A stretch of 64,000 bases of DNA from Mobula birostris. Its lineage: Eukaryota. Of this stretch, positions 1-64,000 are shown piece after piece; within the stretch, counting starts at the first letter, position 1; the number at the start of each line of letters is the position of its first letter. The notes beneath the pieces were generated by a model that saw only the letters and a list, made by a program, of their open reading frames with translations, ran no database searches and was not told the DNA's origin. The position numbers and the translations under genes were made by a program. The stretch spans positions 24,979,821 to 25,043,820 of the forward strand of contig NC_092379.1 of NCBI RefSeq assembly GCF_030028105.1, read 5' to 3'.

Positions 1-290
1 AGCCATTGGTTATAAACGTGAACACTTAACAACTTCATCCCTTTGAATGCATCAGATATGGTTAGCATGAATACACTGTCAAAGTGATTTGAAGTTTTCC
101 CAGTAAATACTGCGGGCCAGGATTAGCGTGTTCTCTCAAATGTGTCACGTAAATTCCACAAAACGGTATTAGATACAACCGAGCAATGGAGAACACTATC
201 ATTTCAGACGATATTATTGCAAATGGATTAGAGTAGACGATATGCAAATTTAGAATATATGGGATACAATAACCCATATCTTCCACCATG
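1..290 (-). pseudogene. Possible decayed TCR V segment running off the left edge
   Basis: Minus strand gives L-L-G-C-I-* (FR1 Cys), then in a shifted frame H-L-R-E-H-A-N-P-G-P-Q-Y-L-L (like FR2 WYRQ..GPQYLL), then S-D-A-F-K-G (like start of FR3). Frameshifted; judged by eye. Confidence 0.4.
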
Positions 291-959
291 CCTCAACCAT
301 CTTTTTAACGGAATGGCTCGACAACAACACACCATCTTGTGTGCCCCGAAATAGTTTCCTCTGTTAGAGACTACTATCATCCATACAGTTTCATCTATCA
401 GTACCAGAGTAATTACAACAAAAAACATGACAGAGATTTTTTTTTTTAATTCCATGTGATGAAGGAGAAGGAGGAGGAAGATGGGGAGATCAGTGCCGAG
501 AATAATAATACACATTTTGAAGTAATGGATGAGATCTTAATGAGGAATAAGGCGTATTTACCGAAGGCTTGAAGGCCTATACAGCAGGTTATGGAAAGAG
601 ACAAATGAAACAGTTCCTGGGGTCTTAACCACTATACTCCTGCGCTCAGTCGTCAGAAGTATGAGAAGTAACTAATATTGTTCTATTGTTTAGATATTAC
701 CATGGAAACCATAGACCGGTCTCACATCAGGAATAGGGAATATGCTGGAGGGAATTCTTATGGAGATGATCAATAAGCAATACCATTTCGTAATTAGTGC
801 GAGTCAGCATCGCTTTGTGCTGTGTAAGTAATGTCTTACTAAGTATACAGATATTGTTTTCTTTTAATATACGGAAATGTGAAGACTGTGATCGATGAGC
901 AACAGCTGGTGGTGTTGTGATAGTGTAAATTACTGGGAAAGGAAAGAACGGAATACAGA

Positions 960-1760
960 TCAGTGGCAGATATGAGCAGAACAATGGAGAATTGCACTTA
1001 ACTCTGCAGTTTGTTAGAGGAAATCTAAAGAGACAACACACTCTTCATGACAGGGCAATTAGGAGCGTTGATGAGCACAGACATCTCGGGAAGAAGTTCA
1101 TAGCTCCATGAACGGGCCTACAGAGTTTGATAGGTTGTTTGAAAAGATATATGGTAGTTTGCCTTTATTCTTTGAGACATTGTATTCAGACGTCACGAAG
1201 TCACATTGCAGCTTTACGAAATTCCATTTAGGACGCACATGAATTATTCATTCAGTTCTGGTTACCCCGTTAAAGGAAAGACGTCGCGGCTTTGAGGACG
1301 TTGTGGAAAGTACTTGCAAAGATATTGCTTCGATTAGAGGGCACTTAGTAGTACAAGAGATTGGATAAAGGTTGGTTGTTTTATCTGGAGTGACAGAAGC
1401 TGAAGGGAGATGAATAGAGATTTATAAGTTTATGAAAGGCTTAAATAAGTAGGAGAACCACATATTTTTCCCTGGTCTGAATTGTCGAATACCCCTGGGC
1501 ATTCATTTAACGTGGGACAGGGTAATTTTCAAGGAAATGTGAGAGGCGAGTATTATCTGTTAACAGATTTTGATGTTTGAAATACACTGACTGGTGTAGT
1601 GATAGAGGCAGATGCAGGAGGGACTTCTAAGAGACGTTTAGATTAGAACATAAATGTTAGGAAAAAAGAAGGATATGGACATTGTGCCGGCATAACAGAA
1701 TACTTTAGTTGTCCATTTGATTACTAATTAACTGTTTGAATACAATATTTTGGGTAGAAG
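960..1760 (+). mobile_element. Old degenerate CR1 LINE 3' fragment
   Basis: Decayed similarity to the RT C-terminus and 3' UTR of the younger CR1 copies in this window; no open frame. Confidence 0.6.
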
Positions 1761-2319
1761 GACCTATTCCTCAAATGCACTGTTCTATGCTGAAGTAAAA
1801 ATTGAAGTTCAATAGTTATTCAACCAGACATTGATTCCCATGACACAACCTTGGGTCCAAGGTGTAAAACACAGTACCAACATTGCTGCTTTTTGTTGCC
1901 TTATCTTAGTTTTCAAAATCCTCTAATCCTCTAAATTTCTAAATATTTGCTCATCTTATGCTCGCTCTTTATTTTTGTTTTGCCATTCTCTTCCTTTATC
2001 AGACGCTCTCTATATTTCTTTTGTGTCTTTCTCTTCCTTTATCAGCTACGATTACTTAATTGATCTATGATCAAACAGAAGATGCTCAACAAAACCGTCG
2101 CGTATGCATTCTATAAATTCTACCTCTTGGGATGCAGTTGCAACCTGGTTTTGCCAATCTATCTGCATATTGAAATACCCCATGACTATCGAAACACTGC
2201 CGATTTTACATGTCATTAATATATCCCGTTATCATTTGCCCACCATCGTGGCTACTTTTCGGAGGCTATACTGCCATCAGAGTATTTTTACCCTTGCAAT
2301 TTCTTAACTATATCCATAA

Positions 2320-2600
2320 GGATTCTTGATCCTATGTCAACTCGTCAGAAGTATTTGATGCTGAAAGTTATACCTGCCCTTAACAATGCGCAATGATTGT
2401 TGTCAAACACAACGCTGTCTCTGCGTAGGCAACTGTACAATTGGAACCACTTTCCAATATCAATATTCCGCGGTCTTTTACTTCTCAGATTATGTAGTGG
2501 AATGGTTGTGGAGACATGGTGTTAAGATCTCAGACAAAATCATGAATCAAAAAGTTGAGTATAGTGCGACAGGTGTCTTGAGATGCGTAAACGTCATTGC
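2320..2600 (+). pseudogene. Possible NAR-type V relic
   Basis: ORF 2386-2661 contains KIMNQKVEYSAT, resembling the FR3 of the NAR-type Vs here (KTINLLVTDSATYFC, KIMKLVVKDNDTYLC), plus NCTIGTT upstream. No convincing RSS. Confidence 0.3.
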
Positions 2601-3173
2601 ACACATTATCGTTGGAACGCCTTCTGTTATAGTATTCAAGTTATTAGTGAGACTTGGTTGAAGAGGGGCATAACTGGCAGCTCCCTGGACGGGGAGGAGA
2701 ATTAAAGAAGGACGGGTGGTTACTATATAGGGAAAATGACAGGAAGGACTGGATAACTTGTGAGGTGAGGCGTTATGGGTGGGATTGAGTGATAATAAAC
2801 ATATAAACACGTTAACGTGGTAAATTACAAACAACCCAACAGTCCGAAGAGTTTAGAGTAACATGTTTGCTAGGAGATCGCGGACAGTTGCAAGAAAATA
2901 AAATAAACAATTCTGTTATAGAAAGTGACTTTATTTTTTTTGCATGCTGGCTGCAATTCCGATAATTTAAATTTATTATATGGGATATAATTTGTCAAAA
3001 ATGTTTAGAAAAAAAAGTTTATTTAATCAGTACTATCAAGTCCCAACGAGAAAGGGTGCGATACTATATCTGACATGGAATGTGATAGGAAGGTGATGGA
3101 AGTAACTTTAGAGGATCACTTTGTACGTAGTGTTCACAATCCCGTTAGCTTCAAAATAAATGTGCAAGCCGAT

Positions 3174-3679
3174 AGTTCTGGTCACCTCACTATAGGAAGG
3201 ATGTGGAAGCATTGGAAAGGGTACAGAGGAGATTTACCACGATGTTGCCTGGTTTAGAAAGTATGCATTATGATCAGAGATTAAGGGAGCTAGGGCTTTA
3301 TTCTTTGGAGAGAAGGAGGATGAGAGAAACATGATAGAGGTGTACAAGATAATAAGAGGAATAGATAGAGTGGATAGCCAGCGCTTCTTCCCCAGGGCAC
3401 CACTGCTCAATACAAGAGGGCATGGCTTTAAGGTAAGGGATGGGAAGTTCAAGGGGGATATTAGAGGAAAGTTTTTTACTCAGAGACTGGTTGGTGCGTG
3501 GAATGCACTGCCTGAGTCAAAGGTGGAGGCAGATACCATCTAGTGAAGTTTAAGAGACTACTAGACAGGTATATGGAGGAATCTAAGGTGGGGGCTTATA
3601 TGGGAGGCAGGGTTTGAAGGTCGGCAAAACATTGTGGGCAGAAGTGCCTGTACTGTGCGTACTATTCTATGTTCTATGT
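3174..3679 (+). mobile_element. CR1 LINE 3' end (5'-truncated)
   Basis: Encodes MIEVYKIIRGIDRVDSQRFFPRAPLLNTRGHGFKV (CR1 ORF2 C-terminus) and ends in a TTCTATG-type tail at ~3663-3679. Confidence 0.9.
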
Positions 3680-6300
3680 TCCATACCTGTCTAGTAATCT
3701 CTTAAACTTCACTAGTGTATCTGCCTTCACCACTGACTCAGGCAGTGCATTCCAGGCACCAAACACTCTCTGAGTAAAAAACCTTCCTCTAATATCCCCT
3801 TGAACTTCCCACCCCTTACCTTAAAGCCATCTCCTCTTGTATTGTGCAGTGGTGCACTGGGGAAGAGGCGCTGGCTATCCACTCTATCTATTCCTCTTAT
3901 TATCTTGTACACCTCTATCATGTCTCTTCTCATCTTCCTTCTCTCCAAAGAGTAAAGCCCCTGTTCCCTTAATCTCTGATCATATTGCATATTTTCTAAA
4001 CCAGGCAGCATCCTGGTAAATCTCCTCTGTACCCTTTTCAATTCTTCCACATCCTTCCTATACTGAGGTGACCAGAACAGGACACAGTACTCCAAATGTG
4101 GCCTAACCAGGTTTTTATAGAGCTGAATCATTACATCGCGATTTTTAAACTCTATCCCTCGATGTATGAAAGCTAACACCCCATGAGCTTTCTTAACTAA
4201 CCTATCCACCTGTGAGGCAACTTTCAGGGATCTGTGGACATGTACCCCGAGATCCCTCTGCTCCTCCACACTACCAACTATCCTGCCATTTACTTTGTAC
4301 TCTGCCTTGGAGTTTGTCCTTTCAAAGTGTACCACCTCACACTTCTCTGGGTTGAACTCCATCTGCCACCTTTCAGCCCACTTCTGCATCCTATCAATGT
4401 TTTCTACAATCTTTGGCGCTCTTCTACACTATCTACAACACCACTAACCTTTGTGTCGTCTGCAAACTTGCCAACTCCCCCCCCCCCTTCTACTCCCAAA
4501 TCCAGGTCGTTAATTAAAATCACGAAACTTAGTGGTCCCGGAACAGACGCTTGTGGGACACCACCAGTCACAATCCTCCAATCTGAATGTTCTCTCTCTA
4601 CCACTACCACCACCCTCTGTCTTCTGCAGGAAACCCAATTCTGAATCCCCCTGGCCAAACGTCCCTGGATCCCATCACTTCTAACTTTCCGAATAGGCCT
4701 ACGGTGTGGAACCTTCTCAAATGCTTTGCTAGAATCCATATAGATCACATCCACTGCACTACCCTCATCTATATGCCTGGTCACCTCCTCAAAGAACTCT
4801 ATCAGGCTTGTTAGACACGATCTGCCCTTCACAAAACCATGCTGACTGTCCCTGATGAGACCATGATTCTCTAAATGCCTGTAGATCCTATCTCTAAGAA
4901 TCTTTTCCAACAGCTTTCCCACCACAGACGTAATTACCCGGACAATCCCTACTACTTTTTTTTTGAACAAGGGGACAGCTTTCACTTCCCTCCAATCCTC
5001 CGGTACCATTCCCGTGGACAACAGGCATAAAGATCCTAGCCAGAGGCACAGCAATCTCTTCTCTCGCCTCCTGGAGCAGCCTGGGGAATATTCCTCAGGC
5101 CCCGGGGACTTATCTGTCCTAATGTATTTTAACAACTCCAACACATCCACTCCCTTAATATCAACATGCTCCAGAACATCAACTTCACTCATATTGTCCT
5201 CACCATCATCAAGTTCCCTCTCATTGGTGAATACCGAAGAAAAATATTCATTGCGGACCTCGCTCATTTCCACAGCCTCCAGGCACATATTCCCACCTTT
5301 ATCTCTAATCGGTCCTAACATCACTCCTGTCATCCTTTTTTTCTTCACATAATTGAGGAATACATTAGAGTTTTCCTTTCAGTTGTTCGTCCATCGTTGA
5401 CGTCGATGAGGACCTCGACACCATAATGATGGTGTCGAGATTCGCGCGTGATTTGGATATATGTGAGGGAGAGTTGCGCAGCGTCAGCTTCACTCTTTCG
5501 TCCCAATTCCCATCTGGGTCCAGTGGCAAGGCAGAGTCTAGACGGCTGGAGATGGGCCTCGGCGCAGTGGATGACCAGGACGTCTTCTGTGTCTTGTCCT
5601 ACTCTACACGGGCAACGACGCTTGCAGAGACCGCCTTCTTGACCGTTGGACCTTCCATTGGTCTCGTCCGCTCAATCCGCCGAAGTCTGTCCTCACATGC
5701 TGGGGTAGATAACTCCCTATCTCACCGAGGGTTCAAGACCCATCTGCTACCCTCACCTGGTTTAGCCGGCTTGTCGAAGCCGTTGCCCTGGCTGTGGCTG
5801 CTGTCGCATGCAAACAGCTACGGGGAGCCACAGGTGAGAGGTGAGTGCCAGGTGGGGACCAAAGGTGGACTAACCGCCCTGAAAAGGACGCGACATGTTC
5901 CCCCACCAGAGGTGCTACCCTACCCTGACACCCCATATACCCCAGGGTTTTCCTTTACCTTACACACCAAGGCATGGCCTTCTCATGCCTCCTTCTTGCT
6001 CTTCTCAGAGCCTTCTTAAGCTCCGTTCTTGCTTCCCTATATTCCTCAATAGACCCATCTGATCCTTGCTTCCTAAAGCTCATGTATGCTGCCTTCTTCC
6101 ACCTGACTAGATTTTCAACCTCACTTGTCACCCCATGGTTCCTTCACCCTACCATTCTTTATCTTCCTCATCGGGACAAATTTATCCCTAACATCCCTCA
6201 AGACATCGCTAAACATCAGCCACATGTATATAGTAAATGTCCCTGCAAAAGCACCATCCCAATTCACACCCGCTGTTCTTTCTGAGCAGCATCTTTGAAT
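3680..6300 (-). mobile_element. CR1 LINE ORF2 (RT) fragment, interrupted by an RTE-derived insert
   Basis: ORFs 4404-5348 and 3727-4389 carry CR1 RT motifs (QHGFVKGRSCLTSLIEFFEE, GVPQASV, KFADDTK, RPHLEYC). CR1 sequence resumes after 5956. Confidence 0.9.
5380..5943 (-). mobile_element. Non-autonomous RTE-clade-derived retroposon (~560 bp) with TSD
   Basis: Flanked by AG(A/G)GTTTTCCTTT at 5367-5379 and 5944-5956. GC/CpG-rich, with an 11-bp stem-loop at 5414-5439 and a GATGGACGAACAAC 3' end. Assignment to RTE rests on recalled resemblance to RTE 5' UTR/3' end sequences, not on a search. Confidence 0.7.
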
Positions 6301-6369
6301 TACGAATGACCCCACCCATAGTCAATATTCTTCAGATATTTTCTGCCTGATGTCAGTGGTCCAAGTCTT

Positions 6370-9300
6370 ATGATAGAACATATAGAACACAAAACATAGA
6401 ACATAGAATAGTAGAGCGGATTACAGGCCCTTCGGCCCACAATGTTATACCGACCCTCAAACCCTGCCTCTCATATAACCCCCTCCATAAATTCCTCCAT
6501 ATATCTGTCTAGTAGTATTTTAAACTTCATAGTGTTTCTGCCTCCACCACTGACCCAGCAGTACATTCCACGCACCAACCACTCTCTGATGAAAAAAAAA
6601 CTTCCTCTAATATCACCCTTGAACTTCCCACACCTTCCGTTAAAGCAATGTCCTCTTGTATCGAGCAGTGGTGCCATGGGGAAGAGGTGCTGGCTGTCCA
6701 CTACATCTCTTCCTCTTCTTATCTTGTACACCTCTATCATGCCTCCTCTCATCCTCCTTCTCTCCAAAGGGTAAAGCCCTAGCTCCCTTAATCTATGATC
6801 ATAATGCATACTTTCTAAACCAGGCAGCATCCTGGTAAATCTGCTCTGTACCCTTTCCAATGGTTCCACATCCTTCCTATAGTGAGGCGACCAGAATTGG
6901 ACACAGTACTACAAGAGTGGCTTAACCAGAGTTTTATAGAGCTGCATTATTACATCTCTACTCTTAAACTCTGTCCCTCGACTTACGAAAGCTAACACCC
7001 CATATAGCTTTCTTAACTACCCTATCCACCTGTGAGGCAACTTTCAGGGATCTGTGGACATGTACCCCGAGATCCCTCTGCTCCTCCAGACTACCATGTA
7101 TCTTGCCATTTACTGTGTTCTTTACCTTAGAGTTTGTCCTTCTAAACTGTACCACCTCACACTTCTCTGGGTTGAACTCCATCTGCCACTTCTAGCCCAC
7201 TTCTGCATCCCACCAATGTCTCTCTCTAATCCTGGACAGTCCTCTACACTATCTACAACACCACCAACCATTGGGTTGTCTGTAAACTTGCCAACCAATC
7301 CATCTACCCCCACATCCAGGTCGCTAATAAAAAATACGAAAACTAGACGTCCCAGAACAGATCCTTGTGGGTCACCAGCAGTCACAATCGTCCAATCTGA
7401 ATGTACTCCTTCCACTACGACCCACAGCCTTCTACAGGCAAGCTAATTCTGAATTCACCTGGCCAACTTCCCTGGATCCCATGCCTTCTGACTTTCTGAA
7501 TAAGCCTACCGTGTGGAACCTTCTCAAATCCCTTACTAAAATACATATAGGTCACATCCACTGCACTACCCTCATCTATATGCCTCGTCATCTCCTCAAA
7601 GAACTCGATAGACCTGCTAGACAGGATCTGCTCTTCACAAATCGATGCTGATTGTTCCTCGTCAGACCATGATTAGTTAAGTGTCCATGGATCCTATCTC
7701 TAAGAATATTTTCCAACAGTTCTCCGACCACAGATGTAAGGCTCTGTGGTCTATAAATACCCGGTCTATCCCTACTAACTTTTATGAACAAAGAGACAAC
7801 ATCCGCCTGCCTCCAATCCTCCGGTACCATTCCTGCGGACAACGAGAACATAAAGATCCTCGCCAGAGGTTCAGCAATCTCTTCCCTTGCCACGTAGAGC
7901 AGCCTGGGGAATATTCGGTCAGGCCCCGGGGACTTATCTGTCCTAATGTATTTTAACAAATCCAACAGCTCTTCTCCCTTAATATCAGCATGCTCCAGGA
8001 CATCAACCTCACACATATTGTCCTCACCATCATCAAGTTCCCCCTCATTGGTGAAAACCGAAGAGAAGTATTCATTGAGGAACTCGCTCACTTCCACAGC
8101 CTCCAGACACGTCTTTCCTCCTTTATCTCTAATCGGTCCTACCTTCACTACGGTCATCCTTTTGTTCCTTACATAATTGAAAATAGCCTTGGGGTTTTCC
8201 TTTACCCCACTCACCAAGGCCTCCTGATGCCCCCTTCTTGTTCTTCTCAGCCCCTTCTTAAGCTCCTCTCTTGCTTACCTATATTCCTCAATAGACCCAT
8301 CTGATCCTTGCTTCCTAAACCTCATGTATGCTGCCCTCTTCCACCTGACTAGATTTTCCACGTCACTTGTCACCCATGGTTCCTTCACCCTACCATTCTT
8401 TATCTTCCTCACCGGGATATATTTATCCCTATCATCCTGCAAGAGATCTCTAAGCATTGACCACATGTCCATAGTACACTTCCCTGCAAAAACATTATCC
8501 CAGTTCACACCCGCAAGTCCCAGCCTTATACCCTCATAATTTGCCCTTCCCCATTTTTTTTTTCTTCTCCTATCTGATTCTATCCTTTTACATGATAACT
8601 ATAAAGGCCAGGGAGCGGTGGTCACTGTCCCCCAGATGCTTGCCCAATGAGAGATCTGTGACCTGACCCGGTTCATTACCTCGCACTAGATCTAGTATGG
8701 CATTCCCCTGGTCGGCCTGTCCACATAATGTGACAGGAATCCGTCCTGGACAAACTTAACAAACTCTGCCCCATCGAAACCCTTGGAAATAATCAGGTGT
8801 CAATCAACATTAGGGAAATTAAAGTCACCCATGATAACAACACTGTTATGTTTGCATCTTTACAAAATCTGCTTCCCAATCTGCTCCTCTGTGTCTCTGC
8901 TGCTACCAGGGAGCTGAAAGAATACCCCCAATAGAGTAAATGCTCCTTTCCTGTTCCTGACTTCCACACATACTGACTCAAAAGAGGATCCTGCTACATT
9001 ATCTACCCTGTTTGTAGCTGTAATAGTATCCCTGATCTGTAATGCCATACCTCCTCCTTCCCCCTCCCCACGCACATCCCTTTTAAAGTACCGAAATCCA
9101 GGAATATTGAGAATCCATTCCTGTCCTGGTACCTGTCAAGTCTCTGTAGTGGCCAGTACATCATAATTGCATGTATTTATCCAAGATTTCAGTTCAATAC
9201 CTTTGTTCCTGAGGCCTCTTGCATTGATACACACACCTCAGCACTTCTACATTACTACCTTTACACCGTTTAGTCTGCTTCTCTTTCCTCAAAGCCTCTC

Positions 9301-9850
9301 TATATCTTAGATATGGCATTACTCCATGCACTTCTTTCATTGCTGTATCGGTCCGCGTCCCATCTCCCTTGCAAATTAGTTTAAACCCTCTCGAACCACG
9401 CTAGCAAACCTACCTGCAAGCATATTGCTTCCCCCTCGAGTTCGGGTGCAACCCATCCAATCTGTACAGCTCCCAGCTTCCCCGGAATATATCCCAATGA
9501 TCCAAAAATCCAAAACCCTTCTCCCTGCACCAACTCCTCAGGCACACTTTATAACTGCCATCTCCTCCAATTGCTACCATTACTAAACGCCACACTTTAG
9601 GTCCTGTTCTTCAGCCTTCTGCCTAGTTTCCGAAACTCTCAATTCAGGACCTCATCCCTCTTCCTGCCTATGTCGTTGGTACCAACATGTATCACGACTT
9701 CTTATTGATTTCTCTCTCGTACCAGGATGCCGTGCACCCGGTCAGAGACATCCAGGACTCTGGCACCCGCGAGGCAACAAACCATGCGGGTGTCCTTCTC
9801 ACGTCCACAAAATCTCCTGTCTGCAGCCCTGACTATAGTAAACACAAAAT
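6370..9850 (-). mobile_element. CR1 LINE, 3' tail through ORF2 into ORF1 esterase, frameshifted
   Basis: (CTATGTT)-like tail at ~6372-6410. RT ORFs at 6471-8217, endonuclease fragments at 8275-9075, ORF1 SGNH-like fragments (RMVCCLAGARVLDVSDRV; LDGLHPN). Confidence 0.9.
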
Positions 9851-9859
9851 AATCAGCAG

Positions 9860-10895
9860 GTCCTGAAGTGTGAGTTTCGGGAACTAGGCATATCACCCGC
9901 ATCTCCTCCATTTCCTGCACTTCGGCCTTCACCCCATCCCCTCGCAACCACAATAGGGGCAGAGTCCCCTTGTTCTTACCTGCCACTCCACCAGCCTCCG
10001 GATCCAGCATATTATCCTCCACAACCTCTGCCACATTCAACAGGACCCCACACTAAGCACATATTTCCCTTTCCACCCCCCTCCGCTTTCCGCAGGGATC
10101 GGTTCCTCCACGACTCCCTTATCCACACGTCCATTCCCACTGATCTCCCACCCGGCATTATCCCTGTAAGCGTAAGTGCTACGCCTGTCCCTACACCTCA
10201 TCTGTGGCAACCATTTAGGGCACCAAACAGTCCTTCCAAGTGAGACAGCACTTCACTTGTGCGTCTGTTGGGGTCATCTATTGCATCCGGTGCTCCCAGT
10301 GCGGCCTCCTCTACATCGATGAAACCCGACGCAGATTGGGGGAGCACCTCGTTGAGCACCTCGACCGTGTCCGGCACAACAGACAGGATCCTCCGGTAGC
10401 CACCCACTTCAACTTTGCTTCCCATTCCATTTAGTTATGTCCATACATGACCTCCTCTACTGCCATGATGAGGCTAAGCTCACGTTAGAGGAGCAACACC
10501 TCATATACCGTGTAGGTATCTCCAACCCCTTCGTATGAACATAGAATTATCCAACTTCGGGTAATTACATAGCATTCTCCAACTTCCGGTAATTCCCTCC
10601 CACTCCCTTCCTCTATCCTTATTTCACTCCATACCCTCCCCCAGCTCCCTCATAGTTCCGCCCACTTCTTCTACTACCCATTGTTTTCAGGGCTTGGCGT
10701 CAATGCTTCCCCTCCCCCACCCCTTTGTCTTTCAAATTACTGGTCTATCAACTGACGCTACGCACATTCTTCAAATCCTTCCCCATCTTTCAGTCTTCAG
10801 TCCTGACGAAGAGTTCCGGCCCGAAACGTCGACTCATCGTTTCTGACTGATGCTCCCCTACCTGCTGAGTTCATCCAGCGTTCCGAAAGTGTTGT
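9860..10895 (+). mobile_element. Penelope-like element 3' part (GIY-YIG endonuclease + 3' repeat)
   Basis: ORF 10240-10434 FTCASVGVIYCIRCSQCGLLYIDETRRRLGEHLVEH matches the PLE GIY-YIG endonuclease. Followed by a pyrimidine-rich UTR and a hammerhead motif. Confidence 0.85.
10799..10834 (+). ncRNA. Minimal hammerhead ribozyme motif (PLE-type)
   Basis: AGTC-CTGACGA-agagttccggccc-GAAAC-GTC-GACT: both conserved core boxes, stem I AGTC/GACT, palindromic stem III, GUC cleavage triplet. Confidence 0.65.
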
Positions 10896-11464
10896 TTTGC
10901 CCTGACTATAGAGTCTCCAATGACGGCATGATGTTGACGATATACACCAGCTGCTCATATGACCATCGAACACCTGCGTCTATGGCTTCTCATGACCATG
11001 CGCGATTACAATGCTGTCCAACAAACTCTTAGCAGACTCTTAAGAATGTGATATCCCTTACGGCAATGTGACCTGCATGTTAGCAGGGGAAAATGGCGCT
11101 TTGGAAGAGATGTATATCATCCTTACAGATATGATAATCCATAATAATCGTGCAGATATGGTATTACAGGATATGCGAGCAAAACACCTCAGTTCATCGA
11201 TATAGCCTTTCAAACGCAAATAACATACGGAAATCAATACAATGAAGAGCATGGAAAATGGCATTAATCAGTTATGCCAACAGAGCAATATTTCTGTAAA
11301 TCTTCAGATACCCTCAATACAAAAGTCAACGACAATATTCCCTAAGTTCCAGATAATTGAAAACAAAAGTATTTCCTTTGCTATACGCGTAACTAAGGTG
11401 GGGGGGGGGACATCATAATTTAACATAGACGGTACCATAATCGGGTGTACCGATGGATATAGAA

Positions 11465-12075
11465 ATGACAAGGCTTCACTTTGTGTTTGTGTTTGCGTCG
11501 TGCTGTGTTTTTCACTTCAGTGTGATAGCGAGAGAGATGGCAATTACACATTATTCTGTAATTCTCACAACGAAGCATCTTAGCTTCACATATTTGGAAT
11601 AGTTTATATTTTTTATCTGCAGTATTCCTTTCCGAACTACAGCCTTATGGTGCTCAACGCACCATCGCAAGTTTAGCAGGATAACTATCAACAGATATAA
11701 TCTGCTGCTTATCCTGCACCGCCGATGCGGTTTCCTTCGGGAAGGAAAGATAAAAAAAAAAAAAAATAGGAAGTGTGAGTTGGCTGAAGATGTAAATTTG
11801 GCGTTGCCTCTGGCAGATATCAACTTTCCCAGATGGAAGGCGAGTTGTTCTCCAGGAGTCTGTTGGACAACTTTGTAATCGTGCATTATACCAGCACAGA
11901 CTGAAGGTAGAAATAAAATTAAGATGACAGGTCGCGGTAAATTGGCAGCCACTTCTCTGTTTTGAGCGCAGTTACTCTGCATTGCTGTCACCAATTATCT
12001 CTATGTTTTCTGGCAAACACAAATGGACCGTGCCGTGAACAGTGATGGCTGTGCATTGGATTTAAAACAAAAACA
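11465..12075 (+). pseudogene. Decayed TCR V segment with 23-type RSS relic
   Basis: Hydrophobic leader-like ATG ORF MTRLHFVFVFASCCVFHF at 11465 and acceptor AG at 11621-11622. 3' end CGT GCC GTG (like TGT GCC GTG, CAV), then AACAGTG (12038-44), 22-nt spacer and ACAAAAACA (12067-75). Confidence 0.45.
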
Positions 12076-12739
12076 TACAAATGCATGCGGGTGATTATTT
12101 CCTGGGAAAATCTTATTGTGCCCCATTTGCCTCGAAGAGGCAAACGTGTGGTGTTACATCTCCTGTTATTTCATAGAAAATGATGTAAGAAATATATATA
12201 TATATATATTTCTTGGTTACATTTTATGGAATCGCAAAATAAAGTACTTTTAAAGCAGTGAATCAAACCCAGAGCGCAGCGGTGAGACCATATCTTTATA
12301 GCCAAAAGGCAAGCAGGGAATGTACTTTAGTATGTCGAAGAATCACTGAACAATAGGCCTTTGCTATATTTACAAATTATAAGTTGGCGCCATTTGGCCC
12401 CAATCAAATCATCGATGGTATTCCGGTGTTTCTTTCAAGTAAAGACGGTGCCTAATACTGGCAGAGAGACAAGTTGTTGAATCAGCGGCAATTAACTGCT
12501 AAGCGTTTATCCATTCCCATCACCACTCACAGACTACAGCATGGCGGTATCACGGCCTTCTTCCCTTTCGCAGCGTCGGAGTTCGAAAGAAAATGCCGGC
12601 GTCCATTACAAACAAAAGAGTAACTTCATTTCCATGTGTGCAAAGGATTCCACCCGGTGCCCCGTTTTCTGCCAGAGTCCAAATACTTACCAGTGAGTAC
12701 CGATAATTGTAAACTGTCCCGTAAATAAGCTAGAGTTAA

Positions 12740-13435
12740 ATCTGCGGATCAGGGGTACAGAGGGACTTAGCAGTCCTCGTGCAAGACTCCCAGAAAGTTA
12801 ATTTGCAGGTCGAGTCTGTGGTAAAGAAGGCGAATGTAATATTCACATTTATTTCTAATAAAATAGAATATAAAAGCACCGTCAATATACTGAGATTTTA
12901 CAAGACAGTCGTCAGGACGCACTTAGAGTGCTGTTAGCAGTTCCCATATCTGAGACAGGAAATTTGGTCATTGGAGAGAGCCCAGAAGAGGTTTAGGAAT
13001 GAACATATGAGCAGCGTTTGGCAGCTTCGGTCCTATAATCACTGGAATTTCGAGGAATGCGGATGGATCTTATTGAAACCACAAGATTGGGTGGGTATGG
13101 AGAGGATGATTCCCATGATGCGTCTATTCCGAACGAGAGAACACAGCCATCAAAATTGAGGGGCGAACATTTAGAACAAAGGTAAGGAGCGACAACTGAG
13201 GGGCGAGCATTGAGAACAAAGCTAATGCCACCGACCGCTGTGGAAGGCAAGTACATGCGTATATTTAGGGCGGAAGTAAATCTTTTCTAATCCTTCTGAG
13301 AGTCAAAAGATATCACGACAAGGCAGGTGCATGGTGTTGAGAGGCATGCGGGATCAGCCCTGATGTGTGGCGGACCAGCATCGATGGGCTAAATGGCCTG
13401 ATTACCCTCCTATGTCTTATGGATTTATGGTAGAT
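12740..13435 (+). mobile_element. Degenerate CR1 3' fragment
   Basis: Similar to the RT C-terminus/3' UTR of CR1 (cagagggacttag..gtc; ERAQKRF); ends in cttatgg-like tail. Confidence 0.7.
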
Positions 13436-15840
13436 TGTCGGGTAGTGTGGCACATAGGGCAGGAAGGGCCTGTTTCACGTTGTATTTCTATTTAAATAAG
13501 TAAATAAACAACATGCACGGTTGGGAAATTCGTAAGTTTCCAAGATAGTTACGTTCTATCAATGCCGTTATTCAAAAACAATGATGCTGCATGAAATAAC
13601 ACTGGCACTGCAAATATCCCGACACAAGCCCGGACTTAACTGTGTAGAAAACTACCTGACCTCGTCAAGGAAGTCGAAGGAAATTTGAGATCGTTTAAAT
13701 ACTGAAATTAATGAATCGGGAATAAAACAAGTATCCAAACTCATATTGAGAAAACTTCAGTTGAGTTACACAGCATTGAACGTCTGCGCGTTCGTCCAGT
13801 GAGTCTGGGACCTGCCTTCTTGATTTCCTTTCAATAAGATGAAATTGCGGTACATTTACCCTGGCCTGATTCAAACCAAACTGCCTCATGTGCGGTGAAC
13901 AATTTCAAATATCCCCATAAGGAGTGGATATATGAAAGAGCTCTGCACAAATTTTGATCGTTTTAAAAAAATTCAATTCGCCTTCATACCTGCGGCCTCT
14001 TATCCGGAGCAGTTTGTGTATGTGCTATTCAACATTTTCAGCATCTGCAGAGTGTCTTCCATCCAGGTTTGGTGTTTGGATAACAACAAAATTTGTTGAT
14101 GAAACTTTAGGCAAAATAACCGATGTCAATTAGTGATAATAATATGATAGAAGTATAGCAGTCAATTAAAGGTAACTAGAAATATTTTCCTAACGTGAAT
14201 TGCATTCAATGCTGACACAACAGTAGGGAAACAAGACAATCCTCGATTTGGGTCTGCGAAATGAGCTACATTAGCTGAGGAACCTTAAGATAAAGATACT
14301 ATTCGTCGGCAGTGATGAAGGTATCATAACAAACACCCAGCAATTTGAGAGGGGCAACCTGGTATTGATGCATCGCTATCAGTAAATCTAAGAACAAATG
14401 CTTGAGTGAGCAGTATGCCAGGTTTGAGGATAAGGAGATGACGGTAGGGCAGCAAGGTTTAAGTAAGCAACACGTAGCAGAGAAAATGGAGATTCAGCTG
14501 CCTTCAACAAGGTGCTGCAGAGGAGCATACCATCAAGAGGGAAGCCCGGATATTACAAAAAAAGGTGCTAGAATATATGGAGATTAATTAGTTTTGTGTA
14601 GAAATCTGACTTTGGTGGTTTGTTGATGTATAAATTTAATAGGTATTCGCAACTGTTCAATGGCTTCGACGTAGTGGAGGATAGGGAGGGCGTGAATGCT
14701 GCGACGGCTCTTAACCCAGGATGTTCAATTCTGTAAGTTTTTGCTGCTTAAATCATTCAGTTCCGGAAGCAGTATGTACTATGTGGGGTCCTCAGCAGCC
14801 GAGAATTTCAACCTCCTGGTGTTTTCCGCGAAAGTCACCAAAGCATGGGATCCATCGAACATTGGAGTAATCGATTCAGAATTCTCCTGCTCTGGGGGGG
14901 TATGGTGCTGTATTCGTTGGAAGTTATTATGCCCGGATTTCAGGCACTAGAGATGTTCCTTGGCAACTGTTTCGAGAACCTCACTCTTTCCGATGATTTT
15001 TTTTTTTTTTTTTTGTGATTTGTGTAATGATGTGGATGTGAAAGTAGAGAAAGTGCATAAATGTTGGTGGTATTGTGTACTAAGTAAAAAAGTTCTGACA
15101 TGTTGCGACGGAACGTAGAGAGTATGTAGAGTTCGGTGGAGAAATGAAAGACTACTTTTGAAACGAAAAAGAAAGAGTGAAATTGCGAACATTAGAAAAT
15201 AGAACTTAAAGACTGAGTACGACGTTACCTGGAGGATTCTTAGCCGTGCAGATGTAGAGATGGGTCTTGGCATCTGCAGCAGTAGATTTATCATCGCTGA
15301 CACTCAAGTTTATTTAAAACATTATCTGGTATGCTGTTCTTGATTGGACTGGATATTGTGTTTAAACGCCGCGAGAAGGTACCTCTGCAAAGATCCGATG
15401 AGAACACTAAGAGAATTGTACTAATTTCTGATCGCCTCATTATAGAGATGATGTGAAAGGTTTCGTGAGGGAGCTCAGAAAATGTGTTGTGAGGCCTCAT
15501 GGATCAGAAGCTGTCTTAAGGGGAAGTTTGGGGTAAAACAGATCTTTTCACTTTAGATCAACAATGGTTCACAGTCAACTCAATCGAAGTGCGTAAGATT
15601 ATGAAAGGCATAGAAAGTACCCCCCCCTCCCCCCCCCCGCCGGGGCGGTAATGACAAAGGCCAGAGTTCCTCTGTTTATGGTGAATTTACCGTTGATACC
15701 AGAAATAGTTTTTTTCTTCAAAGAAAAATAATGGATGAATGGAAATCCATGCTGGAGATAGTAAAAGATTCAGGAGAATTTGTATTAACATGCTACTATA
15801 TATTTACAATGTACAAAAAAAATTGAAGTTTATTGTCTTG

Positions 15841-16113
15841 GTCATTGCGGCTGGTGGTGCAGTGACATCAGCGCCGGACTCTGCAGCGAAGGTTCCCGAG
15901 TTCGAATCCAGTCGAGTCGCCCCGGGCACGCTTTCCATCCGTGCTGGGTTCAGAGTTGAGCTCGCAACTTCGCCTCGGAAAAAATTAAAAAAAATGTAAA
16001 ACAAAACTGCGCTGTGAGAAGGGCATGGGGGACCACTCACAGAATCTTTCCTCCTGACGACCACTTGAAAAAGTGGTCGCCGAATCTTTGGCAGAGTACG
16101 GCGCACACAACGA
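15841..16113 (+). mobile_element. tRNA-derived SINE
   Basis: Pol III A box TGGTGCAGTGA (15855-65), B box GTTCGAATCC (15900-09), A-rich middle and a 9-bp stem with GAAA loop (16058-79). Absent from the paralogous site (~38140). Confidence 0.7.
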
Positions 16114-16949
16114 AATGTGGGAATATTCGGATAGATAGTTCAGTCGCTCTAAATTAGAGGGAACCGCAACTTCTGACTATGAGTCCGCCGTGGATTGTCC
16201 CGTTTGATATTTTTTTGTTTTATGTTCTGTGAGATGTCCAGCGGTAGATGATCCGTCGTTTTATAATTCCCTATCTCCAACGGTTTTATAATCGTTTTGT
16301 CCTTTTTGTCCAGTTAAGGACATTTCCTTCGCAATAAGAGCTCTGAAATTGTTTTGCACAGGACTTAAGAGTAACTCTTTGCTAGCTTGTCTAAATACGC
16401 GATTATTCATTAGCTACTGATATCGAAAAGGAAAAAAAAAAGCACGAGAATTTATACAATGGCTCAGGGGAAGTTCAGGAACGAGCTTCCTCAGTTGCTC
16501 AAATATCCTGTCAACCTATTTGGGAAATAAATGAAACAACTAACTTAGATTTGAAAATATCTCAGTAGCATCTTATTATAGAATCTTCCCATGCATTTTA
16601 TGCTAAATTACATACTTTAAAATGTGGAATATTTGAGTTCTGCAGTCATTAATCACGCTCTATTCCATATTACTATAACCTCAACATAATTTCAAGATAC
16701 GATTCCTATGCTCCCCGTAACACTTGCATAATACTTTTCTGGAAAATGCGTGACATTGCCTTGAAATTGCTCAAATAATCACTCTGAGCAGATGATTCAA
16801 AACAGCGGTTTCCATGGATACGTAATCTCGTAGAGAAAGAAAATGCGCGACACATTGGTTCTTTAAAATTTTGATAATTTGTTTAAAAAGAAACGTTTCG
16901 GAATTGTCGTAAACGAATGGTCCTTAATAATTTGACGTTACAAATGGTG

Positions 16950-17483
16950 CGATGTTCGTGTCTATTTATTGTTACTTTTTTGCATGCGTTATACGGTTGT
17001 TCGCTTGTGTGTTCGTGGAACGCCCTGACTTTAGTCGCCTCCCTTGTCTGTATGTGAATGAATGAGTTGTTTTCGTTTTCATATGCAGGGTTCGTTGACA
17101 ATGTCACCAAACAGTGTTTATTGCCGTCTGTAATTATTCGGGCGACTCACTGCGGTGGAGAAATAGTTGGCAGACGGTGCAGGAGGAAAATGAAATTACT
17201 ACATCTAAGTCCTGGGAAATGTAAAACTTTACAGGATTTATTAAGTAGAAGTTCGAACATTTGGGAAATAATCTTACAGAGCCTAACACCCAGACAGATA
17301 TAGGATCTACCTGTTCTATTGTGTAAACTTCTATTTTTTTTTCTTTCACCTCTGTAAGGGAAAGACGAAAAGGAAAAAAAAAATGAACAATATCTTGACT
17401 TAGAAACACTGAGGCACTCTGTAGAAATAAGTTACTCATCGATTTAGCACATTAAAAGCCATTAGAACGGAACGATTTTCCAT
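16950..17483 (-). pseudogene. Decayed TCR delta/alpha-type V exon downstream of NAR-type J (candidate supporting V)
   Basis: Strong polypyrimidine acceptor, exon start 17351, then (K)VKEKKIEVYTIEQVDPISVWVLGSVRL. A shifted frame gives YRLPTISPPQ*VARIITDG, aligning with YRQFTSRHPEFVVRRYTDG of the intact V at 55363. Leader-like 43-nt relic at 17441-17483 with donor GATGAGT. 3' end unresolved. Confidence 0.45.
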
Positions 17484-17582
17484 GTTTGGAATGAAGACCT
17501 GTGTGAATAGTACAGTATTACACGTCGTTAATTTTTATACACATCGGTGTAAAACTTCCTAACCATTCAGTTTTACATACCC

Positions 17583-17765
17583 ACAATGCTGTAGGAACTC
17601 AGCAGGCCGGGCAGAATCTATGGAAAAGAGTTAATAGGCGATGTTTAGGGCAGAGGCAATTTATCGGGATATTCAAAAAAGCTATCTGACTTGCCGACGT
17701 ACTCCAGCATTTTGGATCTGTGGCTTTGGTTTTCAGCATCCGCAGATTTTCTCTTGTTTCCCTAT
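17583..17765. mobile_element. Decayed Penelope-like terminal repeat fragments in inverted arrangement
   Basis: 17585-17655 resembles the reverse complement of the PLE 3' end (ggaactcagcaggccgggcagaatctatggaaaagag). 17700-17760 resembles the forward tail (ctccagcattttg..cagcatccgcagattttctcttgttt). Confidence 0.5.
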
Positions 17766-18308
17766 TCTCTGTGCCCAGTCATCTTCCGTTTTACTTACAG
17801 ATCAGTCAGTTTTCATATCTGTTTTTTTTTGTTTACACGTGGGTATCAGGCTCACTCGTAACTGGGCGTCACGGCTAAATAATTGAGTCTATGGTTTCTG
17901 CATGATATAGAATTACATTGGCAATCTTCCAAGATTAAGTTACTTAGCACAGGACTTCCCTCTGAATTTATCTCATACTTGACAGGGCTATATGCAGACC
18001 TATGATCAGCGTTTCTTCTTCTGCCCACATTTCTCCTGCTGATAACACGAGAAGCTGTTCTGCATATGTGAATGAACCCTTGCTGCTCCTCCAGCACAGC
18101 ATGGCTATTGAGATGCGATGCTTTTACAATAATTGTACCTTTCCAAAGACGAGGTCCAGGACGGCTATCAAAACGTGTTATTCTTTATCATGCAGAACTT
18201 TACAGCTTCTATCTCTGAAATATTAATTAAACTTCATTTCTTTTTAAAAACAGCCCTTTCTAACTTAAAAGAAACAGCTTTATAAATTTGGCCTGTTCCG
18301 ATACTTAC

Positions 18309-18402
18309 TGACTGTGACAGTGACCGTGGAAACGGCTCCATCTACAAAGCTAGTGTAGTAATTCACTGTGATTTAACTCTCAGTCTCACTGGTACAATAA
18401 TT
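18309..18402 (-). other. NAR-type J segment with 23-RSS (cassette 1)
   Basis: J 18363->18309 (55 nt) = NYYTSFVDGAVSTVTVTV+A, followed by GTAAGT donor (phase 1). RSS on + strand: CACTGTG 18364-70, 23-nt spacer, ACAATAATT 18394-402. DGA..TVTV resembles the NAR J motif DGAGTVLTV. Confidence 0.8.
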
Positions 18403-18707
18403 ATCTCCACCTCAATGTAATCTGTAGCCGTCATTGGACAGTGTATAACTATTCCAGACTCTAAAAACATAAGAAACAACAGCCAGCGTTCCACAAAGCC
18501 CTGCGAAGTTAACTGTGAAAAAGAAATCTCTGTGAAGTGGCCATTTCATACTTTCTGAATGCCGGTTTCTTAAATTGCTGTAAACGTCGAAGAAAAAAAA
18601 AGTCCTGAAAGAGGCAATGTACAATGGAATTCACCAGGTCATAGAGGTAAAGTAATCCAACATGTGTTACTGTTTGCTGATTCCAGCGTAGAGAATATCG
18701 GGGCTGA

Positions 18708-18775
18708 GAGTTTTGTTCGATTATCCTCCGCTGTGTGTCCTAATATCGACAGTGTTTCATGTCAGGTTCAAATCG
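18708..18775 (-). other. D segment with two 12-RSS (cassette 1)
   Basis: + strand: GAGTTTTGT, 12 nt, CGCTGTG (18729-35), D core TGTCCTAATATC (18736-47), GACAGTG (18748-54; first C lost), 12 nt, TTCAAATCG (weak nonamer). Confidence 0.75.
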
Positions 18776-19091
18776 CATAACAGGATTGCTTCGGAGATAA
18801 AGGCTTCCCAACTGCAATTCCAGCATCCATACCATTGGAGTAAGATCCCATCTGAAGTAAGGAGATTGGGAAGCGGGTAAATCTTTTTCAGTTGTTGTTC
18901 GCTACCTAATGTTTGGGAAAGCTGGGTTTATAAATGCAAATTCAGAAGCGAAAAAAAGAGCTACAGCATGGACACTGAACTTCCAGTCTCATTGAAAACT
19001 ATTCTGTATAGAACGCAGGCGAAGTGATTGATTGAATTACAGACAGATTAACTACTCTCCTTAAGCTGTAGATGGTATAATTAACAGCGAG

Positions 19092-19624
19092 TATTTGGGT
19101 ACGGCGGGAATCCCTTTTCCAGTTCTGTTTATATTTATATTCAACGTTACAGAAATAGGTGGCGCTGTCTGTAACTAAAAGATTTATAGTTTTCAGGGTA
19201 ATTGTCATTTCTGATTTATTTTCCATTATACTGCATCTTCCTCCTGTGTACATACGCTCGATTCCCTTTCCGGGCTGTTTCTGTTTGAAAAAAAAAAAAA
19301 GAAAGAAATGTCCGGTTACAAAATTATCCCATTGCCTAGCATGGAACTTGCATGCGATGGTGAGAGACTGGTATTCACTTTTCGTTACCGCTGTCAGGTT
19401 CTGGGTCACGGATTGGCAGAAGAAGTCTGGAAAATAAGAAGATAAGAATATGCAGAAGCAAAGCGGCATTAGACGTGAAACACGCACCACAGATAATACT
19501 ATGAGCTCATGAGATTCCGAATCTACGTTTTCAGTTTTATATTTAACTCTCATACTGCGTAAGGTTGTGAACGGTACTCACGGCGAAAGGAGAGGCACAA
19601 CGTGACATTTAAGAGAAAGTTCAT
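19092..19624 (-). pseudogene. NAR-TCR-like V segment 1 (open L+V frame, inactivated RSS)
   Basis: Leader 19624-19582 MNFLLNVTLCLSFR+C with GTGAGT donor; acceptor AG, V exon 19426-19130: QSVTQNLTAVTKSEYQSLTIAC...KQKQPGKGIERMYTGGRCS...VTDSATYFCNVEY. The short FR2-to-GGR distance (no CDR2) is the VNAR hallmark. RSS: AACAGAA, 22 nt, ACCCAAATA. Confidence 0.85.
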
Positions 19625-19899
19625 CTTTTCCTCTCCGGGTATCGGATGGTTTATATTACAGAGAGCTAAAATGCTGTTGTAGGTTATTCCTTGAACTGGA
19701 CAGTACAATGTCGGCCGTTTGCTGTTCCAGAGATATGCAATTGCCTCACTGCTTCCGAATTACTTTTTGTGCGAAGAAAACGTCAGCTTTAATGAGCAAT
19801 AACTGTGGTTCTGTTTTCACGATTTCTTTGCAAGCTCCTCCTGCCAGTTTTAACGTCAACAGGGGTAATGCTTCGTCCTTTGAATAAATACAAAATGAC

Positions 19900-20118
19900 G
19901 GGGGAGATGGGAAAAGGAAATGACATAATTTACCAGTGCCAGGGTGAAAAGAAAACTCGTCAGGATAACTGTGAGTGTCACTAGGTGTAAAGATATTAGC
20001 AGATGTCTCTGGGAGTGTGAATCAGAATGATTGAGAACGGCGAACACGGTGTCAGAAATGGAACAAGTAATTTGTTGGACGCTGTGGCAGTTGGAGTCAA
20101 AGTTGCTGAAATTGACGA
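19900..20118 (-). mobile_element. Decayed Penelope-like RT fragment (shared with 40560-40880)
   Basis: Minus translation NFSNFDSNCHSVQQITCSISDT.. parallels the PLE RT motif FINFASNFHPALKFTWSISDT; clearer in the paralog. Confidence 0.6.
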
Positions 20119-20124
20119 GCTATT

Positions 20125-20650
20125 AAGCTCTCGCTACCTTAATCTCTGATCATAATCCATTCTCTCTTAACCAGGCGGCATCTTGCTAAATCTCCTCTGT
20201 ACCCTTTCCAATTCTTCCACATCCTTCCTATAGTGAGGCTACGAGAAACGGACACAGTACTCCAAATGCGGCCTAACCAGAGTGTTATAGAGCTGCATGA
20301 CTACCTGCATCATAGGTTTTTTTCCATTGAGAGTGGGGGAAATTCAAACAAGAGGACATGAGTTGAGAGTTAAAGGGAAAACATTTAGGGGTAACCTGAG
20401 GGGAACTTCTTTACTCAGCGAGTGGTTGCTGTGTGGAAAGAGCTTCTAGCAGAAAACGGTTGAGGCAGGTTCGATGTTGCGCTTAAAGTTAATTTGGACA
20501 GCTATATGGACAGGAACAGATTAGAGGGTTATGGGCTGAGTGCAGGTCGGTGAGACTAGGTTACAGTAAGAGTTCGGCACCGACCAGAAGGGCCGAGATG
20601 GCATGTTTTCGTGCTGTAATTGCTATATGCTTATATCAATATATGGTTAT
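20125..20650. mobile_element. Two short CR1 fragments: 20125-20300 (-) and a 3' end of another subfamily 20305-20650 (+)
   Basis: Minus piece encodes the MQLYNTLVRPHLEY region. Plus piece has the TRGHELRVKG region, a 3' UTR and a tatatggttat tail. Confidence 0.75.
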
Positions 20651-20654
20651 ACAA

Positions 20655-23115
20655 AGCCATGTTGTCTGTCCCGGATCAGACCATGAGTCTCCAAATGTCC
20701 GTAGATCCTATCTTCAAGAATCTTTTCCAACAGCATTCCCACCACAGACGTAAGACTCACTAGTCTATAATTACACGGTCTACTTCTACTACCTTTTCAA
20801 CAAGGGGAAAACATTCCCCTCTGTCCAAACCTCCGGTACCATTCCCGTAGACAACGAGGACATAAAGATCATAACCAGAGGCTCAGCAATTTCTTCCCCC
20901 GCCTCGTGCAGCAGCGTGGGGAGTATTCCGTCAGGCCCTCTGGATTTATCCGTCCAAATGTATGTTAACAACTCCTTCACCTCCTCTGCCTTAATATCAA
21001 CATGATCCAGAACATCAACCTTATGCATAGTGTCCTCACCAGAGTCAAGTTCCCTCTCATTTGTGAATACCGAAGAGAAGTATTCATTGAAGACCTCGCT
21101 CAGGCACATCTTCCCACCTTTCTCTCTAATTGGTCCTACCTTCACTCCTGTCATCCTTTTTTTCCTCACATAATTGAAGAATGCCTTGGTGTTTTCCTTT
21201 ACCCCACTCGCCCCCTTCTTGCTCTTCTCAGCCCCTTCTTAAGCTTCTTTCTTGTTACCCTATATTGACCCATCTGATCCTTGTTTCCTGAAGCTCATGT
21301 ATGCTGCCTTCTTCTAACTAACTAGATTTTCCATCTCATTTGTCACCCATGGTTCTTTCAACCTACCATTCTTTATCTTCCTCATGGGGACAAATTCATC
21401 CGTAACATTTTGCAAGAGATTTCTAAACATCGACCACATGTCCACAGTATATTTCCCCGCAAAAGCATCATCCCAATTCACACCCGCAAGTTCTATCCTT
21501 ATAGGCTCAACATTTTGCTTCCCCAATTTAAAATGTTACTGTCCTCTCTGATTCCATTATTTCCATGATAATTCTGAAGGCAAAGGAGTGGTGGTCACTG
21601 TCCCCCAGATGCTCAACCACTGAGAGATCTGTGACCTGGCCCGGTTCGTTACCTAATACTAGATCTAGTATGGAATTCCCCCTAGTCGGCCTGTCAAGAT
21701 ACTGTGACAGGTGCCAGCCAAATCTCTGTATTGGCCACTGCATCATAATTCCACGTATGTATCCAAGCTCTCAGTTCATCACCTTTGTTCCTTATGCTTT
21801 TTGCATTGAAGTACCCGGACTTTAGCCATTCCACCTTCGTACCTTTACACCGTTTATTCTGCTTCTCTTTCCTCAAAATCTCTCTACATGTTAGATCTGG
21901 CTTTACTCCATGCACTTCATTCACTGCACCATCGCTCCGGATCCCATCCCCCGTGCAAATTAGTTTAAACCCTCCCGAAAAATGCTAACAAACCTACCTG
22001 CAAGGATATTGCTCCCCCTCGAGTTCAGATGCAACCCATCCAAACTGTACAGGTCCCACCTTTCCCAGAAGAGATCCCAATGATCCAAAAGTCTAAAACC
22101 CTGGCACCTGCGCCAACTCCTCAGCCACGCATTCAAGTGTCATCTCCTCCTAGTCTTACCATCACTATCACGTAGCACTGGCATCAATCCTGAGAACGCC
22201 ACCCTTGAGCTTCTGTTCTTCAGCCTTCTGCATAGTTCCCGAAACTCACAATTCAGGACCTCATCCCTTTTCCTGTCTATGCTTTTGGTGCCAACATTTA
22301 TCACTACTTATGGTTGCTTTCCCTCTCGTACCAGGATGTCGTGCACCCAATCACAGACATCCCGGACCCTGGCACCCGAGAGGCAACAATCAATTGCGGG
22401 TGTCCTCTAACGTCCACAAAATCGCCAGTCTGCTCCCATGACTTAGCATCTCCAATGACGACAGCTCTCCGCTTCTCCGTCCCACCTTTCTGCACTACAG
22501 GGTCAGACTCAGTGCCACTGGCCCTGCCACCGTGGCTCACACCTGGCCGGTTGTCCGCACCAACAGTATCCAGGACGGTAAAGTTGCTATTCAGGGGAAT
22601 GGCTACAGGGGTGCTCTGCACTACCTGTCTACACACTTCCGCTTTTTCCCCTCTGACTGTCATACACAAACCTGCTTCTGGCAGCGTAGGTGTGACTACC
22701 TTCCTGTAGCACTCATCTATGACTACCTCATTCTCCCTTACGAGTTTAAAGTCATCCAGCTGCTACTCTAGATTTCTTACTTGGTCTTCCAGATCGTCCA
22801 GCCGCATGCACTTTTGGCAGATGTGACTCTGTGGGAGAGCGGAGTTCCCCCAAGTCTGCCACATCTCACATGAGAGGCACATCAGTGTCTCAGGAGATAT
22901 TGCAAAGACTAACTGGGAGCAAGCTCGTCCTCCGCCTCTTCTCGTCGAAGCCTCTCGTGTCAAAGCCTCAAAACTCCACACCTTCACTGGCCCACTCACT
23001 CACTGGCCGCTTTCCGCAGGTCGCTCCGCTTGAGCTACCCCTCTATTTATTTGCTTGAGCTGTTCAAACTACTTGGTCACCTGACCTCGCGTTCCCAATC
23101 AGCTGCTTTCTGCTG
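20655..23115 (-). mobile_element. CR1 LINE 5' half (5' UTR, ORF1 Zn-finger + esterase, endonuclease, start of RT), disrupted
   Basis: CLSCEMWQ..HICQKCMRL (ORF1 Cys-rich finger), RRAVVIGD (SGNH), YFNAKSIRNKGDELRAWI (APE endonuclease), KSRGPDGILP. Confidence 0.9.
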
Positions 23116-23934
23116 AGTCTGGGCTATTGAAATCATTTTTTTCGGCTGTTCCGTTCTTTATTTCAGTTATAATGTGTGCGATAAACTAAGATCGCAGTCT
23201 GGCTAGTTTTGCCGAAATATTTTTACTATACAGACAACAACATCAGCAAAGCCAGCTGCTAATAAACTCACTCAGCTGTGCCTACAATGACAAGAAATTT
23301 AACAGATGTACCTCTGTACCGTTCCGAGTATATTGTAATCCTCCTTAAATAGAAATATTGCTCATGGACTGTGAGGCACGGCATCTAGCCGTCTCTATTT
23401 ATTCAATGTGTTCGTTTAGTGATGATTAAAAGTGAGTGCACTGATGAATTCGTTTTTTTTTATTTCCACAAATATTCAAGCCGTTCATGCAGTGTATATC
23501 AAATTGAAACGAAACGACCTCTCTCTTTTCTCTGACATGATTATTCCACGCTGACAATATCACTCTTACTTTCTCAATCATGCACACTGAAACTCCCAGT
23601 TTCATATGAGCCACTGTCGTGTTTCGATTATTGGAAATGGAATGAGTAAATTATCTCTTCATGGCTAGAAGAAGAACACACCAACAATCCGAAAGCGTCA
23701 GGCGTATTTTTGTGAAATGGATTGTTATGTTTTCGCGATGCCTTCATTTCCTAATATCGAAACGAAAAAGTCTTTTCTTGAACTCTTGGAAAGTGTTTCA
23801 TTCCAGCTACAGGGTGCCAAATGGGGCTTCATGAACAACAAGTTTATCAACGATTTTCCAATCTTAATTTTTGAAGGACTAACATAAATGTGACGTAACA
23901 AATGTTCTTTGCATATTACGTGTCTTGTAATTAG

Positions 23935-23936
<2 letters not shown>

Positions 23937-23974
<38 letters not shown>

Positions 23975-24003
23975 GTGTGTGTGTCTGTTTGTGTGTGTGT
24001 GTT
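23937..24003. repeat. (GT)n microsatellite
   Basis: Direct reading; imperfect. Confidence 0.95.
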
Positions 24004-24399
24004 TATGTGCAACAGTCTCTGGATGCTCAATTTTAATAATATTTACAGAGAATATGGAAGCTGAAATGTTAAAACAATGCTTATGACTGAAGGAAGATGC
24101 ACTCACTGAGATTCGGAAGCAGGTGCGCTGTCTTCTCGAATTATCCCAGTAGTTACGAGTTGTGGCTGTGATTTTTAACCGCTTCAGAGGCAAAGGTAGA
24201 AGAAACATGTCATAGAATATATGGTATTTAATCTGGTTAAAACAATAAGATATTAAGATATAGGGACAGTGAGAGGGACAGGTTTTTCTGCATTGCCGCC
24301 CACCAATTGTCGTGTCATCTGTAAAGTTAGCATCAAAGCTATCTATTTATCTAAATCATTTATATATATCACAAAAAAAGTGGTTTCAACACCGACCAC

Positions 24400-26250
24400 G
24401 ACAGAACATCACTAGCAACTGGCAGCCAATCAGACAATGATCATTTTTATCCCACTCACTGCCTCCTACCAATCAGCCAATGCTCTGAACATGTACGTAT
24501 CTTTCCTGTAATACTATGCGTTCTTACACTGGTAAGCAGCCTTATGTGTGACACCTTGTCAAAGGCCTTCTAAAGGTGCAAGTATACAACATCCGCTACA
24601 TCCACTTTATCTGTCTTACTTGTAATCACGAAAAACTATTTTAAACAGGTTTGTCAGGCAATATTATCCCTTAAGGAAATCATTCTGAATTTGTCCTATC
24701 TTGTCCTGAGTCATCAAGTACTCCATGACCTCAACCTTAACAATTGACTCTAGCAACTTCCAAATAACTGATGTCAGGCTAACAGGTCTATAATTTCCTT
24801 CATTCTCTTACAGGGTGGGGTGACACTGGCAATTTTGCAGTCATCTGACAATGTCAGAGACCAATGATGATTGATTAATCATTACTAAAGTCGAAACAAT
24901 CTCTAACGGTACCTCTTTTTAGAACATGCGTGTGCAGTTCATCTTTTCGGGTGACTTCGGTACCTTTTAGCATTTCAGCTTTTGGAGTACATTCACTTGT
25001 AACAGTATCTGCACCCACTACTCTTCCTTCCCACACTACAACATCTGACACCCTGCTCGTTGTTTCCGCAGCGAAGACTAGACAAAATACTCATTTAGTT
25101 CTTTTGCCATTTCCTCGTCCCATGTTACTGTTTCTTCTGCCCCGTTTTCTAGCCGTCCGATATCCACTCTCACCTCTGTTTTATTTTTAACATACCTGAA
25201 AATCCTCTTATTATCCGCTTTAATATTATCAGCCAGCTTGCGTTCATATTTTACATTTTCCCTTCTAATGATTGGTTTAGTTGATCTCTCTAGTTTAAAA
25301 AGCATCCCACTTGTTTACTTTCCCACTAACGCTTACTTTGCTGTACGCCCTTTCTTTTATTTTGTCATCAGCATTCACATTCCTTGCCGCCACTGTTGTA
25401 ATCTTTTGCCATTTGAGTATTTCTTCATTTTTGGAATGCAAATGTCCTGCTCCTTCCTCATTTCACGCAGAAACGCACGGAATTGCTGTTTTGTTGGCAT
25501 TCCTGCCAGCAGTTCCATCAAATTTACATTGGCCAACTCCTCTCTCAGACAATTGTAACTTCCCTTACTCCTCTAAAATAACGCGACGGCAGACTTTAAT
25601 TTCTCTCTATCAAATTTCAAGTTGCATCCAATAATATTGTGGTCCTTGGTTCCTAACGATTATTTTACGTTAAGCTTCCTAATAGCCAAATTTCATTTCA
25701 TAACATCCATTCCTGTGTAGCTGATCACACAGAAGGCTCAAGGACAAACTACTCAAAAAGGTCATCTTTCAAGTATTCAACAAGCTCGGTCTCTTGAATT
25801 CCTTTTCCAAGCTAATTTTCCCAATCGACGTGCATGTCAAATCTCACATGGCTATCATATGACTGCCCTTTTGAAACGCCGTTTTTATATCATATTTTCA
25901 TACATGGACCACCGCCTAGCCACTGTTTGGAGGACCGTATATAAGTGGAATGGGATTGTTTATTTATTTATTTATTTATTTATTTATTGTCTTGGAGTTT
26001 CTTAACTCAACCCACAATGATTCAACATGTTTCGGTCATATGTCACAATTTTTTACAGATATATATTGACATTTTGTAGGCATTCCCTTCCATTACTTCT
26101 GGACTATACTGTGTAAACTAAACAGTCGCAGCATGGTGTGTTCACACATTTCTCTTTTTTCTTGTCCATCCGGTGTAATTTCCGCTCTATACGTCAATTT
26201 GACCTGCGATGCTCAAAAAAATTCTAACCAGCTTCATCATGTGGCCGTCT
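24400..26250 (-). mobile_element. Older degenerate CR1 ORF2 fragment
   Basis: ORF 25078-25305 (YERKLADNIKADNKRIFRYVKNK..DEEMAKELNEYFV) and RT-like sequence at 24540-24800. Confidence 0.6.
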
Positions 26251-26304
26251 CATACTACTTCCGATTTTTTTTTTTTGTTCGCGCAGTCAGAAACTGATCT
26301 ACAA

Positions 26305-29300
26305 GGAACATAGAACAGTACAGCACAGTACAGGCACTTCGCCCCACAATGTTGTGCAGACCCTCAAACCCTGCCTCCTATATAAACCCCCACCTTAGAT
26401 TCCTCCATATACCTGTCTAGTAGTCTCTTAAACTTCTCTAGTGTATCTGCGTCCACCACTGATTCGGGCAGTGCATTCTGCGCACCAACCACTCTCTGAG
26501 TAAAAATACCTTCTTCTTATATCCCTCTTGAACTTCCCACCCTTAACCTAAAGCCATGTACTCTTGTATTGAGCAGTGGTGCCCTGGGGAAGAGGCACTG
26601 GCTATCCTCTCTATCTATTCCTCTTATTATCCTGTACACCTCTATCATGTCTCCTCTCATCCTCCTTCTCTCAAAAGTGTAAAGCCCGAGCTCGCTTAAA
26701 CTCTGATCATAATGCATGCTTTCTAAACCAGGCAGCTTTCTGGTAAATCTCCTGTCTACCCTTTCCAATGCTTCCACATCCTTCCTATAGTGAGGTGACC
26801 AGAACTGGACACAGTACTCCAAGTGTGGCCTAACCAGAGTTTTATAGAGCTGCATCATTACATCGCGACTCTTAAACTCTGTCCCTGGACTTATGAAAGC
26901 TAACACCACATAAGCTTTCTAAACTACCCTATCCACCTGTGAGACAAATTTCAGGGATCTGTGGACACGTACCACGAGATCCCTCTGCTCCTCCACACTA
27001 CCAAGTATCCTGCCATTTACTTTGTACTCTGCCTTGGAGTTGTCCTTCCAAAGTGTACCACCTCACACTTCTCCGGGTTGAACTCTATCTGCCACTTCTC
27101 AGCCCACTTCTGCATCCTATCAATGTCTCTCTGCAATATTTGACAATCCTCTACACTATCTACAACACCACCAACCTTTGTGCCGTCTGCAAACTTGCCA
27201 ACCCACCCTTCTACCCTCACACCCAGGTCGTTAATAAAAATCACGAAAAGTAGAGGTCCCAGAATAGGACCTTGTGGGACACCACGAGTCAAAATACTCC
27301 AATCTGAATGTACTCCCTCCACCACCACCCTCTGCCTTCTGCAGGCAAGCCAATTCTGAATCCACCTGGCCAAACTTCCCTGGATCCCATGCCTTCTAAC
27401 TTTCTGAATAAGCCTACCGTGTGGAACCTTGTCTAATGCCTTACTAAAATCCATATAGATCACATCCACTGCACTACCCTCATCTATATGCCTGATCACC
27501 TCCTCAAAGAACTCTATCAGGCTTGCTAGACACGATTTGCCCTTCACAAAGCCATGTTAACTGTCCCTGATCAGACCATGATTCTCTAAATGCCTATAGA
27601 TCCTATCTCAAAGAATCTTTTCCAGCAGCTTTCCCACCACAGACGTAAGGCTCACTGGTCTATAATTACCCGGACTATCCCTACTAACTTTTTTGAACAA
27701 GGGAACAACATTCGCCTCCCTCCAATCCTCCGGTACCATTCCTGTGGACAATGAGGACATAAAGATTCTGGCCAGAGGCTCAGCAATCTCTTATATCGCC
27801 ACGTGGAGCAGCCTAGGGAATATTCCGTCAGGCCCCGTGGACCTATCTGTCCTAATGCATTTTAACAACTCCAACACCTCTCTCCTTTAATATCAACATG
27901 CTCCAGAACATCAACCTCACTCATATTGTCCTCACCATCATCGTTCCCTCTTATTTGTGAATACCGAAGAGAAGTATTAATTGAACACCTCGCTCTCTTC
28001 CACAGCCTACAGGCACATCTTCCCACCTTTATATCTAATCGGTCCTACCTTCACTCCTGTCATTCTCTTTTTTCTTCACATAGTTGAAGAATGCCTTGGG
28101 GTTTTCCGTTAACCTACTCGACAAGGCCTTCTCTTGCCCCCTTCTTGCTCTTCTCAGCCCCTTCTTATGCTCCTTTCTTGCTTCCCTAAATTCCTCAATA
28201 GACCCATCTGATCCATGCTTCCTAAATCTCATGTATGCTGCCTTCTTCCACCTGACTAGATTTTCCACCTCACTTGTCACCCATGGTTCCTTCACCCTAC
28301 CATTCTTTATCTACCTCACCGGGACAAATGTATCCATTGCATCCCGCAAGAGATCTCTAAACATCGACCACATGTCCATAGTACATTTCCCTGCAAAAAC
28401 ATCATCCCAATTCACACCCGCATGTTCTATCCATCTAGCCTCATAATTTGCCTTTCCCCAATTAAAAAAAATCCTGTCCTCTTTGATTCTATCCTTTTCC
28501 ATGATAATTATAAAGGCCAGGGAGCGGTGGTCACTGTCCCCCTGATGCTCACCCACTGAGAGATCTGTGACCTGACCCGGTTCATTACCGAGTACCAGAT
28601 CTAGTATGACATTCCCCCTGGTCGGCCTGTCCACATACTGTGACAGGAATCCATCCTGGACACACTTAACAAACTATGCCCCATCTAGACCCTTGGAACT
28701 AATCAGGTGCCAATCAATATTAGGAAAGTTAAAGTCACCCATGATAACAACCCTCTTATTTTTGCACCTTTCTAAAATCTGCCTCCCAATCTGCTCCTCT
28801 GTAACTCTGCTGCTACCAGGGGGCCTATAGAATACACCCAGTAGAGTAACTGCTCCCTTCCTGTTCCTGCTTCCACCCATATTGACTCAAAAGAGGGTCC
28901 TGCTACATTACCCACCTTTTCTGTATCTGTAATAGTATCACTGACCAGTATTGCCACCCCTCTTCCCCTTTTTACGTCCTCACTATCCCCCTTGAAGCAC
29001 TTAAATCCTGGAATATTGAGAATCCATTCCTGAGCTGGTGCCAGCCAAGTCTCTGTAATGGCCACTACATCATAATTCCATATATGTATCCAAGCTCTCA
29101 GATCATCAATTTGTTCCTGATGCTTCTTGCATTGAGGTACACACATTTCAGCCCTTCTACCTTACTGTCTTTACACCGTTTATTCTGCTTCTCTTTCCTC
29201 AAAGCCTCTCTGTATGTTAGATCTGGCTTTACTCCATGCACTTCTTTCACTGCTCTATCGCTCTGGGCTCCATTCCCCTCGCAAATTAGCTTAAACTCTC

Positions 29301-30600
29301 GCGAACCATGCTAGCAAACCTACCTCCAAGGATATTGCTCCCCCTCGAGCTCAGGTGCAACCCATCCAATCTGTACAGGTCCCACCATCCCCAGAAGAGA
29401 TCCCAATGATCTAAAAATCTAAAACCCTGCTCCCTGCACCAACTCCTGAGCCAGGCATTCAACTGCCATCTCCTCCAATTCTTACCATCTCAGTCAGGTA
29501 GCACTGGCAGCAATTCTGAGAACGTCACCCTTGAGGTCCTGTTCTTCAGCCTTCTGCCTAATTCCCGAAACTCACACTTCAGGACCTCATCCCTCTTCTT
29601 GCCTATGTCGTTGGTCCCAACATGTATCACGACTTCTGGTTGCTTTCCCTCTCGTACCAGGATATCGTGCACCCGGTCAGAGACATCCCGGACCCTGGCA
29701 CCCGGGAGGCAACAAACCATGAGGGTGTCCCCTCACGTCCACAAAATCTCCTGTCAGCTCCTCTGACTATATAGTCTCCAATGACGACAGCTCTCCTCTT
29801 CTCCGTCCCACCCTTCTGCACCACAGTGTCAGACTCAATGCCGAAGGCTCTGCCACCGTGGTTCACATCTGGTCGGTCGTCCCCGCCAACAGTATCCAGG
29901 ATGGTAAACTTATTACTCAGGGGAATAGCTACAGGGGTGCTCTGCACTACCTGTCTGCTCAGCTTCGCTTCCCCGTCTCTGACTGTCACAAAACGACCTG
30001 CTTCCGACAGCCCAGGTGGACTACCTGCCTGTAGCTCTCATCTATGACTGCCTCATTCTCCCTTATGAGTCGAAGGTCATCCAGCTGCTGCTCCAGATTC
30101 CTTACACAGTCTTCCAGATCACCTAGCCGTATGCACTTCTGGCAGATGTGACTCTGCGGGAGAGGGGCTTTCCCCCAAGACCGCCACATCTCACATGAGA
30201 GACAAATCAACGTCTCAGAAGACATTGTAAAAACTAACTGCGAGCTAGTTTGTCCTCTGCCTCTTCTCGTCGAAGCCTCCCGAGTCAAAGCCTCAAAGCT
30301 CCACTGCTTCACTGGCCCACTCACGCACTGGCCGCTTCGCTTGAGCTACCCCTCTGTTTATCTGTTTGAGCTTTTCAAAATGTTTGGTCACCTGGCCTCG
30401 ACTGCCCAATCAGCAGCTTTCTGCTGAGTCTGAGCGATTCATATCTTGATTGTCCAATCAACGCCTTTCTGCTGATCTATTCAAATCTGGATTGACTTGA
30501 TTGCACAGACCAACTGCCAAAACTGCCAGAATCTCTCGAGTCAAAGCCTCAAGGTTCCAGTCCTTCACTGGCCCACTCACGCACTGGCCGCTTTCCACTT
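26305..30600 (-). mobile_element. Near full-length CR1 LINE (~4.2 kb), frameshifted
   Basis: 3' tail at ~26305. RT ORFs 26517-28295, endonuclease 28311-29146, ORF1 29490-30324 (CLSCEMW..HICQKC; VIHVGTNDIG), 5' UTR to ~30600. Confidence 0.92.
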
Positions 30601-31108
30601 TCCATCTACCATTGTCTTTGGAAATTGCAGTAGCTGGTCTCTATACTGTATTGGTTAGACAACAGAATAATAACAAACCCACGATACCAGAGCTTCTGGT
30701 TCGACTGAGGGTGTTGGGGTCCATAGAGTTATTGACACAGGGGTTATCGCGTGGAATTGCTGAGTTGCAGATAATGCAGACAAGAGCATAATCCCACTGC
30801 TCTTTTTATGTCATTTCTGCTGAGGAATTCTTTGTAATAAAGCAGTGTAGTCTTCATGAATTTTGTAAGCTAGATAGCTGCCGGTGCGATCGCGAGGTGT
30901 CGGGATTCGGGACCTTGGGAAAGGTATACCGATCGTGAAAATATCCTTGTTTTCTAACAGGTGTCACTCTTGAAGATACAGTTGAACTCCCGAACCTAAA
31001 ATATCTTCTGAAGTAGAAAATAATATCTCGCTAACTACCACATTGAAAGCCAACACTTCAAACCCTGTTGATATTTGCTGGAGACAGAGCCACTATTACA
31101 CTCTACAG

Positions 31109-31514
31109 CAGGGTTCCCCAATTAGTTTTTCGCCAGGGCCAAATTATGTCAAGCATGCCAAGCCAAGGGCCAAAACTTCCAGGCTTGTTGTTGTTGTTGT
31201 TGCTGTTTTTTCATTGCTCCAGTAAGTTGTTTTATGGGCAGAAGTTGTCGTTGCTATTATTGTTATTATTATTATTATTATTAATACTAATAATAATATT
31301 ATTAATAGTAGTAGTACTAGTAGTAGCAGTAGTTCTAAAAATAGTTTAGTAATAATTAGGTCTAGGATTCTCAAAGCCTGTGTTGTGGGTCACAAAAAGA
31401 ACAAAAAATGCATCTTTGAAACAAAGTAAGTCCAAACCCAACCATTTAATTGCAACTCTAACTATCACAACTGCCAGTTGTCAAATTGAGAACTCATCTG
31501 GGATTTAAAATACA

Positions 31515-31600
<86 letters not shown>

Positions 31601-32675
31601 GAACATTGTCGTCTTTTCTTCACCACTTCTCCTCCACACGAAAAATTTTAGTAGTACTGCCTTTTCCAGAGTCTGTTCTCTCATTTAATCTTTTTTTAAT
31701 ATATTTTAATTTAGCTACGTAGTATTTGAAGCATGAAGTGTAGCTATAAATGAAATTATCAGTATTATTGTTGTTGTAATATTATTATACCACAATGAGA
31801 TTTACAAATGGACAAAAATAAATTGCTTCACCTACCAATCAGTGTGATAAATAACAGCGACGGGATGAGGCAATCCTTCTGATGTCGTGCCTGTATTCTG
31901 TTGTGGAAATCCTGCGGGACTGGTCAAGATATGCATTGGAGAGTCTGTTTCTGTCCTGGTTGTTGATAGACTTCATTGAAGGAAATGATGACTCACATAT
32001 GTACGTTGAGGGCAACAGTGTGAGTAGGAGCATTGCAATAGGTCTCGTGTTTTTGAATTGAGCTTGGGGAACCACGTTGATCAAAGTCACTCAACTCAAC
32101 GTCCCAGTGTTGTGCTGTGAGCAAATCAGATGATCTCAATTCCAAGACCTCCATCTGAAGAGCTTCCTCATCTATGGAAGGCACCAGCCTTCTGGCCTCT
32201 GCAGTCCACTGGCCGGCGGCCGAAACGGAGAACGGCTGTCTCAGAAAGAGGAGGATGTCACCTGAGAGTTTAGGGGAGCTTTCAAATCGTTCCCTGAAGT
32301 TTTTTGCCAGGCTCGTCAAGAAATCCTTTATCACTGGATCCTCCCGCATTTCGTTCTTCTCACAATGGTCTCGCAGACGTGGAAAGTGGCAATTTTTCTC
32401 GTGGATAACTCTCTCCAAAAGGATCAGCTTTGACCGGAAGGCTTCAATCGCCTCGTACATGTCCACGACTGTGTGGTCGCTGTCTAGTCGAGGACCATAG
32501 ACAGCGCGCAGTACGGGGGCGTGGTTCAAATGTACGGTGTGGGATGAGGTTAAAATAAGTTAGAACAGCGCGCACTTTATTTACATGTCATGCCAAGTTC
32601 GTTTACATTAAGTGCTAATGGGTTTGGTTCTCGTGGTCCGGACCTAGTCAGTGGTCCGGCTGTTAGGGTTGTGTG
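31109..32675 (-). mobile_element. hAT DNA transposon (internally deleted), 8-bp TSD
   Basis: CTCTACAG at 31101-08 and 32676-83. Left end CAGGGTTCCCAA. ORFs 31839-32529 encode the hAT C-terminal dimerisation-type motif (PSTYICESSFPSMKSI..RNRLSNAYLD) and EAIEAFRSKL..HFPRL. Right TIR degenerate. Confidence 0.85.
31512..31596. repeat. (CA)n microsatellite inside the hAT element
   Basis: Direct reading. Confidence 0.95.
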
Positions 32676-33589
32676 CTCTACAGTATCTGAGTCATGTTAT
32701 TGGAAAGAGCTCAGTGAGAGACAAGAACATCAATGATCCACTCTCTGCTATGTTTCGTAAAACTGGTTTGATACAGAACTGTCGATTCGCACGACTGTGA
32801 TATATGGCTCCGTCCTGCCTCTCAATGCAGTGGTCTCTGCACTCGTGAAATGTGGACAAATACGTCTGTGCAGCGAATTCGAGGAATATACTGGGTTATT
32901 TTTGATATGTGATGTTTGTGCAATTAGTCAAAAATGCACCGTGTTCTGTTTTCCATTTGTACTGTCAGAGGCGGAAAAATGAAAAAAAAAAAACGATGAC
33001 AAATGGTGAAGGGGGGCGGCGCTGGGAACCATTATTGGATATTTGAGAGTTTGATGCTCCTGCCATCAAGTTGGAGGCTAGCCGAAAGTAATAGAAGGTG
33101 TTGTTCCTCCAATCTCAGTGTGGCCTGATCACTACAGTGTAAGACGCTATAAATGGTCATATCGGAATGCGAATGAGAGATGGATGTCCACTGATAGACA
33201 CTCCTCCTATGAGTCTGCTGTGCTCATATATTACTGGTGTGTCCTCATGTATATTGGTGAGTTCCGACGCAGTTTAGCAGATGGATTTGTAGAACATTTT
33301 CTTCTGCTCGCCAGAACAAGCGGTACTGCCAGTTCTGTGACGGTGAAAGTTTGGGAAATAGATGAGATGCAAGTGAGGCAAAGTCGTTGGTAGAGGTACG
33401 GAAATTCTTCACTTGAATAAGGAGTAAATATGTGTTGTACTGTAATGGAAAGCTTCAGCCGTAGAACACTTTCGGAGAAACTCAGTAAAGTGAATGATCA
33501 CGTTTATAAGTGACAGCGCGGGAAATGTATTGAAAAGATAGCTGCAAGTCCAGTAGGTTTACGAAAGGTGGATGTAGAGAACAATTCTC

Positions 33590-34190
33590 CAGTGATCGGA
33601 ACAGAGAGATGGAGAAATGGCAAATTTGTCAGACAGTAGTCTTGCAGTTCGCATTGTATACATACTTCAGTTCCTCTGTTATCATGATGAGGTCACTCCC
33701 AGTCTGTCGGAGCAACGTTTTATATTGTGTCATGGTTGCCTCTATCCTTATTGCATAAACATTGATTTATCATTTATTCATTGTCCTGCTTCTCTTCTTA
33801 TTTCATTCAGCACTCCAAAGCCAGCCTTCGCTTTTTTTAACTTGGTCATCACCATTGTCTTGTGACCCGGGCCGTCCTCTTATTCCCATGGTTCACTGGC
33901 ATCTGCTTTCAGATTACTTTGTCTTCCGACCTTTTCGTTTTTGACTCATCACCTGACAGCTGCTCATTTAGTTTTCTTTTCTTCATCCCCACCTTCAACT
34001 TTGTCTCGTTTAACATGTAATCCGTCACATTCCACACCTTCCCCTCACAGATTATAATTTTCTGGTCTATACCTTCTTCCCTTCCGCCTGTAAAAGTCGA
34101 CTTCCCAAAATATAAACTATATATTCCTCCCTATAGATGCTACTCAACCTGCTGACTTCCTCACGCACTTTGCGTGTGTTCCTCTAGATC
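33590..34190 (+). mobile_element. Decayed Penelope-like 3' fragment
   Basis: ctgttatcatgatgaggtcactcccagtctgtcggagcaacgttttatatt parallels the CHDEA..LEEQHLI end of the GIY-YIG ORF at 10450-10510; pyrimidine-rich UTR follows. Confidence 0.55.
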
Positions 34191-37100
34191 GCAGTATATA
34201 AATAATCGCTTGTGGTCATTTGATAATAAATTGGCGTTTGACTTTAATCTCTTCTGCCTGAAATACAAGAAATGAATACGACCTGTAAATCCACAAGGTG
34301 ATTGAGAGGATGTTTTACGGGCCTTGTTCAGACTTCCTTGTTATGACCGCTGGCATGACCAATGGATTGCTAACTGACACAAAAGAGATGGTTTCAAATA
34401 AGCGCATTGAACATTTATCTGAGACATAGAGTAAAGCATTCTACCAGACATCTAAATCACCCTAATTTGAACACATTGCGACACTACATAGTTCGTTATA
34501 ATTCAAATTACCAGGTGCTTCATAAAGTCTCCCGATGTGCACAACTAAACAGCTAAGCATTCAAAAGATACTTAGGTCACTGTGTGCATGGGTCCTCCTA
34601 TATCCGAAGTATCCTTTTCAAGTGGTGCTTTACAACTATTCGTGACCTCAGTCTGAAGTTGAGCCCATGATGAGGAAGTAAAGCAAGCCAGTCCCTTGCA
34701 CGTGCTATTCTTATATCCCCGAGTCGACAGGAACCGAACACTACAGCCATAACGAGCAGGGAAACCAAAGGGGAAATGTGTGCTGCAAACATATAAAAGA
34801 CAAACCAATCAACAACCGGCACGGTAGAAAAGGCATTAAACTGGCAATTAAACTAACCTTTCACGTTGCAGTTCCTGAATAAATTGGAAAGGTTCACAGA
34901 AGGGATTATCTCATACGAGTTGCATTTGTATTTCGTTCGATGCTGGTACATAGCGCACTTGATTGTCGCTCTCCTGAGCATGAAAATGAGACTGTGGCAA
35001 TGGATGAGCATTGCGTTGAAATCCATATCAAAGCATAAAACTTAGATACAGTCTTCCAAAATCCATGTTGAAGCCAATTACCTCTTCTGCCTTGAACGCA
35101 TTGTTAGAGAAGGTGGATGAGGATGATCAAACATAGCCATTGGAACTCTTCCAGATAATGATTTCCCAACCCGGTTTCCACAGACCCCTTGATGATTACT
35201 GTTGCTCCATGGCATAAAAAAAAAAAGAGTATATGCCCTTGTTCTAGATAGCTGCATGTTTACAAACGGAAGGTTATAGGCAAAGTTGCGTATTATGAAT
35301 GCTGGAAAGGTTTAGAGCATTAAGTGTCTTGAATTCGGTCCTGTAGGCATTAGTGTCATCTGACCGTCTTCCCAAATCTGCATTTCCAATGTTCTAGCGT
35401 ATATTTAGCCGTTGCACCTCAGGAGTATTTTGTAAATTTGCCTTGATGATATTCAAATAACTATTCACCTGAGTTTCAGAAGAGATATTTCTACAGATTT
35501 TGGACACTAAGAAACACAAACCAGAACAACAAAAAAAAAACGCAATAGAAATAAATTTGCATTATAAGTGGCGATCTGATATCTCGATGTATGAAAAGGA
35601 CAGCATTTTCGAAGCAGATTCAATATTATTTTTGTTCACATCCTTTGCCTCTTTGTTTAATTGGTGGTGAGCGGACGATTTGAGGCGAAATGTCGGTGAA
35701 AATAAAATCATATTATGTTCATTTATTGTACTTATCGTTCTACGAATGCAACCACAGCCAGATCCGCAGGCCATTGGATTCATAACTTAAACCGTTCTAG
35801 GTCTGCACTCGAAAATAACACAGTGCAGACTTTTAGGGTACACTTAAAGCGAGCTAACGGGTTTTCTCCGTGTACTCCCTCTCGTGGCTTGCGATTTCGA
35901 AATATACCAGATTAGATAAAGGATCTTCAATGTGTAGTAAATTAACCTATATCAATCAGTGATCATAATATGATAGAAGTATAGCAGTCAATTAAATGTA
36001 ACTGGAAGGATTTTCCTTATGTTAATTGCAGTACATATGGTCGGGATGGTTGACTCAAAAGACAATCCTGGATTTGGTTTTGTGGAATGAGCTAGATTTG
36101 ATGAAATTTGATGTATAAGATATTTTGTGCTGATTTTTTCTTAGAATATGAAGACACTCAGTCCTCTTTTTATTGTCATTTAATAATGCATGTATTAAGA
36201 AATTATACGATATTTCCTCCGTTGTGATATCACAAAACACAGGACAGACCAAGTCTGAGAAAAACAAACAAAACGACATAATTATAACATATAGTTACAA
36301 CAGTGCAACAATTCCATACTTGATGAAGAACAGTCCATAGCACAGTAAAAAGTTCAGTCTCATAGACTTTAAAGGGAGAAAAACAGAGTCGTATGAGAAT
36401 GATCCCAGAAATGAAAGACTTATCGTATGTGGAGCATTTTTATGGCTTGCTGGAGTAGAACACTGATGCTAATCTCGTCGTAATGTAACGCATATAATAC
36501 TTCCAGCAGCGGCAAAGTGGAGCCTCAGAGAGAGAAAATTTCAGAAAAGAAATACATTCCGTACATTAAAGAGAAAACTTATTGGCAGATTGTGAATGTG
36601 TTGCACTCCTTGCCAGACACTATTGCGGAGCACATTTACAATACATTCCAAGCAGCAGTAAATATCTTCTTAAATCGAAAGTATGTCACACTTTAGAGGG
36701 AGCCGCCAGCAGAATATAGTTGAGATTTTCTAATAAATAGAGAGCAGAGTGGTAGAGCCAATGTCGAGAGGTCACATAGCTCAATACTTCTCCTGTGGTC
36801 TTATAGTCATCTCCTGTATATAACTCTGAAACATGCTTTAACGTACTATAGTATCTTTATTAGTTCGATGGACAGCCTCACACGCACATAGTTAATAATT
36901 AGATATACTCAATAAATACTGAGGGCTGGAGGTCTGAGCAGGTGAGGTTTGTGTAGAAATTCGGAACTTCGGAGGGTTGTTGATGTTCCAATTTAATACT
37001 TATTTGCGGCTGAGTTCAATGGCTTCGACGTATTGCAGGAAAGATCGGGCGTGGAAGTTTGGAGAGCTCTTAACCCCTAATATGCCGTTCTGTATGATTT

Positions 37101-37989
37101 TGCTGCTTGATCATTCATTGTCCGATGCAGTCTCTAATAGCAGCGGTGATCAGCAGCACATAAATGCAAAAGCACGCTGGAAGCCTTGTGGCGTTTATCG
37201 CGAAGGTGACCAGGTATGGACTCCACGGGACATTGGGAAGAGACCAGGCCTGGTGCGTAATTAGATGGAAGTTATTATACCCGAATTTAAGGATTTAGAC
37301 ATGTCGCTTAAGTAACTGTTTCGGGATCCTCACTGTTTATGACGTTAACAATTACTTTGCGATTTGTGTGATGTCTTCGATGTGAAAGTAAAGAAGTATA
37401 GACAGTTTGAGGGGGTGGGTGAAAAATGAAACATTGCTATTAAAACGGAAAAAAATGGCAATAACGAGCATCAGCAGATCGCACTTGATAGCTGAAAGCA
37501 ACGTTATTAGGAGGATTCTCGGCGGTGCAGATGTACAGAGGAATCTCGGCATCCACATCAGTACATTCATCATTGCTACAACGCAAGTGTGTATAAGAAA
37601 TAAGATGGTGTGCTGTCCTTCATTTGACGGGATATTGATTTTAAAAGACGCGAGAAGATCCTTTTGCTCTGCAAAGATCCGGTTATGCAACACTCTGGTA
37701 AGTATGCTAATTTCCGTCCGTCTCATCACTCGGTTCAGTGAGGGAGCTCAGAATAGTTACCATGAAGCCTCGTAAATTAGACAATGCCTTAAGTGGAATT
37801 TTTGAGCAAACTAGAGCTTTTCGATTTAGACTGGCGCTGGTCTACAGTCAACTTAATAGAATTGCGTAAGATTATGAAATGCATAGACAGTATCCCCCCG
37901 CCCCTCCCCCCAAGGGCGTTAGGAACAAACACAATTATTCTTCCGTTTATGGCGACTGGCCGGAAATTTTGCGTAGCTATCAGAAGTGC

Positions 37990-37990
<1 letters not shown>

Positions 37991-38026
<36 letters not shown>
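37991..38026. repeat. (GTT)12 microsatellite
   Basis: Direct reading. Confidence 0.95.
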
Positions 38027-38399
38027 ATTTTTTCCACACTGAATTGGGGATGCCTTGAACTCCATACGAGAAATGGTAGAACATTCAGGGGGATATTTTA
38101 AAATATACTATTTTAATGTCGACAACAAATTAAGGTTTATTGTCTTTGTATGAGGGAATGTTTGGCGAGATAGTTTAGTTGCTCTAAATTTGTTGACAGA
38201 GCAACATGTGACAAAGTATCCGCAGTGTATTGTCCTGTTTGATTTTCTTTGTTTTATGTTCCATGATATGGCAAACGGCAGATAATCCATCGTTTTATTC
38301 TTTCCTACCTCTAACAGCTTTATCAGAATTGTGTCCTTTTGTCATGTTATGGACATTTCATTTCCTGTAGGAACTCTTAATACTCTTGTGCAGGACTTG

Positions 38400-38785
38400 G
38401 GGAAAGCTAATGCCCCTCCCTCCCGTACCCCATCCGTTATTTGTTTTTATACACACATTCTTTCTCTCACTCTCCTTTTTCTCCCTCTGTCTCTCTGACT
38501 ATACCCATTGCGCATCCTCTGGGTTCCCCCCGCCCCCTTGTCTTTCTCCCCGGACCTCCTGTCCCATGATCCCTTTGCCAATCACCTGTCCAACTCTTGG
38601 CTCCATCCCGCCCCCTCCTGACTTTTCCTATCATTTTGGATCTCCCCCTCCCCCTCCCACTTTCAAATCTCTTACTAACTCTTCCGTCAGTTAGTCCTGA
38701 CGAAGGGTCTCGGCCTGAAATGTCGACTGTACCTCTTCCTAGAGATGCTGCGTTTGCCATTAACTTTGATGTGTGTTGCTAGCAA
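38400..38785 (+). mobile_element. Penelope-like 3' repeat fragment with hammerhead motif (38693-38728)
   Basis: AGTC-CTGACGA-agggtctcggcct-GAAAT-GTC-GACT (C>T in stem III); same 3' sequence as 56100-56260. Confidence 0.75.
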
Positions 38786-39049
38786 AACAAATAGCCGCTC
38801 TGTATATGTGAATGAACCCTTGCGTCTCCCCTCGCTCTGCATGGGCAGAGAAATGCACTGCTTTTACTTTAATTGTACGTTTCCTCAGACGACGTCATGC
38901 CTGGCAATCTAACCACTTTATTCTTGATCAACCTCAGCCTTATAGCTCCTATTTTCGAACTCTCAATCGAAATTATTATCTTCAGCAAAACTGCCCTTGC
39001 AAGCACCTTGAAGAAACAGCTTTATAAATTTGGTCGTTCAGTTACTTAC

Positions 39050-39127
39050 CGACTGTGAGTGACCATCTTTATAGTGAATATAGTAGTAACATCGTAATCC
39101 GACATCGGTCTCACTGGTAAAAGTATC
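39050..39127 (-). pseudogene. NAR-type J pseudo-segment (cassette 2)
   Basis: Paralog of 18309-18402. GTAAGT donor kept; 40 nt instead of 55 with the deletion after GATGG shifting the frame; heptamer decayed to CATCGTA. Confidence 0.7.
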
Positions 39128-39383
39128 GTCCTCAACTCAGTCTAATCAGCAGCCGTTATTGGAGAGTGCACCAGTATTCAGGACTTTAACAATCTTGTGG
39201 AAAAGAAAAATCCGTAAAATTGCCGCATCATTCTTTCTGGACGTCGGTTCTCTAAATTGCAGCAAATGTCAAAGTAACATCCCTGAAAGGAACAAGGTAG
39301 AATGGAATTCACCAGATCAGAGCGGGAAAGTAATCTGACATATGATATCCGCAGTATAAAATATATAATTTATTGGTGCCAAA

Positions 39384-39447
39384 AGTTTTTCTTTGATAAT
39401 CCTTCACTGTGTGGCATCAATAATCCACAGTGATCAGGTTCAAATCG
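39384..39447 (-). other. D segment with two perfect heptamers (cassette 2)
   Basis: + strand: AGTTTTTCT, 12 nt, CACTGTG (39405-11), TGGCATCAATAATC (39412-25), CACAGTG (39426-32), only 6 nt, TTCAAATCG (spacer shortened versus cassette 1). Confidence 0.8.
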
Positions 39448-39755
39448 CAGAACAGGAATGGTCTGAACAATACAGCTTACCTACTGCTGTCGCAGCTGCC
39501 ATGCTAGTGGAGCAGCGTCCCAACAGAAGGATGCGATTGGTAAGGGGGGAATCATTACCGGTTGTTGTACACTGCACAATTTTTGGGAAAGGTGGTTTCA
39601 ACCATGCAAAGTCAGAAGAGAAAAGAACTAGAGTATGCGCACGGCCAGTCCCATTGTAAACTATACTGCATGGAATGCAGGCGAAGCGCCTTGTTGAAAT
39701 TACCGGCAGATTTCACTCTGCTCCTCAAGTTATTGACGGTAGACAGTATAGCGAC

Positions 39756-40271
39756 TATTTGAGTACGCTGGGAATCCCCTTCCATGCTGTGTGAATATTC
39801 ATTTTTATATTCAACTTCACATAAATAAGTGTCGTTGTCCTTAACTACAAGTTTCATAATTTTGAACATAAGTGTCATTTCTGCTTTATTTTCTTTTCTC
39901 ATAAATCCTTGTCACGTGTACATACGCTCCCTTCACTTTCAGCGTTGTGCCTGTTTCAAGAATTATCACGTTACAAATTTAATTCTATCAATTAGCATTG
40001 AACCCGCAGGTGATTGTGAGTGACTGACATTCATATTTCGTAACTGCTGTCGGGCTCTGGGTCACGTACTGTGTGAAGAAGTCTGGAGATTAAGAATATG
40101 GAGAAACGAAATGGCATTAGATGTGAAATGTATAACATTTCCCATACTATGTCTTCAAGAAATTCCGAATCTGCCTGTCAGATTTATATTGAACTTACAC
40201 ATTGCGGAAAGTTGTGAATTGTAATCACTACAAGAGTAGAGGCACAGCGGGACGATCAAGAGAAAGTGCAT
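39756..40271 (-). pseudogene. NAR-TCR-like V segment 2 (pseudogene)
   Basis: Leader 40271-40229 MHFLLIVPLCLYSC+A (donor GTGATT). V exon from 40082: FFTQYVTQSPTAVTKYECQSLTITCGFNAN** then frameshifted ..ERMYT*..NKAEMTLMFKIMKLVVKDNDTYLCEVEY. RSS CACAGCA, 20 nt, ACTCAAATA. Confidence 0.85.
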
Positions 40272-40559
40272 CGTTTCGTCTCCAAGTGTCAGATGGTTTA
40301 TATTACGGAGAGTAATACTGCTGCGGTACGTTGCTCCTCAGAACTGGGCAGAGGCACTTACGCTGGTTGCTGTTCTAGATGTATTGTACTTCCGCAGTGT
40401 TTCCAAATTACCTTTCGTGCGAGAAAGTGTCAGGTTAATGAGCAATAGTTATGGTTCTGCTTCCACTCAATTTCTTGGCAACTGATGTGAAAGCTCCTCC
40501 CTAACTGTTTTAACGGCAACAGGAGTAACACCTAGTCTTTTGAATGAATACATAAAGAC

Positions 40560-40880
40560 AGGGATCTGCAAAGAGGAAATGACATAATTTGCAAGTGCCA
40601 GGGTGAAAAATAGTCTTCTCAAGATAATGTGAGTGTCACTAGGTTTACAAACATATCAGCAGACCGTCTCCAGATGTTTCCAGGGATAGAGTCAAAAAGA
40701 TAGGGAGAGGAGTCAGAAATGGAACACGCGATTTGATCGACCCTATGGAAGTTGGAGGCAAAGTTGATGAAATTGATGAAATCAGCAAATGTACATGAAA
40801 CAACACCAGTGTAGTCGTCCATGGCTCACAGAAAGAGTTGGGGACCGTTGGGGCGTTATCTGTGTAGACTTGGGACATAG
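40560..40880 (-). mobile_element. Decayed Penelope-like RT fragment
   Basis: ORF 40619-40822 MDDYTGVVSCTFADFINFINFASNFHRVDQIACSISDS matches the PLE RT region from the YIDD motif onwards. Confidence 0.7.
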
Positions 40881-41344
40881 ACTGTTCTACGTAGGCGACG
40901 AATATATAAGCATGACAGGGGAAGGGGCGGGTGGGGTGTTATGCGGATTCCTATGGCTACGCTGTGGGTTTGGAGACAATGCAAGGAGCCGAAAGGAAAA
41001 AAAGGGTTGGTTTGAGAACCAGCTGCTCAGTATTGTTCAGCGTGATGCTTTTAATTTGCGAGATCATATTTGCGATCCGCTCAGATTACAGTTTCGCTAA
41101 TGTCGCAGAAATGCTTTCTCTATACACACAACAGCATTACTTACATTATCAACAAAGTCAGCAGCTAGAAAATTCATTCATCTATGCCTGCTATGACAAG
41201 CATTTTAGCCGATGTACTTCAGTACTAGTCCGAGTACATTGTCGGTCCTCCTTAATTACAAATATTGCTGATGGACTGTGAACCACAGTATATCGCAGTC
41301 TTCAATTATTCAGCGTGTTTTGACAGCGCTGATTACAATTACCA

Positions 41345-44300
41345 CAGAACCATAGAAACTACAGCACAGAAACAGGCCCTTTGGCCCTTCTTGGCTGTGC
41401 TGATCCATTTTCTGCCTAGTCCCACTGACCTGCACACGGACCATGTCCCTCCATACACCTCCCATCCATGTATCTGTCCAATTTATTCTCAAATGTTAAA
41501 AAAAGAACCCGCATTTAACACCTTGTCTGGCAGCTCATTCCATACTCCCACCACTCTCTGTGTGAAGGAGCCCCCGCCGCCAATGTTCCCTTTAAACTTC
41601 CTCCCCTCACCCTTGACCCATGTCCTCTGTTTTTTCTTTTCTCTCCCCTTGCCTCAGTGGAAAAAGCCTGCTTGCATTCACTCTATCTATACCCATCATA
41701 ATTTTATATACCTCTATCAAATCTCCCCTCATTCTTCTACGCTCCAGGGAATAAAGTCCTAACCTATTCAACCTTTCTCTGTAACTGAGTTTCTCAAGTC
41801 CCGGCAACATCCTTGTAAACCTTCTCTGCACTCTTTCAACCTTATTTATATCCTTCCTGTAATTTGGTGACCAAAACTGAACACAATACTCCAGATTCGG
41901 CCTCCCCAATGGGTTATACAACCTCATCATAACATTCCAGCTCTTATACTGAATACTTCGATTAATAAAGGCCAATGTACCAAAAACTCTCTTTACGAAC
42001 CTATCTACCTGTGACGACACTTTTAGGGAATTTTGTATCTGTATTCCCAGATCCCTCTGTTCCACTGCACTCCTCAGTGCCTTACCATCAACCCTGTATG
42101 TTCTACGTTGGTTTGTCCTTCCAACGTGCAGTACCTCACACTTGTCAGTATTAAACGCCATCTGTCATTTTTCAGTCCATTTTTTCAGCTGGTCCAAGTC
42201 CCTCTGCAGGCTCTGTAAACCTTCCTCACTGTCTACAACACCTCCAATCTTTGTATCCTCAGCAAACTTGCTGATCCTATTAACCACATTATCATCCAGA
42301 TCATTGATATAGATGACAAATCACAATGGACCCAGCACTGACCCCTGTAACACACCATTAATCCCAGGCCTCCACTCGGAGAAGCAAATCTCTACCACCA
42401 CTCTCTGGTTTTATCCATCAAGCCAATGTCTAATCCAATTTACCACCTCTCCATGTATACCTAGCGAATGAATTTTCCTAACTAACCTCCCATGTGGGAC
42501 CTTGTCAAAGGCCTTACTGAAGACCATGTAGACAATATCCACTGCCTTCCCTACATACACTTTCCTGGTAACCTCCTCGAAAAACTCCAACAGATTGGCC
42601 AAACATGACCTACCACGCACAAAGCCATGTTGACTCTCCCTAATAAGCCCCTGTCTATCCAAATGCTTGTAGATTCTGTCTCTTAGTGCTCCCTCCAATA
42701 ACTTACCTACTACTGACGTTAAACTCACCGGCCTATAATTTCGCGGATTACTTTTCGATCCTTTTAAAAAAAACGGAAAAACATCAGCCACTCTCCAATC
42801 CTCCGATACTTCACCCTTAGACAGCGACATTTTAAATATTTCTGCCAGGGCCCCCGCAATTTCAACACTAGTCTCCTTCAAGGTCCGAAGGAACACTGTC
42901 AGGTCCCGAGGATTTATCCAGTTTAATTTTCCTCAAGACAGCAAGCACCTCTTCCTTTTCAATCTGTACAGTTTCCATGGTCTCACTACTTGATTCCCTC
43001 AATTCCATAGATTTCATGCCAGCTTCCTTAGTAAATACAGACACAAAAAACCTATTTAAGATCTCCCTCATTTCCTTTGGTTCTGCACAAAGCCGACCAC
43101 TCTGATCTTCAAGAGGACCAATTTTATCACTTACAATCCTTTTGCTCTTAATATACTTGTAAAAGCTCTTTGGATTATCCTTCCCTTTGACTGCCAAGGC
43201 AACCTCATGTCTTCTTTTAGCCCTCTTGATTTATTTCTTAAGTATTTTCTTGCACTTCTTATACACCTCAAGCACCTGAGTTACCCCCTGTTTCCTATAC
43301 ATTTCATACAACTCCCTCTTCTTCTTTATCAGAGTTGCAATATCCCTTGCGAACCAAGGTTCCATATTCCTATTCAATTTGCCTTTAATCCTGACAGGAA
43401 CATACAAACTCTGCACTCTCAAAATTTCCCCTTTGAAGGCTTCCCACCTACCAATCACATCTTTGCCAGAGAACAACCTGTCCCAATCCACGCTTTTTAG
43501 ATCATTTCTCACTTCTTCAAATTTGGCCTTCTTCCAGTTCAGAACCCCAACCCTAGGACCAAATCCTTGTCCATGATCAAATTGAAAATAATGGTGTTAT
43601 GATCACTGGAACCAAAGTGCTCCCCTACACAGACTTCTGTCGCTTGCCGTAATTCGTTTCCTAACAGGAGATCAAATATTGCATCCCCTCTATTTGGTCC
43701 CTCTATATATTGGTTTAGAAAACTTTCCTGAACACATTTTACAAACTCTAAACCATCTAGACACCTAACAGTATGGGAGTCCCAATCAATGTTTGGAAAA
43801 TTAAAAGCCCCTACCACCAGAACTTTATGTTTTCTGCAGTTGCCTGCTATCTCTCTGCAGATTTGCTCTTCCAAGTCTCGTTGACAATAGGGTGGTCTGT
43901 AATACACTCCCACGAATGTGGCCATACCTTTCCTGTTTCTCAACTCCACCCATAAGGGCTCAGTAGACAAGCCCTCTAATCTGTCCTGCCTGAGCACTGC
44001 TGTAATATTTTCCCTAACAAGTAATGCTACTGCCCCACCTTTCATTCCTCTGCCTCGATCACATCTGAAACATTGGAACCCTGGAATATTAAACTGCCGG
44101 TCCTGCCCCTCCTGTAGCCACGTTTCACTAATTGCTACAACATCATAATTCCACGTGTTAATCCACGCCCTCAACTCATCCGCCTTCCCCGCAATACTCC
44201 TAGCATTGAAAACTGTACACCTCAGAAGATTTTTACCATCACTCACAACCTTTCTATCAGCGTATTTGCTTAAAAAAATCTAGTTTAAAGCTTCCCCAAT

Positions 44301-45370
44301 AACACTAACAAACCTCCCTGAAAGGATATTTGTCCCCCTGTGGTTCAAGTTTAACCCGTCTCACTTGTACAGGTCCCACCTGCCCCAGAAGAGGTCCCAA
44401 ATGATCCTGAAATCTGCAACCCTGCCCCCTACACCAGTTCCTCAGCCACTTGATCCTCCTCCAGAGCATCATATTCCTACCCTCACTGGCACCTAGCACA
44501 GGTAGCAATCCTGAGATTACCACCCTTGATGTCCTGCTTTTCAACTTCCTACCAAGCTCTCTATACTCACTCTTCAGGACCTCTTCACTCTTCCTTGCTA
44601 TGTCATTGGTACCGATGTGCACCACGACATCTGACTGGTCACCCTCCCACTTCACAATGTCATGCAATCGATCAGAGACATCCTCGACCCTGGCACCTGG
44701 GAGGCAACAAACCATCCTGGATTCTCTGTCACGACCACAGAACCTTCTATCTGCACCTCTAACTATCGAGTCCCCTATCAGTACCACTCTCCTCTCACCC
44801 CCCCCCTCCCTTCTGCACTGCAGAGCCAGACTCAGTGCCAGAGATCCGGCTACTGCAGCTAGTCCCAGGTAAGTCATCCCCCCCAACAGTATCCAATGCG
44901 GTATACTTGTTGTTGAGGGGAATGGCAACAGGGGAACCCTGCTCTGCCTGCCCTTTCCTCTTCCCTTGCCTGACAGTGACCCAATTTCCTGTCCTCTACT
45001 CCTTTGGCGTAACTACCTCCCTGTAGCTGCGATCTATAATCTCCTCATTCTCCCGAATGATCCGCAGGTCATCCAGCTCCTGCTCCAGTTCCCTAACACG
45101 GTTTGTCAGGAGCTGCAGCTGGATGCACTGCTTGCAGGTGTTGTTGTCAGAGAAACAACGGAGGGCTCCCTGACTTCCTACATCCTGCAAGAGGAGCATT
45201 CCAACATCCTGCCTGGCATTCTCACTGCACTAAACAATCTGAACAAAAAACTTACCGAAACCTACCTTGGCCTCTGCCTGTTCTCGCTGAAGCCTGTTCG
45301 AGCCAAAGCCGTCCCACTCTGACTCAGTCCACTCCGACGATGGCCGCTGTATATGGTGGTCTGCTTTTAA
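41345..45370 (-). mobile_element. Near full-length CR1 LINE, second subfamily, frameshifted
   Basis: (CTATGGTT)-type tail at ~41345. RT 41607-42896, endonuclease ORF 43539-44246 (FNARSIAGKADELRAWI..GSSDHN), ORF1 esterase 44305-44928 (LIGDSIVRG..HIGTND), Cys-rich finger 44996-45199. Confidence 0.92.
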
Positions 45371-45552
45371 ACCTTGGCGCGCTAATTGAGTGCACGGATG
45401 AATTTGATAATTTATATAATTTATTTCAAGATATATTCAAAGAAGTCATACAGCATAGTACCAAAATGAAGAGAAAAAAAAAACTGTTTGACTTTTTTTC
45501 TCTAAGATCGTTATCCCACGCTCAGAATAATACTATCACTTTCACTAGCACT

Positions 45553-45580
45553 CACAAGAGCACACCATCAGACAAAAACC
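45553..45580 (+). other. Orphan RSS-like motif, 12-nt spacer
   Basis: CACAAGA (45553-59), 12 nt, perfect ACAAAAACC (45572-80). A second CAC heptamer (CACTAGC, 45543-49) lies 22 nt from the same nonamer. Confidence 0.4.
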
Positions 45581-45834
45581 GTTGCGTTATGGCATCGTCG
45601 GGCATATTTTTCTGTTATGTAATGTAATGCTTATATGATATCTTCCTTTTTTTAATATAGACACGTAAAGGTAATTTCATGAGCTCGTTATACAGTGTTT
45701 CTTTCCAGCTTATCACCTCTACAAGGTGCCCAACGGCAGTAGTTACCAGATGTGGCTATTACTTTTAAGCGCTTCAGAGGCAAATGTAGAGTAAACAGGA
45801 CATAAAATACATGACACTTAATTCGGTTAAGAGA

Positions 45835-46245
45835 ATAAGACTTAGGAGAGAAATTAAGGTATTTGGCCCATCGAGTCTGCGCCGCCATTCAATCATGGAT
45901 GAGACTTTTATTCCTCCCCAACCCCATTTTTCCGACCTTCTCCGCGTAACCTTTCATGCATTTTGCTATCAAGAAGGATCAATCTCTCCCTTAAGGATAC
46001 GCAACGACCTGGCCTGCACACACAGCTGCATGTGGCAACAAATTACACAAATTCAGCACCTTCTGGACAAGATTTTTTTTCACATCTCTGCATCTATGTT
46101 GTGAATGGACTCCTATCCTGATGTTATAACCTCTTGTCTTAGACGCTCCCAAAATGGGAATCGTACTTTCCACATCTACTTTGCCCTGGCTTTTCAACCT
46201 TCGAAAGGTTTCAATGAGATCCCACTCATCTTTCTAAATTCCAGC
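45835..46245 (-). mobile_element. CR1 3' end of a third subfamily
   Basis: Reverse strand has the LKSQGKVDVE..KTRGYNIRI region and a 3' UTR ending in (tcttat)-type repeats. Confidence 0.75.
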
Positions 46246-47399
46246 GAGTACAGGGGCAATGGCTGATAAATTTGTGTTATGTCAGGGCATCAATGTACAT
46301 GGGGCGAAGGCAGCAGATTGGGGCAGAGTAACGAAAATGGATGAGACATGATGAACCAGCTGACGAGGCATTGCCAGAGCAAAGCATAAACCAAATAGCT
46401 TAATTTTACTGATATGTCTTGTCGTCTTATGTTACAAACCAGATAATAGCACTGTCCCTCGGCGATTATCAACGGACATAACTAGTCACTCTGTATCTAG
46501 AAAGTCACAGCAACAGAAGTGAAGAGATAGAAAACGAACATAGGACTTGGCTCATCTCCATGCTAACAAGCAACAGACCATCCCCACTGGTCAATCTAAT
46601 GCAAAAATCCAGAACCAAAACATATCCCATATGCAGCTTGAATTAGAAAATGGAATAACATTTGGCATTCAGTTTAACAGAATAATATTGTGTATGCATT
46701 ATCTACGAGCCGGAATTTATGTCCAGCCAGTGAAGCGGCAAACATGTAAGAGCTCTCCAATACCTGAAGAGTTATTTTATTGCAGTCTAATTTGCCATTG
46801 CCGTCATAGAATAACATGGCAAACATCTTATCCAGACTGAGACGGGAAGGTGGTGCAGAGCTTCAAAGCATCGTTCTGTTTTCCCAGGTTTCTGGGATCG
46901 ATTCCATCAACTGTCTGGATTTCTGATGCGTTCCGCGTGGCAGTGAAAGTGCATCCGGTTGTACAGTTACTAGCTATAATCTAACAGGCGTGCTGTCACT
47001 CAGTGAAGCGTAGAATAAGTGTTGTTTCGCGGAAAGTTATCGGAATCCCAATAACTTCAGTAAATTAACCAGATTCTTCAGCAACAGTTCCCTACAGGAA
47101 TGGCTGATTGAAAAGGTTTAATATGGTTAATCGGGTAGTAACCGTATGAACTTCCAGATACCCTAACGAAACATAGGATGAACAAAAAAGAGACTAGCCG
47201 ATTTTGTGGCAGTAAGCAATTCCAACGAATCTTTCATTTTTTTGCGATATGCGAAAACAGAAAATTTACAGGCAAAGCAATATTGAAAACCAATCAGTAT
47301 GCATCGGTGCTCAAATGGATCGACCGCCGAGTTATCCAGGCTGATTGAATCCGTTCGCTGAGATCCCTTTCGTAGAGATTCACCACTATCGCAAGAATG

Positions 47400-49062
47400 T
47401 TAGAACATAGAATAGTACAGCACAGTACAGGCCGTTCGGCCCACAATGTTGTGCCGACCCGCAAACCCTGCCTTCCATATAAGACCCCACCTTAGATTCC
47501 TCCATCTACCTGTCTAGTAGTCTCTTAAACTTCACTAGTGCATCTGTCTCCACCACTGACTCAGGCAGTGCATTCCACGCACCAACCACTCTCTGAGTAA
47601 AAAAAAACCTTCCTCTAACATCCCCCGTGAACTTCCCATCCCTTACCTTAAAGCCATGCCCTCTTGTATTGAGCAGTGGTGCCCTGGGGAAGAGGCGCTG
47701 GCTATCCACTCTGTCTATTCCTCTTATTATCTTGTACACCTCTATCATTTCTCCTCTCATCCTCCTTCTCTCCAAAGAGTAAAGCCCCAGCTCCCTTAAT
47801 CTCAGATCATAATGCATACTTTCTAAACCAGGCAGCATCCTGGTAAATCTCCTCTGTACCCTTTCCAATACTTCCACATCCTTCCTATAGTGAGGTGACC
47901 AGAACTGGGCACAGTACTCCAAGTGTGGTCGAACCAGAGTTCTATAGAGCTGCATCATTACATCGCGACTCTTAAACTCTATTCCTCGACTTATGAAAGC
48001 TAACACCCCATCAGCTTTCTTAACTACCCTATCCACCTGTGAGGCAACTTTCAGGGATCTGTGGACATGTACCCCGAGATCCCTCTGCTCCTCCATACTA
48101 CCAAGTATCCTGCCATTTACTTTGTATTCTGCCTTGGAGTTTGTCCTTCCAAAGTGTACCACCTCACAGTTCTCTGGGTTGAACTCCATCTGCCACTTCT
48201 CAGCCCACTTCTGCATGCTATCAATGTTTCTCTGCAATCTTTGACAATCCTCTACACTGTCTAGAACAACACCAACCTTTGTGTCGTCTGCAAACTTCCC
48301 AACCCACCCTTCTACCCCGACATCCAGGTCGTTCATAAAAATCACGAAAAGTAGAGGTCCCAGAACAGATACTTGTGGGACACCACTAGTCACAATCCTA
48401 CAATCTGAATGTACTCCCTCCACCACCACCCTCTGCCTTCTGCAGGCAAGCCAATTCTGAATCCACCTGGCCAACTTCCCTGGATCCCATGCCTTCTAAC
48501 TTTCTGAATAAGCCTACCGTGTGGAACCTTATCAAATGCCTTAATAAAATCCATATAGACCACATCGACTGCACTACCCTCATCTATATGCCTGGTCACC
48601 TCCTCAAAGAACTCTATCAGGCTTGTTAGACACGATCTGCCCTTTACAAAACCATGCTGGCAGTCCCTGATCAGACCATGATTCTCTTAATGCCTATAGA
48701 TCCTATCTCTAAGAATCTTTTCCAGCAGCTTTCCCACCACAGACGTAAGGCTCACTGGCCTATAATTACCCGGACTATCCCTACTACCTTTTTTGAACAA
48801 GGGAACAACATTCACCTCCCTCCAATCCTCCGGTAACATTCCCGTGGACAACGAGGACATAAAGATCCTAGCCAGAGTCTCAGCAATCTCTTCTCTCGCC
48901 TCATGGAACAGTCTGGGGAATATTCCGTCAGGCCCCGGGGATTTATCTGTCCTAATGTATTTTAACAACTGCAACACCTCCTCTCCATTAATATCAACAT
49001 TCTCCAGAACATCAAACTCATTCATATTGTCTGCACCATCATCAAGTTCCCTCTCATTGGCG
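47400..49062 (-). mobile_element. Young 5'-truncated CR1 LINE (RT domain)
   Basis: Uninterrupted 322-aa ORF 47506-48474 (GVPQVSVLGPLLF..FADDTK..RPHLEYC); intact 3' UTR and tail at ~47400. Confidence 0.92.
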
Positions 49063-49360
49063 GCAGAACATCTGCAACACATTGGTTCTATCTGTGTTTA
49101 TTCAACAAAGACCACACAATCGTTCTGTGCTATAATATTCAATAAGAAATAGGAGAATAACTCATTCGATAATTTCTGCGTCTATACGATTGTGCAGAAG
49201 GCTGTCTTCTTCTCAAATTATAGTTTGTTTAGTCAGTGCTGCAAAGTGAAATTTAATTGATTCAAACACATTTGAGTTAGAACAATCCCTGCCCATGTCA
49301 TCCAGGAGGTACTGGATTTGCAGGATATTTCTTTATGCTACCAATTCAATATTTGTGCTG

Positions 49361-49419
<59 letters not shown>
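49361..49419. repeat. (ATT)n microsatellite
   Basis: Direct reading. Confidence 0.95.
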
Positions 49420-49539
49420 GCGTTCTACAGCACACACAGCGGTCTCTGTGCGAAATATTATCTTGCCCTCGGAATACCTTTAACTATAACTGTCGGATTT
49501 TGCTTTTGTCGTGGCACTTCTTTGCTTGTTAGCAGTGTA

Positions 49540-52100
49540 AGCCTACAACTTTCTTTGTCCACAATCGCCGAGGTGAGTTCGGGGCAGTCAAGGAATCCAT
49601 CTCTACTTTTTGTTTTATATTGCTTCATCAGGTATCTTCAAAATTTACCAATATGCTGCACGTAGCAAACGTCAGCTATACCATCCTTTGGGTAACTGCG
49701 GCTGGGTGTAATTATTTGGCACTCCTGATTCATCCATTTAGGCGGATCGTTGAGCAGGGAATTATACCAGTCGGTTCTGTAATGGTACGAACCTCCTCTC
49801 CAACCTGCAGGAACTGGGGAGTCCCCGAAGTTGATTGGCTCAGCGGTCAACTTTTCCCCTTTTTCCAATAGATTCTTCTGGCGTGTCTTACCGGGACACT
49901 AGACATTGCCGTCACCGGATAGAAATATGCCAGGGGCATACCCCTTTTGAAGGTGCACTCCCTCTTCGTAGTGCTTCTGACAATCACTGACATCTGGCTT
50001 GCCTGTACAACTAAAGGATTCTGCAATTCGGGCCTCTACTGTACCCCAACAGAAAATCTCGACTCCCTTTCGTTGTCTTCTGGATCGTCCACTACGAATG
50101 TTTCGCCCTTAGGCACTCTGGGAAATTTGGGTTTCGGCAACGCGCACGCAACTTCCCCGGGCCTTGCTACGATGGTTTCGACTGGGTAAAGCACACATTC
50201 CCTTGTCAAAATTCGTTTTCCGGCCTGATTCAGCATTGTACCTCCGCAAAAAGCATCTCAAAGCACCGGGTACACGGTCAATGTTCCCAGAAAGCTCCCG
50301 CCAGCCTTTTCCTTGCAGGTCCCCCTGGAGCCTCTTCACAAGAGGTTTGTTGGTCCCCACCAGAATTGAAACGCTGTTCATATCAAAAGGGTCCAAACAA
50401 ATAAGCACCAATGTACATGGACGTCAGATACTCCCACATCGGCATCGGAGAACGCCAACTTCTCAGACAAATCACCGTCGTATGGATAACCGCTGGCACA
50501 AAGATCCCAGATCTCTAGTGCACTAAATGGTGTCAATGGTAAATTCTTCAGATACCGGTTGTACAAAGATCGGTACGACAACGCGTCCTGCGACCCAGTG
50601 TCGAGTATGGGTTTAACATAAATACCCTCTACTCGTAGCGAAATACTGGAACATAGACCGATTAAGCCTTCAGGAATTGGGTATTTCACTTTCCAGTGTT
50701 CCTTGGTACATCGCTGGGAACGTGTTCCCACACAGACAACTAGCCGTTCCCTCACTGTGTTTCCTCTAAGTTTTCCCAACGACTCTCTCTGCTTAGGTAC
50801 CCGGGGGCTCACTCTCCTTCTCACGTGACACCTGCTGCCGGCAGACCACTACATTGTTCGTCCCCCTGGGGAATACGCAGCCCCCATCATCTCCATCATA
50901 TGGGAGGGAAGGGGCTCACACCCACTGATAACAGCCGAAACATCTCAGTTCTCAACGCTGCCACAATCTCCTCTACTGCTCCCAGGGTAGGTTATCTGTT
51001 GTTATTTCACCGCATGGGACTACTACCGAGGATGATACCCTGCCGACGCAGCCATCCTGCGCCACCGCCACGTTCTGCTCTTCCCGTACTTCTCTGATCA
51101 GCTCAGCAAAAAGATGGAGTGTGCACGTCTTACGAGGCTGTCGAGGACCCGAAGCAATCAGGTCATTGCACTGGGCGCCCCTGGCTACCTGCTCCATTCT
51201 TAACTGATTCACCTCATCTGTCTGAATGACTCATCTGCTCTGCAAGCAATCTTGCTGCCTCTCTTGCCGAAACTAAAAGCAGAAACCTTCTCCCCCTTTT
51301 GACGCATGTTCTGAAGCCCCACTATTTACTCCATTGGGCATCCCATCGGACCAAAGGCGCTGTTCACTGCTTGCACATAATTGACAGCTGTTGCTGCGGG
51401 AAACTGCAGCCTGACTGCTCTCACAATGTCAGCGGCCCACCCTTCAAACGTTCCACCAATCTCTGTCGCTTTACATCATCAGAACAATACCACTTATCTA
51501 ACAACTGAGAGGTCGGCTCCGGATAACACTCATACTCCTGCTTTCTGTTAGGGCTGGGCGTTATTCCAGAGAATAGGCGGAGCCTGCCATAGCTGGGGTT
51601 TGAATCTGATTTTTACATTTAATCGCCAGAGAAGTAAGAGCCGATACTAACTCAGAATTCTCACCCTTCACTGGGGGACGTGGACAGATTCCAAATCCGA
51701 CCAATCTTTCCTCGGACTCCACAGAAACAAGCTAGCACTGCCTTTGGTATCTCCGTCCCCAGCTATAGCTACCTCAGCGTTGCTGTGCATTAGAACGAGA
51801 GCTGTGGCAGCCATTTTAACAAACCTCTGCCCACAATCACAACGTTAACAGAACTAAACAGGCGAATTGACAATTCATCTGGAGTACAGTTATCTATCCC
51901 ACTGGTTCATTGCTCTGGGTAATCACACAGTATACAACGGAATCACGCCGGAACCAGCCCCCACAATTGTAACTCTCGTTTCGGCTAATGGCTTAATATA
52001 ATGGGTGATAGCCCCGGGCCCGGCCAAACTTAAGAAATCCCATTTGGGTGGATGCTGCGCGATGTGTTCCCTGGTACAAATCACCACCGTGAAGTAACAA
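49540..52100 (-). mobile_element. Ty3/Gypsy LTR retrotransposon remnant (PNMA-like gag + aspartic protease)
   Basis: Gag-like NQLRMEQVARGAQCNDLIA..FAELIREVREE (50973-51212) and protease motif ILDTGSQ (50378-50824). Frameshifted; truncated before RT; LTR not delimited. Confidence 0.82.
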
Positions 52101-52429
52101 ACATACACAATATGCGATTAAATGCTTGAACTTTATAATTGTAACTGTGACCATATGGTTAGTACAGAATATAGCAAAAAAAAAAAAAAAAAAAAAAAGA
52201 AAAATGGCCCATTCTCATGAGACAGTTTATTGCACAATGTTGGAGCTCACTGATAAGCCGGTCGTCCGACATCGACCTCCTCTGATCATCGCTGACCTTC
52301 GGACCCTTGCTCCATGTTCATTCCGTCCGGTGGTCTACAAGCTCTCTCCATTGACGTCTTCTCTCCTCGTCTCTCCCAGGCACAGAACCGCGAAAATCTA
52401 CCTTCCAGACTCACGAGAAAGAGCGCTGG

Positions 52430-52632
52430 AGAGCCGGAACATTCCAAACCCCGTTATCTCTCGTCAATTTTTAGCGAATAGACTGGTCCTGGACATTTTC
52501 CCATCTGACATAGTTTGCATTTGTTGTATGATTGTTTGTGTTTTTTTGTATTGCTATATTTATGCTCTATTCTTGGGTGGTGCGGCTGTAACGAAACCCA
52601 ATTTCCCTCGGGATCAGTAAAATCTATCTATC
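52430..52632 (+). mobile_element. Probable non-LTR retroelement 3' end (Rex1/L2-like)
   Basis: Ends ..ctgtaacgaaacccaatttccctcgggatcagtaaaatctatcta, a stem-loop plus short-repeat tail typical of fish LINE 3' ends; family from recollection only. Confidence 0.4.
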
Positions 52633-52749
52633 CAATCATTGTTGCTACAGAGAAACCATTGCATTAGCCGTGAAACCTTACAGCATGTTACACAAAAAAG
52701 ATACAGGAGTGGAATGCTATGGCTTTGAAAGGCAATGACGAGAATTCAC

Positions 52750-53300
52750 GTCGAGCATTGTTAAGTCATTCTGGGGTCCTCATCTAAGAAAAAGGTGTGC
52801 TGGCATTTGCCAGGCTACAGGGGAAGTCCAGAAGCATGGTTCGGGTGATAAAAACGTTATCATATAAGAAACGTTTGATATCTCTGGTTCTATACTTGCT
52901 GGAAATTAGAAGGTTACGGGGACGGGGGGATCTTAATGAAGTCTTTAGGTTGTCTAAAGGCGCACAGAGCGTCGATGAAGAAAGGACGCTTTCATTGGGA
53001 AGGAGTCCACGACAGAAGGGCACATCCTCAGGACAGAGAGGCTCCCATTTAAAACAGAGCTGCGCAAAATTTACTTTCGCCCGAGTGTGGTGAATTTCTG
53101 GAATTTATTACTGCAGGTAGTTGCGGTGGCCAGTTCGTTGAGTAGCTTTAACGCAGAGCGTGAAAGATTCTTGATTGGATGCAGCATCAAATGTTACAGG
53201 GGAAGGCAGGGGAATGGGGCTGGGGATTGTGTGGATCAGCCATGACTGAATGGTAGAGGAGACTCGATGGGCCAAATGTCGCAATTCTGCTCTTAGCGTA
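52750..53300 (+). mobile_element. Degenerate CR1 3' fragment
   Basis: ORF 52797-53093 resembles the RT C-terminus (LEIRRLRGRGDLNEVF); CR1-type 3' UTR follows. Confidence 0.7.
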
Positions 53301-55224
53301 ATGTAGTCTTATGGAAAAGACTATTCCTTTGCGTATTTGCGGTGGACACGGGAGAACTGAAAGACGTGGAAGTTGTTTTTTTTTTTGCAAATGACAGAAT
53401 GGAAGACTGTATAATCCGCATAGCTGTCAGAGTCAGGGAGAGTCTGCACTTTGTGTTTCGTCCTCATCCTCATTCCCTCACATGCTTACGCTCGCTCTTC
53501 ATATTTTTCTGTCAAGTTGATGAAGGGTGTCGAACCATCAATTGTCCTCTTTTCCATAAATGCTGCTTTGCCTGCTGAGTTCCTACAGCAATGAGTGCTT
53601 TGGTTGGATTTCCAAGATGTGCATATTTTCTCTTGCTTGAATGTGCCAATATATTTTTTGAATGTAATAATTTATTGTTCGTGGTTAAGCTATGGAAATG
53701 TTCTGACTTGGATATCCGTAACAGACAAGTGTGCCCTCTATTAAATAAAACAGAGCAAGCCAAACGAAATAGAACGCCAATAAGCTTTTAATGAATTTGG
53801 TTTCCTGTCAGTGGAATGCTTCATGATGTGAATAGCCACGCCTCGATTCTATGCCCATTTTTGCGTGTCTCCTTATTTTCTATGTCGGTTTGAATCCAAC
53901 ACTAGTGGCCTTACCCTCGACAAATTCTGCATTTGCAATTTGATCTGCAGGAGAGGGAAGCATTTCCAAAAATTTCAATGCCATGATTACCCAGAATGAT
54001 ACATAACAGGATATAACTCCGCAGAGTTATTTGACAGAAGTATGCGAACTGATAGACTGTTAATTTTTCCTGGGGGGGGGGGAGAAAAAAGAACTCTCAC
54101 TGAGTACCCTTTCCTATCTTCATTCAGCGTCAAACAAGCTCACTGAATGGTCTGTGAATGCCGGTTCTTCACTGTTGTTTTTTTTTATTATTATTGATTT
54201 TATATATAGTGTCAGTGGATATAGCAAAAAACAAACAAAAAAAAAACAAACAAACTTTCTCAGATGTACTATTCATCGTGGTTCCTGGAGGAACACTTAG
54301 GCATCAGGCAGCATATCGGCTTAATTTCTACTTATAGCAGGTCTTTAGTATCTATAGGGGGAACTGTATTTGCAGTCCACTTAGTTTGTCCTGCCACAAT
54401 AAACGTGCAGTCTTCGCGTGAGCTGAATCGATTCTAGCGTCTCACAGATTTTGCACTAAAACATTTATTTCTGCTTGACTTCCGTTTCTTGAAAGACATC
54501 ACGCGATAACTGACTTTTTGAATACAATACATTCCTTTACTGGAGAGGCATGGACATGTTTTCCCGTCGCTGATGACGTCGGATAACGACATCATGTGCT
54601 TCACTTCTGCCTGACAGACGCTCAGCAGGTTTCTGAAACATTCAGTTTTCTTGCAAGAGTGACATCGAAAATGCGAGTGTTTTTGCCCGGAGCGACGTTG
54701 GCAACATTCATTATTCGTAAGAGTATTAAGTCCTCTACATAGTTGAAAATATAATCAGATGGAATTTTCAACGTTATTTGAACTACTGTTGTTATTTTTG
54801 GAACAAACGTAATAACTCATATATATCATGTTACCTTGAAGATTAAAATGTTATTTTTATATAATTTTATGAGCGGTGCGTATTCTACGAAACTTGTTAG
54901 ATTATGTTTTAATCCATCCGGGGAATAGAAATGTTAGTGCCTTACATAAATGTTAGTATGTAATGATCACTGAAAGCATTACTACCTCATTGCACCATGC
55001 AGAATGATTTCAAAAAATAGCATTTATTCGCTTATAAACTCCATCCGTGAATATATAAGAAAGTTGTTTTTATTATTTTCTCGATATACAACGCTCACTG
55101 ATGGAACAGACGGTTTAAAACTATAAACAGAATTAAAAGAAAAAAAATGGACCGATGTACAGGGAAAAAAAAACTGGGGGATTTAGTCAAATGTGAAAGC
55201 TTGGCTGAAATCTGCTGACAGCCA

Positions 55225-55259
55225 ATGGGTATTTGCTGCTAAAGTCCTGTTTCTCTTTG
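55225..55259 (+). other. Probable leader exon of the 55363 V, out of frame by one G
   Basis: ATGGGTATTTGCTGCTAAAGTCCTGTTTCTCTTTG|GTATGA is 35 nt. Removing one G gives MVFAAKVLFLF-G, phase 1, across a 103-nt intron. Confidence 0.55.
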
Positions 55260-55362
55260 GTATGAAGTTAATTCTGTACAGCATTCACTACAATACTGCT
55301 ATGGTATTTCTAATCAATATGGACCTTAAAATTACATTTTTTATTTTTGGAATCTTTACCAG

Positions 55363-55666
55363 GTATGTGTTATGCTGTCTCCGTAACACAGGAGGAAAGC
55401 TCGATTAAAACAACAGAAGGGGAAACTATCACTTTAACCTGTTCCTACAGCAATAAAGGTTATTACTTATTCTGGTATCGCCAGTTCACAAGTAGACATC
55501 CTGAGTTTGTCGTTCGGAGATACACTGATGGCACTTCTGATTATAAATCGAAATTCGCTGTCGACCGGTTTTCCGACGTCATGCTTCAATCGGTGCTGAG
55601 CTATCAATTGACCATCTCAAGGCTGCGAATGTCTGATACAGCGGTGTATTACTGTGCAGTGAGACT
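55363..55666 (+). CDS. TCR alpha/delta-type V exon, open and structurally intact
   Basis: Acceptor AG 55361-62. GMCYAVSVTQEESSIKTTEGETITLTCSYSNKGYYLFWYRQFTSRHPEFVVRRYTDG..QLTISRLRMSDTAVYYCAVRL has both Cys, WYRQ and DTAVYYC. Alpha versus delta cannot be decided from sequence alone. Confidence 0.92.
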
Positions 55667-55704
55667 CACAGTGTGGGAACTTTATAGAAACTAATACAAT
55701 AACT
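55667..55704 (+). other. 23-type RSS of the intact V
   Basis: Perfect CACAGTG (55667-73), 22-nt spacer, ACAATAACT (55696-704). Confidence 0.9.
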
Positions 55705-56044
55705 ATCTGGGGCACAGCTGCTCTCTGGTCGGGTATATAGATGAATCCGCCTCTGACTGCAGAACCAAAACGGAACTGAAGGCTCAGAAGAGGGCAAGAG
55801 TTGGAAATTGTTCTCGTGGCTTTTTGACTTCCAGTAGCAGCAGGGTCTTCTTTCTTTGAGGTATATATCCATTTTTTTCTGCTGGAAATCAATTGATCAG
55901 TAAACTAGTATAATTAACCGATATTAACTGCTTCACAAATGCATAATGCAGAAAAGAAAAGATTAGTGATCGATTTAAATGCTGCTATGGCGTGCACCAA
56001 TGTTGGAGTGGATGGACAAGAGCCGAAGGGATTAAACTTGGAGC

Positions 56045-56265
56045 AAGCAACACATATCAATGTTGCTGGTGAACGCAGCAGGCCAGGCAGCATTTGATAT
56101 CTCTTACTAGCTCTTCCTTCAGTTAGTCCTGACGAAGGGTCTCGGCCTGAAACGTCGACTGTACCTCTTCCTAGAGATGCTGCCTGGCCTGCTGCGTTCA
56201 CCAGCAACTTTGATGTGTGTTGCTTGAATTTCCAACATCTGCAGAATTCCTGTTGTTTGCGTTTT
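56045..56265 (+). mobile_element. Penelope-like terminal repeat with 49-bp inverted arms
   Basis: 56045-56093 is the reverse complement of 56177-56225 (2 mismatches); the loop holds a hammerhead motif. Confidence 0.8.
56125..56160 (+). ncRNA. Minimal hammerhead ribozyme motif (PLE-type)
   Basis: AGTC-CTGACGA-AGGgtctcggCCT-GAAAC-GTC-GACT: intact core, stems I and II, palindromic stem III. Confidence 0.75.
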
Positions 56266-56987
56266 TTAAACTTGGAACACATTCTGTTCAAAACAATAGC
56301 AGTCCTCCTGTCAAATTTAGGACTTGTTTCTCAATCTCTGTGCCAATGTGAATTCCTTTCTCCAGAGTTTTGGCTTTTGTTTTTTTTCTCCTAGCGAACC
56401 ATAATCTGACCAGAGTAAATAAGGAGCAGAGATCTCTGCTTGAATATACAATCTATAATCGATATTGTTGTGTAGCATTACCAGTATTTGTATTGTTACT
56501 TGACATCAATGTATAATTCCACTCTCTGTTGATGATTGAATTGCGAAATTTCCAGGTTTGTAACATTGGTCCCTAAACACTCTGTTGTATTTATTTTTGT
56601 TTAAATTGCAAAGTGCGTATCTATGTAATATGCAGGCAATCATCGAATAACAGGAAGCTGTTTTTTTTTTTGCTAAATAATTGCACTATAAATTCGTAAA
56701 CATGCAGCTAAGCTGTTGTTATTCTGATATTCGAGATTCGAAAATGAGTGGCCGTTCTGAACATATTATGTATGGAATGCATTGTCTGGTCATTTATCAA
56801 TTGACCGACAGAAAGCAAAAATACAAAAAGGCTTTCAGTGAAGTTGTAGGGGATCAGGCAATTTCGTTGTGCAGACATTTGGAAATGGCTTGCAGGCCGA
56901 AATTAATAAACGACGTTATTTAGTCAAAACAATGGCATAATTGGTTAACTGGGTATATTCCTATTTTTTCCGTGTAAATCGCCACAG

Positions 56988-57410
56988 GCACAATCCTGTT
57001 GTTAATAATTGTCACCAGCTGAAAGCACACGAAAGAAGGACAGAAAGTAAACAAGAATGCAAATAGCAACAATGCACTGAAGTTCGAATGTTTGGAAAAA
57101 TATTGGTCTGGTGTTGCTGAGCTTTGCGACAAAGATCGTCCTAACGGCCATGAATGCTACCTTGCAAATCATCAATATTCCAATCGTACTGATATGAGTT
57201 TCTTCCGAATACCCGGACCATAACTGTCGGCATGTGTTGTTTTGATTTCCAACTTCTGCAGATTTGTTCTTGCTTCTAATGTCTTCATCTGCCCGACAAG
57301 ATATTGCAATGGAAATATTTATGTCAGAATGGAAAAGTTTGGAATTTTGGAACGTTAATGCTTATCTATCTGCCTTTCAACAGACTACGGTACACGTCGG
57401 CATGTCGAAC
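56988..57410 (+). pseudogene. Possible decayed TCR V segment
   Basis: Acceptor ..gccacag; TKEGQKVNKN (FR1-like); GTC TGG TGT..CGA CAA AGA TCG TCC TAA CGG CCA (FR2-like); YLSAFQQTTVH (FR3-like). Interrupted by a short PLE-tail insert (~57230-57290) and cut by CR1 at 57447. Confidence 0.38.
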
Positions 57411-57446
57411 AGCAAGAAAGAAGTTAGTAGTTATGCTACTTCTTGT

Positions 57447-59797
57447 AGGGGAACACTTTGGTTCCAGTGATCATAACACCATTAGTTTCAACTTGATCAT
57501 GGATAAAGATAGATCTGGTCCTCGGATTTGGGTTTTAACCTGGAAAAAATGCCAAGCATGAAGAAATGAGAAAGGATATAAAAAGCGTGGATTGGGACCG
57601 GATGTTCTCTGGCAAGGATGTGATTGGTAAAGTGGAAGGGCTTCAAAGGAGTCATTTTGAGAGTGCCGAGTTTGTATGTTCCTGTCAGGATTATAGGCAA
57701 AGTGAATAAGAATAAGGAAACTTGGTTCTCGAGGGATATTGAGACTCTGATAAAGAAGAAAAGAGAGATTTATGGCATGTATAAGAAACAGGGAGCAAAT
57801 AAGGTGCTTGAAGAGTATAAAAACTGCAAAGAAATGCTTAAGAAGGAAATCAGGAAGGATAAAATAAGGCATGAGTTTGCTTTGGCAGTCAAGGTTAAGG
57901 ACAATGCAAAGAACTTCTACAGGTATATTAAGAGCAAAAAGGATAAAATTGGTCTTCTTGAAGATCAGAGTGGTCGGCTATGAATGGAACCAAAAGAAGT
58001 GGGTGAGATCTTATATGTTCGTTTATTTATTTATTTATTTATTTGCGTCTGTATTTACTAAGGACACTGGCATGGAGTCAATGGAAATAAGGCAAGGAAG
58101 TAGCCAGGTCATGGAACCTATACAGATTCAGGAAGAGGAGGTGCTTGCTATCTTGAGGAAAATCAGAGTAGATAAATCCCCAGGATCTGACAGGGTAGTC
58201 ATTCCGACCTTGAGGGCGACAGGTGTTGAAAATGCAGGGGCCCGGGAAGATATATTTAAAATGTTGGTGTCTGCCGGTGAGGTGCCGGAGGATTGGAGGG
58301 TAGCTCATGTTGTTCCGTTATTTAAAAAAAAAAAATAAATAGATAAATAAAACATGCTCTAAAAGTAATCTGGGAAATTATAGGCTGGTAAATTTGACGT
58401 CAGTAATTGGTAAATTATTGGAAGAAGTACTGAGAAATAGGATCTCCAAGTATTTGCATTGACAGAGACTTATTAGGGAGAGTCACACGGCTTTGTGCGT
58501 TTCAGGTCATGTTTAACCAATCTATTAGAGTTTTTCGAGGTAGTAACCAGGAAGGTGGAGGAAAGGGAGGCAGCGTATGTTGCCTACATGGAATTCAGTA
58601 AGGCCTGTGACAAGGTCCTGCATGGGAGGTTAGTTAGGAAGATTCAGTCGCTAGGTGTACATGGTGAGGTAGTAAACTAGATTAGACATTGACTCAATGG
58701 AAGAAGCCAGAGAGTGGTAGTGGGTGATTGCTTCTCTGAGTGGAGGTTGTGACTAGTGGTGTGCCACAGGGACTAGCACTGGGTCCATTGTAATTTGTTA
58801 TCTACATAAATGATCGGGATAATAATGTGGTAAATTAGAGCAGAAAATTTGCTGATGATACAAAGATTGGCGGTGTGGTGGACAGCGAGGAATGTTTTCA
58901 AAGCTTGCAGAGGGAATTAGAACAGCTGGACAGAAATGGGCTGAAAATGGGCTGAAAAATGACAGATGGAATTTAATACAGACAACTGTGAGGTATTGCA
59001 CTTTGGAAGCACAAGCCAAGGTAGAACATACAAGGTAAATGGTAGGGAGCTGATGAGTGCAGTAGAACAGAGGGCTCTGAGAACACAGATACAAAATTCC
59101 CTGAAAGTAGGACACAGGTAGGCAAGGTCGTAAAGAGAACTTTTGGTATATTGGCCTTTTTCAATCCAACATATTGAATAAAAGTGTTGGAATGTTATGG
59201 TGGAAATGTATAAGGCATTGGTGAGGCCTAATTTGGAGTATTGTGTACAGTTTTGGTCACCAAATTACAGGAAGGATATTAATATGGTTGAAAGAGTGCA
59301 GAGAAGGTTTACAAGGATGTTGCCGGGATTTGAGAACCTGAGTTAAATAGAAACGTTGAATAAGTTAGGACTTTATTCCCTGGAGCGTAGAGGAATGAGG
59401 GGAGATTTGATAGAGGTACTTACAATTATGATGGGTATAGATAGAGTGAACGCAAGCAAGCATTTTCCACTGATGCCAGGGGATAGGAAAAAATAAACTG
59501 AGGACCTGGGTTAAGGAGGAAGGGGGGAAAGTTTAAAAGGAACATGACGGGGGTGGGGCGGATCTGCTTCACACGAAGAGTGGTGGGAGTGTGGAATGAG
59601 TTGCCAGATGAAGTGGTAAATGCGGGCTCACTTTTAACATTTAGCAACATTGAATAGGTAGATGTATGAGAAGTGTGTGGAGGGATATGGTCCAGTTGCA
59701 GGTCAGTGGAACTAGGCAGAAAAATGGTTTGGCACAGCCAGGAAGGGCCAACAGGCCTGTTTCTGTGCTGTAATGTTCTCTGGTTCTATGGTTCTAA
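57447..59797 (+). mobile_element. 5'-truncated CR1 LINE (same subfamily as 41345-45370)
   Basis: Starts at GEHFGSSDHN, continues through RT, ends with ttctctggttctatggttct tail. Confidence 0.92.
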
Positions 59798-60012
59798 AAG
59801 TTAAGCAGATATTGTTTGAGATAAATGTTCAGTAGTGCACCTCGCGACCTGCTTCACGGTCTTCAAATATCACTTATATACTTAGAAACAATACGTGGGC
59901 ATGTATATCTGTTCTTTAATGCAGATATCAAACAGCAAATCATGTGTCTGTATCCTAATTCACAGAGACACGTAAAACTGTTCAGTAATTTCAGTTCAGG
60001 CCATATAACAGT

Positions 60013-60470
60013 ATGTGGAAGAAAATATCAGTCTTTTGTCTCTGTTTCTCTCTGCGGAAAGAAAAGGCTTGTGCTTTACATGAACATTTAGCTGCAATGA
60101 ACCCTGAAATCATTTACAGCTGCTTGATGTTATGTAAACAGTATTCAATCTTCTGTTATTATTCCCTTATTAAATGCGTAACGTCTGAAAGAATAGAAAT
60201 CGATTTAAACGATGAGCAGAGCGAGAAAGGTGTGAACATAATCAGAGGTGAATATATTTGGAAAAAATGTTGCACAGAAGTTTGTTTTACTACCTGTTCA
60301 TTTCAGCATTTACTTCATTATCGGTACTCCCACTTCTCAAGGTGAATTCCTGGTTCCAAGATGTTGGTGATATCGGTGAAGCACAAACAGACCAGAGGGG
60401 AAAAGCGACCAAAAAATCTTGCTGAAAAGACGTTGAATCATCAACGGCAATTCTGGTGTATATTTTGCAT
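60013..60470 (+). pseudogene. Decayed TCR V segment with leader relic
   Basis: 43-nt leader MWKKISVFCLCFSL+C with dead donor GGAAAG; DEQSEKGVNII; HLLH-YR; GEFLVPR; AAT TCT GGT GTA TAT TTT (T)GC resembles DSGVYFC at 60449-68. Confidence 0.45.
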
Positions 60471-60799
60471 CATTTTTGTAATGTTTTTATTATTTCAGAA
60501 CACACATTTAATTGAAAGGAAGCACGGATGCGGAAATTTAGTGTGACTAGTGGAGTGATGACCTATGGTATTTATGAACCTTTGCATATAACTCACAATA
60601 AATTATTTAAACGAACAAAAATTGCATTATTACACACATATTACTGAAATGTCAAATGCACAACACTCCTCCCTACTTAGTTGTAACCCTCAAATTAACC
60701 CGCAATGCATCTGAGTTTACATGCATATGTATGCGTCCAGTGCATCGCCAATTTTAAACTTTCCCACCCAGGCCTTAAACATTCATCACTGTGTAGGAT

Positions 60800-61800
60800 T
60801 TTTTTCTTACATTTGTAGGATAACCTCATTCCTGAAAAAATGGGGCTTCACTCTGCTTGGCAGACAAGACGTGCTGCAAAATATTCCCATTTTCTGAGAC
60901 CTCTCCTTTGTGGCTCTTGGAGTTGACTCTGGCACTGCAGAAAGTTGTTCTGATAGTTCTAGGTACCTCTTGTAGGTAACACTTAACTCTGTTTTCCTCA
61001 TCTGATCGAAGTTTGGTCTCCAGATAACATCAAACGGAATCTCCACTGTGTGGAAGAGTGGCCTGTTTTGTTCTTAATATTTTCAAATAGCCATTTTTGC
61101 TCACCTATGTAGAACCTCGACAGGACTGTGTAGCCGAATGAAACATAGAACCTTCTTGTTTGAAGAGCTCATATCTTGTTTCGGCTCTTTATCCTGAATA
61201 TTCCTTCTGATATTGGCTCTAAGGAGCTCCATGCTTCAACGCAAAGATCGGCCCTGGATTCGCACAGTGGTCAGTTGCCGGTTTCTTTGAGATTTTTTGG
61301 CGAGCTCCTGATTCAGTTTCGATGTAGCACGTTAGGCTGACATCTATTCAGTGTTTTATTTAACCTCTAGACAATCATTTCCTCGTAGACATTTGTAGAT
61401 GTCTGGCACGACGCAGATGTAATATATCTGAGTTTGGTGATTTTCAGGAATGTCTGCCACTGATCCGTAACAAACGGTGGTCCATTGTGGCTGACTAAAT
61501 GTACCCGAACACCAGTCCTCGAGAAGCGATTTCTCAATTCTCCAGTAGTGTGCGAGGCTGTATTGCAGGCTGCTAGGAATACTTCTGGCCATAATGTGGC
61601 TGCATCGATAACGAACAAGAAATTTTGTACCCACGAATGGTCCGGCACAATCTGCATGAGTAGTCTGGTAGGGAAATGCACGACAATTCTATACTTGGAG
61701 TGGCGCTGCTCATGGCATGCCACGAAATGCAAGGCCAGCTGCTCGACCTCCTGAACTTTGCCAGAGGAACATAGAATATTTCGAGTGATCATCTCTGCCG
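60800..61800 (-). mobile_element. Ty3/Gypsy integrase remnant
   Basis: ORF 61367-61792 FLFVIDAATLWPEVF..LVSHNGPPFV..ITSASCQTSTN follows the rve D-D-E core pattern; VIWRPNFDQM (60807-61046) matches the integrase C-terminal motif. Confidence 0.85.
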
Positions 61801-63649
61801 TAATAGGGAGAATTCACTGCAATTACACATGGACAGAAAAACTACAAAAAAAAAACAACTTTTTTTTTTTTTTGCCCGTGGATCCTTTGTGTACATGTCT
61901 ATGATATGAGTTTCTGCTTTTTTATTATAGATATATATATATATATTTTTCCATACATCTTCACACTTGATCTTTGCTTGTGTGATGTGTCGATAGTTGG
62001 ACCAATATATTTTGTATTTAGAATTTTTTTCCGGAAAGAAAATGCTGAACACCTGAATAAAAAGAAACAGGTAGCTCTGGACGTATTGAAAGGCCAAATA
62101 ATATTAGTAACTGATTTGGGCTACTTTTTGTGGAACGACTTACGATGTTTATCACCAAACCGCCCAGGCTCTACCCGGTTATGTGGCACTTCAAAGTTCC
62201 CATATTTGTACAAAACCCATAACGGTAATTTTACTTTCTGTATATTCCGCGATAGCAACTCTTTCCCGCTCCCTCATTAATTGATGTCCTAAAAAATTAT
62301 TTTCAAATTCATTGAAGTTATAAGCGTTTTCTTTTTTTTAATTTTTTGTACTATGTCGTACGATTCGCATATTGCCTTAGTTATCGTGCAAAAATAATAT
62401 TATTTTCATCATTCTCTTCTCCTAGTTAACAAAGGCAAGTTAATATAACTTGCCACCAAATAAAATGAGTGGGGAAGCAGCCATGGGTGTGATCTGAATG
62501 TAGTCTGGTGTCTCACAAATATTGCGCTGAACATTATTTCGTCTTGCCTTTTGTTTATCTGCCGATTTCGCCAGATAATTAAAATCAATAAATTCCTTAT
62601 CCGAGAGATGAATTGAAATTATGTGGTCCAATTTTGTCTCATGGCTTCTGAAATCTGCAGTGTTTATGCAAACAATGACATCGAAAATACGAGTGCTTTC
62701 ACACCGGAGTGACCTTGGGTCGTTTATTATTCAAGAGTTCAGTAGTTCAATAGTACCATTTTATATCACAGAATGCATAGAGTAAGCAACCAGAATTTCT
62801 TGTTCTTCGCAGACATCCACAAAAAAAAAGAAAAGCACCCCGATGATTTAATAGCAGTATAAACTTGCTAACCTAAATCTCCGTACCCGTACTTCCCATG
62901 ACTAACAGCAGTAAAGTAACAACCCATCCAGTCAGCAAACTTACTTTAGCAAAGAACATGGGCACCCACCGATCAAACAACTGCAAAGCCCTTTACAGGA
63001 AAAAGAGAACGAATCCTTCACCTGACCAGTTCGACATACCATAGCCTCTTCCCCCCTCTAATAAAGGGAAGTGTACAGAGGCATACGTTTTCATTCGAAT
63101 GATATCAATGTCTCTAAATAGTTGAACTGTTAGTTGATAACTCCGATTGACAACATTTTCTTGAGAAAGAAACTGCATAATCCAAGAAAACAGGTCTCAA
63201 CGTATTTGTGTGTTATTTTCCTCCCGGGATGAAAACAAACAAGCAAAAAAAAATGTTTCAACTGAGGCATTTGTCTGGAGTAAACAGTGAATGGTTTTGC
63301 AGTTTAGTTACGTCATGTAAAAGTCAGTCAAAATTCTGTTTTCCATATTTTTGTAAAATTGATCCGAGAATGTAAATGTAATGCTTTATTTTGGCGATAT
63401 ATGTCACTCTACAGCAGTGGGAGGTTAGCTGAAAGATATAAATAAATCTGAACAGAATAAAGACCAAAACATGCCGCGAGTGAAAATTTGCATAAAATGA
63501 TTGACTGCAATGTTCAAAAAATGGAGGGGCTAAGTGTGGAGGTTTTCACGAAATATACCGTTATACAATGGGCGTTTGCACCGACTATGGTGAGTCTCCA
63601 ACGTATGTTGAAGTTCATTTTTTAAGTCATTCGCTAACGTGATATCAGT

Positions 63650-64000
63650 GACAACGGCGACTTTCCTATGATAGGTCAAGCTCCAACTTCGAAATTGTGC
63701 AATCTGTTATTGAGAACGATGGCCAGATGGCTATTCTGCACCTGTCCCGTATTCGATTTACTCTTCCTGTCTGCAATCCGCTTTCCTGCATCCTGCAACT
63801 TGCGTGCGACGACTTCTCTTTGTGTCCTCTCTATGATCCCCTGAGATTCCCGAATGTTTCAGAAATCATTCAGTTCCAGCTCCAACATCTCAACGCGGAA
63901 TGTTAAAATTTACAACTTGTCCACCTCGCAGTTTAAGTCGTCAGGGAGAGTGAAGGTTTCCCTGCCATTTCACACCCCACATGAGAAGCATTTAAATATC
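63650..64000 (-). mobile_element. Decayed CR1 ORF1 fragment
   Basis: Minus translation LELELNDF*NIRESQGIIERTQREVV..QVQNSHLAIVLNNR aligns with CR1 ORF1 LEQQLDDLRLIRENEAVID..QVVQSTPVAIPLSNK at 29627-30324. Confidence 0.6.

What the first reader, a model, noticed from the sequence alone, without database searches (positions are those of the whole stretch)
16950..19624. Complete NAR-TCR-like cassette: L - NAR-type V - D - J - candidate supporting V
Seen: leader, a CDR2-less VNAR-like V, one D and a DGA..TVTV J with donor, each about 300 nt apart on the minus strand, near TCR V genes and with no IgNAR constant exon visible. Established: shark NAR-TCR is a doubly rearranging TCR-delta chain whose NAR-like VDJ splices onto a supporting V-delta; it is best characterised in nurse shark. 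Inference: this is a NAR-TCR cassette, and if the host is a batoid it would extend or clarify the known germline organisation in that lineage.
Basis: partly seen in the sequence, partly recalled or inferred. Interest (0 to 1): 0.85.

Follow-up and report, generated by a model that had tools for sequence, protein, structure and literature searches.

The report
Decayed NAR-TCR cassette in a ray
This stretch is a worn-out copy of the shark and ray "NAR-TCR" gene cassette: the leader, antibody-like V, D and J are all there, but two cutting signals are broken and the second V domain it should splice onto is missing, so it is an ordinary relic of a known system.

Summary
The leader, NAR-type V, single D and J with a splice donor are real, on the minus strand at 19624-18307. 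They belong to the NAR-TCR family, not IgNAR. The closest relative is a Mobula hypostoma two-V gene model (62% identity). In a tree the V groups with Mobula (100/99) inside a sawfish-plus-ray clade (99/97).

The cassette is neither complete nor likely to work.
- The V recombination signal has no CAC heptamer (AACAGAA).
- The 5' heptamer of the D reads GAC from the coding end.
- The a-b loop cysteine, present in 20/20 relatives, is tyrosine.
- A 15-base T-rich insert adds five residues to framework 2 (0/20 relatives).
- The J has DGAV where relatives have DGxG.
- Changes on this V's own branch are 19 non-synonymous to 4 synonymous, the neutral ratio.
- The "candidate supporting V" (17351-17137) shows no V-domain similarity by tblastn, Smith-Waterman, a profile of supporting Vs, Pfam or PDB. 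Only an RSS-like 23-spacer signal and an in-phase acceptor are there.

A dead paralogue lies at 40271-39043.

NAR-TCR is known in cartilaginous fish, including batoids. Earlier notes of this scan, which I did not check, report intact cassettes elsewhere in this genome. Interest is low.

The parts
19582..19624 (-). Leader exon 1 (MNFLLNVTLCLSFR + 1 nt), followed by a GT donor at 19581-19580
   Evidence: Sequence. 16 of 18 leader residues match Mobula hypostoma P0026. DNA match to the sawfish leader, L001 3020-3055.
19129..19426 (-). V exon: end of the leader plus an open NAR-TCR-type V region (19415-19131)
   Evidence: Pfam V-set 26.1 bits. VNARs are the top PDB hits. NAR-TCR two-V gene models are the top hits of the exhaustive search. 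62% identity to Mobula P0026. Alignment A2. Tree.
19288..19300 (-). T13 run at the core of a 15-nt insert that adds five Phe/Leu residues to framework 2
   Evidence: The insert is absent from paralogue B, from the sawfish V and from 20/20 relatives.
19090..19129 (-). Relic of the V 23-spacer recombination signal: heptamer position reads AACAGAA (no CAC), nonamer-like CCAAATACT
   Evidence: Positional homology to sawfish CACAGTG-23-nonamer and to B's CACAGCA. No CAC-type signal was found here by the scan.
18708..18775 (-). D segment (18747-18736) with a 5' 12-spacer signal (heptamer CACTGTC, which reads GACAGTG from the coding end) and a 3' signal CACAGCG-12-ACAAAACTC
   Evidence: The same 12-D-12 layout is in B and in two sawfish cassettes.
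18307..18402 (-). J signal (AATTATTGT-23-CACAGTG), J coding 18363-18309 (NYYTSFVDGAVSTVTVTV, phase 1) and GT donor 18308-18307
   Evidence: 68% DNA identity over 214 nt to the sawfish J and its upstream flank. Relatives carry DGxG.
17116..17353 (-).
   Evidence: No Pfam or PDB hit at E<=10. No tblastn hit. Smith-Waterman rank 274 of 424. Supporting-V profile -0.8 bits, E 69. The RSS-like site is one of six in 128 kb.
39043..40271 (-). Paralogous cassette B (leader, V, D, J), fully dead: at least six stops and a frameshift in V, a 6-nt deletion in the 5' D spacer, a 16-nt deletion in J
13530..13800 (+). V pseudogene relic most like supporting V-deltas (..KLQLS....C..), with an internal stop and no good signal; inverted relative to the cassette and just outside the A/B duplicated unit
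   Evidence: tblastn E 0.004. Smith-Waterman score 63, at the 99th percentile. Profile 13.3 bits, E 0.021. Sequence.
55374..55704 (+). Open TRAV/DV-type V with signal CACAGTG-22-ACAATAACT
   Evidence: Pfam V-set 60.1 bits. Signal scan. Sequence.

Best explanation
This is a decaying, almost certainly non-functional copy of the NAR-TCR cassette of a batoid, most like the devil ray Mobula.

How intact copies are arranged (sawfish reference): leader, then NAR V with a 23-spacer signal, then a D with 12-spacer signals on both sides, then a J with a 23-spacer signal. The J donor is followed about 1.35 kb later by a leaderless supporting V-delta with its own 23-spacer signal.

How intact copies work (established knowledge): RAG joins V, D and J. 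The J donor then splices the joined exon onto the supporting V-delta, which itself rearranges to TRDD/TRDJ and is spliced to C-delta.

What this copy retains: the same layout and an open V.

What this copy has lost:
- Both signals needed for V-to-D joining have lost the essential CAC.
- The a-b loop cysteine is gone.
- Five extra residues sit in framework 2.
- The second glycine of the J motif is gone.
- The supporting V is gone, or eroded beyond recognition.

At most a D-J join could still form.

Shown here: the anatomy, the homology, the defects and the neutral substitution pattern. Inferred: loss of function.
For: Family:
- The exhaustive search gives NAR V + supporting V gene models of sharks and sawfish as top hits, 1e-21 to 1e-6.
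- The closest relative is Mobula hypostoma LOC134352442, at 62% identity with a near-identical leader.
- Tree: A+B+Mobula 100/99; batoid clade 99/97.
- Framework 2 reads GHFF..KQ without Trp, the published NAR-TcRV trait (PMC1845163).

Reference anatomy:
- Two sawfish cassettes both have V CACAGTG-23, 12-D-12 and 23-J with DGTG. An intron of about 1350 nt leads to a leaderless supporting V with CACAGTG-23-ACAAAAACC.

Defects:
- V heptamer AACAGAA; 5' D heptamer GACAGTG from the coding end.
- Cys15 to Tyr and Pro7 to Leu at nearly invariant columns; 5-residue insert unique among 21 sequences.
- J has DGAV.
- A-branch changes are 19 non-synonymous to 4 synonymous, against a site ratio of 3.99.
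- No supporting V anywhere on the minus strand of the window.
- The paralogue B is plainly dead and also lacks a supporting V.
Against: - The V reading frame is open over 95 codons, with both canonical cysteines.
- Leader, splice sites, the 3' D signal and the J signal are intact.
- An RSS-like 23-spacer site (6/7, 6/9) lies 1.15 kb after the J donor on the right strand. An in-phase acceptor and an open frame precede it, which could be the last trace of the supporting V.
- A 16-nt exact match to the sawfish J-to-supporting-V intron lies at 17375-17360 (E 0.17).
- Loss of function is inferred from sequence. No recombination or expression data were available.
- The substitution count is small (23 changes) and polarised with a distant outgroup.
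Confidence: 0.8

Rival explanations
1. A complete, functional NAR-TCR cassette, with the stretch 17351-17137 acting as its supporting V.
For: - Open V, intact leader and splice sites, good 3' D and J signals.
- The acceptor at 17353-17352 is in phase with the J. The ORF runs to an RSS-like CGCAGTG-23-GCAATAAAC.
Against: - The ORF is 72 codons, against about 103 in real supporting Vs.
- It has no V-set signal in Pfam, PDB, tblastn, Smith-Waterman (rank 274/424) or a supporting-V profile (E 69).
- The V and 5' D heptamers lack CAC.
- The a-b loop Cys is lost and a 5-residue insert is present.
- The substitution pattern is neutral.
Confidence: 0.05
2. An orphan but still usable NAR V-D-J unit. 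It would rearrange through weak signals, and its J would splice over a long distance to the supporting V of another cassette on the same strand.
For: - Open V; intact J donor in phase 1.
- Earlier scan notes report other cassettes tens of kb away in this genome (not checked by me).
Against: - No supporting V lies on the minus strand in the 18 kb downstream within the window.
- Both V-to-D signals are crippled.
- The cysteine thought to bond to the supporting V is lost.
- Substitutions are neutral.
Confidence: 0.08
3. An IgNAR heavy-chain cluster V-D-J rather than a TCR element.
For: The V is VNAR-like by sequence and by predicted fold. VNARs are the top PDB hits.
Against: - One D, where nurse-shark IgNAR has three (my knowledge).
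- No Trp in framework 2.
- No protein of the IgNAR heavy-chain format was recognised among the 24 hits at E<=0.001 of the exhaustive search. Of the 20 whose names were looked up, none is IgNAR, and NAR V + supporting V models lead the list.
- No C-domain ORF downstream of the J in the window.
- Nearest relatives are spliced onto V-delta.
Confidence: 0.01

Closest known systems
NAR-TcR / NARTCR, the doubly rearranging TCR-delta of cartilaginous fish (Criscitiello, Saltis and Flajnik 2006, as described in PMC1845163 and PMC12227049)
   Same: - Split leader and a short VNAR-like V without the framework-2 Trp.
- Its own single D and J.
- A J ending in a phase-1 splice donor instead of being followed by a constant exon.
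- A setting among TCR V segments.
   Different: - The a-b loop Cys is replaced by Tyr.
- There is no leaderless supporting V-delta with a CDR1 Cys.
- The V and 5' D heptamers are broken.
- A 5-residue insert sits in framework 2.
Mobula hypostoma LOC134352442 (P0026), a germline read-through model of an intact cassette
   Same: - Leader 16/18 identical; V 62-66% identical.
- The J has the same length and the VTVTV ending.
- Lineage-specific residues are shared (Val/Ile at the F72 column, Asn at the D78 column, Val at the A91 column).
   Different: - P0026 keeps the a-b Cys, has no insert and has DGTG in J.
- P0026 continues into a full supporting V with a CDR1 Cys, within a 3.0-kb gene span.
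- Its DNA could not be fetched.
Pristis pectinata cassettes LOC127576467 (L001) and the P0034 locus (L002)
   Same: - Same order and spacer logic: V-23, 12-D-12, 23-J.
- DNA homology in the leader, V, 5' D signal, a D-J intron block and the J flank.
   Different: - The sawfish copies have canonical CACAGTG heptamers.
- They have a supporting V about 1.35 kb after the J, with a perfect 23-spacer signal.
IgNAR V (VNAR) of sharks
   Same: - Single-domain V fold without CDR2; GGR motif after framework 2.
- Top PDB matches by sequence and by fold.
   Different: - VNARs keep the framework-2 Trp, use three Ds and are followed by IgNAR constant exons.
- Identity here is only about 25-30%.

Membership tests
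NAR-TCR cassette | NAR-type V with a typical split leader peptide | tested here: met
   Leader exon 19624-19582, GT donor, AG acceptor, in phase with the V. The feature is as stated in PMC1845163.
NAR-TCR cassette | V lacks the canonical Trp of the WYRK motif | tested here: met
   GHFF..KQ in place of WY.Q, as in 20/20 relatives. Feature from PMC1845163.
NAR-TCR cassette | Conserved cysteine in the a-b loop of the NAR V (putative interdomain bond) | tested here: not met
   Tyr (TAC) where 20/20 relatives and paralogue B have Cys.
NAR-TCR cassette | Short VNAR-like V without a CDR2 / C'-C'' block | tested here: met
   Q1 to the second Cys is 91 residues, or 86 without the insert. Relatives have 82-87. 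It aligns end to end with VNARs.
NAR-TCR cassette | Own D and J arranged V-23 / 12-D-12 / 23-J | tested here: met
   Spacers measured. Same layout in two sawfish cassettes.
NAR-TCR cassette | Recombination signals competent (CAC at the coding-proximal end of each heptamer) | tested here: not met
   V: AACAGAA. 5' D: GACAGTG from the coding end. The 3' D and J signals are canonical. That CAC is essential is my knowledge of RSS biochemistry, not tested here.
NAR-TCR cassette | J followed by a splice donor leading to a leaderless supporting V-delta with a CDR1 cysteine | tested here: not met
   The donor is present, but no supporting V was found on this strand in the window.
NAR-TCR cassette | Linked to TRDD/TRDJ/TRDC and expressed as V-D-J-V-D-J-C-delta | not testable with these tools
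   There is no C exon in the window. The rest of the scaffold and RNA data are not available.
IgNAR cluster | Three D segments and IgNAR constant exons after the J; Trp in framework 2 | tested here: not met
   One D. No C-domain ORF downstream. No Trp.

The most novel reading that the evidence does not exclude
Two readings are not excluded.
- The acceptor / 72-codon ORF / 23-spacer signal unit at 17353-17116 is a real rearranging exon so diverged that it no longer scores as a V domain.
- Orphan NAR V-D-J units without their own supporting V are still used, by long-range splicing to the supporting V of another cassette.

Either would be a new way of building the two-V delta chain.
Probability: 0.04. 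Interest if true: 0.6.

Novelty: new member of a known kind. Interest (0 to 1): 0.15.

Why it matters
On its own it matters little. It is one decayed copy of a receptor gene cassette that is already described in sharks, chimaeras and batoids. Intact copies are annotated in sawfish and devil ray.

Its modest value is comparative. Cassettes A and B show how these units die:
- loss of the CAC heptamers;
- loss of the interdomain cysteine;
- homopolymer growth inside framework 2;
- loss of the supporting V.

They also show that the ray TRA/TRD region holds duplicated, LINE-riddled cassette units. A whole-locus census of intact against dead cassettes would be the useful product, not this copy.

Tried and rejected
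1. I first read the missing framework-2 Trp as a defect. I dropped this once the relatives and PMC1845163 showed it is a family trait.
2. The candidate supporting V at 17351-17137 was tested with Pfam, PDB, tblastn with nine supporting Vs, tiled Smith-Waterman and a supporting-V profile. All were negative.
3. Other RSS-like sites (61130-61092 on the minus strand; 60787-60825 and 12038-12075 on the plus strand) have no V or J next to them.
4. A V-like pattern 4.6 kb downstream of cassette B (34440-34200, minus strand) has C..Y, LCQ..IHW, GRI and IYC at V-like spacing. It is marginal (7.2 bits, E 1.7) and abuts a repeat motif. I did not rely on it.
5. No A/B homology exists in the J-downstream interval (A 18053-16366 against B 38793-38398), so the paralogue does not help to place a lost supporting V.
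6. The AlphaFold model has mean pLDDT 71. Foldseek puts VNARs and VH domains together at TM about 0.5. This fits a V fold but does not discriminate.
7. DNA of the Mobula, Mustelus and Scyliorhinus cassettes could not be fetched because the files are too large.
8. Criscitiello 2006 and Ott 2021 are not held in the library.
9. The tree has only one VNAR row, typed from the alignment, on a long unresolved branch. It therefore does not separate IgNAR from NAR-TCR by itself.

Full report
**What is there.** On the minus strand I find the following:
- A leader exon at 19624-19582 with a GT donor.
- A 155-nt intron.
- A V exon from 19426, whose V region 19415-19131 is open.
- A 12-nt D at 18747-18736, with a 12-spacer signal on each side.
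- A J at 18363-18309, encoding NYYTSFVDGAVSTVTVTV. It ends in phase 1 and is followed by GTAAGT.
- The J signal AATTATTGT-23-CACAGTG, just upstream of the J.

The V scores 26.1 bits on Pfam V-set against a cut-off of 26. Its best PDB sequence matches are VNARs, aligned end to end without a CDR2 block. The gaps between segments are about 370-380 nt.

**It is more than chance.** A paralogous unit, B, lies at 40271-39043. It is part of a duplication (14113-20118 against 35939-40779) that is 67-77% identical. An intact cassette of the sawfish Pristis pectinata (L001) matches the window at DNA level in the leader, the V, the 5' D signal, a D-J intron block and the J with its upstream flank, all in the same order.

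**Which family.**
- An exhaustive profile-free search of 1.84 billion representative proteins returned 24 hits at E<=0.001. The leading ones are gene models from horn shark, basking shark, bamboo shark, smooth-hound, catshark, epaulette shark, whale shark and sawfish. Each reads NAR V, J and then a V-delta.
- The word-indexed search found one closer relative: Mobula hypostoma LOC134352442 (P0026). It is 62% identical in the V. Its leader is MNFLLNVTLCLCFRHFFC, against MNFLLNVTLCLSFR.FFC here.
- In a maximum-likelihood tree, A, B and the Mobula V form a clade (100/99). That clade sits inside a batoid clade with three sawfish Vs (99/97). It is well separated (100/99) from supporting V-deltas and from the window's own TRAV/DV-like V.
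- Only one VNAR row was available, and it sits on a long unresolved branch. The tree alone therefore does not separate IgNAR from NAR-TCR.
- Other evidence does. Venkatesh et al. (PMC1845163) list the NAR-TcRV hallmarks as a typical leader, a cysteine in the a-b loop and no Trp in the WYRK motif. The associated V-delta has no leader and has a CDR1 cysteine.
- This V has GHFF..KQ with no Trp, like 20/20 relatives.
- There is one D.
- No Ig or TCR constant-domain ORF lies in the 18 kb downstream of the J.

**Why it is not complete and probably not functional.** Two sawfish cassettes serve as the intact reference. Both have:
- V ending in CACAGTG-23-nonamer.
- A D with CAC-type heptamers and 12-nt spacers on both sides.
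- GGTTCTTGT-23-heptamer before a J with DGTG.
- A 1.35-kb intron leading to a leaderless supporting V that ends in CACAGTG-23-ACAAAAACC.

Cassette A departs from this in seven ways.
1. The homologous heptamer position after the V reads AACAGAA. B still has CACAGCA. No CAC-type signal follows the V.
2. The 5' D heptamer is CACTGTC, which reads GACAGTG from the coding end. B and both sawfish copies read CAC. From established RSS biochemistry (my knowledge), the coding-proximal CAC is the part RAG cannot do without. Both partners of the V-to-D join are therefore crippled, while the D-to-J signals remain canonical.
3. The a-b loop Cys is Tyr (TGC to TAC). The nearly invariant Pro7 is Leu.
4. A 15-nt T-rich insert with a T13 core (19300-19288) adds five Phe/Leu residues to framework 2. 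It is absent from B, from the sawfish and from 20/20 relatives.
5. The J has DGAV where relatives have DGxG.
6. I polarised V-exon changes with B and the sawfish V. The A branch carries 19 non-synonymous and 4 synonymous changes, against a site ratio of 3.99, so omega is about 1.2. With omega 0.3 about 10 synonymous changes would be expected; by my own binomial estimate, not a tool result, P is about 0.005.
7. No supporting V is present.

**The candidate supporting V.**
- An AG acceptor at 17353-17352, in phase with the J.
- A 72-codon ORF ending at 17137.
- An RSS-like CGCAGTG-23-GCAATAAAC at 17154-17116.

A real supporting V has about 103 codons. The ORF gives no Pfam or PDB hit at E<=10. 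It gives no tblastn hit with nine supporting Vs at E<=50. Its Smith-Waterman score is 33, below the window median (rank 274 of 424). It scores -0.8 bits (E 69) against a profile of supporting Vs.

In its favour:
- Only six sites in both strands of the window reach 6/7 plus 6/9 with a 22-24 spacer, and two of those are true signals.
- A 16-nt exact match to the sawfish J-to-supporting-V intron lies at 17375-17360, at a collinear distance from the J (E 0.17).

I therefore give perhaps one chance in three that this is the last trace of a supporting V. It is not a V domain now. B offers no help: its J-downstream interval shares nothing with A's.

**Surroundings.**
- Much of the window is LINE copies, with reverse transcriptase, AP-endonuclease and GDSL-esterase ORFs.
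- The only open conventional V is a TRAV/DV-type segment on the plus strand at 55374-55664, with CACAGTG-22-ACAATAACT.
- A V relic most like supporting V-deltas lies on the plus strand at about 13530-13800. It has an internal stop and no good signal. It is inverted relative to the cassette and lies just outside the duplicated unit.
- No TCR constant exon is in the window.

**Comparison and novelty.**
- NAR-TCR was described in nurse shark in 2006 and found in elephant shark in 2007 (PMC1845163).
- A 2025 study maps NARTCR V segments in chromosome assemblies that include a stingray (PMC12227049).
- Intact two-V models from sawfish and devil ray are in NCBI.
- Earlier notes of this scan report several cassettes, some intact and expressed, elsewhere in this same genome. 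I did not check those.

This locus is thus one more member, and a dead one, of a known kind.

**Limits.**
- Loss of function is inferred from sequence only.
- The Mobula DNA could not be fetched.
- The structural model is of modest confidence (pLDDT 71). Foldseek ranks VNARs and VH domains together, which fits a V fold but is not decisive.

Noticed in passing
window 13530-13800 (+): V pseudogene relic closest to NAR-TCR supporting V-deltas (KLQLS....C motif). It has an internal stop and no usable signal. It is inverted relative to cassette A and lies 300 nt beyond the end of the A/B duplication.
   Followed up: partly
window 55374-55704 (+): Open TRAV/DV-type V with a perfect heptamer and a 22-nt spacer. 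I could not find a clean leader exon: the nearest ATG exon (about 55225-55260) has a stop at codon 6 and the wrong phase.
   Followed up: partly
window 18505-18364 and 18635-18594 (-); L001 4122-4260 and 3987-4029: Non-coding blocks upstream of the J signal and in the D-J intron are conserved between this ray and sawfish (68% over 214 nt including the J; 77% over 43 nt). They may be a regulatory or accessibility element of the cassette.
   Followed up: no
window 34200-34440 (-): V-like residue pattern (C.Y, LCQ..IHW, GRI, IYC at V-like spacing) 4.6 kb downstream of the dead cassette B. It could be B's eroded supporting V. It is marginal (7.2 bits, E 1.7) and is followed directly by a repeat motif.
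   Followed up: partly
window 3174-9837, 20125-23134, 26306-30445, 41341-45141, 47401-49060, 57444-59792: Multiple LINE copies (reverse transcriptase, AP endonuclease, GDSL-esterase ORFs), 64-93% identical to each other, fill much of the space between V units.
   Followed up: partly
window 17582-17714: Two inverted copies of a motif (CACAATGCTGTAGGAACTCAGCAG and its diverged complement) lie in the J-downstream interval. Similar motifs are at 10862, 34149 and 53572. This looks like a small foldback repeat, so part of the interval where the supporting V should be is repeat-derived.
   Followed up: partly
window 12038-12075 (+): Strong RSS-like site AACAGTG-22-ACAAAAACA (nonamer 8/9) with no V, D or J recognisable next to it on either strand.
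   Followed up: partly
window about 37970-38010 (-): A trinucleotide microsatellite (it translates as poly-Asn) sits in the B unit downstream of its J.
   Followed up: no
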